Below are positions 1-64,000 of a stretch of DNA of 64,000 nt, piece after piece. Below the pieces are notes generated by a model. That model ran no database searches. It had not been told where the DNA came from and saw only the letters and a list, made by a program, of their open reading frames with translations. The stretch comes from Convolutriloba macropyga. Lineage: Eukaryota. Where the stretch lies: the NCBI RefSeq assembly GCF_964194025.1, contig NC_134470.1:26288001-26352000 (forward strand). Direction: 5' to 3'. A program made the translations under genes and the position numbers. How positions within the stretch are numbered: position 1 is the first letter of the stretch; each line of letters starts with the position of its first letter.

Positions 1-289
1 GTTGGCATTTGTTTTGCCAGTTTATTTTTTGTTGCGCGTTGCGAGCGTTCCTCTCTCTCTGATTGTGCGGAAGCACCAATTATTGTTTCTTCATATATTG
101 GCTCAAGAGGAAGTTCCACTATCTCGGTTTTGGGTCCAAGTAGCGTATCGAGAATAATATTCTCTTTTGCCAACAGTGCCATTTTATATTGCACTCTCCC
201 TTTCTCCCAGCGAAGAGGAGGGTCAGGTGTAGGTTTGTCCCAGAAAGGGTCGATTCCGAGAGGTGTTCGTTTAGTTGCTGGCTGCACCA
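1..289 (-). mobile_element. Ty3/Gypsy copy A: PBS and 5' part of gag, running off the window edge
   Basis: Near-identical to 6363-6668 and to the reverse complement of 7427-7722. PBS TGGTGCAGCCAGCA at 289-276; gag N-terminus MVQPATKRTPLGIDPFWDKPTPDPPLRWEK. Confidence 0.9.
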
Positions 290-678
290 TGTCGTACTCT
301 ATTTATTTAGAGTAGCTATTTTCACTGCGAGTACGCTTAAAGTTATTTAGATAATGATTCGCGGAGCGGAATCCTGATTTGAGTTTGTATCGCTTACTTG
401 CGGAGCGGGATTTAAGAAGGGAATCGTTAAACTGAATTCGGATTGCAAAGTTAAGAGAATGAAGGTAAATGTTGCACAACAAAACGTGAAGGCGTGATCA
501 GACATGTCTGATCACAAAGCGGGAAACCAAGAAGGAAATGACAACAGATCACGAGGTATTGATTGAACAAATGATGAACACTTTACGAAGGGCAAAATAA
601 GAGAACTAAATTAAGACATCGTATTTAATATGAACTGCACTAAATAAATAACTAAGGATGATATCCTTGGTTATCACA
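290..678 (-). repeat. 389-bp LTR serving as both the 3' LTR of copy B and the 5' LTR of copy A
   Basis: TG...CA termini (TGTGATAACC...AATAAATAGAGTACGACA on the minus strand). Preceded by a PPT and followed by a PBS. About 17 substitutions versus the LTR at 6669-7057 (manual count). Confidence 0.92.
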
Positions 679-686
679 TACCCCTG
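679..686 (-). promoter_or_regulatory. Polypurine tract of copy B
   Basis: CAGGGGTA lies immediately 5' of the LTR-initial TG on the minus strand, after the integrase stop and an AT-rich 3' UTR. Confidence 0.7.
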
Positions 687-881
687 ACGTTGACAAAGAA
701 AATTGTGATTATAACAATTTTTGAATGTATAAATTAATAACAATATTTACAAATTAGTACTTGGTCCCCGGTTAAATAAATAATAAAGATATATTTACTG
801 GTTATCATAACTAAAAATAAATACTATTAAATTATGAAGTGTTTAATTGTCACAGTTTTGAATAAGTTCAGTTTCAATAGC

Positions 882-2751
882 TCATTCGTTTTTCTCGGAA
901 TTTTCTCCTTCGGCCTCAAGCACCGTCATCGACCTAACTAGCGTTGGAGTATCCTTTTCGAGGAGGGAAGGGTTTCGCGAGGCGGGTGGCGAAACTTCTC
1001 CAATACTTGGTGAGATATTTATCTCAGCAGGTTGGCTTTCTGCGATATGCTGGACTGACTCTACAATGGACTCGTGTGGAGGTTGGACATTTTCCACGTC
1101 ACCCGCTCGTCGAGGTCGTTTGGATGGTGGTAAGATTGTGGAGTCTGGGGAGGTTTTCTCAAAGCCGTAATACGAGGGACTTCGTTGATTGCGGTCCGAT
1201 GATCTCGTTGGGTGTGCCGCTGCGACAGACGTATTTGTTGGAGCAGTGGTTAGTTGTTCGCCATTCGAGATGGTGCCGGCATCTGGTTGTGGATTTCGGA
1301 TGGCGAGGAAGTTAGGGATTTTGGGGATTCGCCCTCGCGTAGCACGTGAAATATTTGATTTGGATGAGGATACTCCGCTGCCCGGGTCAAGTTTTCGGTT
1401 TTTCATCTTTTTATCCCCTTTTTGTTTTCGTGTATACTCCTTCACGAGACTTTGTATCAGTTTTTCTACAGACTTCCCACTCGATCTTGGTGCCCGGCGG
1501 TCCGCGTACGCTTTCAATGGGGTTTGACGCTCCAGTTGTTTGCCAAACTTCGCAATATCACTATTGCGTACAGTTACTATGGGTTTCCCGGGTTCCTTGA
1601 TTGATGAAGTCGCCGGACTAACCTTCAAGATATGTGAGCCCGGCGCGAGGACTTCATATAGTCCCTCCAAGTTCTTCTTTGATCGTTTCTTCCCATGGAT
1701 TTTTCGGGCTAGGTTAAGTTCTACTACTCTTTCTTTCAAAGGAATTGGGCGAAATGCTTTTGTTTTCAGAAAACGTGATTCGCCGTCTGTGCTGGCCCTT
1801 TTTCTGATTTTCGCCTCGCGCGTTGCTCGTGACATGCCAACTTTAACTTCAATGTCACTGCGGTAGCCGTTCACCCACTTGTCGTCTGGTAAGATTTCTT
1901 CCGGCATCACTGTTTCTTCATCTAAATAATAGTTTATAATATTTTCATATGTGAGACTTGATAACTTAGGTTTTGTCGATATCACGCTCAGCGGGGTATT
2001 AAGTTTTCTTCCAAAATGTGCTTCGAAGGGCGAGATCTTTGTTGTTCTTTGTTTACATATTCGCAATTGATGTATTATTATCATTAATGCATGCTTTACA
2101 TGAAAGGCGTTAGTAGACGATTTTTCTTCTTTAATACATGCGAGTCTATTCTTAATTGTTTGAATAAGTCTTTCTACCAAACCAATAGCACGATGATCGT
2201 TCACTGGAGCTTCAATTATGTCTATTATTTTTATTACAAAAGGTCTTTACTTGATTGCCAACGAGACACTTTGCTTGATCTAAACGGATAGACCGTGGAA
2301 TCCCTTGATTTTCAATATAAATGTCCAAAAATTTTATAACATTTGGTCCATTAGCTTTGTCATAAATACATGCAGTGGGGTATTTAGAAAAATGGTCAAT
2401 TGCTGCTAAGAGGTAAACTTCATTCTCCTTTTCGTCAAAAAATGGGCCGCCAAAATCAATCTGAATTTCTTGATTTGGTTCAACACACGTTGTGTGAGGA
2501 TTAAACTGTTTAGCAGGAAAAACACGTTTAAGGTTCCTACCAATCACCGTGCAGGGCTTGCACTCAGTAGCCTTAACTATCAGTTCGTGATGCATGTATG
2601 GCCACCAGCCATGCGTGACCATACATATCAAACCCCATGTGCCCGGGTGGCTGGAGTGGATGTCATCTGTCATTGCCTCTCGCAAGACGTTTGGTATGGC
2701 GATCTTTTCATCAATGCATACACACCCGGAACGTACACGGAGGTCCCTTCA
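882..2751 (-). pseudogene. Integrase of copy B (HHCC zinc domain, DDE core, long basic S/P-rich C-terminus), frameshifted near 2212
   Basis: HSSHPG...CKPC; IQIDFGGP; IRLDQAK; GLVERLI. Split between ORFs 2212..2685 and 882..2204. Confidence 0.92.
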
Positions 2752-3651
2752 ATAGGAATGTATGTAGGGATTGAGGGCTTTGAGTCTACTTTCATTGTTA
2801 GTTAAAAAGCAATCCCGGACCTCTTTCAATACTGCGTCCTTGCTAGTCAGTGATGCAATCAATGACTTATTGAAAATTTTTGATACGATTTAGTCGAATG
2901 TTGGCAGAATGAATGCGGAATGGGCGTGAGAGGGGTACTTGCGTTTGACTGACGAGTGAGACGGAGAGGTTGGAGTTGTTTGTGGGGAACTAGCTGCGCG
3001 GGTGTTGTTTGAGGATTCATGGTGTTTATATAATTGATTTCTGATGACAATTTAGATGAAATTGGATTTTTGGGCTTGAAAATACGCGACTGAATTGTAG
3101 AAGGACTAGAGGCAAAAAGCACCGATTTTATTTTTGAGTAATGACTTTTAATGACATTTGAGGAATGTCTCCTAATTGGCAGGATTTTAGATTGAATAAT
3201 TTGAGGTTCGCGCTGCGCGAGAGCTAATTCATTCCGAATTTGGAATAACTCTTTACTCTTACTGGTATTTTGCTGAGCGAGAGAAGTGCTAAACGGACTT
3301 TGCCGCGCGGGGCTACATAATTTGAATTGTTTAAATTACAATTGGTATTTGAGGCAAGCTTTCGCGGAGCGGGGAAATTGTAGTAAACATGTTTGTATAC
3401 TCGTGTTGCGGGTGTGCTAATTAAGTTTACTGCCTTATTGTTGGCTTCTATTTTAAGTGTGATTTGTAATGCGGGATCATGTGCCTCAATTTTAGGTGTG
3501 ATTTGCAATGCGGGATTATGTGCCTCAATTTTAGGTGTGATTTGCAATGCGGGTTTGAGTTGTATTAATAATTGGTGTAAATGAGTTGCAGGTTTTGTTT
3601 GATTTAATTCCAATGAATTAATGGATGTAGAGATTAATTTTAATTTTGCCA

Positions 3652-5652
3652 CTATGAATTCCTCATCATATATCGAGATTTTTTGTAGCTTTTTTGAGAC
3701 GGGTGTCTAGAAATATAATCAACTAGGCCCATTTTCGCCCCAGGGAGATGTTCAATATTGAATTGAAATGGGAGCAAACGATCGATCCAGCGGGTTAATC
3801 TACTGTTGTAAGATTTATTCGATCTATTTTCTTTCATGTTAGATAGCAGGGCACGATGATCCGTAATTACTGTAAAATTTTTTCCGTACAAATAATTTTT
3901 TAAATATTCAATTGACCAAACTACACCTAGGAGTTCAAGTTCATTAACGCTGTAGCGTTCTTCGCAAGAATTTAGGAATCTAGACGTAAATGCGATTGGT
4001 TTCCACCCAGCAACTGTCAATTGTTCAAGAGCTGCTCCGAGACCAGAACGTGACGCATCGCATTTCACGCGTGTTTCGAGTTGCGGGTTATAGTGACTAT
4101 TTGCGGTTGCGTTCGCTATGCGACTTTTTAATTCATTGAAACAGTTCTCGTGTTCCGCTGTCCAGAGAAAGTTTGACAACTTTTTCAGTAAGGGACGGAG
4201 AGGATGGCTAATTTGAGCGAGATTAGGAATGAATTTATCAATGTAATGAACTGACCCCAAAAAAGAGCGGAGTTTCTTTAGAATTTTTGGGGCGGGGAGT
4301 GATAATATTGCAGCCGTTTTGCTTTCAAGTGGTGAGATACCCAATTGCGAGATATGGTATCCTAACCAATCAACTTCTAGCTTTCCAAAATGACATTTAG
4401 GAAGATTTACCCTAAGATTTTCATCATCTAAACGTTGAAGACAATTCAGACCATAACTTTTGTGTTCTTCCAGAGATCCTTTACTAACTATCAAAATATC
4501 ATCTAAAAAACAGTATGTAACTTTTAGACCAATTAGGGTATAGTCCATAGCTTTTTGGAATTCTGGTGGCATATCTGTGAGCCCGTAAAATCCTGTTTGG
4601 AATCTGTATGTGCCGGTCATGTCACCACTAATTATGTTAAAATTACAGTGATTAGCTGTGTTAACGTCTAAATTTAATTGGCTGTATCCGTATTTTAAAT
4701 CAATCGTAGAGAAATACGATGTATTATGCGACGCGGGAGCTCTTATTTGTTGAGATATAGATTCGATTAGCGTATCGATATTTGGCATCTGATATTTGTT
4801 TTTGTGAATGGCTTTATTTAATACTTTTGAATCCAGTGCTAGCTTGATCGTTTGATCTTTCTTTACAGTGACCACGATTGGTGATATGAAATATTTATCA
4901 GGACAGCTTGAAAGTTTTATAATATGTTTTTCGTCTAGCAATTTGTTAAGTTCAATAATGACTTTTTCCTGCAAATTAATTGGAATACGTATACCTTTTT
5001 GATGTCTAGGTTGGAAATCTTTGTGAAACTTAGATTCTGCAACATGATTTTTGGATCCTCCAATACGCGAAAACAATTCAGGAAAAGTTTTTGCGATTTG
5101 TTCTTTGAATTCTGGAAATAAAATGTTGTTGACTCGATTACCTTTTTGAGATGTAGATTGAGTCACTGCTAATCCAAGTTTGTCAAACAAGTCACAGCCA
5201 ATTAGGGACTTTAGTCCGTTAGCTACAACAGTGAATATCGCTACATCACAAGTCCAACCCTTGCTCGTGATTGGTGCTTGTATCTTTCCTTCGACCTGAA
5301 TTGGTTCATTTGAGAATGTCCGGAGTTGTGGAGTCACTGTTTCGTTGATCCAGAATGCCGGAGGACTGCTCTGTACCACTTGCGATGCGAGTGATTGGTT
5401 GAGAATGCTGCTTGTGCTTCCGGAGTCCACGAGCAGTGTAGTGTTAATATTGCCAATCTTGACGGGCATATTGAGTGGTTCTGCTTTCTCTACCGCATTT
5501 TCGATCACTGCGACCGTATTGTCGTCTCCACTACTATAGTCCGATTCGTAGAGCTTGGCTGGTTGTACGAAATTAACTGAATCTTCAGGATGCGGTTCTT
5601 CTTCCACGACGCTCACCATGTTTTTCTTTGAATTTTGTGGCTTTGTATTCAC
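3652..5652 (-). pseudogene. pol of copy B: aspartic protease, reverse transcriptase, RNase H
   Basis: LLVDSGS protease motif; STIDLKY and FLDDIL RT motifs; CDASRSGLGA and TDHRAL RNase H motifs. Confidence 0.93.
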
Positions 5653-6669
5653 GTTCTGTTGTTTTCTACAAACTTTCGCAAAATGATTTAGAAGTACACA
5701 ATTGTTGCAAGTTTTGCCTTTTGCGATGCAATTTTCACGGTGACTTGGGAGCCAAATTCCTCCGCAAATTGAGCAGAAGAGTGTCGAACGGTTGTTTTGT
5801 CTCGAGACATTATTTGGATTTTGCCATTACAGGATTCAAGAATTATTAGCGAATTGGACCGCATTGACATTTGTTGTAACAACAATCTTGTTGTGTTGCT
5901 GGATTTGACATTGGTTTCGCATTCCGAGTTCCAAGTTGATTGCTAGCTCTTATGCCTGACACGGTTCAACGGTTTGTTTGAGGAGCTCCTTTTGAATTTC
6001 GGGATCCATCAGATTAGTGATAAAGACGTCACGTATCAGTGTTTCTTCCTTATTCTCGAAATCGCAGTTCTCTGCTAATTCCTTTAATTTTCCATAGAAG
6101 TGTTCGACAGTTTCCCCTCTAAGCTGCTTTGTGATCAAGAAGACGTGACGATCGAATGTTATGTTGCGAAGGCGGATGAATGCCTCCTCCACAATCTTCC
6201 AGAAGTCTATCGTGGCGAGAGTATCGATCAGGATGTGCGGATTCTTGCAGTTGAGAATGCGGCCACCTTCTATTCCGACGCATGGGTAGAGTAGGGAAAC
6301 AGATTTGCGGTCCGCCAGTGACCATGGTTTGTCGCCACACATGATACCCACTTCAATGAGCCGTTGGCATTTGTTTTGCCAGTTCATTTTTTGTTGCGCG
6401 TTGCGAGCGTTCCTCTCTCTCTCTCTCTCTCTCTCTCTGATTGTGCGGAAGCACCAGTTATTGTTTCTTTATATAATGGCTCAAGAGGAATGGCTCCACC
6501 ATCTCGGGTTTGGGTCCACGTAGCGTATCGAGAATAATATTCTTTTTGCCAACTGTGCCAATTTATATTGCACTATCCCTTTCTCCCAGCGAAGAGGAGG
6601 GTCAGGTGTAGGTTTGTCCCAGAAAGGGTCGATTCCGAGAGGTGTTCGTTTAGTTGCTGGCTGCGCCAT
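5653..6669 (-). pseudogene. gag of copy B (capsid-like region plus two Cys/His knuckles), disrupted
   Basis: QLRGETVEHFYGKLKELAENCDF capsid-like motif; CSICGGIWLPSHRENC and CNNCVLLNHFAKVC knuckles. Several stops and an (AG)13 expansion. Confidence 0.88.
6655..6668 (-). promoter_or_regulatory. Primer-binding site of copy B (tRNA-Ser-like)
   Basis: TGGCGCAGCCAGCA directly after the LTR-terminal CA, complementary to a tRNA 3' end ...UGCUGGCUGCGCCA, which resembles animal tRNA-Ser. Confidence 0.75.
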
Positions 6670-7057
6670 GTCGTACTCTATTTATTTAGAGTAGCTATTT
6701 GCACTGCGAGTACGCTTAAAGTTATTTAGATAATGATTCGCGGAGCGGAATCCTGATTTGAGTTTGTATCGCTTACTTGCGGAGCGGGATGCAAGAAGAG
6801 AATCGTTAAACTGAATTCGGAGTGCAAAGTTAAGAGAATGAAAGTAAATGTTGCACAACAAAACGTGAAGGCGTGATCAGACATGTCTGATAACGAAGCG
6901 GGAAACCAAGATTGAAATGACAACAGATCACAAGGTATTGATTGAACAAATGATGAACACTTTATGAAAGGCAAAATAAGAGAACTAAATTAGGACATCG
7001 TATTTAAAATGAACTGCACTAAATAAATTACTAAGGATGATATCCTTGGGTATCACA
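6669..7057 (-). repeat. 5' LTR of copy B (389 bp)
   Basis: TG...CA termini, AATAAA near the 3' end, matches 290-678. Confidence 0.92.
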
Positions 7058-7058
7058 A

Positions 7059-7426
7059 TGCGATACCCAAGGATATCATCCTTAGTAATTTATTTAGTGC
7101 AGTTCATATTAAATACGATGTCTTAAGTTAGTTCTCTTATTTTGCTGTTCATAAAGTGTTGATCATTTGTTCAATCAATACCTCGTGATCTGTTGTCATT
7201 TCCTTCTTGGTTTCCCGCTTCGTTCGCCTTCAAGTTTTGTGCAACATTTACTTTCATTCTCTTAACTTTGCAATCCGAATTCAGTTTAACGATTCTCTTC
7301 TTAAATCCCGCTCCGCAAGTAAGCGATACAAACTCAAATCAGAATTCCGCTCCGCCAATCGTTATCTAAATAACTTTCAGCGTACTCGCAGTGCAAATAG
7401 CTACTCTAAATAAATAGAGTACGACA
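7059..7426 (+). repeat. 5' LTR of copy C (368 bp, 21-bp internal deletion)
   Basis: TGCGATACCC...GAGTACGACA. Reverse complement of 6669-7057 except for loss of the internal palindrome near 7224. Confidence 0.92.
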
Positions 7427-7440
7427 TGGCGCAGCCAGCA
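7427..7440 (+). promoter_or_regulatory. Primer-binding site of copy C (tRNA-Ser-like)
   Basis: TGGCGCAGCCAGCA directly after the LTR. Confidence 0.75.
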
Positions 7441-10400
7441 ACTAAACGAACACCTCTCGGAATCGACACTTTCTGGGACAAACCTACACCTGACCCTCCT
7501 CTTCGCTGGGAGAAAGGGAGAGTGCAATATAAATTGGCACTGTTGGCAAAAGAGAATATTATTTTCGATACGCTACTAGGACCCAAACCCGAGATGGTGG
7601 AACTTCTTCTTGAGCCATTATATAAAGAAACAGTAATTGGTGCTTCCGCACAATCAGAGAGAGAGAGAGAGGAACGCTCGCAACGCGCAACAAAAAATGA
7701 ACTGGCAAAACAAATGCCAACGGCTCATTGAAGTGGGTATCATGTGTGGCGACAAACCGTGGTCACTGGCGGACGGCAAATCTGTTTCCCTACTCTACCC
7801 AAGCGTCGGAATAGAAGGTCGCCGCATTCTCAACTGCAAGAATCCGCACATCCTGATCGATACTCTCGCCACGGTAGACTTCTGGAAGATTGTGGAGGAA
7901 GCATTCATCCGCCTTCGCAACATAACATTCGATCGTCACGTCTTCTTGATCACAAAGCAGCTTAGAGGGGAAACTGTCGAACACTTCTATGGAAAATTAA
8001 AGGAATTAGCAGAGAACTGCGATTTCGAGAATAAGGAAGAAACACTGATACGTGACGTCTTCATCACTAATCTGATGGATCCCGAAATTCAAAAGGAGCT
8101 CCTCAAACAAACCGTCGAACCGTGTAAGGCATTAGAGCTAGCAATCAACATGGAACTCGGAATGCGAAACCAATGTCAAATCCAGCAACACAACAAGATT
8201 GTTGTTCCAACTAATGTCAATGCGGTCCAATTCGCTAATAATTCTCGAATCCTGTAATGGCAAAATCCAAATAATGTCTCGAGACAAAACAACCGTTCGA
8301 CACTCTTCTGCTCAATTTGCGGAGGAATTTGGCTCCCAAGTCACCGTAAAAATTGCATCGCAAAAGGCAAAACTTGCAACAATTGTGTACTTCTAAATCA
8401 TTTTGCGAAAGTTTGTAGAAAACAAAAGAACGTGAATAAAAAGCCACAAAATTCAAAGAAAAACATGGTGAGCGTCGTGGAAGAAGAACCGCATCCTGAA
8501 GATTCAGTTAATTTCGTACAACCAGCCAAGCTCTACGAATCGGACTACAGTAGTGGAGACGACAATACGGTCGCAGTGATCGAAAATGCGGTAGAGAAAG
8601 CAGAACCACTCAATATGCCCGTCAAGATTGGCAATATTAACACTACACTGCTCGTGGACTCCGGAAGCGCAAGCAGCATTCTCAACCAATCACTCGCATC
8701 GCAAGTGGTACAGAGCAGTCCTCCGGCATTCTGGATCAACGAAACAGTGACTCCACAACTCCGGACATTCTCAAATGAACCAATTCAGGTCGAAGGAAAG
8801 ATACAAGCACCAATCACGAGCAAGGGTTGGACTTGTGATGTAGCGATATTCACTGTTGTAGCTAACGGACTAAAGTCCCTAATTGGCTGTGACTTGTTTG
8901 ACAAACTTGGATTAGCAGTGACTCAATCTACATCTCAAAAAGGTAATCGAGTCAACAACATTTTATTTCCAGAATTCAAAGAACAAATCGCAAAAACTTT
9001 TCCTGAATTGTTTTCGCGTATTGGAAGATCCAAAAATCATGTGGCAAAATCTAAGTTTCACAAAGACTTCCAACCTAGACATCAAAAAGGTAGATGTATT
9101 TCAATTAATTTGCAGGAAAAAATCAATATTGAATTTAACAAATTGCTAGACGAAAAACATATTATAAAACTTTCAAGATGTCCTGATAAAAATTTCATAT
9201 CACCAATAGTGGTCACTGTAAAGAAAGATCAAACGATCAAGCTTGCGTTGGATTCAAAAGTATTAAATAAAGCCATTCACAAAAACAAATATCAGATGCC
9301 AAATATCGATACGCTAATCGAATCTATATCTCAACAAATAAGTGCTCCCGCGTCGCAAAATACAACGTATTTCTCTACGATTGATTTAAAATACGCATAC
9401 AGCCAATTAACTTTAGACGTTAACACAGCTAATCACTGTAATTTTAACATAATTAGTGGTGACATGACCGGCACATATAGATTCCAAACGGGATTTTGCG
9501 GGCTCACAGATATGCCACCAGAATTCCAAAAAGCTATGGACTACACCCTAATTGGTCTAAAAAATACATACTGTTTTTTAGATGATATTTTGATAGTTAG
9601 TAAAGGATCTCTGGAAGAACACAAAAGTTATGTACTGAATTGTCTTCAACGTTTAATGATGAAAATCTAAGGATAAATCTTCCTAAATGTCATTTTGGAA
9701 AGCTAGAAATTGATTGGTCAGGATACCATATCTCGCAATCGGGTATCTCGCCACTCGAAAGCAAAACAGCTGCAATATTATCACTCCCCGCCCCAAAAAC
9801 TCGGCTCTTTTTTGGGGTCAGTTCATTACTTTGGTAAATTCATTCCTAATCTCGCTCAAATAAGCCATCCTCTCCGTCCCTTATTGAAAAAGTCGTCAAA
9901 ATTTCTCTGGAAAGCGGAACACGAGAACTGTTTCAATGAAATAAAAAATCGCATAGCGAACGCAACCGCAAATAGTCACTATAACTCGCAACTCGAAACA
10001 CGCGTGAAATGCGATGCGTCACGTTCTGGTCTCGGAGCAGCTCTTGAACAATTGACAGTTGCTGGGTGGAAACCAATCGCATTTACGTCTAGATTCCTAA
10101 ATTCTTGCGAAGAATGCTACAGCGTTAATGAACTTGAACTCCTAGGTGTAGTTTGATCAATTGAATATTTTAAAAATTATTTGTAGGGAAAAAATTTTAC
10201 AGTAATTACGGATCATCGTGCCCTGCTATCTATCATGAAAGAAAATAGATCGAATAAATCTTACAACAGTAGATTAACCCGCTGGATCGATCGTTTGCTC
10301 CCATTTCAATTCAATATTGAACATCTCCCTGGGGCGAAAATGGGCCTAGTTGACTATATTTCTAGACACCCGTCTCAAAAAAGCTACAAAAAATCTCGAC

Positions 10401-10518
10401 ATATGATGAGGAATTCATAGTGGCAAAATTAAAATTAATCTCTACATCCATTAATTCATTGGAATTAAATCAAACAAAACCTGCAACTCATTTGCACCAA
10501 TTATTAATACAACTCAAA

Positions 10519-10630
10519 CCCGCATTGCAAATCACACCTAAAATTGAGGCACATAATCCCGCATTGCAAATCACACCTAAAATTGAGGCACATTATCCCG
10601 CATTACAAATCACACTTAAAATAGAAGCCA
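10519..10630 (+). repeat. Three tandem 39-bp coding repeats (PALQITPKIEAHN) in the RNase H-integrase spacer; mirrored at ~3442-3554
   Basis: cccgcattgcaaatcacacctaaaattgaggcacataat at 10519, 10558 and 10597. Confidence 0.9.
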
Positions 10631-13600
10631 ACAATAAGGCAGTAAACTTAATTAGCACACCCGCAACACGAGTATACAAACATGTTTACTACAATTTCCC
10701 CGCTCCGCGAAAGCTTGCCTCAAATACCAATTGTAATTTAAACAATTCAAATTATGTAGCCCCGCGCGGCAAAGTCCGTTTGGCACTTCTCTCGCTCAGC
10801 AAAATACCAGTAAGAGTAAAGAGTTATTCCAAATTCGGAATGAATTAGCTCTCGCGCAGCGCGAACCTCAAATTATTCAATCTAAAATCCCGCCAATTAG
10901 GAGACATTCCTCAAATATCATTAAAAGTCATTACTCAAAAATAAAATCGGTGCTTTTTGCCTCTAGTCATTCTACAATTCAGTCGCGTATTTTCAAGCCC
11001 AAAAATCCAATTTCATCTAAATTGTCATCAGAAATCAATTATATAAACACAATCAGTAACACAATGCCCTCTAAGAAACGTATCACTCGCGTTCGTTTTA
11101 ATGATACATCTCGCACTGCAAATCAACAGTCATCCAGTGAAAACACAACAGGCTCCGCAAGTCAGCGACTTTATTCACCGAGCACTTCTCGCGCCGCAAA
11201 TCAACGCAATGAATCCTCAAACGACACCCGCGCAGCTAGTTCCCCACCAACAACTCCAACCTCTCCGTCTCACTCGTCAGTCAAACGCAAGTACCCCTCT
11301 CACGCCCAGCCCACATGTGCCAACAATTGACTATATCGTATCGAAAATTTTCAATAAGTCATTGATTGCATCACTGACTAGCAAGGACGCAGTAATGAAA
11401 GAGGTCCGGGATTGTATTTTAACTAACAATGAAAGTAGACTCAAAGCCCTCAATCCCTACATACATTCTTATTGAAGGGACCTCCGTGTACGTTCCGGGT
11501 GTGTATGCATTGATGAAAAGATCGCCAAACCAAACGTCTTGCGAGAGGCAATGACAGATGACATCCATTCCAGCCACCCGGGCACATGGGGTATGATATG
11601 TATGGCCACGCATTGCTGGTGGCCATATATGCATCGCGAACTGATAGTTAAGGCTACTGAGTGCAAGCCCTGCACGGTGATTGGTAAGAACCTTAAATGT
11701 GTTTTTCCTGCTAAAGAATTTAATCCTCACACAACGTGTGTTGAACCAAATCAAGAAATTCAGATTGATTTTGGCGGCCCAATTTTTGACGAAAAGGGGA
11801 ATGAAGTTTACTTCTTAGCAGCAATTGACCATTTTTCCAAATATCCCACTGCATGTATTTATGACAAAGCTAATGGACCAAATGTTATAAAATTTTTGTA
11901 CATTTACATTGAAAATCACGGGACTCCACGGTCTATCCGTTTAGATCAAGCAAAGTGTTTCGTTGGCAATCAAGTAAAGACCTTTTGTAATAGAAATAAT
12001 AGACATAATTGAAACTCCAGTGAACGATCATCGTGCTATTGGTTTGGTAGAAAGACTTATTCAAGTAATTAAGAATAGACTCGCATGTATTAAAGAAGAA
12101 AAATCGTCTACTAACGCGTTTCATGTAAAGCATGCATTAATGATAATAATACATCAATTGCGAATATGTAAACAAAGAACAACAAAGATCTCGCCCTTCG
12201 AAGCACATTTTGGAAGAAAACTTAATACCCCGCTGAGCGTGATATCGACAAAACCTCACATATGAAAATATTGTAAACTATTATTTAGATGAAGAAACAG
12301 TGATGCCGGAAGAAATCTTACCAGACAAGGGGGTGAACGGCTACCGCAGTGACATTGAAGTTAAAGTTGGCATGTCATGAGCAACACGCGAGGCGAAAAA
12401 CAGAGAAAGGGCCAGCACAGACGGCGAATCACGTTTTCTGAAAACAAAAGCATTTCGCCCCATTTCTTTGAAAGAAAGAGCAGTAGAACTTAACCTAGCC
12501 CGAAAAATCCATGGGAAGGAACGATCAAAGAAGAACTTGGAGGGACTATATGAAATCGTCGCGCCCATCTTGAAGGTTAGCCCGACGACTTCAACAATCA
12601 AGGAACCCGGGAAACCCATAGTAACGGTACGCAATAGTTATATTGCGAAGTTTAGCACACAACTGGAGCGTCAAACCCCATTGAAAGCGTACGCGGACCT
12701 CCGGGGACCAAGATCGAGTGAGAAGTCTGTAGAAGAACTGATACAAAGTCACGTGAAGGAGTATACACGAAAACAAAAAGGGGATAAACACCGAAAACGT
12801 GACCCGGGCAGCGGAGTATCCTCATCCAAATCAAATATTTCAAGTGCTATGCGAGGGCGAATCCCCAAAATCCCTAACTCCCTCGCCATCCGAAATCCAC
12901 AACCAGATGCCGATTGGTGATAACACAACAGATAACTCAATTATCGGCGACGAGTTCAAACTGCTCCCAAAGCAGATTTGTGATATGTTGTGCAAACATT
13001 AGAACAGGATATTGAATCAGGGCATATTTCAAATCTGCCTAATATTTTGGGAATTCGATTACCTTGCAGTCAACCTTAAAATTGATTTCTTGTCCTTTTC
13101 ACATTGGTTTGTATATTCAAATTCTGAAAAAATGAACTCTTTAAAAATATATCCGACAGATTGCCAGATAATAGCCGCCAACTAGACTGCTGTGACCTGT
13201 TTTAAATGCTAAAGCAAGTTAAAAAAGCAAATTTTCAAAAAGAAGAATTTGAGACTAATTTTTTGTTCTTAATGTGAAAAAAGATTTGAAAAGTTTTTTT
13301 AAGTCCCATCAATTGATTGAGGCCTGCTACGCAATATGGTTTTGTGTTAGTTACACTCTATTGATCTTCAATCCCAGGTGTAGGTTTAAAATGAATATGA
13401 GTTCGAGCATATAGGAGTCATTTTTTTAATTGAAGTACGTCATGTATGATCAGAAGTTTATCTTGCCGTTATTCTAAAAAGTAAAAAAAAAACATATTGA
13501 GAAATGACGTCAGCCGTACAAATTTATCTGCAAAGTGATTAAAAAATCCCTGAAAAATCAAAAGTCAAACGGTCATAGGAAGCAGTGACGGAAACGACTC

Positions 13601-13970
13601 ATTGAAAAACAAACTAAGATGAGAGCAATAATTGCCTCGTTATCACTACCCAGATATAAAAAATTGACCTCAGACACCATTTTTTTGATATTTTCATCAA
13701 CTTTTTTCAGTTAAACACTGTCAGTTAACTCCTGAATAATCTAAATTTCTAGAAATTCGTTACTAAAACAGAGCAGTACTAAAAATACGCACAACCTTAT
13801 TTGTTTATTAAGCGTCTGTTGTTAAGATTCAAGGTTTCAAAAACAAAAAGGTAACTAGATTCTTCTGCTGAAACAGAAAATAAACAGTCTAAAGTGGGAT
13901 GAATTGCCGCGACAGACGGTTACAATTTTACAATGGGTGTATCTTAGAAATGATTAAAGTTAAAAGAACT

Positions 13971-14040
13971 TCGCCCGCGCAGGGGTTCGAACCCCCGTAA
14001 GCCGGTTGGCAGTCTGACATCTTAACCTCTTAACCAAAGC
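13971..14040 (-). pseudogene. Degenerate tRNA-like sequence (GCC-type anticodon loop): tRNA pseudogene or SINE head
   Basis: Minus strand shows A-box TGGTTAAGAGG, loop CTGCCAA and T-arm GGGGGTTCGAACCCCT. The acceptor stem pairs poorly. Confidence 0.6.
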
Positions 14041-16457
14041 TAAAATTGCTTTTATTTCGCTCACAATCGCTTTCATGAATGAACTTTATTTTTGAAGGAG
14101 ACCAAATTGTATAACTCAGTAAGAAGAGCTAATGTGAGAGGTCACTCAGAAAATCGGAGAATTTTCTAGAACCAAAAAGCGAAAACGGTCCAGCGAAAAT
14201 TTTGCATTGAAAACAAACCGTTGTTCACATTAATTCCTTCAAATTTCATTCGGGAGCATTTATACAAATAAATCACGCACATTTTTACTTACATTTCACC
14301 AATTTCTACGTCAAAAAATGTCAAATCTTTACGGGCAAAAAACAAAAAAAGCAAAGTATGTAAGCAGATTGTAGCTAACAAAAAAAATCAAACAAAAGAG
14401 CAAAAAATAAGCTACCAGACCCAAAAACATTACTGCAACGCATTGGATTGACTAATAAGTCCTATTTTGACCCAGTTCAATTTTCTAAAAAACAGTTTGA
14501 CAGAAAACTCAAACCGGAGTTTAAAGAAGTAAAGCAAAAACTTTTCGAAACTTAGTTTGTGAAGAATTACAGCAAACAGCAAAAAAAACGTTCTGTAGCA
14601 GAGTTTTGTGAAAAAGTACTGCATAAGTCAATTTGAAGAAAAATAGAGAACGTTCCTTTTTTATTTCTTCAGAAGCCTGTCCCATTCTAATTGAACGTTT
14701 TTTTTTGCAAATAGGACCGACCGACCAGAACTTCAAAATTCCATTAAAGCTTTTGCAAATCTCACTCAGTGTTCTTTTTATCGGCAAATTGAAAATATCT
14801 CGTTAAATGAAGGAACACACTCGATATTTTAGGTTATTTGCAAATTTCAAGATACAAATTGAAAACAAAGATTGGTTTCAATTTCTTTTGAAAATGGAGC
14901 TGGCGCTAGTGTGATGGCGTGCTTGTGCATCAAATTTGCACGCGATTAAGGTTAAATGGGCATTTTTTGGAAATTCTATTTTATAATACAGAAATTTGGA
15001 GTAACGATGACGTTAATAGAAAGCTATTTAAAAACAATGCAACCCGTCTAATTAGCAGTAAACAGCGAAAATTTCAATGACGCGCCTGTAAATAACGTGG
15101 TAACTATGCTCTTTGACATATTGAAAGCTAATTAGGTATAAAAAAAAACTTTTTCGTACTATAGTGCAACTAATGTATTAAATTACAGCCAGACTTTCTG
15201 TTTAAACAGTTTTCAAACTTAGAGATTTTTCATCGGTTTTTGACTAAACAAATTGTCTATCTCCCAATTGCCCTGAAAATTTTCAAACACAGATCCCTGT
15301 CTCATGTCACGAAGAAAATGTTTCAAATCTAATAGCAGTTAAAAAATAGCTCATGACTCGCCATTTATTTCATTGTCATAAAAGCCATCCTGCTAATGAT
15401 AATATGTTTTCTGCTTGTCATTCAAGAATGAATGCATCCGATTGCGAATATGTATGCTAACTTACATTAATATCCGGCTTTTGAAGCACTGCCTTGCTTA
15501 TTTAAAGAATATTAATAAAACGCGCGATACTCCCGCTAGGGCTATTATCTAAATGTATTTGCAATTAAGGTGAACTTTCTTGTGAAATCGTTTTCTTCGA
15601 TTAAACCTATTCCAGCTTCATCTCCCTGCTTATCTTTATATAAATCATTACCTCACGAAACTCATTTTGCATAACACAACATCAGATCAATAGCGTACAT
15701 CTTGAAAATTTTGGATGAAACTTGTTTTTGATTAACTCAGTGGAAGTTCTCAAGTTTTCATCTCTCGCCTTCGCGTTGGAATATATTATTATATTACCTT
15801 AGCATGCCCTTTGCTTATTTGGGATGCAAGTTTTTGAAATTCCACCGCTGACTGCAGATATTTTGCAGGAGTATCAAAATCTTATGAAATAAAACTGAGC
15901 TGATAACACAAGGTTCTGATTTTCTAATTTTGATTTTTTTCACAATTCAGTCAACGATGAAAATTTTATCTCACGCAATATTGGTTTCATAAAAACCAAG
16001 CTCTTGGTTAACAATTTTACGTTAATGAAAGAACTCGCTCTAATTACAGCTAAATTATTCATAAATTGAGATTCGAAATTATCTCAATCTTTTTGTGAGG
16101 TTAAGAAACCAAGATAGGACCAACAGTAGTTCTCCACAACTGCTTTGAAAATCCAACTTCTACAATCATACATTTTTTTAGGAATTTTAACTCATTTCCT
16201 TCGAGCCAGTGGATTGAGAATAAATTCAAATATTTGCGACTGAACTTAATTTTGCATTCAGGTGCCCTCAATTAATTTCAAGGAAGATTTTGGGGTTCTT
16301 TATTAGCTCAACAACATTGCAAATTTTCCACCCGAAAAGTATTAACTTCTCCATATTATTTGCAATTTTATGCTGTAGAGCCTCATTTTCTCTCATCATA
16401 CTTTTGGGGAAAATTGGGACAAATCAACCGTTGAATTAATCAATTAAAGGTTATCAA

Positions 16458-17195
16458 TTAATTCATCTTGCTGACAAGTTTGTTGATGAAGATCTCGCGA
16501 TTACCGAAATCTCCGCCCTCAACAAAGTGGTTGCCCTTCTTGACGAAGCCTCCCTTGGGACAGCTGAGCTTAAATGGCCAGAGGAAACTAGTGACTGCTT
16601 TGAAGTTCTTCCCAACTGTGTACACCTCATGCACCAAGTCCTCCATACAGATGATGTTCCGCTTCCCAAGGGCACTTTCAATCATTTCGTTAGAGACCAG
16701 CGCCTTCCTCTGGTTGTAGATCTTGGCGTATCCTCGCTTGTAGATGAGCTCTCTCACCGTCTTCAGAGTCGGGTAGCCCCATGCGATATAAGGCTCCACC
16801 AATCTGAGCATGTTGAGCGATGCCTTGTTGAGTTTAACGAAGACTCCATTGTTGATCTGTCGCAGCCTCAACAGCTGCAGGATCTTCCTTGTCTTTGGGT
16901 GGACACCATTGATACCTCTGATTCGGATGACGAAGGCCAATTTGGCCTCTGGAGGGACGTAGAACTTGCTATTGGCTCTTGCCTCTCTCGCCAGTCGGAA
17001 TTTGTCAATGTACTGCTTCTTGTACTCTGCAGCATACTTCTCCGCACGCTTAAAATAAGCAGTCTTTCTAGCCTCCAAAGCCTGCTTCCTCTTTTCCTGC
17101 GTTTCCTTCACAAGTTTTAATTTCTTCTCAGTTAATCGTCGCTTCTTCAACAGGTATTCAGGTACTCGCGGAAGAGGGGGCAGATTCTTCACCAT
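16458..17195 (-). CDS. RPL7: 60S ribosomal protein L7 (uL30)
   Basis: Intact 245-aa ORF with [55 protein letters not shown] and [12 protein letters not shown]. Splice acceptor TTTTTCAG ~40 nt upstream of ATG; AATAAA at 16304-16299. Confidence 0.97.
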
Positions 17196-20100
17196 TTTGA
17201 CAGATATTAAGGAGCAGGATCACAACAAGTGCTCTGAAAAACAACATCAAATAACAACCTTAAAACAAGTCAAATCAAGCTATCTGCATTTAACTGCTAT
17301 TTAATGCAAATAGAGATTTTAAAAATGTAACATTAGAAAACTGCTGTGGATAATTTCCATAAAAAGAGAACTCGCTTCCTCATTCTTTTTCGATTGTCAA
17401 AAAGATGTAGTGATTGTTCAGGGCCATGAACAAGACGGCTCATGAGAGCCTGTGCTTAGCACAGAATCTTCCAACATACCTCTCCAGATTGTCAAAAAAG
17501 TTTTATTCGTTTCATCGAATTATCCTAAAACAACTAAGGCAGTCAAAATCGAAACTGTCTCCAGCAAATATTGGAGTTTAACCTATATAAGTAAACATAA
17601 CCGACTAACGTCGGGTGAATTGCACTCAAACGCCCCGCAAGCGGTTGACTTCGGCAGTAGCTAGCTGGGGCTTGAGGTGGGGGGGGGGTAAAGGAGGGTG
17701 GACGGGGGAGCATTGGGGGTCAAACTTTTAACATTAAGAACAGCCCTGCATACCATGAAACTGTCTCATCAGAACAGTTTCAGTGAATCGCATACTTAGA
17801 GACCAGTAGGGTGCAAGGCTCCAAGAGAGCTGCTCACCCACTTAATACCCTCCAGGCTTTACCTATTCATCCCGTATATAAGGACAAAAATTTAAAGGGT
17901 CGGACAAAAAACCGGTCAAACAAAAATTGCATAAAAATACCACGCTACTAATACAATTGCTTCAAACTTAGGTGAGAGTAATTAAACATTCTACAAGCTG
18001 ATAACCAGATAACACCCTCAGATGCTCAAAAAAACTCGAATTTCAATTTACAAAACTTGTCGACAAAATATCTTTGAAGAAAATTGCAAATTTAAGGCAA
18101 AAAAAATTAATTAAAGAAATTTATATAGACTTGAGGCGTACCTCGGTAGGGTCAGAAATTTTGTAGGGTTAGAAAAAACGTTGATTTCCAATCTTTTAGA
18201 CTTTGTACAGCTATAATTCTTTTCTAAGAAAGGAAGGGAAGCTGCCAAAACCGATTGGGCACACCTCTCGATTCTGAAAGATTTGTTAGTCTAAAGAAGC
18301 ATTTCTTTCATTTTGAGCCAGTTTTAATTTTTGAAATGCGATAAAGTGCGCAAGTCTTTGACAAGCTTCTCAAAACGAAGCCTCATTTGGTATCTTCAAT
18401 TTGTGAGATTCCAAATACAGATCAGTTGTTTTTTTTTTACAAAAAAAGGTTTGTTTTCCAAGTGAATTATCTGCATCCCTGTGTAAATGCCTGATAAGCA
18501 CGTTAGCTTATAAAACACGTAAGTCAGCTGTTTAAAACAATATTTCACGACTTCATGACACAAATTCAAGATATCGTAAATGTAGATTTCAATTCAATGA
18601 AGAATTTATTTTTGATATCCAGATGTTAGCTTCAACAAAAAAAAAGATACTGATCATAACATCAAATCATATAAGCCTTATCGAAAATTATATTGTAATT
18701 TTGTTTAATCCAAGATTGAGATGAATTATATGTAGGGATATGAATGAGAGCAGCAAAGCGGAACGAAGAAAACTTGTAGATGTCTTTCAAATAATTCGGT
18801 AATTGTTTACTTTCTCATTGTTTTTCTGAACTGGATTCCTGGTTCTTTTTGTTTCCGACTTTATTTGCATTCAAAACTTTATACCTTTTGCCCACAAAAG
18901 ATGTGAGGAAAAGTTGAGGCATTCTTTAAATTATAAAATCTAGATTTCCAAAATGTGATGAGCAAATTAACTTTCTGATTTTTTATGAAAATACTTATGC
19001 ACTTAATTTCTGTCCTTATTCGTGGTCTATAACCATCTAGCTGAAATTTCTCACATCATAAAAAAAAGTTTATTTCTTCGATATAGAGAAATTAACATAG
19101 CCGGCAGATTGCCGGAATAGCTGCGAAAGAATAGACCTGCGTGCCATATAATAGAGATAGAAATAGATAAAGATCTAAATTGAAAAAAAAATTGACGCCG
19201 CTCAAAAAACTATGTAAAAAACATTCAGCGATAAATTAATAAAGCTTGTTAAAATTCATTCCGCAGAAGCCTCTTATTAGGGACCTTTACTGCACAAATG
19301 AGTTCCTTTGACCTTAAACAAATTCAATTTAAACATAAGTTTTAAAGTGCAAAAGTCATTTTATTGAGTGAGGTAAGTCACGTATGATCAAAATGAGCAA
19401 ATAACCTAAAAACTTTTGCTAAAGCGAGTGAGAAATGACGTCACGCGCACAAATCGTGTTTCGGTTCTTCAAAAAACTCGCACATGTTCTTCGCTGCTGA
19501 AGCCTTGAGCCTGCTGCCTTTTTTGATATCGTTTGTATGCATGCTGTTTACTAGATCGTGATTTTAGGCCGAGTTGCTTTGGATTTTGTCCATGAAAAAT
19601 GAATATTTCGAATGGCAACAGCGTGACAAACAGTAAAAGAATAAAGCAGCTTAACCTTCTTTTCTGTGTAAGCGGATAGAATTAGAATGAAATCTCGTTT
19701 GAAACTTCAAGATTTCACGAATTTGTTCACAATTTAGCGCAAAGCAAATGTTTTGAGCGAAAGCAACGCTTAAAAAGCACAAATTGTGCTGTACGTAGCT
19801 TTTTGGTACCATAGTGTACTTTATATGAGAATCTACGCGCGAAAAGACAGGGAACCAAGCATTAATTGCGGATTGAAAGGTAAGAAGACATGTTATGGAA
19901 GCAAGAGTCAAAAACAAAAATGAAAGGCAAATTGTATAATGTACAGATAAGACAAACACAAACACCTAGTGTCTCACTAATTGATCTCAAACAGCAACTA
20001 AATTTTTCAATTTACCAAAAGCTAGATATTCATAGATGAAAAACAAACGGAGGCTTAAATATTGAAAGATTACAGCACCAAGCTTTTTTTGTAAATTAGC

Positions 20101-20250
20101 CGATTAAAATACAAAACTGCATTAGACGCACTTTAGATACACATTATTCGCAATAAACTTTTTCAAATATATTAGTTATTGAGTTGTTCTGAATTTCTCT
20201 CAGGTTTCAACGGATAGTGCAGAATAAGCCTGAGAACAATAAAAACTTAA

Positions 20251-20934
20251 CTATAACTCTAGCACTGCACCAAAAGCTATCCCAACCCCGATTAATAAGA
20301 TGACAGCAAAGCACAGAATAATGGCCATACCAACAGACAAAGTTGTTCTTTGAGGCAGCGTGATGCAATTGACTTGTTTGTCTATTGATATACTGAGTAA
20401 TACTGCATCAAAATCTGAAAACAATCTCGATTGCATGATCTCCCTTCCTCGCTTTGAAGAGCTCCCATTTGATGTGTAGTCTGCAAACGATACAGGTGCA
20501 AAAGCCAGTCCAGTGACAAATGAAGAGTGAGCCAGCTCTACTCTTTTCACACATTTCAAAGAAAAGGATATGTACAATGATATATGCCCTTCTAGAGTAC
20601 CCAGACCAAGAAAGTTCCCATCAAAGCTCGACACTAGACATGAGGGCGTGTCTTTACTTGCAATCACAGCTTTCCTCTCTGGCAACAGACGCGAATCCCA
20701 TTTAACTAGAAACATATGGGCTGCTTTCTTGTTTCGATTCTTCATAACTTTAGGAATATGGACAGAATAGAGTTTGAGCTTGGATCTGTCGTGGTTCACA
20801 GGTGCGTAACAACACGCTCTGCATCTGTAGCTCTTAAGCTGCTCCTCGTCTGAGCTCCAAAAGAGTTCATTGTCAAGTTCTCCCTTCTCCAGATTCACTT
20901 CACACATACTACCGTCTCTGCCACACGTTACTGC
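20251..20934 (-). CDS. PREB: PREB/SEC12 coding exon 2 (WD40 repeats plus C-terminal transmembrane helix); spliced protein ~412 aa
   Basis: Phase-0 acceptor TTTCAG|GCA matches exon 1. Contains YRCRACCY, SFDGNFLGLGTLEG, AHSSFVTGLAF, LLSISID and a hydrophobic C-terminal helix. Confidence 0.9.
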   Translation of the reverse strand, partial: AVTCGRDGSMCEVNLEKGELDNELFWSSDEEQLKSYRCRACCYAPVNHDRSKLKLYSVHIPKVMKNRNKKAAHMFLVKWDSRLLPERKAVIASKDTPSCLVSSFDGNFLGLGTLEGHISLYISFSLKCVKRVELAHSSFVTGLAFAPVSFADYTSNGSSSKRGREIMQSRLFSDFDAVLLSISIDKQVNCITLPQRTTLSVGMAIILCFAVILLIGVGIAFGAVLEL

Positions 20935-21840
20935 CTGAAACATCAGTCGGAATTAGGCTATTCCTACATTCCTTTGCAGCATTCAACTTTTTAAAGACTT
21001 GTCGAGATGTTTCTCATAACGAAACCCGAACCAAAGAACAAGACAAAAACGCATGTTTGAGAAAGGACAGTAGAGCATCCAAAAGCGATCTTAACAAGAA
21101 ATAATAATTATGGATCAATGGGAGAGGAATCCACATAAGTGACCTGATTATGCATGGAATAAATAAGGAAGAGAATTCACAGAATTTTGAAATACTTTCA
21201 GTAATGGCCAGAAATATTCAACTACTTTCAAAATAGTAGCTAAATAGTTTATTCCAAAATATTCCGCATAATTAACTTTTAATTAATAGATATCAAAGCC
21301 AGTAATGATTTAAAAAAACCATTGCGTGAAGTAAACATCATCTTAGTTTTGCCCACTCTCCACTTGCACGATGAAAAATAATAAAACGGTACAAAAAGCA
21401 GAAAACCAAAAACAATGAGCCAAAACAAACTGGTAATAGAAAGACTTAATCCACTGACTCAGAATATCTAGCACGTCCTTTCAAAGGCAATTAACTCATA
21501 TTGGAAAAATTGGCAAAATCGAATTGATACAAAGTCACTCATTAACACCATTATGTTACCAAAAAGCTGAAAACGGAAAACCATTTATCTACCCCATTAT
21601 TCTACAGTAAGATAAACGTATGAAAACAGGAGAGTATTACAAACTAGCGTCATATGAATCGTTCACAAACAACGAGCGCGCCGTTAGCTTTGGCTGTAGC
21701 CAGTCTTAGTTAAGGAGGCTAGCCTACGTCGTTAAGAGTGCTGAAATTTGGCGCGGGCAGAAAAGTGGAGAAAAAGTGTTTCTCAACCTACCAAATTTGC
21801 CGTCTAGAGTTGGCTGCTTTTGCATGTGTGTATGGCTGCT

Positions 21841-23868
21841 TAACTTTATTCCTTTGCTCATTCCTTGATATCCTATTTTTATTTTAAACTTTCCTTACCA
21901 GTTCCTTTTGTGTGCTATTTATATATACTAGCAGGCCCGCAAAAAGTATAACAAGATCATTTGAAAAATAGAAATTTTAAAATTCATTTTTTTTCTACCA
22001 CCTCGGGCTGGAACACATGCCCCTTGTTCAACAGCCATAGGTATTACGTTATGTTACCGATGTGTTTGGTTTAGTATAATACCTCCAAGTCACAGCAATT
22101 TTGTGTTCAACTTTTTTTGGCTTTGCTGACCCTTATAATTAGGGAGCGCTGAGACTTGTACAGATAACGAAATTCTACATAGTGTCGTAGCGTAACGCAT
22201 GTAATACGTTAGGCTGCATTTTTAAGGAGCGTAAAAAAGAGAAGAAACAAGATATGGAGGGAGAGAAAACAGAAAAAAGAAAAGAAAGACAGAAAGGAAT
22301 GAGAAAAGAAAGAAACGAAAGGGCAAAACGAGACAGAAGACAAAGGAAAGACAGAAAAAAGAAAAAGGGCAGCAAAACAGAACAGAAAAAAAAGAGAAAA
22401 GAAAGACAGAAAAGACAAAAGAAAGAGAAAAAAGACAAAAGAAAGGAAGAGAAAGAGAGAAAAGCAAGATAAAACGAGAGAAAAAATGACCGAAAAAAAA
22501 TACAAAATAGAGAGAAAAAATGGGTGGACGAAAGAGAAAAAAGTCAAAAAAGACAAAGGAAACAGAGAAAGAAAAACAAACGAAAAAAAGAGCAAGAGAG
22601 AAAGGAGGGAAAAGAAAAAAAGGACAGAAAAGAAAGAGAAAAGAAAGACAAACAAAAGAGAGAAAATAAATCGAGAAACGAAAGACAGAAAAGAAAGAGA
22701 CAAAAGACAGAAAAGCAAGAAAAGAGAAAAGCAAGAGAGAAGTAAGAGAGAAAAACAGGAGAGGGAGAGAAAAGGCGAAAGGAGAGAAAGAAGAGAAAGA
22801 GGGAGCAGAAAGAAACAAATGAGAAAAGAAAGGAAAAAAGAACAAAGGAAAGAGTTAAACTTTATTCCTTTGCTCATTCCTTGATATCCTATTTTTATTT
22901 TAAACTTTCCTTACCAGTTCCTTTTGTGTGCTATTTATATATACTAGCAGGCCCGCAAAAAGTATAACAAGATCATTTGAAAAATAGAAATTTTAAAATT
23001 CATTTTTTTTCTACCACCTCGGGCTGGAACACATGCCCCTTGTTCAACAGCCATAGGTATTACGTTATGTTACCGATGTGTTTGGTTTAGTATAATACCT
23101 CCAAGTCACAGCAATTTTGTGTTCAACTTTTTTTGGCTTTGCTGACCCTTATAATTAGGGAGCTCTGAGACTTGTACAGATAACGAAATTCTACATAGTG
23201 TCGTAGCGTAACGCATGTAATACGTTAGGCTGCATTTTTAAGGAGCGTAAAAAAGATAAGAAACAAGATATGGAGGGAGAGAAAACAGAAAAAAGAAAAG
23301 AAAGACAGAAAGGAATGAGAAAAGAAAGAAACGAAAAGGCAAAACGAGACAGAAGACAAAGGAAAGACAGAAAAAAGAAAAAGGGCAGCAAAACAGAACA
23401 GAAAAAAAAGAGAAAAGAAAGACAGAAAAGACAAAAGAAAGAGAAAAAAGACAACAGAAAGGAAGAGAAAGAGAGAAAAGCAAGATAAAACGAGAGAAAA
23501 AATGACCGAAAAAAAATACAAAATAGAGAGAAAAAATGGGTGGACGAAAGAGAAAAGTCAAAAAAGACAAAGGAAACAGAGAAAGAAAAACAAACGAAAA
23601 AAAGAGCAAGAGCGAAAGGAGGGAAAAGAAAAAAAGGACAGAAAAGAAAGAGAAAAGAAAGACAAACAAAAGAGAGAAAATAAATCGAGAAACGAAAGAC
23701 AGAAAAGAAAGAGACAAAAGACAGAAAAGCAAGAAAAGAGAAAAGCAAGAGAGAAGTAAGAGAGAAAAACAGGAGAGAGGGAGAGAAAAGGCGAAAGGAG
23801 AGAAAGAAGAGAAAGCAGAAAGAAACAAATGAGAAAAGAAAGGAAAAAAGAACGAAGGAAAGAGTTAA
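21841..23868. repeat. Near-identical tandem duplication of an ~1.02-kb unit (units start 21841 and 22857) in the PREB intron
   Basis: actttattcctttgctcattccttgatatcc recurs. Each unit has a degenerate tRNA-like head on the minus strand (~21997-22060) and a purine-rich block. Confidence 0.92.
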
Positions 23869-24830
23869 AAGAAAGAGAGAAAAGAGACAGAATTGAAAGA
23901 CAGGAAAGAGAAACGCAAGATAAAAGAAAAAGAAATCAAGAGAGAAAAGAAAGACAGAAAAAACACAAAAGAGCGGTAGAAAAAAGAAAAACAGAAAGGA
24001 AAGAGAAAAGAACGAGAAAATAAAGAGAAACGAAAGAGGAAAGAAAGAGAAAAGGAATGAAAACAAATAAAGGCAGGAAAAAACAGAAAAAAAACAGACA
24101 AAAGCAATAGAGAAAAGAAAGAAATGAAATACAGAAAAGAAAACGACAGAAAGCAAAAAAGAGAAAAAAGCAGAAAGAACAGAGAAAAAAAGAGAACGAG
24201 AGAGACAGAAAAGAAAAACAAAAAACGAAAAGAGGCAGAAAATACTATTAGAAAGAAATGAGAGAAAAAAAACCAAAGACAGAAAAGACAGAGAAAAGCG
24301 AGAGAAAAGAAAGACAGAAAAGTGAGCGAGCCAATAAAGAGAGAAGCTAAACAGGAACAAAAGAGAGAAAGGATGAGAAAGGATCAGAAAACATCAGAAA
24401 AGAGAAAACAAAGAGAAAAGAAAAGCAGAGAAGAAAGAGTACAGTAAGACAGAAGAGAAATAGAAAGGAAAGAGGAAAGAACGACAAGCTAAAAAGAGGA
24501 ACGAAAAAGAGAAAAACCATTAATAAACTAAAAGGAGAAAAGAAAGAATAAAAAAGAGAAAAACGCAGACAAGTACAGAAAAAGACAGAAAAAAAAGCAG
24601 AACGACAGAAAAGAGAGAGAGAAAAGCAAAAGAAAAGGAGATATAAAGAAAGGAAAAAAGAAAGAGAAAAGAAAGTGAAAGATAAAAAGCAGAAGAGACA
24701 GAGAAAAAGAAATATAACCAAAAACAAAACTAATGAAGGAGAAAATAAAAAGAAAAAAAAAGAGCAAAGGAAGAAAGAAACGGCAGAGAAAAGATATTCC
24801 TTCAAAAGTAAAAAGGAAAAATAGACCAAA
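22233..24830 (+). repeat. Aperiodic A/G-rich low-complexity tract (two blocks, ~2.2 kb total)
   Basis: Predominantly A and G with scattered C. All ORFs here are K/R/E- or F/L/S-only artefacts. Confidence 0.95.
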
Positions 24831-25098
24831 TTCTTCACATCCTCCTAACTTTTGAAAAAAAAACTGGCAACAAAAGATTCAGTTAATTAAACTTCAGTTG
24901 TTCAAAACTTTTATGAGAATGAGATCAAGCAAAACTGAAAACAAAAGAAGCAAAAGATTGTTTAAAAACTGGTCACGCAAACATTCAGCGTAAAAAGTTC
25001 CGATTAAAAACATCCGCGGTTATCCAGTCATTGACCTTTATTGCATAAATTACTTTTCGGTCTTCTGACTTTTTGACAATGACAGGTTTTCGTTCCTG

Positions 25099-26772
25099 GG
25101 CAGCTTTTCCAAAAATCAACCATTTTTACATTCAGTATTCAGTCACTGACCTTTACGGCATAGATAACTTTTCGGTCATTTGCTTTTTGGCAAGGTCAAG
25201 TTTTCAGTCATTGACCTTTTTCAAAATACATGCGAATCAAAACGCTTTGATGTATAGTTAAGAGGCCTTAAAACATGTGAAGATTAGGAGCTTAAACATG
25301 GTGGTATAGGTATTCGAATTACTTTTAATATGTAGATTGATAGAAGATAGATAGTGACAGTAGAAAGGCATGGAGCACAAAAAACTGTGAAAAAAAGAGG
25401 GAATTGGAGAAAGTGGAAACGGATGCGACGTTAATGGACAAAAATCCCTATAAATACGCGGCTCATCTGTTTCTTAGCTCAACTCATTGCACTTTTGCCT
25501 CTTAACTCACAGACCGCGGTTCGAACCCGACTGTTGCTTGTCGCTTTTTGCCGAAAAGCATGTTTAGGGGCTGTTAAAACATGTAAAGATTAGGAGCTTA
25601 AACATGGTGCCTTTTATGTCGACACTGAATTAATATATAGATATAGATGACAGCTTTTCGGTCATAGGCAGCTTTTCGAACAATGAACCATTTTTCCATT
25701 CAGTATTCAGTCATTGACCTTTACGGCATAGGTAACTCTTCGGTCATTTACTTTTTGGCAAGGTCAAGTTTTCGGTCATTGACCTTTTTCAAAATACATG
25801 CGAATCAAAACGCTTTGATGTATATTTAAGAGGCCTTGAAACATGTGAAGATTAGGAGCTTAAATATGGTGGTATAGGTATTCGAATTATTTTTAATATG
25901 TAGATTGATACAAGATAGATAGTGACAAAAAGGCATGGAGCACAAAAAATTGTGAAAAAAGGAGGGAATTGGAGAAAGTGGAAACAGATGCGACGTTAAT
26001 GGACAAAAATCCCGATAAATACGCGGCTCATCTGTTTCTTAGCTCAAGTCATTGCGCTTTTGCCTCTTAACTCACAGACCCCGGTTCGAATCCGACTGTT
26101 GCCAGTCGTTTTTTGCCGAAAAGCATGTTTAGGGGCTGTTAAAGCATGTAAAGATTAGGAGCTTAAACATTGTGCCTTTTATGTCGACACTGAATTAATA
26201 TATAGATATTGATGACAGCTTTTCGGTCATAGGCAGCTTTTCGAACAATGAACCATTTTTACATTCAGTATTTAGTCATTGACCTTTACGGCATAGGTAA
26301 CTTTTCGGTCATTTACTTTTTGGCAAGGTCAAGTTTTCGGTCATTGACCTTTTTCAAAATACATGCGAATCAAAACGCTTTGATGTATATTTAAGAGGCC
26401 TTGAAACATGTGAAGATTAGGAGCTTAAATATGGTGGTATAGGTATTCGAAGTATTTTTAATATGTAGATTGATACAAGATAGATAGTGACAGGAGAAAG
26501 GCATGGAGCACAAAAAATTGTGCAAATGAAGGGAATTGGAGAAAGTAGAAACGGATGCGACGCTAATGGACAAAAATCCCGATAAATACGCGGCTCATCT
26601 GTTTCTTAGCTCAACTCATTGCGCTTTTGTCTCTTAACTTACATACCCCGGTTCGAATCCCACTGTTGCCAGTCGCTTTTTGCCGAAAAGCATGTTTAGG
26701 GGCTGTTAAAACATGTAAAGATTAGGAGCTTAAACATGGTGCCTTTTATGTCGACACTGAATTAATATATAG
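25099..26772 (+). repeat. Three tandem ~565-bp units, each containing a tRNA-derived Pol III-like cassette
   Basis: Units start near 25099, 25666 and 26231. Each has A-box-like TAGCTCAA and B-box GGTTCGAA(C/T)CC between two copies of aaacatgt(g/a)aagattaggagcttaaacatggtg. Confidence 0.85.
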
Positions 26773-27650
26773 ATTGGTGCTTTCCTCTCCACTTGTTAGT
26801 TATTTTTGTGACTGGGCCGTCTTTACACTGTCTGGAGGGGAACAGCTTGGAGTGCAGCATCCGGCTAAGTGCTACTCATCATCCCTTATGTTCCGACCTA
26901 CATCCATCGTTGCCAGATGGTGTACACGGTCCTTTTTATTAGTGATAGAGGGATAAAAAAGAAGATTTATAATGACAAACAAACTGACTAATGCCAGACA
27001 ACTTACTCTCGAACGACAGGCGGGGCGGTTTATTTCAGAGGGGGTAGTAGCAATTGGGACCCTTATGATTTCCTAGTTTACAATCGAGTTTATTCTTGCG
27101 ACACAGACTTAATTTCTCAATAAGAGCTATTTAGGTCGAGCAAAAAATCAAGAAGTCAAGCGTGAAAAAGTCACTCTTAACTACAGTACATCAGAACTTA
27201 AACGTTCTCCAAATGATAATGACCAGAGTCAAAAATTGTCCTCCGACTAGAAAACAAATGTGCTCCGACTAGAAAACCTCTCTTTTAGTAGCAAAAATAA
27301 TTGCTAAAAACACCAGACTCCTTAATAGAAAATAAGCGTGGCGAAGAAATAAGCACATCAATTTGAGCATTGATTCCAACAGCGATTTATATTACTTTTT
27401 ATCGGAGTAATCAATCATAGATCTTACAAAATTTTTTAAATCGTATTAGAAACTAAGAACGATTCTAAGCGGTGTAAATTTGAGCATAAACAATATTTCT
27501 AGCAATTTTACGTGAACACTAAACGGCAATTAATACAAAACAAAATTAACCTTAGAGATGTTTTAGCTATAATCGAAAACGACGAAGACAAAAGTGAAGT
27601 TTGCAGATAGTCAAAATAGACTTACCGGTCGCATCAGAGGTAACAAAACC

Positions 27651-27973
27651 AACCATAACCATCTAACGTCGGAAGAATTGCTCTCAAACGACTAGTGAGG
27701 CTGCTAATCTATTGCAGCCTGCGTCAGTCGAAATGGCACTTCAAAAAATGACACTAATTTCGTCGCACTTTTCATTTCACTTTTAGTGGTGAACTAGCGC
27801 CAGAGTTCAGCTGCTGACACTTGTGAACGAGAGAAAAATTTAGATCACGCAATGGAAAAAGTCAAGGGCGCAAAAGTTACTCGAAAAGTCAGATCAGTCC
27901 AGCAAAAATTTCGCATTAGAAAGACCAACACGTTAACAATAACTGCTTCAAACTTCGTTCAAGAGCACTTAAA
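27651..27973 (-). mobile_element. Helentron/DINE-like non-autonomous element, family 2 (short, apparently complete copy)
   Basis: Subterminal inverted motif AATTGCTCTC/GAGAGCAATT at both ends. Terminal hairpin CCGAC-TAAC-GTCGG is degenerate here and intact at 17600. Same ends recur at 17594, 28328, 35173 and ~41860. Confidence 0.55.
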
Positions 27974-28596
27974 ACTCATTTTATTATCTAAATTTTTAAG
28001 CAACAAGAAAAATGTCAAACTGCATTTTTAGTGTGATTAAATGACACCAAAAATAATACGTAGCAGCCATTGTTTCATTATTGATCTTTTTCTACCTTGA
28101 AAAAGCGTATGGCATCATCGATCGACTTAAATTTGAGTGGTGACAGCCATCGGGAAATTATGATAAAAACAGTCACTCGATCAAAAACTCAAAGCTATTT
28201 GTCATAAGATATACAGTTGCAAATAAAGTTTGTTAGAGAATGACATGAAAATGTTTTAAAACTTCCTTGAGCTGTGCAGCGTTAACACTTTTTGAATAAG
28301 TTTGATAGACGAAAAAATAAAAACTAAACAATCGACTAACGTTAGGAGAATTGCTCTCAAACAACCGGCTAGCTTTAGCTTAATTGAAGGGGCGCAACGG
28401 TGGGGGGGGGGGGTCTTTGGCTGCACAGGTCCACGTCCTTGCAGCCTAAACTATAAGCAGGGGTGGGACTGTGGGTTGAAGTGAGAGGGGGCTAATATGG
28501 GAGAGGGGTGATGTCGGGAATCAAACTCTCTTCACTCTTCTGAAGAACTGCTAGAATCTAAACACTTAAACTTCTTTCAATTTTCAGTTGAGCATA

Positions 28597-29572
28597 AACA
28601 TAGCCGGTAAAAGAAAAAGGATAGAAATTGAAAGAGTTCTTCGACGTGTGAAAAGGTGTTCAATTTGGTGTGCAGTTTCAGTTAGATTCTAACTAAATTT
28701 ACACTTAATTGAGCTTCAAAAAGATGTATTTTAATCTTAGTACTAATGCAGGTAGCAACTGCCCTAATGAACTCTGATAACCTAATGCCTATGACTTAAT
28801 GAACGATTTTGCTCTTTTGACACTGACCGGTTTCACAACAATGCACAAATCAAAGACTGAAAGTAATTAAAATCCATTCAGTTGAAATTGTAAGGTAAGT
28901 CACGGGTCAAACGTGAAAATCGTGACAAACGAAAAACGTGATCAAAAGGTAAAAAAAACATTTAAAGCAATTTTCATTGACTAAGCAAACTAGACCGATA
29001 ATTGACTACAATTTCATTGGGCAAATCATTTAGAAAAAAAACGATCACAAAAACCGAAACGAACAGTAAAATCAAAGAAGAATTGTCGCATGTGAACAAA
29101 ACAGAACAACAAGCAAGAAAGCGAATTTTTTGTTCAAACACTGTTTTCTCAATCTTATCTGATATTTTCAAACACTGTTTTCTCATCTGATATTTTTCTT
29201 TAAAAAAACTGCTTAGTAAACGATACAAACATCTTTAACTGAAAAAAATGGAGTTGCAAAAAATGCCGCACGTGATTTAAAAATCGCTCGCTTTACGAAA
29301 ATTTGTTAACGCCTACTTTTTTCTCTCAAAAACTGTGAGATGACATGAAAACTACTCTTTTCTGTTTTGCATCAATTTGACCAAACACTTTTTTTACGCA
29401 TTTCACTTCCTGTTTAATACACTCAAACTAAATTACCGATCGAAGAAAACAACACTCCGCCAATACTCCTCTTCGATTCGTAGAAAGAGAGCGCCCCAAT
29501 ACAATTCAAACTCTTTGAATTTTAAAAAAGCGCCTAAATAACAGCCGATGATAGGCTGACGGCGGCTATTAA
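28597..29572 (-). mobile_element. Helentron/DINE-like non-autonomous element, family 1
   Basis: Left end AACATAGCCGG; right end GCGCCCCAATACAATTCAAA...TTTGAATT then a ...GCGGCTATTAA stem-loop. Body shared with 31.1-31.7, 34.5-35.1, 39.9-40.5 and 42.2-42.5 kb. Confidence 0.55.
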
Positions 29573-29842
29573 AAACAAATAGAGGCCACAACTGTACCGA
29601 AAACAGTCCTCAAATGACCAATTTGCTATGTACAACTTCAATTTGAGCGTTTTCTTTTGCCAATGAAAGATCTGAACAAATTTTTCAAACATAATTGATT
29701 GATCTTTACACTCGCGTTTCCGGATGTCTGAAATTTCATTTCCACTCGAAGAGAAACCAAAATTAGCATCCATTTTGACGTTGATAACTGTCTAGCAAAA
29801 ACTAAACTTCTGAAAAGTTAGTAAGACATTATTTTTCCTAAC

Positions 29843-30397
29843 AGTGAAACTGATGGGCGATATGACCATCCACTCTATTTCGGACTTGTGCACGGAGAAT
29901 CTAAACTTCTTTTCCATCTCTGGAAAGCTCCACAGAGTCACGTGACCACTGCTATCGGCTGCCGCTATCCAACTGTTGTCATGAGCCCATCCAACTGACG
30001 TCTGGTAACCTTCGGAAGCCTCGCACACTTTGAGGGATCCCACGTACCTGGCTACTTTATTAGGCTCTTTATACACTTCGAATATTGTACAGTGATTATT
30101 CATTCCCGTGGCATAAAAGACGGAACGCGCTTTCAGACCCCAGTTAGAAACAGCTCCATTCATGATTGCCTCGTTAGCATCTTCTACCAGGTCATCCGTC
30201 AGCGTTCGGTTCAGACCTTCAATTTCGCATCTGTGAGAGTCAATATGTGTGATTTCAAACGTTTCAATCGCATTCGGAATTCCTGTTTTCGCTGCACCCC
30301 CTCCACCCCCAGCTAAGAATTGTTGACCACCAAAACATGCCACTGAATAGAGTGGAAAGTCGGTAGTTAGCAACGCCTTGTGGCCTTGTTTAGACAT
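29843..30397 (-). CDS. PREB: PREB/SEC12 (Sar1 GEF, WD40 propeller), coding exon 1
   Basis: DFPLYSV...LAGGGGGAAKTGIPNAI K-loop motif of Sec12/PREB. Phase-0 donor ACT|GTTAGG at 29842. Confidence 0.9.
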
Positions 30398-30469
30398 TGC
30401 TTACTCAAGTAGGTTCATTTCTTCTGAAACTACAAATCAATATCATTGCGTAATAAATACACAACCCAA

Positions 30470-31753
30470 ATATTGCTGGCAGATTGCAAGAAACTAGCAG
30501 CGGTAATTTCGTAGACCTGCAGTCTCCAAAAATACAATTTAACAAACTGGAAATAGTTTTTTTAACTATTGATGAGATGTCCTATTTTGATTCAGAAGAA
30601 ATTGTACAATTTTTGCCTTGTTTCTATTAGCTGGCCGCAAAGAACCTTGGAGTGACATATTTAATCAGTTCACCTTACCTCCTTAAATTAAAGAAGGCTA
30701 AAGTCCTTTTGACAGTGAGAAAGGTCATTCTTGAGAGTAAGGTAAGTCACGCGTGACCAAAAACTTAATCACGCCAATGAACACAAAAAATCGCCCCACT
30801 AAGACTAAAAAATGACAACGCAAACGCGATTCAGTTGAAATTGAATGAAAGGACAAAAAGGAGAATTAAAGTGATTTATATGGTCGTAACAAGAATCTTG
30901 ACCGCTAAATAGAGAAACATATTTACAAAATAGTAGCAAAGACTTCGTAGATCTGCAGTAGCAAAAAGGTGGCAAAAACAGACCCAAAAAAATTCTTTTC
31001 ATTAAATGCTAGATTAGTTGTTATATAATGAAAACGAATCAAAAGAACTTGCTGCTTCTATAAGCTGCTCTCAAATAACCTTCAATTAGAGTGTCACAAT
31101 GTCAATTGACCTAATCTCCTCGAATTAAACTAATGAAAGGTCAATTTGAGAGTGAGGTAAGTCACGAATAAAAAAAATGCTCCATTAAGAGTAAAAAAGA
31201 CGTCACGTACGCAATTCAGCCAAGATTGCATGAATGAATGCACAAAAAGTAGCTTTGAAGTGTTTAAGTTGTCAAATGATTGTTTCAAAAATCTTGAAGA
31301 CGAAATAGAAAAACATAGCAGGACAAGTCCTGACGTACAATTCAAAGAATTTTCTTCGACTAAACATCACACTATACCTAAAACGGACTATGAGTGAATT
31401 GAAAAAATCATTTCTAAAAAAATATAGATCAAAAATTTAAAAAAAAAACAGAAAATCGAAGTCAAAATGCCGCATCTGAACAAAAAACCAATAGCGAGAA
31501 ATGGAAATTTGGTTCAAACAAAAAAACTAGCCCTAGAATGAAGTATCAATGGATTTAAAAAACCATTTAGAAAAAAAATCCGATCCAAAAATCGAAAAAA
31601 CGGTCAAACTCAAAGTGAAATTGCAGCATGTAAAAAAACCACTGTAAACAAGACCACATCTTTAAAAAGGACAGCGCCCCAATACAATTTAAATTCTTTG
31701 AATTGTAACAAAGAAGGCCAATGATAGCCCCAGCTGTCGCTTTGCGGCCATTA
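30470..31753 (-). mobile_element. Helentron-like family 1 copy (degenerate)
   Basis: Degenerate left end (gctggcagattgcaagaaactagcagc), conserved right-end double hairpin and shared body blocks. Confidence 0.45.
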
Positions 31754-34700
31754 AACATATCATGACAAATCTTGAATTACAAACCAGGAATTGAATACAC
31801 ATAACCTGAATATCAACCAAAGCAGAGGTACAACCGTTGTGGTGATCAAAGAACATAAGCGAACATACAGGAAAACGTACAAAGGAAATTAGTTCATTCA
31901 CTCGAAAATTCATTCACTCAAATATTCATTCACTCAAAAACAAATTTAATTCCTCTCCTTTTGGAGAATCAGTAGTCTCAAAGCCATTAAATCCAATAAC
32001 CAAATCTAGACTAAATCATTCGAAATAGCCGTCTTGCGTCTTCAAAATGCATTCACCAATTTTGAAGAAAACCAATGAAGAGAAAAATATAGGATAAAAA
32101 ACAAGAATGCGAAAATCAAAATCCAATTATGTCTTTGAAATAGTGGCGTCAGCGTCATTAGAACAGGTACCAATTTTTGAAAATCCTTGAGCACTGCAAA
32201 ATAACTACAATTAGAAGCATGTATTGCCAACGATAAATCTCATTGAGACTAAGTGAAAACAAATGAACGACAAACAAGGCCAAATATTAAAACTCATTAA
32301 ACCATTGTAAAAACAAACAATATCAAAATCAACAAAATAAATAATTAAAACTGCAAGCATTAAACACAGTCAATTGCTTAATCGTAAAGCCTCATCAGAT
32401 GAGAACTGTCATTAACATGCATGAGTGACAAAAACAGAAATTAGGGCGGAACTAAAAAAAACCACTTATATTGTATTAATGCAAAGTGTCAGTGAGGAAA
32501 AGCATTAGGAAAATGAACTGGAAATTTCAAACATAAGCCTTTAAATCTCCCCTAAAAGCCGAAGATTGTTATTCGCAACAGGACAAAAACAAAAAAACTC
32601 GGTTTAAACTAAAAGAATGACTGATGCTTTTTTAGAACGCCAATAAGATACGTCATTATTGAGCAAATGGAACATGACATCGAAATGTATCACATTTCCG
32701 GGAAAACTCAATAATTATTGAAAGAAATAGGATCATTCACAAAATCATTAGCAAAGCCAAAAAGACCCATAATTGTTGAGCCCAAGCAACAAAATATCAA
32801 AAATAACTATAATTGCGGGCAAAACTCAGATATTCACTAATACTTTCTGAGAACACCTAATGTGAGAGTCATAAAAACTAATAAATATGAGCAAAACTAC
32901 TAATAAACTCCAATTATGCAGCACAAGAAAGCCATAAGACCACTAACTATTGAGCCCAAGCAACAATACATCAAAGAGATCAATAAATACGGGCAGAAGT
33001 CAAAAATTCGCCAAAATCTTATGAATACATGTCATAAAAACCAATAGCTATGAAATGAAAAACATAACTAGTTTCAATGATTCTTCTTTGTAAAGCCGGT
33101 CTTCATTGAAATCAGTGTGAAACAATTTTACGCTTAAACTACTCACTCTTTTGCTCCCTTTAGTACTTTAGCGTGACTAGAATCACTACCCACTAACAAA
33201 AAAGGTTTACAAAAGTGTGAACAGGTCATAAAAAAGAGCGTATTTGGATCGTAAGAAAAAATGACCGAGTGCAAACTCTTTCATTTCGTAGTTAGATATA
33301 CTCCTATTTCTTGATGAGAGAACAGGTGACAACATCAATACCAATAAGCATAACAGATGGTAACTAATACTTGCAAGAACAAAGTGCCAGTAGAGGGCAT
33401 CTAAACTTGGGCTCTATAGGTTTATCATGTTTATATGTTGGGTTTCGTTTTCGATAATGACTCTGTTGATTTTAGATTGTTTTTCTGAGCAACTTTTGTG
33501 AAAGAACTTTGGGCAACTTGAGAGTAAACTAAAATAAGAGAAGTCAAAACTAGCCTAGAGACTTAAAAAACGCAGTAAAAATGGTCCCCTATAGTAGCCG
33601 GTTGGGAAGATTGCGGCTATTAAAAAATTAATGGAAAAGCCAACCGATCACATAAACTAACCATTTATCGGCTTCTGCTGAGTAAACCGTCCGCGATCTC
33701 TGCACAAAATAATGCGGGTTCAAATTCTTAAGAATCACCCTACACACCATAATTTATGACTCCGAGTTTTGGTGGATCAGATACATTGGCACTAGTACGG
33801 CGTAAGGCTCGAAGAAAAGTTCTTAACTTTACCTGTTTATCGCATTTTGAGAACGAAGCCAAATGGTCAGTCGAAAAAATAGCGCAACTGAAAGCTTTGT
33901 TAAAGGGCAATTTAAAAAAACCGAAACAAGGACAAGTACAAAAAATTCTGAAAATGTACTCGGTACACTTTATCGTGCCCGAGGATTAAATTCTTAACAC
34001 TCGAACGCAAACATATCCTGCTAACAAGGGAAATTTTGCTCTCAAATGACATGAAAGGGTTAATCGTTGAATTTTATTCAGACCTATTTAGACAGGGTAT
34101 TAATTTTAGACAGGGGGTTAATTGCAGCAGGCTTTAGCGGGGCAATAACTTCAAAAAGCACTTCAAAATGATATATAAAGGCTTATTAGACACCAGTACA
34201 AAACTTAGAACAAAGAAAGCTGAAACCAGTTTTGTCGATATTTTCATTTGAGTAGTAGTTCAAATTTATTGCCCCTGAAATCACTATAAGTCTTCAAGTG
34301 GAGCTATTTGAGCTCAAATTGACAACAAACCCACTTTGGGCGCACTTTTGATGACCTTTAATCGACGCCGCTCAAACAGCAATGTAAAAACATTCCGCGA
34401 TAAATCAATGAAGATTGCTAAAATTCATTGCGCAGAAGCCTTTTCATTAGGGACGTTTATTACAAATCAGTTCCTTTGATCTTAAACTAATTCAAATTAA
34501 ACTTAGATTTTAAAGTGCAAAAGACATTTTATTGAGTGAGGTAAGACACTATGAACAAAATCTAATTACTCAAATGATTTAAAAACGTTGTCTAAAGAAA
34601 GTGAGAAATGACGTCACGCGCGTGAAAAGCCGCTAGTGAGAGGAAAAAGTAATTCAGAAAAATTGACTTTTTCAGCTTTTATGAACAAATGTGAAACGAA

Positions 34701-35172
34701 AAACAGCGTCAGACGAAACAAAAAACATAGCAGGACCAGTCCTGACGTACAATTCAAAGAATTTTTATTGTAAAAACAAAAAAATAGAACTCGAACGGAC
34801 TATGAGTGAATTGCGAAAAACATTTCTAAAAAATAAGATTCAAAAATTTTAAAAAAAAGAAAATCAACGTCAAAAAGCCGCACGTGAACAAAAAACCACT
34901 AGTGAGAAAGCGAAATTTTATTCAAACACCGTTTTCTCACTCTGCTTTAAAATTAGAGCAAAAAAATCACGCTGCAAAACTGCTCGCTTTTTCGCTCCAC
35001 TTCCTATTTCGGCGTGACCAAAATCATAACTCCAAAATGACTAATGGACAGATTTTAAAGAAGACAGCGCCCCAATACAATTCAAATTCTTTGAATTGTA
35101 AAAACGAAGAGCACCGCAATATAGCCCTGCTCAGCTTACAGCTTCGCAGCTACAATAAGACTACAATACACA

Positions 35173-36090
35173 AACATAATCGACTAACGTCAGAAGAATT
35201 GCTCTGGAACGGCTGGCGGGAGCTCTAATTGCAGCCTAATAATTCAGTGGAGGGGACTAAGAAATTCACTAGAGGCTTCAAATAAGCTCAATAAAGGTTA
35301 ATATATACAACTATTAAGATTTGAAGTGAACAAATGGCGCCAAATTCGGCGCACTTAGCAATTGACTTTTGGCACTAAATTGCCGCCAATTGAGCGGCGG
35401 GGGGGAGGGGGTTGGTTGATGACGAGGGGGGATGATAGGAGAGCGGCGGGGGGGGGGTTGGTTGATGACGGGGGGACTGATAGGGGTAAAACTTTTAAGA
35501 TTAAGAACCGCCCTTCATATCATAAAAATGTCTTTTCAAAACAGTTTTGGTGAATCGCATTGTTATAGTATAGTAGAGTAGCGCACTTATCATTTGACTT
35601 TTAGTATTAAATTGCCGCCAATTGAGTTCAGCTGCTTGAAATTGTGAATGAGCGAGAACTTTAGATCACGCAAAACGAAAAAGTCAAGGGAGCAAAAGTC
35701 ACTCGAAAAACAACGAACTGTCAAGCGAAAATTTTACATAAAAACACGTTCACAATAATTGCTTATCTTCGAGAGCAATTAAAAGTCAAATAGGCCAGAC
35801 AAAAAAATCGGTCAAGCAAAAAATCGCATGAAAAAGACAACAGGATTAATATAATTGCTACAAACTTCCTTTGAGAGCAATTAAAAGTCAAATAGGCCAG
35901 ACAAAAAAATCGGTCAAGCGAAAAATCGCATGGAAAAGACAACAGGATTAATATAATTGCTACAAACTTCCTTTGAGAGCAATTAAAAGTCAAATAGGCC
36001 AGACAAAAAAAATCGGTCAAGCGAAAAATCGCATGGAAAAGACAACAGGATTAATATAATTGCTACAAACTTCCTTTGAGAGCAGTTAAT
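35173..36090 (-). mobile_element. Helentron-like family 2 copy whose terminus is amplified as ~102-bp tandem units
   Basis: Left end aacataatcgactaacgtcagaagaattgctct; GAGAGCA recurs at 35771, 35873, 35975 and 36078. Confidence 0.55.
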
Positions 36091-37101
36091 TAAAAAGTTA
36101 TTTTAGCATGTTGCTAGTTATACCGTCACTCTCAAATTTGTTTACCAAAAAATGTATTTTCAGAACAGAAAATTGCGGCAACAGACTATTTACAAAAAGA
36201 GCTGTTATGAATTTGGTAGGCAATTGTGAAAAACTGGAATACCTAAGAAGAGTCAAAACAAGCATTGTTTCCAATCCACATCCCCATAAGTCTACTGCAA
36301 AATTGATATCCGCAGCTTTAACAAAGGACTCAATCTATGAAAAAAAATTTACGAGCAAAATTATGTCTTGCCAGTGCTTTTGAAACCTTTATTTGAGCCC
36401 TTCGAATACTGCGTTAGAAGAACAATTTACACCATAAACGCATTTCAGAAGCTTATGCTACCATGTAGCATCTCACAGCTTGCTCATTAATCGCTTCTGG
36501 GAAAAATAACTGAAAAATTCCTTCTGTGGATTCTAAAAATCATAATTACAGACAAGCTGTAAAGTTGAGCTTCAAATAGTCAAAAAAGGATAGCCATATA
36601 AGAACCTGATCTTTAACTTCTGACATCCGGATGAAAATACAAAATTGTTGAATATAGTGTAAATTTCAATAATTATGAATCAGTTTCAGAACACGAACAG
36701 TCAATTCAAAATACGGATACTGATACTCGACGTTCACGTATTAATTTCCAGACACTCTTCATTTATCCTAGACTTTATTCATTTTTTGTCAAATAAATGG
36801 TTTTATGCTGACTTTATATAACCACAATAAATGAGAAGTGTTTGTTCCGCGCTTTTTTCGAGCAAAGAATAATGAAAAGAAAGACAACTATAGTGAAGTA
36901 AAATTTGCACGGATAAGTTTATGATTTGGATCTGGTGGCATTCTGCCAAAAACAAAGTGAAAAACAAGCAATCTCAACGCCAGGCAAGCCACTATACTAT
37001 TCTTGAGATGTTCAATGAGAACAGAAAGTGGCAATCTCGACACCTGCAGACTATAAATCATCTCAATCACTAAACAAATCTGATAATAGATTTAAACACA
37101 A

Positions 37102-39311
37102 TCAGGGCTTAGATCCTGATGAGCTGCCAGATGAGCTTTCGCTGCCACTGGACGATGAACCGCTTGAGGACGTTGTGGGAGATCTGCGACGTCTTCGCTC
37201 TCCAGCCGGAGACCGTCTTCTGCGGCTTCCCCCGGCACGCCGCCTTTCGCGCGACGTTCGCCTTCTGCGTCGTCGGGAACTCGATTTGCGTCTTGGAGAT
37301 GTAGGCCTGTGTCGTCTTCTACTACGACTGCGTTTTCTCTTATGACTAGTGTTGCGCCTACGCTTTCTACCTGACGGTGGTGATCTCCTCGATTTTCTCT
37401 CTTTTCTTTCGGGAGATACTTCTTCATTCTCACTGGATGAGGAGCTTGAGGTGCTTGGTGACCGTGACCTGCGTTTTTTAGAAAGATCTGGTTTGACAGA
37501 GGCGACGCCAATAGCAGCGGCCTGATTGTTAGTAGTTTCGCTCTTAGCAACCACCACCTTCTGTGATACTGATTCCTGGTGAAGCGCATTTGCATTCGCG
37601 TTCCTTTCCAAAGCAGCTGTCGTTTGATTTACAGTCGAGGGATAAAAATCTGAAGTCTCAGGTCTCACTTCTTCAGTTTCCACCGATTTTCGACTGAGAG
37701 CCCCAACAACTGGTCGCTCAGTCAGCAAAACACCTGCGGTTGCAGTTTGTAACTCATTTGCAACAGCAAGGGGTGCTGTTTTTGGAAGAGGCGCCAGGAC
37801 AGGTGGAGTGGGGGCAGATTCAAAGGCGGATGTGATTTTGAAGGTCAAGTTTTCATGGTCAACCGGAAGGAGCGACGGGTTGATTTCCTTGAACATTTTT
37901 GTTGATTTGAGAGGTGAATGCGTTGGAACCTGTATATCCGTTTTAGGAGTATTCATGTCTGAGACAGCTATTTTGGGAGGTTCTAAAGGTGCAGGTGTAG
38001 CAGCAACAACCGGCGGCTTTGGGACCTCAGCTGTAACCGTGGAGACTATCTTATCCTCTTCAACTTTCTTGCGTTCAACTTTCTCGCTCATTTTAACTGG
38101 TGGCAACAAAATGTTTGGTTCTGCTTTTGCTGGGGCATCTTTTGTCAGATGTTTGACCTTCTTCAGCTCAGAACCAAAAGTAGAGTCGTACGAGCTGGTA
38201 TCCACGGTTTTCTCAGTTTTCCTCAGCTCCTCGCTCTTGCTCTCCTTAGCTACAGCATTTTCGGCTGCTTGATCTTTGCTCTGTTTTACGGACACTGGCT
38301 TCTTCCGGTGTTTCTCATCGTCGCTTGAAGATCCACTGGAAGAGCTGCTATCTCGCCTTTTCTCTTTTCTCGCAGTGCTCTGCTCCACTTTCTCAACTGA
38401 GTCAGATTTTCGAGATTTGGGCAGCGGCCGGCTCTTGTCGGATGGCCTGGCGCGCTTCACAACCACAGCCTTCTCTTTCGTATCTTTTGATGCAGCTGAT
38501 CGTCTCTTCTTGTCTTCTGGAGTTGCGCTTCGATTCCTTCTTTCACGAGACTTTTCTGAGGATCTGCGACTACTAATATGCTTCTTCTGTTTTTCAGCAG
38601 CAGATTTCACATCTTTCTTAGACGATTCTTTTTTCGTTTCACTTTTATCGGCTTTTCCGGACAATTTAAGTGGACTTGAATCTCGCTTCTTTTTGTTCTC
38701 AATTGAATGAGACTTACTTCTTTGTCGGTAATTTCTTTGTTTTTTACTTGAAGATGTTTTTTCTACTGGTGTGGTCTGTTCGGAGTTAGCTTTATCCAAA
38801 TTATCTGTCTGGATAACAACAGCGGAAGCTATAACAGGCGTAACGACGGCATTTTCTTTCTTCTGAGTTTCGTTGTTTGGTTCCTCTACCAATAAATTCT
38901 CAATGTCTTCACCGGGAGCACCAAGTTCCTCGGCCAAAGTTTCCTCACCCACTTTAATCGCAGTAGAAGTTTCTTTACCCACGTGATCCACTGTTTGTTC
39001 GCGCAGTGCCTGAATGCCACTTTGAGGCAACGGCTGAACCTTGGCTACCTCCGAGGAGGCATGAGTTGATATTTCGTTTTTTACCTTACCTGCTACCTTC
39101 TTGTTATCCTTGTTAGCTGATGAAGACGAGGACGATAGTGCCTCCGGGACACCACCGCCACCAGTAGTACTCGTAGGCCGAGAAGGTAGTGACTGCGTCC
39201 CTTTGGCACCACCACCTCCAGCATTCATTCCGTTGTTCATCTTACGCCCTTCTTCAGTCGGTAGAATGTGAAGCTCCTGTTTCATCTCCTCTTCCCGTTC
39301 CCAAATAAGTC
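37102..39311 (-). CDS. PNN: Pinin terminal coding exon 10 (K/S/E-rich, P-rich and RS domains)
   Basis: Acceptor CATCTAG|GA in phase 1, matching exon 9. Ends in a long RS/poly-Ser region, as in pinin. Confidence 0.88.
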
Positions 39312-39520
39312 CTAGATGCAAACCGCAATCAAAACAAACTTTCTTTCCTTCCAACCAAAAACTCATAAAACATTTTTGTGCCATAGGATATCCCTCCCTG
39401 CCATAGGATATATTTGTGAGACTATCGCACTCAAGTCATTACCGAAGTTAATGTCGTCATTCAACAGCCCAAATGTTTGAATCTAGCTCAGAAGAGAAGA
39501 CTGCATAACTTACGAACAAT

Positions 39521-42500
39521 AACATCGCCAGCATATTGCCGGAAAATAGCCGCGATAGACGCTTGTGGCCTTCCTTGGAATTGAAACAACTAAAGAAATA
39601 AGATAGATAGATTGAACACCAGTCCTTTATTAGACCACTGGACTTTTCGGGTTAGATTCAATTTTATGAGACACATACGCTCTATAAGGAAAAAGACCTA
39701 ATAAAGCTTTTTCAAAATTAATATTCGAAATCAAAACTCACGACTGCAATACTCAAGAAATAGGGCATATACGTTTGGCACTACTTGGATGCAAACTATT
39801 GATCTTTAACTAGTAAATATTCATAAAATTTAAAGTTCATAAAGCGATTTCAGAAGTCATTTTTTGAGTGAGGTAAATCACGCAATTGAACTAAAAGCAG
39901 AACAAATGACGTCACGTACACAAATATTAACAGCAATGCAGTAGAAGTCACAGAAATTGAAAGTCAACTCCAAGAAGTCATGTCGGAAGAATCATCGATG
40001 GAGACGACGAATTAAAAAAAAACATAGCAGGACAAGTCATGACGTACAATTCAGAGAATTTTCATTGACTAAAAAAGATTAGACCTAGAACGGACTATGA
40101 GTGAATAGGACAAACTTTTAAAAAAAATCAGATCGAAAATAATTTTAAAAGAAAATCAATGTCAAAATGCCGCATGTGAACAAAAAACCACTAGCGAGAA
40201 AGGGAACTTAGTTCAAACAAAAAACAAGGCCTAGAGTGAACAATGAATGGATTGGAAAAACCATTTTAAAAAAACCCGATCCAAAAAAACGAAAAAAAAC
40301 AGTAAAAATCAAGGTGAAACAAAAACAATTGCCGCATGTGAGAACCACAAGCGAGAAAGCGAATTTTTGTTCAAACACCGTTTTCTCACTCTACTTAAAA
40401 ATTAGAGCAAAAAAAATTCACGCCGCAAAACCACTCGCTTTTTCGCTCCACTTCCCGTTTCGGCGCGACCAAAATCATTACTCCAATTTGACTTGAAAAA
40501 TCATGAAAAAGTGAGAACAGATCTTAAAAAAAAACAGCCAGAAGAATTCCGGAAACAACTCGAAGGAAAAAACGAACGCCCCTAACTAATACAAAACTTA
40601 TTCTACTGAGTCACAACAATAACTGACACAATTCTTATCTTTCTGAATAACACTAATCACTTTAAAACAAGAAAATGAAAGAGAACAATGAAGAAGTATC
40701 TGACCAGATAAGACGATAACGTATGGGATAAAAATTTCACATTGAGTTGCAAAATTTTTTTTAAAAAAAACGTGGGCAAAAACCCATGCGATCAGTTAAG
40801 TTTCATTTCTTTGAACCACTGCAAATTGAAAGAAAACCCAACACAAAATTTTCAAGTAGAGAAAACAGAGGTAAGATAAAGGAAGTGAACAAAACCAAAA
40901 AAATTCTTTGTAAAGTTGCAACAAAATTTAGTCACAAATTATGGCTCAACAGTCATTATGCTGAATCCAAATCATTATTATAAAAAACTTTCAATACTAC
41001 TTCGGGTCAAGCGTCCACCAATCCAAAACATTTTCGAGTTATAAAAGTAAAAACGAAGAACGTAAATAAAGACAAAAAATAGAAATCTGTAATATCTGTC
41101 ATTGAAAAGTGCACTAAATAAATCCCGACAACACCTTTAGAAATGTTCCTATTAGAGGCTAGAATAGTAAAAAGTAGCAAAAAGCACCCAATCAGAACAT
41201 TTCAAAAAGAAGCAAAAAAACAAAAACTTGCAAAAATCTTCATCTAGACCAAAATGACTCAAAACCAAACTCAAAACCATCAACGTGCATCAAAAACAAA
41301 AGTCATCACCAAATGCGATAAAAACTTGAAGAACACGAAGGGTTTGAAAGAAGAGAACTAAAAAATGATTTCTGGACAAACAATTTTAATAGTGCAAACA
41401 ATTTTGATGTCATTTTGGAGCTGAACATGCTCTTTTTTCGTAGTGAGACCACACAGGTAATAGTATCAATACCAATAGGCATTAGAGATGGTACGTAAGA
41501 ATAAAGTTCGAGTAACGGGCATCTTAAATCGGTTTTATCCCGTTTCTAATTTCCGATTTCGTTTTTTTTCGATACTGACTCTGTTCATTTTGAATTGCTT
41601 TGCTGAGCAACCACTGTCTAAAAACACTTTTAGCAGAATGACAGAAGAGTGAAATTAGCCTAGAGAAGTCAAAAAGATTTCACGCAAAATGTTAAATAAG
41701 CTGGGAACAAAGGTAAAGCAAAAATTTTTATTTTAATTCGACGAAGTAAAAAATCGCGAAACGCAAAAAAGACAAGGGCGTAAATGTCACTCGAAAGTCA
41801 AAACGGTTAAGCGAAAATTTTGCATAAAAAAGCACACACGTTTACTATAATTGCCATGAACTTCGTTCAAGAGCAATTAAATAGGAGCGCTATAATAGTC
41901 CGCTGAGAAGCTGAGGCGGCTATTAAAAATAGTTTAAAATTTCTCGGTTTATTGTCATTTTTTAACGAAAACTTGGTATCCAAAGACTCCATAATTGAAA
42001 CGCGTCTATTCAAAGCCCATACAAAGCAGTATAACAAAATGCTTAAAAATGCTGAAATTCGCCTAAAATTCAGAAAAATAGCTGAAAAACCTTGCAAAAT
42101 GGTATAAAATTCATATTAATGACCAGAAATCTACAAACCACTATCAAAACAACCCTAAAAATAATACAGTACCATAATCAACCTTCTAGACCAAAAATTT
42201 AAAAAAAAACGGTTTTAAAAAGCCGCACGTTAACACAAAATTTCGCTCGCTTGGAAATTTTTTTCACACCTCGATTTCTCGCTCTCGAAAACAGCGGAAT
42301 GAACAAAAAATCACTCTATTTTTGCTCCACTCTTCAACTTTGTTCAGGACCAAAACACAAAAATTTTGACGCGTTTCCTTTCCTGCTTCAAATTTCACTA
42401 ACGTGATTTAAAAAAGGACTTCTCCAATACTCCTCTTCGAGTCGTAAAAAGACAGCGCCCCAATACAATTCAAACTCTTTGAATTGTAAAAAACCACGAT

Positions 42501-42538
42501 GTCCCCAATAATAGCCGCCATCGCTTCGCGGCTATTAA
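39521..42538 (-). mobile_element. Nested Helentron-like copies filling most of the last PNN intron
   Basis: Left end aacatcgccagcatattgccggaaaatagccgc; right end aatagccgccatcgcttcgcggctattaa; additional termini at ~41860-41926. Confidence 0.55.
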
Positions 42539-42603
42539 TCAAACAATATTTCGAAAACCGACCAAACTAAATAAAAACTTTAAAAATTACAATAATATCT
42601 AAC

Positions 42604-42742
42604 CGTCTATATATCTCTCTGTTCTCCTCTGCAGCTCTGTTAGCTTTTTGTTGAAGGCAGTCGGTCGGTAAAAAATAGGAGGTCTTGAGTTTGTCATGAT
42701 GTTTCCTTTCGACTTCTGCATGGCGGCTTCCCAATCTTCGAG
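42604..42742 (-). CDS. PNN: Pinin exon 9 (RSB-like motif)
   Basis: LEDWEAAMQKSKGNIMTNSRPPIFYRPTAF resembles pinin EEW...YIRTKTKPHLFYIP. AG/GT borders, phase 0 to 1. Confidence 0.88.
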
Positions 42743-43180
42743 CTGAAAATCTTTTTAAGTTAAGACCCAAAACAGCCTGCATATTGCAACAAATGGGTCT
42801 ACAAATTATAGGAAAAATTTTGTTGTAATTTGAGTTCGAACTACATCTTAAATAGCATAGCTTGCTGTACATGCCTTTTGGAGCAATTATGGGGAATATA
42901 TGCTTATTTTTCCATCAATCCAAAAATTAATTCAATTGTCACAATTGTATAAAAGTTGATGAGAGCTATATCGGAGAATTTGTTCAACTGTTTATAGATA
43001 GCAAAATACCTTTTCAAAACATCTATTCTCACCCAACCGGTTACACTTTGGCAGATTGGAACATTGATACACACCCAGATTCGCGTTACACCTTTTTGAG
43101 CAAATGTGCATTAGTTTTTGCATGCTATTGGGGGAATGATTTAAACGATCAGATATAATTTTGCCTGGAATCATCCTCAC

Positions 43181-43342
43181 CATTTGAGCTCTATCCATCT
43201 TGGCATTGAGCTGTGCGATCTCCTCTTCGCGCATGAGACGCTCTCTGAACATCTCGCGTCGTTCAACTGCCGCTTCTGCCTTTTCCAACTTCTCAGCTGC
43301 ATCCACCTTCTTCTCAACTTCCGCCCTCTTTGCTTGATTGGG
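43181..43342 (-). CDS. PNN: Pinin exon 8 (coiled coil)
   Basis: PNQAKRAEVEKKV...RREMFRERLMREEEIAQL. TTGTAG and GTGAGG borders, phase 0 to 0. Confidence 0.88.
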
Positions 43343-43405
43343 CTACAACCAAAAACTATTCAGTAACCATTGAGACAAAAATAAATGCAGCTGAATTGAA
43401 AATAC

Positions 43406-43475
43406 CTTTTTCTCATTCTCTTTCTCTTGAAATGAATGCAATGTCCGCGTCAGTATCCCAAAGAATCGCTTCCCC
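43406..43475 (-). CDS. PNN: Pinin exon 7
   Basis: RGKRFFGILTRTLHSFQEKE resembles pinin RNRRIFGLLMGTLQKFKQE. Phase 2 to 0. Confidence 0.88.
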
Positions 43476-43671
43476 CTAAAATTTTGATTTTTTTTAAAGA
43501 TCTTGTAAATTGTTTGAAGTACTAAGACGGCACATTCACAAAATCCTTTTCTGAGGAGATAGCAACACATTTTATGTAGTGCTATAATTTAAGATGCTTA
43601 TATTCTGTGGTTCTCTGCTGCTAGATATATAGGTAACGTCTATGTAAATACATGGCGCACAAACATCATAC

Positions 43672-43754
43672 CGTTCTTTTGTCATAGAATCTGGAGTAAA
43701 TTTGGCCGAAGATTGTTCCACTTCTGGTTTCACTGTCATTGTTACGTTCGATTT
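43672..43754 (-). CDS. PNN: Pinin exon 6
   Basis: KSNVTMTVKPEVEQSSAKFTPDSMTKER. TTTCAG and GTATGA borders, phase 0 to 2. Confidence 0.8.
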
Positions 43755-46700
43755 CTGAAACAACAAGGAGGCTCGGTAATGTGCGTTCGCACATAAAGTT
43801 CCCACCCAGCTCATCCACATTTTTGGCATAAATGTCTACCAAATGAGGAAGAGATAAAAAAAGCCCAAAAATTCAAGTATTTTTTCAAAAAAATGAGTAT
43901 GAACAAAGATCGCCTCCAACGCAAATAACTCAGTGGAGTAAAAAATGCCGAATTAGATTGATGAGACCAGACATTAAAAAAACAAGTCAAGACGCACAAA
44001 AAATTCAAACAACAATAACAACAAACATTAATTACATCCAAAACTTTAGGTCCATTTAAAAAAAACTTAATAACAAGCTCAAAAAAGCATCGGATAAAAC
44101 TGAAACTAAACAAAATAACTTGTACTTTAACAGAAAAGATATTGGACTACTATAAAACGGCTCGGAAACAATTAGACAAAAAAAAGCAGCAAAGTTGAAA
44201 AATTGGCTTATATTTTCAAAAACAATTAACTTCAAAATAAGGAAAATATACAGCATGTTCATGATCACATACGCCAATATAGAAGGGCATTAGCACCTGT
44301 CAGTAATCAATTGTTTATGCGGTTACAAAAAAAAACAACAAATAGACAACAAAAAAATTTCAGTTAAAACTTGCGAGAAAACGCTGTCGAACCCGTAAAG
44401 CCATATTTGGCCCCTCAAAATATGTTCAATTGAGCCTTCCTCGATTGATAAAAATGTGGTACATGCCTTCTAATTATTGAGAACAGGCAATAAGTAGACC
44501 AAAAAGATGAAAAAGGGCAAAACTGATAACGACTTGTTTTTTTTTTGAAAAAATTTATTTTCGAAGTATTGAAAGCCATTAGCTACAAAATGAAATAATT
44601 AAACAGGTTCGTCTACTCGTCCAAAGGAAGCGCTTGAGACCTGTATTTATTCAGAATATATCTTCCATCCCAAAAAGAACGTTAAATATAGGCAAAAATT
44701 TACAAAATTAGTTTACCTTTTGTTCGAAAAACCCGTGTCGAAGCCAGTAAATTCATAACGAATTCTCGAAAAAAAACAAGTAGATTTTGTACACGTGCAC
44801 CATCCCTTGACCACAATAATGTCATATGTGACCTATATTTAACAAGACTAGGTAACAAATAGACAAAAAAAATGAACAAAAATGCGAAATGGAAATTAAA
44901 CAAATTTAAAGTTTTTAATTTTTGGAAACAATTGTGTTCAAAGTCATGCAAGCCATCAGCAATCTACTCAAATCAGAATAAAGGCTCATTTTTCCTTCAT
45001 GAAATGCCAATGAGACCTGTCATTATCCAGGTATTTCATACGACTAAAAAGACGAAAGTAAAAACGACAGTTAAAGACAACTGAAAAAATAATTAAATTC
45101 TACGAGAAAGGGGTGTCGAAGCCGTTAAAACCATAATCTATGCCCTACAAGACTTTTATATGTTCAATTGTGCCTTATTTTGAACGCCAATAATGTAATA
45201 TGTGAACTGTCAGTAATGTGAAAATAAGACAAAACAAGAAAAAACGTGAAAAAGGAGCCAACACCAAAAAAAATTTGTGAAATATAGTAGTATCAAAGCC
45301 AGAAAACCACAAATTAACGCTTAAAACCGCAAAAAAGGTTAAAATTCAATTCAGTAGAAGGACGAGGAAGAAGAAGCATTAAAATGAAGACCAAATTAAG
45401 AGAAAAGTAGTGGCAAACTTCAATAAGCCATTGTTAATTTAAAAAGCAGACATTTTTATAAGTCAAAACGACCATAATCTTTCCAGTAAGCAAAAAGATA
45501 CATTAATGAAGAACTGTCTAGGAAGCAATTTAAACCTATCAACATTGAGCTTTGATGTGAATTGTTCTGTTCTTTAATTAACATAAAAAACCTCGATTTT
45601 TTTTAAAAAAAAAAGACCGACTAATTACAATCCGAATTATTTTCTCGATTTTAACAGTCCAAAACCAGCCCCGCTATTGCTGTTCCTCCATGTGGAACAC
45701 TCAATTGTTTCGAATGCCTTAGATCTTGATAATTTGTTAGTTATAAGATCAAAAACAAATGCTGCGTTTTGATAATCATAGAGTAAAGTTAGCAAAAAAC
45801 GGCAAAATTTTTATTCTAGACTACTCTCAATGGAAGAGGAGGTAAAATTAGCTCCCTCTGTAGTTTACAAAGATTGTGTTTGTTGTTTTTGAGGAGTGTA
45901 CTTCCGGCATAATTAATCAAAGTGGACTAAAGAAGCTTATTTCGGGCAATTTTTTATGAAAAAGGCTGAATTTTGAAATAATTAGCCAAAATTTTAGAAA
46001 GAAAAATTAAATCAAAAAGTCATCAACACTTTTTGTCTCTAAAAATAAAATCAACAGTACTATTGTTAAAAATTTTTAATAATTTTTAAGCAAAATTGAC
46101 GAAATTGCGAACAATGTGAATAAAAACAAAGGCAATCCGTCTATTATTCACAAAATTTCAAACCTCAATAACTCCATGTAAAATACGAAATTCAAAAAAT
46201 CTTTTTATTTCCATATTTTACGCTGGAGAAGCTTTTTAATGATACCACTCACGACTCTGTACGATGAATATATCGATCGGTCAAAATTGTCTGAACAAAA
46301 AAAACCATTTGTATATAGTTCCTCCCCCCTAAGAGGGATCGGAACAAAAAGTTCCCCCTCCCCCACCAGTACGTTATGCACCCCCAGCTACCGAGCACGT
46401 GCTATTAAACTGCACACTGTAAATCGTTATGTAAAAATATGGCAAGTGCGTCTGGGGGATCAAAGAGTATGCAAACGCTATGCTTGGAGGTGGGCACAAA
46501 CGGAAAGCTTCCAACATTCAATTGGAGTCGCATGAAAACTTTGTGAATGGAAATAGTAAAAGTGTACGAGCATAGGATAAGCACTAATGTAGTTAGGTCC
46601 AGGAGATACTTAGAAAACTTTTTCCCTGAGAACACATTTCATCGTTCAACAATAGGTAAAAATGAATTTCAATATCCGCATATATACAAACAAGCCTTTC

Positions 46701-47278
46701 AATGAATAAACGAGACAATATCTGAGTAATATGAATGATAACACTTATATATAACACTTATGCTCAAGTACTCGTCTAATGCAAAGAAAGAATGGGTTGA
46801 TTCTATGGTTACGTTCAGTGTCAATAAAATACAAAGGAAACCAAATCTTTAGTTTTATGTGATAGGTTGAGTATAGTGTAGAACGAGAGGCAGTTCTCTA
46901 CTAGGTAGCAAAGGTGAGGTGATTGTTGAAAAGATGCCATACTTTCAGAAAAATTTCAAAGCCGATTCAGTTAATACGACACTAATCCTGCCTAAACTCT
47001 GACACGTAAACGGCCAGCGCTGTCAATTTCAAAGTCAAGGTCTTGTGATCATATGCCCAAAGTAGATCACTATTTGATGAGCAAAAAATCTCGCCCATAA
47101 TAGCGCCTCCACCCCGCGAAACTAGTCCTCATTATGATATATTAATAGTGATTGCTGAGTAATATGCTCACTGCTCACTAACCTTGGAGCTTGTTGTGGG
47201 CTATAAGGTGGTCAAAAAACAGGAAAAATGTAATTATCCTCTAACTTTCAATGTACAGAGTTTGAAAGTCTCACTCAC

Positions 47279-47345
47279 CACCGATGGTCCATTTCCGGAA
47301 AACTCCTCATCACTGACATAGTCATCCTTCTTTTCACTCGCATCC
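47279..47345 (-). CDS. PNN: Pinin exon 5
   Basis: RDASEKKDDYVSDEEFSGNGPSV. AAG acceptor and GTGAGT donor, phase 2 to 0. Confidence 0.7.
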
Positions 47346-47409
47346 CTTTAAATAAAAAATCTTTTGCTGAGCTCTGTAAATAAGGTAATTTTAATCCTCC
47401 ATTCCTTAC

Positions 47410-47460
47410 CGTGCAGGACCACTTATTGCTCTCTGAGCAAGGCCTCCAGCTCCAAGCAGT
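47410..47460 (-). CDS. PNN: Pinin exon 4
   Basis: RLLGAGGLAQRAISGPAR. TTTTAG and GTAAGG borders, phase 2 to 2. Confidence 0.78.
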
Positions 47461-47535
47461 CTAAAAATATTCAAAAATTTGAAACATATAATCATCAATA
47501 GATAGAAGTCAAAAGGATCTTGAGAGTCAATGTAC

Positions 47536-47601
47536 CTTGATTTAACTGACGCCCCATCAGAGCTTGCTATACCAATCCTCCGTTTTGCTGAGAGATTACG
47601 A
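47536..47601 (-). CDS. PNN: Pinin exon 3
   Basis: SRNLSAKRRIGIASSDGASVKSR. TTTTAG and GTACAT borders, phase 2 to 2. Confidence 0.78.
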
Positions 47602-47670
47602 CTAAAATAGCGAATGCGTTGTTATATACCTATGAAACTGGGAAACATTTAGCATTATTTCCAAAACTAC

Positions 47671-47776
47671 CTTTCGGGGCGTCCACTAATGCGCTTCAGA
47701 TTCTTGTCCAACACATCCAGGTTATCGCGGGCTTTCTGAAGCCGATCTTCGATAACCTGCCGTGCCCACATTTTAT
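47671..47776 (-). CDS. PNN: Pinin exon 2 (N-terminal pinin/SDK domain)
   Basis: IEDRLQKARDNLDVLDKNLKRISGRP resembles pinin LQEQLEKAKESLKNVDENIRKLTGRDP. Confidence 0.88.
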
Positions 47777-47856
47777 CTGAAAATATTTTCTACTGAATAA
47801 TGCCAGTAAATGGGGACAGACAAATGGGAAAGACAATGAGGATAGACCGTGCTCAC

Positions 47857-47860
47857 CCAT
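47857..47860 (-). CDS. PNN: Pinin exon 1 coding part (ATG plus 1 nt)
   Basis: ATGG|GTGAGC. Phase 1 joins exon 2 to give MDKMWAR; the ten exons sum to 2958 nt with no internal stop. Confidence 0.65.
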
Positions 47861-48323
47861 GTACCCCAAGGTTCTGCTTTCGGCCCCTTCTCTTTCAGTG
47901 ACTTCAAATTTAAGACTTCAAATCCTTTTGTAAAAATCAAATTTTTGCAAAAAGGTTGAATTTCTTAATCTATACCTGTGCTCAGACAGTATAGTGCACA
48001 ATCAGACAGTATAGTGCACGATCAGACAGTTAGTGCAAACCGGAAGCAGCTTCGTAACGGCGTTCTACGATTCAACTCTTGTGGATGGCTTCACGTCCGC
48101 TGTAGCAGTCGGAATCGTGCGATTGACCACCCTCCCGGACTCGGTTTTCCACGTTGTCAGCCTACGCACTACTTAACTTACACTCAAGGAGACCAACGCC
48201 CTGCCAAGCCAGGAAACCCAATCCAATAATATATGGGTTTTTCCCCGTTAAAGAACAGATTGAGCGAATTTACTTTCTTTGAACCCCTGACTTTCTTTTA
48301 ACCCAATAAAAAAAAATAGGCGG

Positions 48324-51300
48324 AGCAGTTACGAGAACCTCAATAAATTTCTGTCTCCCTTTTTCCAGAGTGGACCAGGTGCAATTATTGAGACTGAATT
48401 GAAAGATGCCAGATCCGCTTTAGAGGCTACCAATTTGGAGGAAGATGAGCTAATATTGTCTCCCGCTGATAAAAGCTTGCGCACCAATGCAGCGGTTGAG
48501 GCAATTGAAATTGTGCATAGAGAACTGTAGTCCAGTGACGAGGTGAGCTATGAAGAGCCTTTTGAGACCAGCCCGTACCGTTACGAGGTTAACGATTTCC
48601 AAAAACTCCTTAAAATCATTCCTAAATCAAAAACGACCATTTTATGTGGGGATATAAACTGTCCTGATGTTAACTGGAAAACTCTAGCAAGTACAAATGA
48701 AGAAGAAAACGAAGTAATTGAATTGTTTGAGGAATCACTATACAGACAAATCATAAACTTCCCCACCTGTGGGCAGAACACTCTAGATGTAGCATTTTAC
48801 AAAAATTGTAATTTGGTGGCACATCTCGACGAGAAATTTTCCTCAATTTACGACTGCTCGGATCATAAATCAATCCAGTTAACACTAGAATGTCCACGCC
48901 AAGACACCAAAAAAAACTTTAAAAGTTTCGGAAACGCTGACTACGAAAGCATAAATAATATTTTAAGTACTGAACCCTTCAAACCAGTTTGCTTCACTAA
49001 CATAAACAACATGTGCGAAGAATTTTACCAGTACATGGATCAAATATTCGAGGTCCACGTCCCCAAAAGAACTAGACACCGACAAAGTCTACCTCCCTGG
49101 ATATCAAGTTTCACTTCTTACAACATGAAGAGACTACAAACCCAAAAACGACTCTTATCCGAAAAACCCACTAGTTATCGAAAACAAGAAGTTCTTAAAC
49201 TTGAAAACCAATTGATAGAATCATCGGAACTGGACAGGATTGAATATCAGGACAAAATCATGCGTGCAAGAAATACCGGTCAATCTTCAAACACTTGAAA
49301 AGCCTGAAAAAATCACCCAGCCTTCCAAAATTACTAATCAAAGAAAATCAACAGAGCACAAAAATGCAAGAGCAAGTCAACATGATGAACGAGTTCTTTC
49401 ACTCAGTGTTCTCACCCAAAATTCCTTTCAGTATACAAGATGTAAAATTGAGAAATCCTGAAATTACAAACTTCGAAATCTCAAAGAAAGCAATCTACGA
49501 AATACTTCTTTCGCTAGATGCCACAAAGTCGCGAGGCCCAAATGGCATACCGCCTGCATTTTTCCAACGTACAGCACGCGAAACAAGTAAGAATTTAAAT
49601 GTACTTTTCAAGCAGATAAAACGACTGAGAAAAATCCCAAACTCCTGGAAAATTGCAGCTGTGACACCAATCTACAAAAAAGATGACAGACGGAAAAGAG
49701 AAAATTACCGACCAGTCTCTCTTTTAGACATTGACAGTAGTTTTTGAGAAATGCATTTGTACAGCTTTATACGCTCAATTCGAAAAATTCCTTACAGAAC
49801 ACCAACATGGATTTGTTAAAAAACGCTCAGTTAATACAATTATGCTATCCTTCTTGAAATCAATTCACGACGCACTCGATAACGAATCAAGCACCGAAAT
49901 TGTAGCATTCTACACAGATTTCTCCAAAGTTTTCGACAAAGTGCCGCATTTTGAGCTTGTACAAAAAGTTGCAAAAATTGGAGTGGGAGGTTGCCTATTA
50001 GAAATTATCATTGACTACTTAGACAATAGGAAACAATTCGTTCGGGTAGACAACAAAAGATCGGAAATTTTAGATGTAACAAGTGGGGTACCCCAAGGTT
50101 CTCTTCTCGGACCACTCCTGTTTTGCATATTCATCAATGACCTACCTGATGTGTTAGTTTTCTCTGACCCATTTATCTTCGAGGATGACCTAAAAATTCT
50201 TTCAGTGAAGAAAACGTTTTGGCAAGTTCAAAACGATCTCAATGGTATTGAATAGTGGGTAAATGAAAATAAAATGAAATTAGCCATGGACAAATGTGCA
50301 AAGCTGAGCATAAGAGGTCAAACAAAATTACGAGCTTATGGGCACTAAACTAGAGTCATCCAAAGTCATCAAAGATCTCGGCATCTATGTTTCCCATGAC
50401 CTGACGTGGAAGACACACATCGAAGAACGACTGAAAAAAGCGAACAAAGTACTCTACCTACTTCGACGAAACAAAGCTCTTCAAGTAAGACAAGAGATCA
50501 AGCTCGGACTCTGCAACTCACTAATTTTGCCAGTACTCTTATATGGCCCTGCATGCACAAATCCGAACCGAGGTGAGCTACAACATTTTGAAAGATTGCA
50601 AAAGAAAGTAGTCAAATGGATCCTTGGACAAAAAGTCATGCCGTATCCAAATCAACTGAGACTTCTTAACATACTACCACTACCAATGTTCATGCAACTA
50701 AATGACATTCTACTTTTATCGAAACTGACAGAAGACGATAGCTTTTTACCAATGCTGAAACAAAATTCAGAAAAAGGGAGAACAAATGAATTATTCAAGC
50801 TCCCGAAAACCAGAACTGAAAAAACTAGAAATGATTTCTTTTTCCGTACATGCAGACTAGCAAAACGAATAGGAAAATACATTGAATTTAATGCGAAAAA
50901 AGGCCTTAAAAATCGAGTTTTAAATTTCATGTGGAAGTTTGTAAACGAGCGATTCGATGAAAATAACATCTGTAGCTGGCATCTATGCAGTGACTGTCAG
51001 ATCTGCAGAAATAATAGGTCAATTTTCTAAGACGACGACTGGGACAAAAATCCCCTCAGTGAAAACTGTAAATCCCCAACAACAACAACAACAACAAAAA
51101 AAAATAAGATACACTGAATCGTACGGTTTAGCCATGGATGCTTCGCTGGCCGTAAAGTGGCAAATTTGAGGATGAAATCTTTTCGAAACCTTTGCAGAAA
51201 TCAAAAGAGGAAAGGTGGAGCAAAACTTCCGACATGAAGGGAAGGTGCATTCATTGTAACCGACGCGTTACTTTACGAGGGAAAGGAGTGGAGTGTCAAT

Positions 51301-52350
51301 CATGTAAAAACTGCTTTCATGCAAAAATGCCAAGGCGTTACTGACAAGGACTATAAAGACAAGCAGGAAACTGTATCGATCTTAACATATTTTGCAGCTA
51401 AGGTAACACAGAACATATTTTGCAGCTAGGGTAACATATATGTTTAACTAAGGTAACACAGAAATTTAAATTATTCAAGAGAAATGTGGATGACATAGAG
51501 TCCACTGCGAAGAGAACCCTCTAGAGTACGTTGAGTATGCGAATTCTCTTCACAAAACTTACAATTCACTCTTGAGACGCCTATCTGAAATGGAAACCTG
51601 GCGTTCCTAGATCTGAACATACACGTAAACGATTAATGAAAAGTTAGCTGTCATTGGTATCGAAAATCTACTGATACCAGCAAAAACTGAAATTTCGTAG
51701 CGGTGCACCGTTACAAAATAACAATTGTGATTCAGGGGACTGCATGTACGTTAGATTTGCAATGCAACCAGTGATTGGCAATTCTTTTATGTGGCTCCTG
51801 AGAAAAATCAGGAGATCTGGACTGCAAATCATTATCCAGCTGAGTGGTCTTCCAGTATTGTTAATGAGACGTTGGATAAAATTGTCAATTTTTTAAAAAA
51901 ATGAAAATATCAAAATGTCAACCATTGCTCAACACAGAGAAAAGCGCAATAAATTTTGCAAGTAGATTGAAAAAAAAGTTGGGATATTCAAACCATTTTA
52001 ACAACCAGCACAAAAAGAACTTGCTTGCTTACCCTGAAACACTTTTTTGACAGAAATCTGAAATCGCTTATGGTTTAAAGATTTACATGTAATGGATGGA
52101 TTTTCATCTATGTTGGCCAAATTAGCTGACATGTTACCATAAGATTTTCGGGGCATCAAAAAAAATATTCCCCTGTGGGACATCGCTTCGGTAAAAGTTG
52201 TGCAACAACTGATTATTTTTAATGAGACATTATTCATGCTTGTCGTGGGGTTCAAAAACTAATGACAATAAAAGCAGCGATCTACATCAAACAATTGAAA
52301 CCAAATTTAAAAACTGGTGACTATTATCGGGGGCGTGAAGTATTAGTTAA
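48324..52350 (+). mobile_element. Decayed Penelope-like retroelement (RT with inserted PHD finger plus GIY-YIG), interrupted by a CR1-type LINE at ~48572-51104
   Basis: Left of the LINE: SSYENLNKFLSPFFQ...LILSPADKSLRTNAAVEAIEI (decayed motif 3) and AMKSLLR. Right of the LINE: GLAMDASLAV/ANLRMKSF (motif 4), PHD, KLFKRNVDDI (motif 5), ANSLHK/LQFTLE, LAFLDL, CHWYRKSTDT, CNGWIFIYVGQ (GIY-YIG) and IYIKQLKPNLKT. Confidence 0.85.
48572..51104 (+). mobile_element. 5'-truncated CR1/L2-type LINE (APE endonuclease plus RT), frameshifted, with (CAA)n tail
   Basis: ILCGDINCPDVNW, NTLDVAF and SDHK (APE); [41 protein letters not shown] and FEDDLK (RT); Cys-rich C-terminus; (CAA)n plus A-run at ~51077-51104. 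Confidence 0.93.
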
Positions 52351-52693
52351 AATGCAAAAAATTTGAACTTTGTAATTCACGAGTTTTTTGGTACATGGTA
52401 ATTCGAATTTTTGTCAAACCCAACAAATAAGGGATGAAAACAGATAGGAATGAAACTAGAAACTTCTTTCCAGGAATTGAAAGTAAACTACCCGAGAATT
52501 TCAAAAAAAACCGGACTAAAAATTGAAAAATTTTTGTTGTTTTAAATATAAATAAAATGCTGTAAATGTGATATTAACTTTAAATAAATTCATTGTTGTT
52601 TTAACTCATTTCGTAGATTTTGATAGAGAGTGTCCCCGACACGTTTTTATATTTTGTAAATGATTTTATTCGATTTTGAAGCCAGTTTTACGT

Positions 52694-52734
52694 AAAACTG
52701 ACGATGAATTCAATGTTCGAAAACGTTCCTTTTT
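52694..52734 (+). ncRNA. Putative minimal type I hammerhead ribozyme motif in the PLE 3' region (probably decayed)
   Basis: CTGACGA (52698-52704), short stem GAA/TTC, GAAA (52719-52722), palindromic AACGTT, then C; flanking AAAA/TTTT. Position fits Penelope pseudo-LTR hammerheads. Confidence 0.55.
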
Positions 52735-55334
52735 AACTCAAAATAATTTTTAATTAACAATTCCTTCTTCTCTGCAAATTTTTAAAGTTTGTCATTGAAG
52801 AGCAATTTTTATTGTGCCAAAAAAGCAAATTGGAGCAAAAAAATTTATTGTTCTGTCACACTTTTTATGGAATTTTGTAAAAAAGTCAAAATTTAAAGGC
52901 TTATCGTATAATGTCACAAAAATTTTTACGCATTTTGCTCTCTTTTGCTTGGATATTGTAATCAATGAACCTGTGACCATATCGCTAACTAGGCGGCTTC
53001 AACAATAGTGGAAAGTTCAACTATACACTTTTTCGTTTTCCTAAAGCCCTTTAAAACAAACTTCGTTTGAGAAACTCTTGCGGAAAGCAAAATGACCTGG
53101 AATAAATTAACAATTTCGCTGACGAGGAGAAATTCCAACGCAATTAAAAACCTTACAGTAGAGCTCACCCAGGGATCTTCTCATCGAAGAAACACTCAAA
53201 ATAAAAATTTACTTCAACAACTTATTGGAAATCGACCACAATTAAGTACCCTATAATACAAAAATACAATAAGCACATGAAGCTCTAGCCGTTTTTGTAA
53301 TCGTTGTACTCCAACTAATTGACCACCTGCGCAACTCGAAGGTAACGATGACAATACGGTAAGAAGCATGAAGAATCTGCTGAAAATCTTCACGGACTTA
53401 TTCAAAGGCAATAATTTTGGACTAATAGCAAAGGCTTCAAAGGCCAATTAATTGTAAAAGAACAAGCCCATTTTTTGCAGGAATTGGTGTCGATATTTCA
53501 GAGTGTGGTCCTTTTTGGGATCAATCTTCATCGGAAAAGATTTGCGTGGGTCCTTTCTAGCAGTGATACCGCAAATTTTTTTCAATCTATGTCAGTGAAG
53601 AAATGCATTAAGAGCCTAATAATGGAGAAAGGCCTAATCATATTTAACAAAGAGTGCTCAGAAAAGCTTAGTTTTAGTTTTTCCTGCTTGGAAAGCTCAT
53701 AAGGCTCATTGACAAGGAGTGTTTTCTTGGACAGGAAAATTTTTCAAAAGTTTTGTTGCCATCATGTGTGGATTTTCTTGTCAGCGACAACGCACTCCAC
53801 TTATAATTGCTCCAGTCAAGGTGTTACAACTCTACAATTTCAGAGAGACATATTTAAAACTTTTACTGGTACTGATGACAACGCTTGACTCTACATCAAA
53901 GCAAATTGGGCTCTATATTTGCCAGACTTTCCTTCAACTTAAAAAGATGTTAATGTCATTGTCGGAAAATGTCTCTATCCGTTGGCCAAGTCTTGCCCCA
54001 AAAATTCAGAGAACCATATAATTTTTACAAAGAGAGTTGAAAACTAAAATACCAACAAGAAATTTTGATAATTACAAAAATTTTCTTTTTAATGGCTCAC
54101 GTTTTCCTGCATGGGAGGAACAGGACCCTCTGCAACACGCTCTTTAAAGCAACTCGCAAAAAGCTTTGAAAAAACACAAGCTGGGATCAGTACTCAGTAG
54201 AAAAGATTTGCGTGGGCTCTTTCCAGCAATAAAACTGCAAATTTTTTCCAATATACTTCAGTGAAAAAATGCAATAACAGCCTAATCATGCAGCAACACC
54301 TAAACAAATTCAACCAAATTTGCTCAGCAAAATTTAGTTTTCCTTGCATGGAAAGCTCCTAACACGCTCTTGGACTTGAAGTGTTTTCTTCTTACAGGGA
54401 AAAAATTCAAAAATTTTTATCATCCATTCGGACAGAGATAAGTTTCGCACACCAATGCTGCGCATTTATTTGATTAGTTACCACAGAGGTTGTTGCGGTG
54501 TAAAGTTTTTAACCGAGGGTGATGATATTGGTTGTAATTCGGCAATATTATTGCTAAAATTGGAATTCCACAACGCTTTTTGCCAATCAAGTGCCACTTT
54601 GAGCACATTTTTACGCTAACACATTCTTTACGCTGGGCAAAGGTGTTTATACCCGTATGCACAAAAATTAGAGAAAATGCAAGAAAATATTGTATGATGT
54701 ATGCTTTGACGTTGAAGTTAAGCAATTATTTTGGTTTTTAGAAGGAGAAATCTTTTACAACAAAACTACTTGTACTGAAGACAACACTCAACTTCACATC
54801 GAGCAAAACAAATTGTAGGGTCCAGATTACGCACGACGTTCTTTTACATATAATTCGTCAATTCGCTGGCTGAATCTTGCCCAAAAAGGGCTGGCTGAAT
54901 CTTGCCCAAAAAGTTTTGGAAATTGAAGTAATTTTCTTCCTCTAAGTTTTTCCTGCATGAGTGGCGCAGGGCCTTCAGCGGCACAAACTGTAATAAAAAC
55001 TAGCAGAAGAAAACTCGCTGCGGAAGAAAAGACGACCAATATAAGGACGCGTTAACATGCATTCACTCGAAGAGAGATTTGGCACTTCTATGCAGCAACA
55101 TTGTGTGTCTCTGGTGCTGCCGTGTTGCAAAACGTGTAAATGAGGCAGATAAAAATCGTCGCAGATTTGTGTGAGAGGAGAGTATAGGATTCATGTCATT
55201 ACAGTATTAGTTTTGAAGCGGTGTCCCCTCCAGGGGGAACTTAAAATGCAATACATTGCTGAAAGCCCTTTTGAAGAAAGGCCTGACGCCTAGAACTTGG
55301 AAGAGGTTTGCAACTTCCTTGTGGGGCCCCATGG

Positions 55335-55610
55335 TTGACTACCGCTAGCTCAGCTAGTGGAATTTAGGCCAGCGGAGAAATTGAAGCAAGAACCCTGAAC
55401 AGGTTGACTTGGATTTAAATTATCTAGTCCGGAATTGCCTGCAAGTCCGATTCACATCAGCGCAGTCAAGAGGCTGAGATTTGGCATGTTAGGGTAGATC
55501 ATTGTATAGTGCCCTGGAAAAAAGGAGCTGCGTGGTATTCACTGGGAGCCTGTTGAAAATGACTCGTGCAGTCATGTCTCACTGACCTCTAACTGTAAAA
55601 ATCTCTCCAA
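55335..55610 (+). mobile_element. Possible old tRNA-derived SINE
   Basis: A-box-like TAGCTCAGCTAGTGG, degenerate B-box and a GC-richer body in an AT-rich context. Confidence 0.35.
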
Positions 55611-56591
55611 CGAGGAAAAAACAGACTGAATTTGAATTCAACAATGAGAAAATCAAATGAAATCAAGTGAAATCGAGACAATTACTTGAAAATTTCTATT
55701 GAGTTGTGAATTAGCTAGATTTTAAGTAAAGTTTCTTGTGATCTTAAATTGCTTCCAATAGAAAACTGTGTTAGTAGGCAACAAACACATAATTAGTGAG
55801 GTTGTTCTGTGAGAAAAATTGAGATGATTGCTACACTGTATGTCTGAAATGAGTTTGGCAGTGGAAAGAAAAACTTTGAGTGATACCTGGTCGCAGAGCT
55901 AAAATTGACAGAAATTGACTACACTGCTTGTCTGATCCAGAGAACAACTGTTCTGCTTGTCTCGAAAATGGTTGAGACTTGAGTCTCTCAGAGCACAAAC
56001 CCTAAGAAAAGAGGACACCAGATGGTTTTTGCATCGTTGCTCTGGTCTAAATCGTTTGGAATTCTTTATTCTGAAGATCAGTTGACTAAAATACTTGAGG
56101 TTTTGGTCAAAGGGGAGATGCACTGTTTGAAATCAAATTAAATAAACAATCGTTTTGAAAAATATGAGTAAACTGACGAGTATCTTTCTAGATTTTATAA
56201 TCATGACGCAGGCTGACGCCTTGAAAATTGTTTTATAATTCATCTAATTCTCAAAAAGAAATAGGGCGGCTGCGTAATCGGAAATTTATTGACAGCAAAC
56301 GGTAGCAAAACCTTGTTATCTACTTTTAGCTTTACAGATGGCTTTTTTATAGAAAACATAATTTTTAGTCATTATTTGGTCTGATCTCGAAATGAAGTGG
56401 TACTATTGATGAGTTAAAAACACTTAGATGCTTTATTAATGGGAAAACCAGAAATACCTTGAACATTTTTTCAGTTATCAACCTTAACAAATGAAGACGA
56501 TTTTTTTACCAATGATGAAAATTACCTTGCGACATGCAGAACTGACTTAAATAGCTTTAAGCAATTTGGGGCTTTCGAAACAATTGTTTCG

Positions 56592-59350
56592 TATGGTTTT
56601 CTGAAACGAAAAATGTACGTTGAGCTGGTAATTATAACGTTTTCCTAAATTGTCAAAAATTTGAACTCAACCTTTAAACTTTTCAATCACAAATTTTATC
56701 TATTAGATTGTGTTTGTTGCTTCATTTTTGAGAAAATTCAAAAACACTTCATTCAGAATTTCAAAAACATTTTGGACACACAACTAAAAATTAACTTGAG
56801 TTCGAAAGTGTAAAGAAGACGCATACAAACTCTTTCCTAATGCGTTCTGGGCGAAAGGCGTATTAATAGATTCGACAGAAGACAACTTCAGTATTTTAGC
56901 CAAAAAATTATAAAAACTGTCAAAACTTGTTTTTTTGACTAGTCTTATATAATAAGATTTAAGTAATAACTGGATTTAAATAATTTTTGTTCCGTTTCTA
57001 TTCACTGTCCTTGTTTTAAATGCACAGATAACTTAGAAGCAGATGTTACGAAAGTGAGACAAATAGCAAATGCAACTGCAAAAGAATATTTGAAGCAAAA
57101 AGCTGAAAAACTAAGACGTGAGTTTCGCGAAAATTGTACATAATTGCACATGGCAACAACAAAAATTAATCGCTATGATTGCTCAATTGTTGTCATAAAT
57201 TTATTAATTAGTATCATACTTTAAGTGATTACTACTGAAGATGCAATGTTTCCGCGTAGCCTCGAAATCATTTCAACATCCAGATACTATCCAAGTGTAG
57301 AAGGTTTGCTTGTAGCGTTGAACAATGATAATGATTATGAAGCGTTCACTGGGAAACTCCCAAAGTGCTGGCTATCTAGCTTGCGGAAAGACCCTCTGCT
57401 ACATCTAGACGGAGCTTTGTCAAATTCACAATTCCCAAATTTTGGCAACAAAAACATTGAATGAAACTCCGTCTGAACAAAAAATGGTTACAGAGGATAA
57501 AAAACAAAAACTAACTGCATTTAAAATCAAACCAATGGAAACTTACAAGATAAAATGGAGACCAGCTCATAAGCCAGAGCCACCCACAAATGATAATACA
57601 TTTTAAAGAAGACTCAACGTTTATGGTGTACCTGAAAACGACGACAACTCTTTATAAGACCAATTATGGATGGACAAAGAATCAATGCAAAACCTAGTTG
57701 AAGAAAAGGATGGTCTAGATTAAAAGAGTTTGATTCTACAAAACAATGTCACATTTTGCTTTGTTGTCAGGCCTGTTTTTTTGCGATGCTAAGTTATGCA
57801 TAAGCAGAGCCATTGAAAGCAAGTTGCATGGAAGAATTTTTTCTAACGGAATTTTCTGCTACTGATTAAAAAAAAGAGAGAGAATTTTTGAGGAAAAGGT
57901 TAGAAATAATACAATGTGGTTGCATTAAAAAAAAGTTCAGCATACACAAAATTAGAGCAAGTTTTTGACAGTCTAGAGTTAGCTCAAGATTGACTATACT
58001 TTTCATTCAATACGGTCAACATTTGGGTATTGCTTCTGATACAAAACAATAACACTTAACTAACTTTTATCTAAACCTTGTCCACAAATTGTTTGCCCCA
58101 CAGAAGTTTGGCTTGATTCTGGTTCTTATTCACAATTGGCCTTTGAGACTAGTTACACTGAAGCAGCTATCGCTCACAGAGAGAGGTGCCGAAGTGGAGT
58201 TAACCATGTTCAAAGCAATATTATAATTAGCAATGAAAAGAATTGCTTGTCCGATAATGTCATATGTGTTGTTGAGGTAAACCCTCTAAAGATGCCCTTC
58301 TTTCTGTATATATGTACATACCACCTAAAAAGCAATTATCGTTAACCATGGAAACAAATATCTGAACCACTTGTACAACTATTGCAACAATTATATGATA
58401 TATTTATAATTACAGACAATTTCAATGAGCTCACTGTTGACTGGGTTTCTTTCACATCAATATCTTGTAATGATTTTGAAAATTCCTTTGAATTCTTAAT
58501 AGGAATTTTTCTGCTGTAGATAGTTGAGGATGAAACGAGGGCAACCATATGTTAAAATTATTATTTGCCAAATCTGACGGTGCTTATACATGAATAAAAT
58601 ACAATACAAAAACAGACTTTAAAGACCAATTTGGCGTTAAGACTTGCATTCATCTGCCAGAGCTCATTTCTAAAAATAAAATATCTTTAGTTGTAATTTT
58701 GTATCTCGTGGAAGGTACTCCTCTATCAGTCACGTTTTGTATTCCATATTCATTTCCTTAGTATTAGATACAAAATAGCTCCTTTTTTGTTGCTCAGCTT
58801 AACAGTTATACAAATATGAAGCGGACAAAAAGGAAGTATTTACCCTGATTTGTCTCACATCTTTCATTGTTCGAATAAGCGCAATTGAGCAGCAAAAAAT
58901 GAATGGAGTTTTCCTTAGGCTTTTTTGGGACAATTTAGTTAAGACGTACAATTGTTGATAGAAATAAAACTTGATCAGTTTATCATGATCAGTTGGATTC
59001 AAATAATACTGGTGCATCAAGTTGATTTCTTCCTACTAAAAAGCCCATAAAGAAGCTCACACCTCAATAGAATGCGCTGCAGTAGTTGTACCAATTTTTG
59101 AAAGAAGTTCTAAATTCGGTGATCAGTCCTAGACCTAAAGATCAAAAAACTTGAATTTTGAAGGTGTAATTGAGTTTGATAATACTTATGTGCTGTGGTG
59201 CGGGAGGGGAAGCTGGAGAGTTTTTTGTAGAGTATTTTTTCAGCCTCTAGTTGTAGTCTAGTCTCAAGTATTAGTCTAGGGTTTAACTCTGTCTGGTTCT
59301 TGGCTTAGGCCCGTAATTTCACAGCTAAGTTGACTGCATGGATTGGGTTG
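56592..59350 (+). repeat. First copy of an ~2.8-kb duplicated segment containing a decayed LINE ORF1/APE relic
   Basis: Colinear with 61121-64000. Relic peptides RLNVYGVPEND, SVYMYIPPK and IITDNFNELTVDW. Confidence 0.85.
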
Positions 59351-59487
59351 AGATGTCCGCAATTGCCAATGAAAATCCAAGCATACGACTTCAAATCTGA
59401 GTGACTCTTGATAAAGTAATTCCAATAGATCTTAGTTAATTGAGATTAGTTAACTTCATTTCTTAATAATGCGTATTATTATGGCTT

Positions 59488-59647
59488 NNNNNNNNNNNNN
59501 NNNNNNNNNNNNNNNNNNNNNNNNNNNNNNNNNNNNNNNNNNNNNNNNNNNNNNNNNNNNNNNNNNNNNNNNNNNNNNNNNNNNNNNNNNNNNNNNNNNN
59601 NNNNNNNNNNNNNNNNNNNNNNNNNNNNNNNNNNNNNNNNNNNNNNN
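59488..59647. other. Assembly gap (160 N)
   Basis: Run of N. Confidence 1.
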
Positions 59648-60239
59648 AAACTTTTTCAGTTTATTTCACTTGAGGACCGACATTTTTCGCTGGACAGATA
59701 AATTTTATGAAACACGAATCTTCGATGCTGAAAAAAATATTGAATTACTTCCACATCTTATTTATTATTCGATTTTTGAGTCTGACTGAATGGAAAAGTT
59801 AACATTTGAATCAATGATATTTGCTCTGTATGTGGTTTGATAGAATACGTCGGCCGTTGAAATTCTCTTTCAATTTCAGTCAAATTAATCGATAATTTGA
59901 CTGCCTTTGCACATGCTCGCTTGTGTTGAACGCATTATAATTGTTCATAAATTTCGATAGCAAGAGAAGATCTCTTAATGCAATGTAATAATTGAGAGGT
60001 AATAATTTCAGGTATCGTAGTCGTTGGCATTAATTAAGGCTTGTTAGGATCCATCAAGAATCTTTTTCTTGAGATTTTTTCAGATTTTGAAGCTAGATAA
60101 CATTTAGATTCATAGATAAGGATTGCAATAAGCGTAATAGATTTAGATTCGTACTAACCGTCAGAAGAAATGATGTGATTTTCCAATTTGGTGAAGGAAT
60201 TTGTGGGCTTTACGACTCAGCAATTCTACATGCTCCTTC

Positions 60240-60730
60240 CAATTGAGACTGTCGTTCATAGTGATTCCAAGGTAGTCCATAATTCTCGATTGTTCCAGCG
60301 ATCATTGACCCAAGAGTGTCTTCACTTGATATTTAAAACTCAAGTACTGGCATTTCGATAAATTGAAGCTAATATTATCGTAACTCCATAGCAATACTGA
60401 ATCTAGATCTTGTTTGTTTCCGTGTTCGTTTACATGATTTTATAATATAAACATTTTGAGATCGCCAGCAAAAAAGAAAAACTTTGGACTTAAAAACTAA
60501 TTCAGTTAAGTCATTAATCAACATAATAGAAAGTAGGTGCCCAGGTGTTGAGCCCTGAGGTACACCCGAGTTGACGAGCTAATACTTCAATTTAGATTTC
60601 GATTTTTTACGTATTGCTGTCTGTCGCTCAGAGATCTGTAAAATCTTGCCGCCTATTCCAATGCAATTGGTCTTACGTAAGAGTATTCCATGATCAATTT
60701 GGTCCAAAGCTTTGGAAAAGATAAAGTGAA
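60240..60730 (-). mobile_element. Decayed CR1-type LINE RT fragment
   Basis: Minus-strand relics FSKALDQIDHGILLR, SGVPQGS, FAGDLK, LSFNLSKCPVL and DYLGI. Confidence 0.8.
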
Positions 60731-60943
60731 ATGAGTTACTTTCTCGATTGTTCTCAGACGTGAATTTTTATTTTATCTAACTAGATAGTCATTTCAAGAA
60801 AACCGGATGTACATGTCTGTTTTGAAACTACGTTTAGACGGCTGTATCTTGTCCAAATGTGTTCGTCAGACTTTTTCATGTGTTTTTAATTTAGCTAAAA
60901 CTCTTGTATCGTTTTTTTCATAGTTTTTTCCTCTTAAGTAATT

Positions 60944-61044
60944 CTGGGTCTTTCTCATTAGAGCCCCCACGAAATTTTAGCCCCCCATTTTGGTATAATT
61001 ACCATGTTAGGGGGCTATAATTTATTTGAGCATTAAGCTGGTGG
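60944..61044. mobile_element. ~100-bp MITE-like element
   Basis: Imperfect terminal inverted repeats GGTCTTTCTCATTAGAGCCC and GGGCTATAATGGGAAAGACC. Confidence 0.5.
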
Positions 61045-61120
61045 GCTATAATGGGAAAGACCTGTTACTCTTATTGGTAGATCGATATCATCGGATCTTT
61101 TCCGCTGGTGCAAACTAGCT

Positions 61121-64000
61121 TATGGCTTTCTGAAACAGAAAATGTACGTTGAGCTGGTAATTATCGCGTTCTCCTAAACTGTCAGAAGTTTGACCTCAAC
61201 CTTTAAACTTTTCAATCGCAAATTTCGTCTATTAGATTGTTTTTGTTGCTTCATTTTCGAGATTCAGAAGTTCAAAAGCTTTTTAGACAAACAACTAAAA
61301 TTTAACTTGAGTTCAGAAGTATAAAGAAGGCGCATGCAAACTCTTTCCTAATGTGTTCTGTGCGAAGGGCGCATTAATAGATTCGACAGAAGACAACTTC
61401 AGTATTTTGGCCAAAAAATTATAAAAAATGTCAAAACTTGTTTTTTGACTAGTCATATATAATAAGATTTAAAAAATAACTGGATTCAAATAAATTTTGT
61501 TCCTTTTCTATTCGCTGTTCTTGTTTTAAATGCATAGATAACTAAGAAGCAGATGTTACAAAAGTGAGACAAATAGCAAATGCAACCGCGACAGAATATT
61601 TGAAGCAAAAAGCTGGAAAACTAAGACGTTAGTTTCGCGAAAATTGTACATCGTTGCACATGGCAACAACAAAAATTAATCGTTGTGATAGCCTTATTGT
61701 TGAAATAAATTTATTAATTAGTATTATATTTTAAGTGATTACTACTGAAGATGCGAGCATCCGCGTAAAGAAGGTTTGCTTGTGGCGTTGAACAAAGATG
61801 TTGATTATGAAGCTTTCACTGGGAAATTCCCAAAGTACTGTCTATCTTGCTTGCTGAAAGACCCTCTGCTACATCTAGACGAAGCTGTTTCATATTCACA
61901 ATCCTCAAATTTTGGCAACAAAAACATCGAATGGAACTCCGGCTCAAAAATGGTTAAAGAGGATAAAAAACAAAAGTTAACTGCATTTAAAATCAAACCA
62001 ATGGAAACTTACAAGACAAATAGGGGAAACAGCTCATAAGCCACCCATAAAAGATAATACATTTTAAAGAAGACTCAACGTTTATGATGTATCTGAAAAC
62101 GACAACAGCTCTTTAAAAGAACAATTATTGATGGACAAAGAATCAATGCAAAACTTAGCAAGGAAGAAAAGGACGTTCAATCAGCTACTGAAAATTGCTC
62201 TAGATTAAAAGTTTGATTCTACAAAACAATGCAACATTTTGCTTTGCTGTCAGGCCTCTTTTTTGCGATGCTAAGTGATTTTTTTGGAAATTTTGAGGAA
62301 AAGGTTAGAAATGATACCATGTGGTTGCATTAAAAAAAGTTCAGCATACACAAAATTCAATCAAAATTTTGACAATCTAGAGTTAGCTCAAGATTGACTA
62401 TATTTTTCATTCAATACGGTCAACGCTTGGGCATTGCTTCTGATACAAAACGATAACACTTAACTAACTTTTATCTAAACCTTGTCCACAAGTTGTTTGC
62501 CCCACAGATGTTTGGCTTGATTCTGGTTTTGATTCGAAATCGGCCTTTGAGACTAAATACACTGTATCAGCTATCGCTCACATAAAGAGGCGCCGAAGTG
62601 GAGTTACCCATGTTCAAAGCAATATTATAATTTGCAATGAAGAAAATTGCTCGTTCGATAATATCATATGTGTTGTTGAGGTAAACCCTCTAAAGATGCC
62701 CTTCTTTTGGTATATATGTACATACCACCTAAAAAGCAATTATCGTTAACCATGGAAACAAATATCTGAATAACTTGTACAACTATTGCAACAATTATAT
62801 GATATATTAATAATTACAGACAATTTCAATGAGCTCACTGTTGACTGGGTTTCTTTCACATCAATATCTTGTAAAAATTTTGAAAATTCCTTTGAATTCA
62901 TAATAGGAAATGTTTTGCTCTAGATATTTCAGGATGAAACGAGGGCAACCATATGTAAAAATTATTATTTGCCAAATCTTATGGTGCTTATACAGCATTA
63001 AACTACATTACAAAAACAGACTTTAAAGACCAATTTTGCGTTAAGACTTGCATTCATCTGCCAGAGCTCATTTCTAAAACTAAAAAGATCTTTAGTTGTA
63101 ATTTTGTATCTCGTGGCAGGTACTCCTTTATCATTCATACTTTGTATTTCATATTCGTTTCCTTAGTATTAGATACAAAAAAGCTCTTTTTTGGTGGCTC
63201 ATCTTAACAATTATACAATTATGAAACGGACAAAAAGGAAGTATTTTCCCTGGTTTGTCTCACGTCTTTCATTGTTTGAATAAGCGCATTTGAGCCGCGA
63301 AAAATGAATGGAGTTTTCCTGAGGCTTTTTTGGGACAATTTAGCTGAGACGTACAATTGTTGATAGAACTTGACACTGCAGTTTATCATGATCAGTTGGA
63401 TTCAAATAATAGTGGTGCATCAATTTGTTTTCTTCCTATTAAGAAGCCAATAAGACAGCTCACACCTCACTGAAAGGCGCTCAGAAAGAAAAACTTTTAG
63501 AGGTATCCGTTCATTGAGAATGCTTATAATTATTTCTGTATGTCATTCTATCAGTCTGCAGTCTTTTTGGAAATTTTGTAGAGTTGACGTTGAATGAGTT
63601 GTACTTAAAGACGTGAGATGCTCAAGCCGTTTTCTGTAAAAATTAAATTTAAAAGAGGCTCTAATTAGTTTAACCATCATGTCATGAATCTCTTTCAAAG
63701 CTTTTCTGAAACTTAGACATATCCAATATTATGGAAGAAAGCAGTAGTTGTACCAATTTTTGAAAGAAGTTCCAAATTCTGCGATCAGTCGTAGACCTAA
63801 AGCTCAAACAATTTGAATTTTAAAGGTGTAATTGAGTTTGATAATACTTATGTGCTGTGGTGCGGGAGGGGAAGCTAGACAGTAATTAGTATAGTATTTT
63901 TTCAACCTCTAGAGAAAGTATTAGCCTAGGGTTTAACACTGTCTGATTCTTGGCTTATGCCCGTCATTTCACAGCTAAGTTGACTTCATAGATTGGGTTG
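61121..64000 (+). repeat. Second copy of the duplicated LINE-relic segment (extra ~250-bp block near 63470-63740)
   Basis: Colinear with 56592-59350, with many substitutions and indels. Confidence 0.85.

What the first reader, a model, noticed from the sequence alone, without database searches (positions are those of the whole stretch)
1277..12912. ~11.6-kb palindrome: two LTR retrotransposons fused head-to-head at their exact 5' termini with a 1-nt spacer
Seen: ...TATCACA-A-TGCGATA... at 7051-7065. Both LTRs start precisely at TG, separated by a single A (7058), with no host DNA or TSD. The arms (5781 and 5854 bp) carry private indels, so they are not identical mirror copies. The spacer A equals the base before TG at the PPT/LTR junction (GGGGTA|TG). 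Inference: end-joining of two linear cDNA U3 ends (one unprocessed), insertion targeted to an LTR end, or fold-back at an LTR-terminal break. The junction forms a divergent double promoter and a cruciform-prone site.
Basis: partly seen in the sequence, partly recalled or inferred. Interest (0 to 1): 0.75.

Follow-up and report, generated by a model that had tools for sequence, protein, structure and literature searches.

The report
End-joined head-to-head retrotransposon palindrome
Two dead copies of one Ty3/gypsy-type jumping gene lie back to back, joined exactly end to end with one spare base; the joint looks more like a DNA-repair scar than a normal insertion, and the two copies have since overwritten parts of each other.

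Summary
Arms 1277-7057 (-) and 7059-12912 (+) are inverted copies of one Ty3/gypsy-like family, and both begin at the LTR's first base around a single A at 7058. They differ by 179 substitutions (3.1%) and 13 indels.

Corrections and additions:
- The true LTR is 389 nt (TG..CA, PBS TGGCGCAGCCAGC, 5-bp TSD in other copies).
- The left element is full length and runs through a shared LTR into a second, truncated unit.
- The right element is cut at element position e5781 and joined to unique DNA ("X").
- A second copy of that same junction plus X lies about 1.5 kb left of the window.
- Neither element has an integrase-type outer end or TSD. All four novel junctions show at most a few bases of microhomology.
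- The head-to-head joint is unique in this 1.18-Gb assembly.
- Arm divergence is patchy in the way arm-to-arm gene conversion predicts, so the palindrome is old and probably real.

Best reading (about 45%): two cDNA U3 ends were joined without integrase, as part of one complex break-repair episode. Rivals: a second integration overlapping the first LTR end, a chromosomal fold-back, or misassembly.

Public read data did not resolve the junction. This is a single locus of moderate interest.

The parts
1..290 (-). PBS (278-290, TGGTGCAGCCAGC) and leader of a second, truncated unit downstream of the shared LTR. It continues left of the window to C3:26287858 (element position e838), where it abuts the end of duplicate D1.
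291..679 (-). 3' LTR of left element A, shared with the truncated second unit (LTR-sharing tandem). It is preceded by the PPT junction GGGGTA|TG at 680-685.
680..6655 (-). Internal region of element A, now in several frames. Weak protease match, then RT-RNaseH in ORF 3652-5652, integrase core in ORF 2212-2685, and integrase C-terminal-like ORF 882-2204. A has a private deletion of about 157 nt at 3023.
6656..6668 (-). PBS of element A (TGGCGCAGCCAGC)
6669..7057 (-). 5' LTR of element A (389 nt; TGTGATACC...GAGTACGACA)
7058..7058 (.). Single-base spacer (A) between the two LTR 5' termini; centre of the palindrome
7059..7426 (+). 5' LTR of right element R (TGCGATACC...; 368 nt because of 18-nt and 3-nt deletions)
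7427..7439 (+). PBS of element R
7440..12912 (+). Internal region of R, broken into many ORFs and truncated at element position e5781. The last ~600 nt of internal sequence and the 3' LTR are absent.
12666..14297 (+). Duplicate D2: e5526-5781 plus mostly unique DNA X (12913-~14297; X contains one SINE-like interspersed repeat at ~13880-14270). Its copy D1 lies at C3:26286372-26287857 (L021:3372-4857) in the same orientation, 5.3-5.8% diverged, between a truncated high-copy repeat and the truncated second unit.
5059..5414 (.). Longest tract identical between the arms (356 nt). It lies within one of three low-divergence windows (e1201-2000, e3201-4000, e4801-5200) read as arm-to-arm gene-conversion patches.

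Best explanation
Proposed explanation: the head-to-head joint is a scar of integrase-independent end joining between the U3 termini of two linear retrotransposon DNAs. These were either two cDNAs or one cDNA end copied back on itself. One end was trimmed to TG and the other kept one of the two cDNA-specific bases (TA) that precede TG.

The joint formed within one complex break-repair episode. In that episode retroelement DNA truncated at internal positions (e5781 on the right, e838 of a second unit on the left) was ligated to chromosomal DNA, and a 1.5-kb piece spanning the new e5781|X junction was copied to the other side.

Afterwards both copies decayed, and the two arms repeatedly converted each other, as arms of genomic palindromes do.

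Shown:
- the anatomy and the uniqueness of the joint;
- the absence of a TSD;
- the junction signatures;
- equal ages of all the duplicates;
- the gene-conversion pattern.

Inferred:
- that the joined ends were extrachromosomal cDNA ends;
- that the events were simultaneous.
For: - Exact TG termini with a 1-nt spacer; the only such joint in the assembly.
- Other copies have a 5-bp TSD with preference G-N-N-T-C (n=53; column P values 2e-8, 0.005, 7e-6). The target implied by a second integration, CACAA, ranks 704 of 1024 (likelihood ratio 0.29). A at -1 occurs in 15% of normal flanks, against 9 of 10 at the PPT junction.
- Neither element ends in an LTR with host flank. R stops at e5781|X; A runs through a shared LTR to e838|X-end.
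- The four novel junctions have only about 0-3 nt of microhomology or a 1-nt insertion.
- The e5781|X junction exists only twice in the genome, both times at this locus.
- All duplicate pairs are about equally diverged and star-like against 11-19 outgroup copies. LTRs differ by 4.4-4.9%, leaders by 3.4-5.1%, the e5526-5781 copies by 4.0-6.6%, X by 5.8%, and unconverted arm windows by 4.5%.
- Precedent: Ty1 cDNA fragments of 140 bp to 5.6 kb are captured at yeast double-strand breaks by Ku-dependent NHEJ, many carrying cDNA-only extra bases (PMC1976456, PMC11372161).
Against: - This is a single locus, with no read-level confirmation of the joint. The available public runs are Logan contigs of short repeat fragments, and no listed piece bridges 7058.
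- Cohesive joining of two integrase-processed U3 ends would predict a TA (2-nt) spacer, and blunt unprocessed ends a 4-nt spacer. One nucleotide needs extra trimming.
- The left block (a full element plus LTR plus 449 nt) is longer than one cDNA. It therefore needs an added LTR-LTR recombination step, or a chromosomal tandem as its source.
- Equal divergences have wide confidence intervals (for example 17 differences in 388 sites).
- No other U3-U3, U5-U5 or U5-U3 joint of this family is in the assembly, so there is no sign of a recurrent pathway.
Confidence: 0.45

Rival explanations
1. Second integrase-mediated insertion. Element R integrated next to the already resident element A at a 5-bp target made of the last 4 nt of A's LTR plus one host base. 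This left A's end intact and 1 nt between the elements. Later deletions and duplications removed R's 3' part and both outer flanks.
For: - Geometrically it gives exactly the observed joint.
- Inverted tandems of LTR elements by double insertion are documented in Drosophila (Rover, PMC5932611).
- A and R belong to the same burst.
Against: - The documented double insertions keep the whole TSD in the joint. Here only 1 nt is present.
- CACAA fits the family's target preference poorly (likelihood ratio 0.29, rank 704 of 1024).
- There is no TSD or LTR outer end to support any integration.
- It needs several later independent rearrangements that all happen to have the same age as the elements.
- A random hit within 5 nt of one of a few hundred LTR ends in 1.18 Gb is very unlikely without a targeting mechanism.
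Confidence: 0.2
2. Chromosomal fold-back or sister-chromatid fusion. A break at the outer edge of an integrated element was healed by fold-back priming or sister fusion. This made a palindrome whose arms were identical at birth, and later breakage and repair made the arms unequal.
For: - The arms are each other's closest relatives, and their divergence in unconverted windows (4.5%) equals that of A's own LTR pair (4.4%).
- 82% of arm differences are private to one arm, split 80 to 67.
- The locus shows further breakage and rejoining.
Against: - It requires a break within 1 nt of the LTR terminus.
- Mirroring stops at e5781. The left arm continues with canonical e5782-6378, an LTR and a second unit, while the right arm continues into X.
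- The flanking 1.5-kb duplicates are direct, not mirrored.
- A 1-nt spacer is too short for a simple hairpin loop.
Confidence: 0.15
3. Assembly artefact. The joint is a false join, from a chimeric read or from haplotypes placed in inverted orientation.
For: - There was no read-level check of the joint.
- Arm divergence could in principle be allelic in a very heterozygous animal.
Against: - A fold-back library chimera would give identical arms, but these differ by 3.1% and 13 indels.
- There is no gap or N run near the joint; the nearest Ns are at 59488-59647.
- The arms have different continuations beyond e5781 and different outer flanks, so they are not alleles.
- Shared-derived changes are 2.6-fold enriched exactly where the arms are most alike (P=0.0013). 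This indicates a long history of exchange between these two copies.
Confidence: 0.07

Closest known systems
Inverted tandems of LTR retrotransposons formed by double insertion (Drosophila Rover pair; McGurk & Barbash 2018, PMC5932611)
   Same: Two copies of one LTR family in inverted orientation with intact facing termini.
   Different: Those keep the full target-site duplication (ATATAT) in the joint, and both elements are whole. Here there is 1 nt, a poor target fit, no outer TSDs and truncated outer ends.
Capture of Ty1 cDNA fragments at chromosomal double-strand breaks by NHEJ in yeast (PMC1976456; PMC11372161)
   Same: Retroelement DNA truncated at internal points. A natural cDNA end that may carry a cDNA-only extra base. 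Junctions with little or no homology, no TSD, and several fragments captured together.
   Different: This is a germline locus of an animal, with pieces of 5.8 and 7.2 kb. There is a U3-to-U3 joint between two retroelement ends, plus a 1.5-kb templated or duplicated piece. Dependence on RT or Ku is untestable here.
2-LTR circle junctions of retroviruses and LTR retrotransposons (established knowledge; Ty circles in PMC4751563 seen only as a title)
   Same: End-to-end ligation of complete LTR termini with 0-4 extra bases, made by host end joining rather than integrase.
   Different: Circle junctions join U5 to U3 in direct orientation. This joint is U3 to U3, inverted. No U5-U3 joint of this family is in the assembly.
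Genomic palindromes homogenised by arm-to-arm gene conversion (for example primate Y-chromosome palindromes; own knowledge)
   Same: Inverted arms with patches of near identity, and with shared-derived changes concentrated in those patches.
   Different: The arms here are dead transposon copies with a 1-nt spacer, only 5.8 kb long and still 3% diverged overall.
Mu killer, an inverted duplication of MuDR that makes hairpin RNA and silences the family (Slotkin et al. 2005, cited in PMC11624286)
   Same: A natural inverted duplication of a transposon that could give a long hairpin RNA if transcribed across the centre.
   Different: No RNA evidence here. The two LTR promoters point outward, so a hairpin transcript would need read-through from outside.

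Membership tests
Ty3/gypsy (Metaviridae-like) LTR retrotransposon | Direct LTRs ending TG...CA, with PBS after the 5' LTR and PPT before the 3' LTR | tested here: met
   389-nt LTR TGTGATACC...GACA; PBS TGGCGCAGCCAGC; PPT junction CAGGGGTA|TG in 9 of 10 copies
Ty3/gypsy (Metaviridae-like) LTR retrotransposon | pol order PR-RT-RNaseH-IN | tested here: met
   RVT_1, RT_RNaseH and RT_RNaseH_2 in ORF 3652-5652, then rve in ORF 2212-2685. The protease match is only weak (RVP E=0.005, below Pfam's cut-off).
Ty3/gypsy (Metaviridae-like) LTR retrotransposon | Short target-site duplication at integrase-made insertions | tested here: met
   5-bp TSDs in other copies (GGACC, CCCGG, GTGGA, GGGGG, GTTTC). 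None at this locus.
Inverted tandem by double insertion | A full TSD copy kept between the two elements | tested here: not met
   1 nt between the termini
Inverted tandem by double insertion | Both elements complete, with LTR outer ends and host flanks | tested here: not met
   R is cut at e5781; A runs into a truncated second unit
cDNA captured at a double-strand break by end joining | No TSD, internal truncation points, junctions with little or no microhomology or small insertions | tested here: met
   J1 (U|e5526), J2 (e5781|X), J3 (X-end|e838) and the centre all fit
cDNA captured at a double-strand break by end joining | Bases present only in cDNA (the TA between PPT and TG) at a natural end | tested here: inconclusive
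   One A is present, but a single base matches by chance too often
cDNA captured at a double-strand break by end joining | Dependence on reverse transcription and on Ku / ligase IV | not testable with these tools
   Needs genetics
Fold-back / breakage-fusion-bridge palindrome | Mirror symmetry continuing outward from the centre until a later breakpoint on one side only | tested here: not met
   Beyond e5781 the left arm carries canonical element sequence that the right arm never had, and the flanking duplicates are direct
Palindrome with arm-to-arm gene conversion | Patchy identity, with shared-derived changes enriched in the near-identical patches | tested here: met
   Heterogeneity chi-square P=3e-6. 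Identical tract of 356 nt, P=0.0015. Shared-derived changes 1.66% against 0.64% (P=0.0013). Private changes 0.46% against about 1.8% per arm (P=6e-9). Distance to outgroup copies is the same in both window classes.

The most novel reading that the evidence does not exclude
The locus is a germline fossil of an extrachromosomal retrotransposon DNA multimer in an animal. Three cDNA-derived units were assembled without integrase: one U3-to-U3 end joint and one LTR-sharing joint. The multimer was captured at a chromosomal break and has been kept since as a self-converting palindrome. This would show that the integrase-independent insertion route known from yeast experiments also operates in a metazoan germ line. 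A less likely extension (about 5%) is that read-through transcription makes a hairpin RNA that feeds silencing of the family.
Probability: 0.33. Interest if true: 0.55.

Novelty: new variant of a known kind. Interest (0 to 1): 0.36.

Why it matters
If the joint is an end-joining scar between retroelement cDNA ends, it is a natural record in an animal germ line of a route known mostly from yeast break-repair assays. In that route extrachromosomal cDNA is stitched together and into chromosomes by host repair rather than by integrase.

It also gives a small, datable example of a transposon palindrome maintained by arm-to-arm gene conversion. Such a site is expected to be fragile (a 1-nt spacer and a strong hairpin), and it could seed hairpin RNA.

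As a single, old, decayed locus with an unresolved mechanism, it is a curiosity rather than a new system.

Tried and rejected
- **Read support.** The only public runs (four of one study, plus one with almost no matching words) are Logan contigs. Laid on 6058-8057 they give short repeat fragments, with no listed piece bridging 7058 and only heterogeneous loose ends after 7057. The result is inconclusive.
- **Recurrence.** Exact-pattern scans for U3-U3 (spacer 0-14), U5-U5 and U5-U3 joints found only this locus. The 201-nt joint as a DNA query gave only half-length hits elsewhere.
- **Idea that the left duplicate's e5526-5781 piece is an older, unrelated fragment that guided a homology-driven return.** Weakened. 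The piece is star-like with the two arms and of the same age.
- **Idea that the DNA left of that duplicate is a nested transposon ending naturally at the junction, with the rest of a third element beyond it.** Rejected. Other copies of that high-copy repeat continue past the point, and no further element sequence lies within 25 kb.
- **Idea that U and X were neighbours before the event.** Not supported, for the same reason: the repeat is truncated there.
- **Idea that low-divergence windows are slow-evolving.** Rejected. Their distance to outgroup copies is the same as in the high-divergence windows.
- **Mosaic or recombinant origin of one arm.** Not supported. Both arms have the same distance profile to every other copy along their length.
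- **An inverted pair of LTR starts on C7 (34212785/34213381).** It belongs to a relative only about 77% identical and consists of short LTR fragments. I did not pursue it.
- **Literature.** No paper in the searched library describes a TSD-less U3-U3 joint of LTR elements. That is not proof that none exists.
Full report
**Where it lies.** The window is G000:C3:26288001-26352000 of a 1.18-Gb assembly. Earlier unchecked notes of this scan call the organism an animal, in two cases an acoel worm.

**The observation.** At 7049-7067 the sequence reads GGTATCACA-A-TGCGATACC. Inverted-repeat blocks tile 1277-7057 against 7059-12912, with 1 nt between the innermost arms. A global alignment of the arms has 5696 shared sites, 179 substitutions (3.14%) and 13 indels. 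One indel is a 157-nt segment that the left arm lacks and that the right arm and other copies have.

**The element.**
- Pfam finds RVT_1, RT_RNaseH and RT_RNaseH_2, then rve, preceded by a weak protease match. This is the Ty3/gypsy order. The ORF after the integrase core resembles integrase C-terminal regions.
- Comparison with twelve other loci of the family shows a true LTR of 389 nt (TGTGATACC...GAGTACGACA).
- The LTR is followed directly by the PBS TGGCGCAGCCAGC and preceded at the 3' LTR by CAGGGGTA. Ordinary copies have a 5-bp TSD.
- Both arms are broken into many frames.

**What surrounds the palindrome.** I call the left, minus-strand element A and the right, plus-strand element R, and give element positions as e1-e6767 on A.
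- A is complete: 5' LTR 6669-7057, internal region, 3' LTR 291-679.
- After that LTR the sequence does not enter host DNA. It runs on through a second PBS and 449 nt of leader to e838, at C3:26287858, which is 142 nt left of the window. This is an LTR-sharing tandem whose second unit is cut off.
- R stops at e5781 (12912) and is joined to DNA "X" (12913-~14297). X is unique apart from one SINE-like repeat and is absent from other copies of the family.
- A second copy of e5526-5781 plus X ("D1", C3:26286372-26287857) lies in the same orientation immediately left of the truncated second unit.
- The e5781|X junction occurs only at these two places in the genome.
- Left of D1 is a copy of a high-copy repeat cut at an internal point, since other copies continue past it. 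No further element sequence lies within 25 kb.

The layout is therefore: repeat(cut) | e5526-5781 + X | rc(e838...e1, e6378...e1) | A | e1...e5781 + X | unique DNA.

There are four kinds of novel junction. Each has only about 0-3 nt of possible microhomology or a 1-nt insertion, which is the signature of classical end joining. Neither element has an LTR outer end with a host flank, so nothing at this locus shows integrase at work.

**Uniqueness.**
- The 201-nt joint as a query finds full-length matches only at itself. Everywhere else only one half matches.
- Exact-pattern scans with spacers of 0-14 nt find this one head-to-head joint, no tail-to-tail joint and no U5-U3 joint.
- There are 111 exact LTR 5' ends. 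Two independent random insertions would not land within 1 nt of each other, so a mechanism is needed.

**Ages.**
- Substitution divergences are all alike:
  - A's two LTRs: 4.4%.
  - Either of them against R's LTR: 4.9%.
  - The three leader copies: 3.4-5.1%.
  - The three copies of e5526-5781: 4.0-6.6%.
  - X in D1 against D2: 5.8%.
- Polarised with 11-19 outgroup copies, each triple is star-like, with almost all changes private to one copy.
- In windows that show no sign of conversion, A and R differ by 4.5%. That equals A's own LTR pair and is less than the ~6% to the nearest other copies.
- So the insertion of A, the split of A from R, the second unit, the truncation of R and the duplication of D are not separable in time. 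This fits one episode better than a string of unrelated events, though the intervals are wide.

**Gene conversion between the arms.**
- Arm divergence ranges from 0.5% to 5.6% per 400 nt. Heterogeneity gives chi-square P=3e-6, and the longest identical tract is 356 nt (permutation P=0.0015).
- The low-divergence windows are not slow-evolving, because both arms are as far from outgroup copies there as elsewhere.
- In those windows, changes shared by A and R and absent from all eight other copies are 2.6-fold enriched (1.66% against 0.64%, P=0.0013). Private changes drop from about 1.8% to 0.46% per arm (P=6e-9). The total per lineage stays near 2.1-2.4%.
- That is what arm-to-arm conversion after partial divergence predicts.
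- It argues that the two copies have been partners for a long time. Together with the 13 indels, the absence of Ns nearby and the different continuations of the arms, it argues against a fold-back read chimera or a haplotype misjoin.

**Integration or end joining?**
- From 53 non-PPT 5' flanks the family's target preference is G-N-N-T-C. At -5, G is 49%; at -2, T is 45%; at -1, C is 43%. The column P values are 2e-8, 0.005 and 7e-6.
- Suppose R had integrated so that its 5-bp target overlapped A's last four bases. The target would then be CACAA, which ranks 704 of 1024 under that preference (likelihood ratio 0.29).
- The base at -1 would be A, seen in 15% of normal flanks but in 9 of 10 PPT junctions.
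- These are modest odds against integrase.
- The documented double-insertion route to inverted LTR tandems leaves the whole TSD in the joint (PMC5932611), which is not the case here.
- Captured Ty1 cDNA at yeast breaks shows the features seen here: internal truncations, cDNA-only extra bases, little homology and several fragments at once (PMC1976456, PMC11372161).
- Two points count against a simple version of end joining:
  - Two integrase-processed U3 ends would anneal through their TA overhangs and give a 2-nt spacer, not 1.
  - The left block is longer than one cDNA, so it needs an LTR-LTR recombination step or a chromosomal tandem as its source.

**Read evidence.** The only public runs are Logan contigs from one study. 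Laid on 6058-8057 they show very many short fragments of the family, heterogeneous loose ends after 7057 (other copies' flanks) and no listed piece across 7058.

**Structure and possible activity.** The central 161 nt fold as a near-perfect DNA hairpin (dG -76 kcal/mol, z = -25), so the site is cruciform-prone. The two LTRs point outward, so their own transcripts are not complementary to each other. A hairpin RNA would need read-through from outside. No RNA data were available.

**Verdict.**
- The most likely origin (about 45%) is integrase-independent joining of two U3 termini within one complex break-repair event, followed by decay and arm-to-arm conversion.
- A second integration overlapping the first LTR end is about 20%.
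- A chromosomal fold-back is about 15%.
- Misassembly is about 7%.

It is a new variant of known kinds (inverted transposon tandems, cDNA capture, converting palindromes), seen once, and of moderate interest.

Noticed in passing
L022 (C4485:26051-33925), L031 (C5:52075300-52085299), L032, L033: The family often sits in locally duplicated forms. L022 has an LTR-sharing tandem. L031 has a 2.9-kb tandem duplication spanning the 3' part of the element plus about 260 nt of flank (the same flank follows both LTR copies). L032 and L033 have internal duplications.
   Followed up: partly
C3:26284330-26286370 (left of the window; L021:1333-3369): A high-copy repeat (307 first-look candidates, 87-94% identical). 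It ends in short ~17-nt tandem motifs and is cut at an internal point where the left duplicate begins.
   Followed up: partly
window 21842-23848 and 25079-26795: Two satellite-like arrays, with periods of about 1016 nt and about 565-568 nt. They lie in a stretch with extreme strand asymmetry (AT skew 0.60 and GC skew 0.37 at 22001-24000).
   Followed up: no
window 35767-36073: Three tandem copies of a 102-nt unit.
   Followed up: no
window 56592-59250 and 61121-63912: Direct repeat blocks of about 2.7 kb, 4.4-4.7 kb apart (86-92% identical), with a 160-N run at 59488-59647 between them. Possibly the LTRs or a tandem of another element. The N run was left untouched.
   Followed up: no
C7:34212785-34213381 (L050): Short LTR fragments of a relative about 77% identical, in alternating orientation within about 600 nt. 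This is another small inverted structure built from LTR ends.
   Followed up: partly
53 LTR 5' flanks across the genome (L057-L116 and others): The family has a clear target preference, (A/T)(A/T)N|G-N-N-T-C|.
   Followed up: yes
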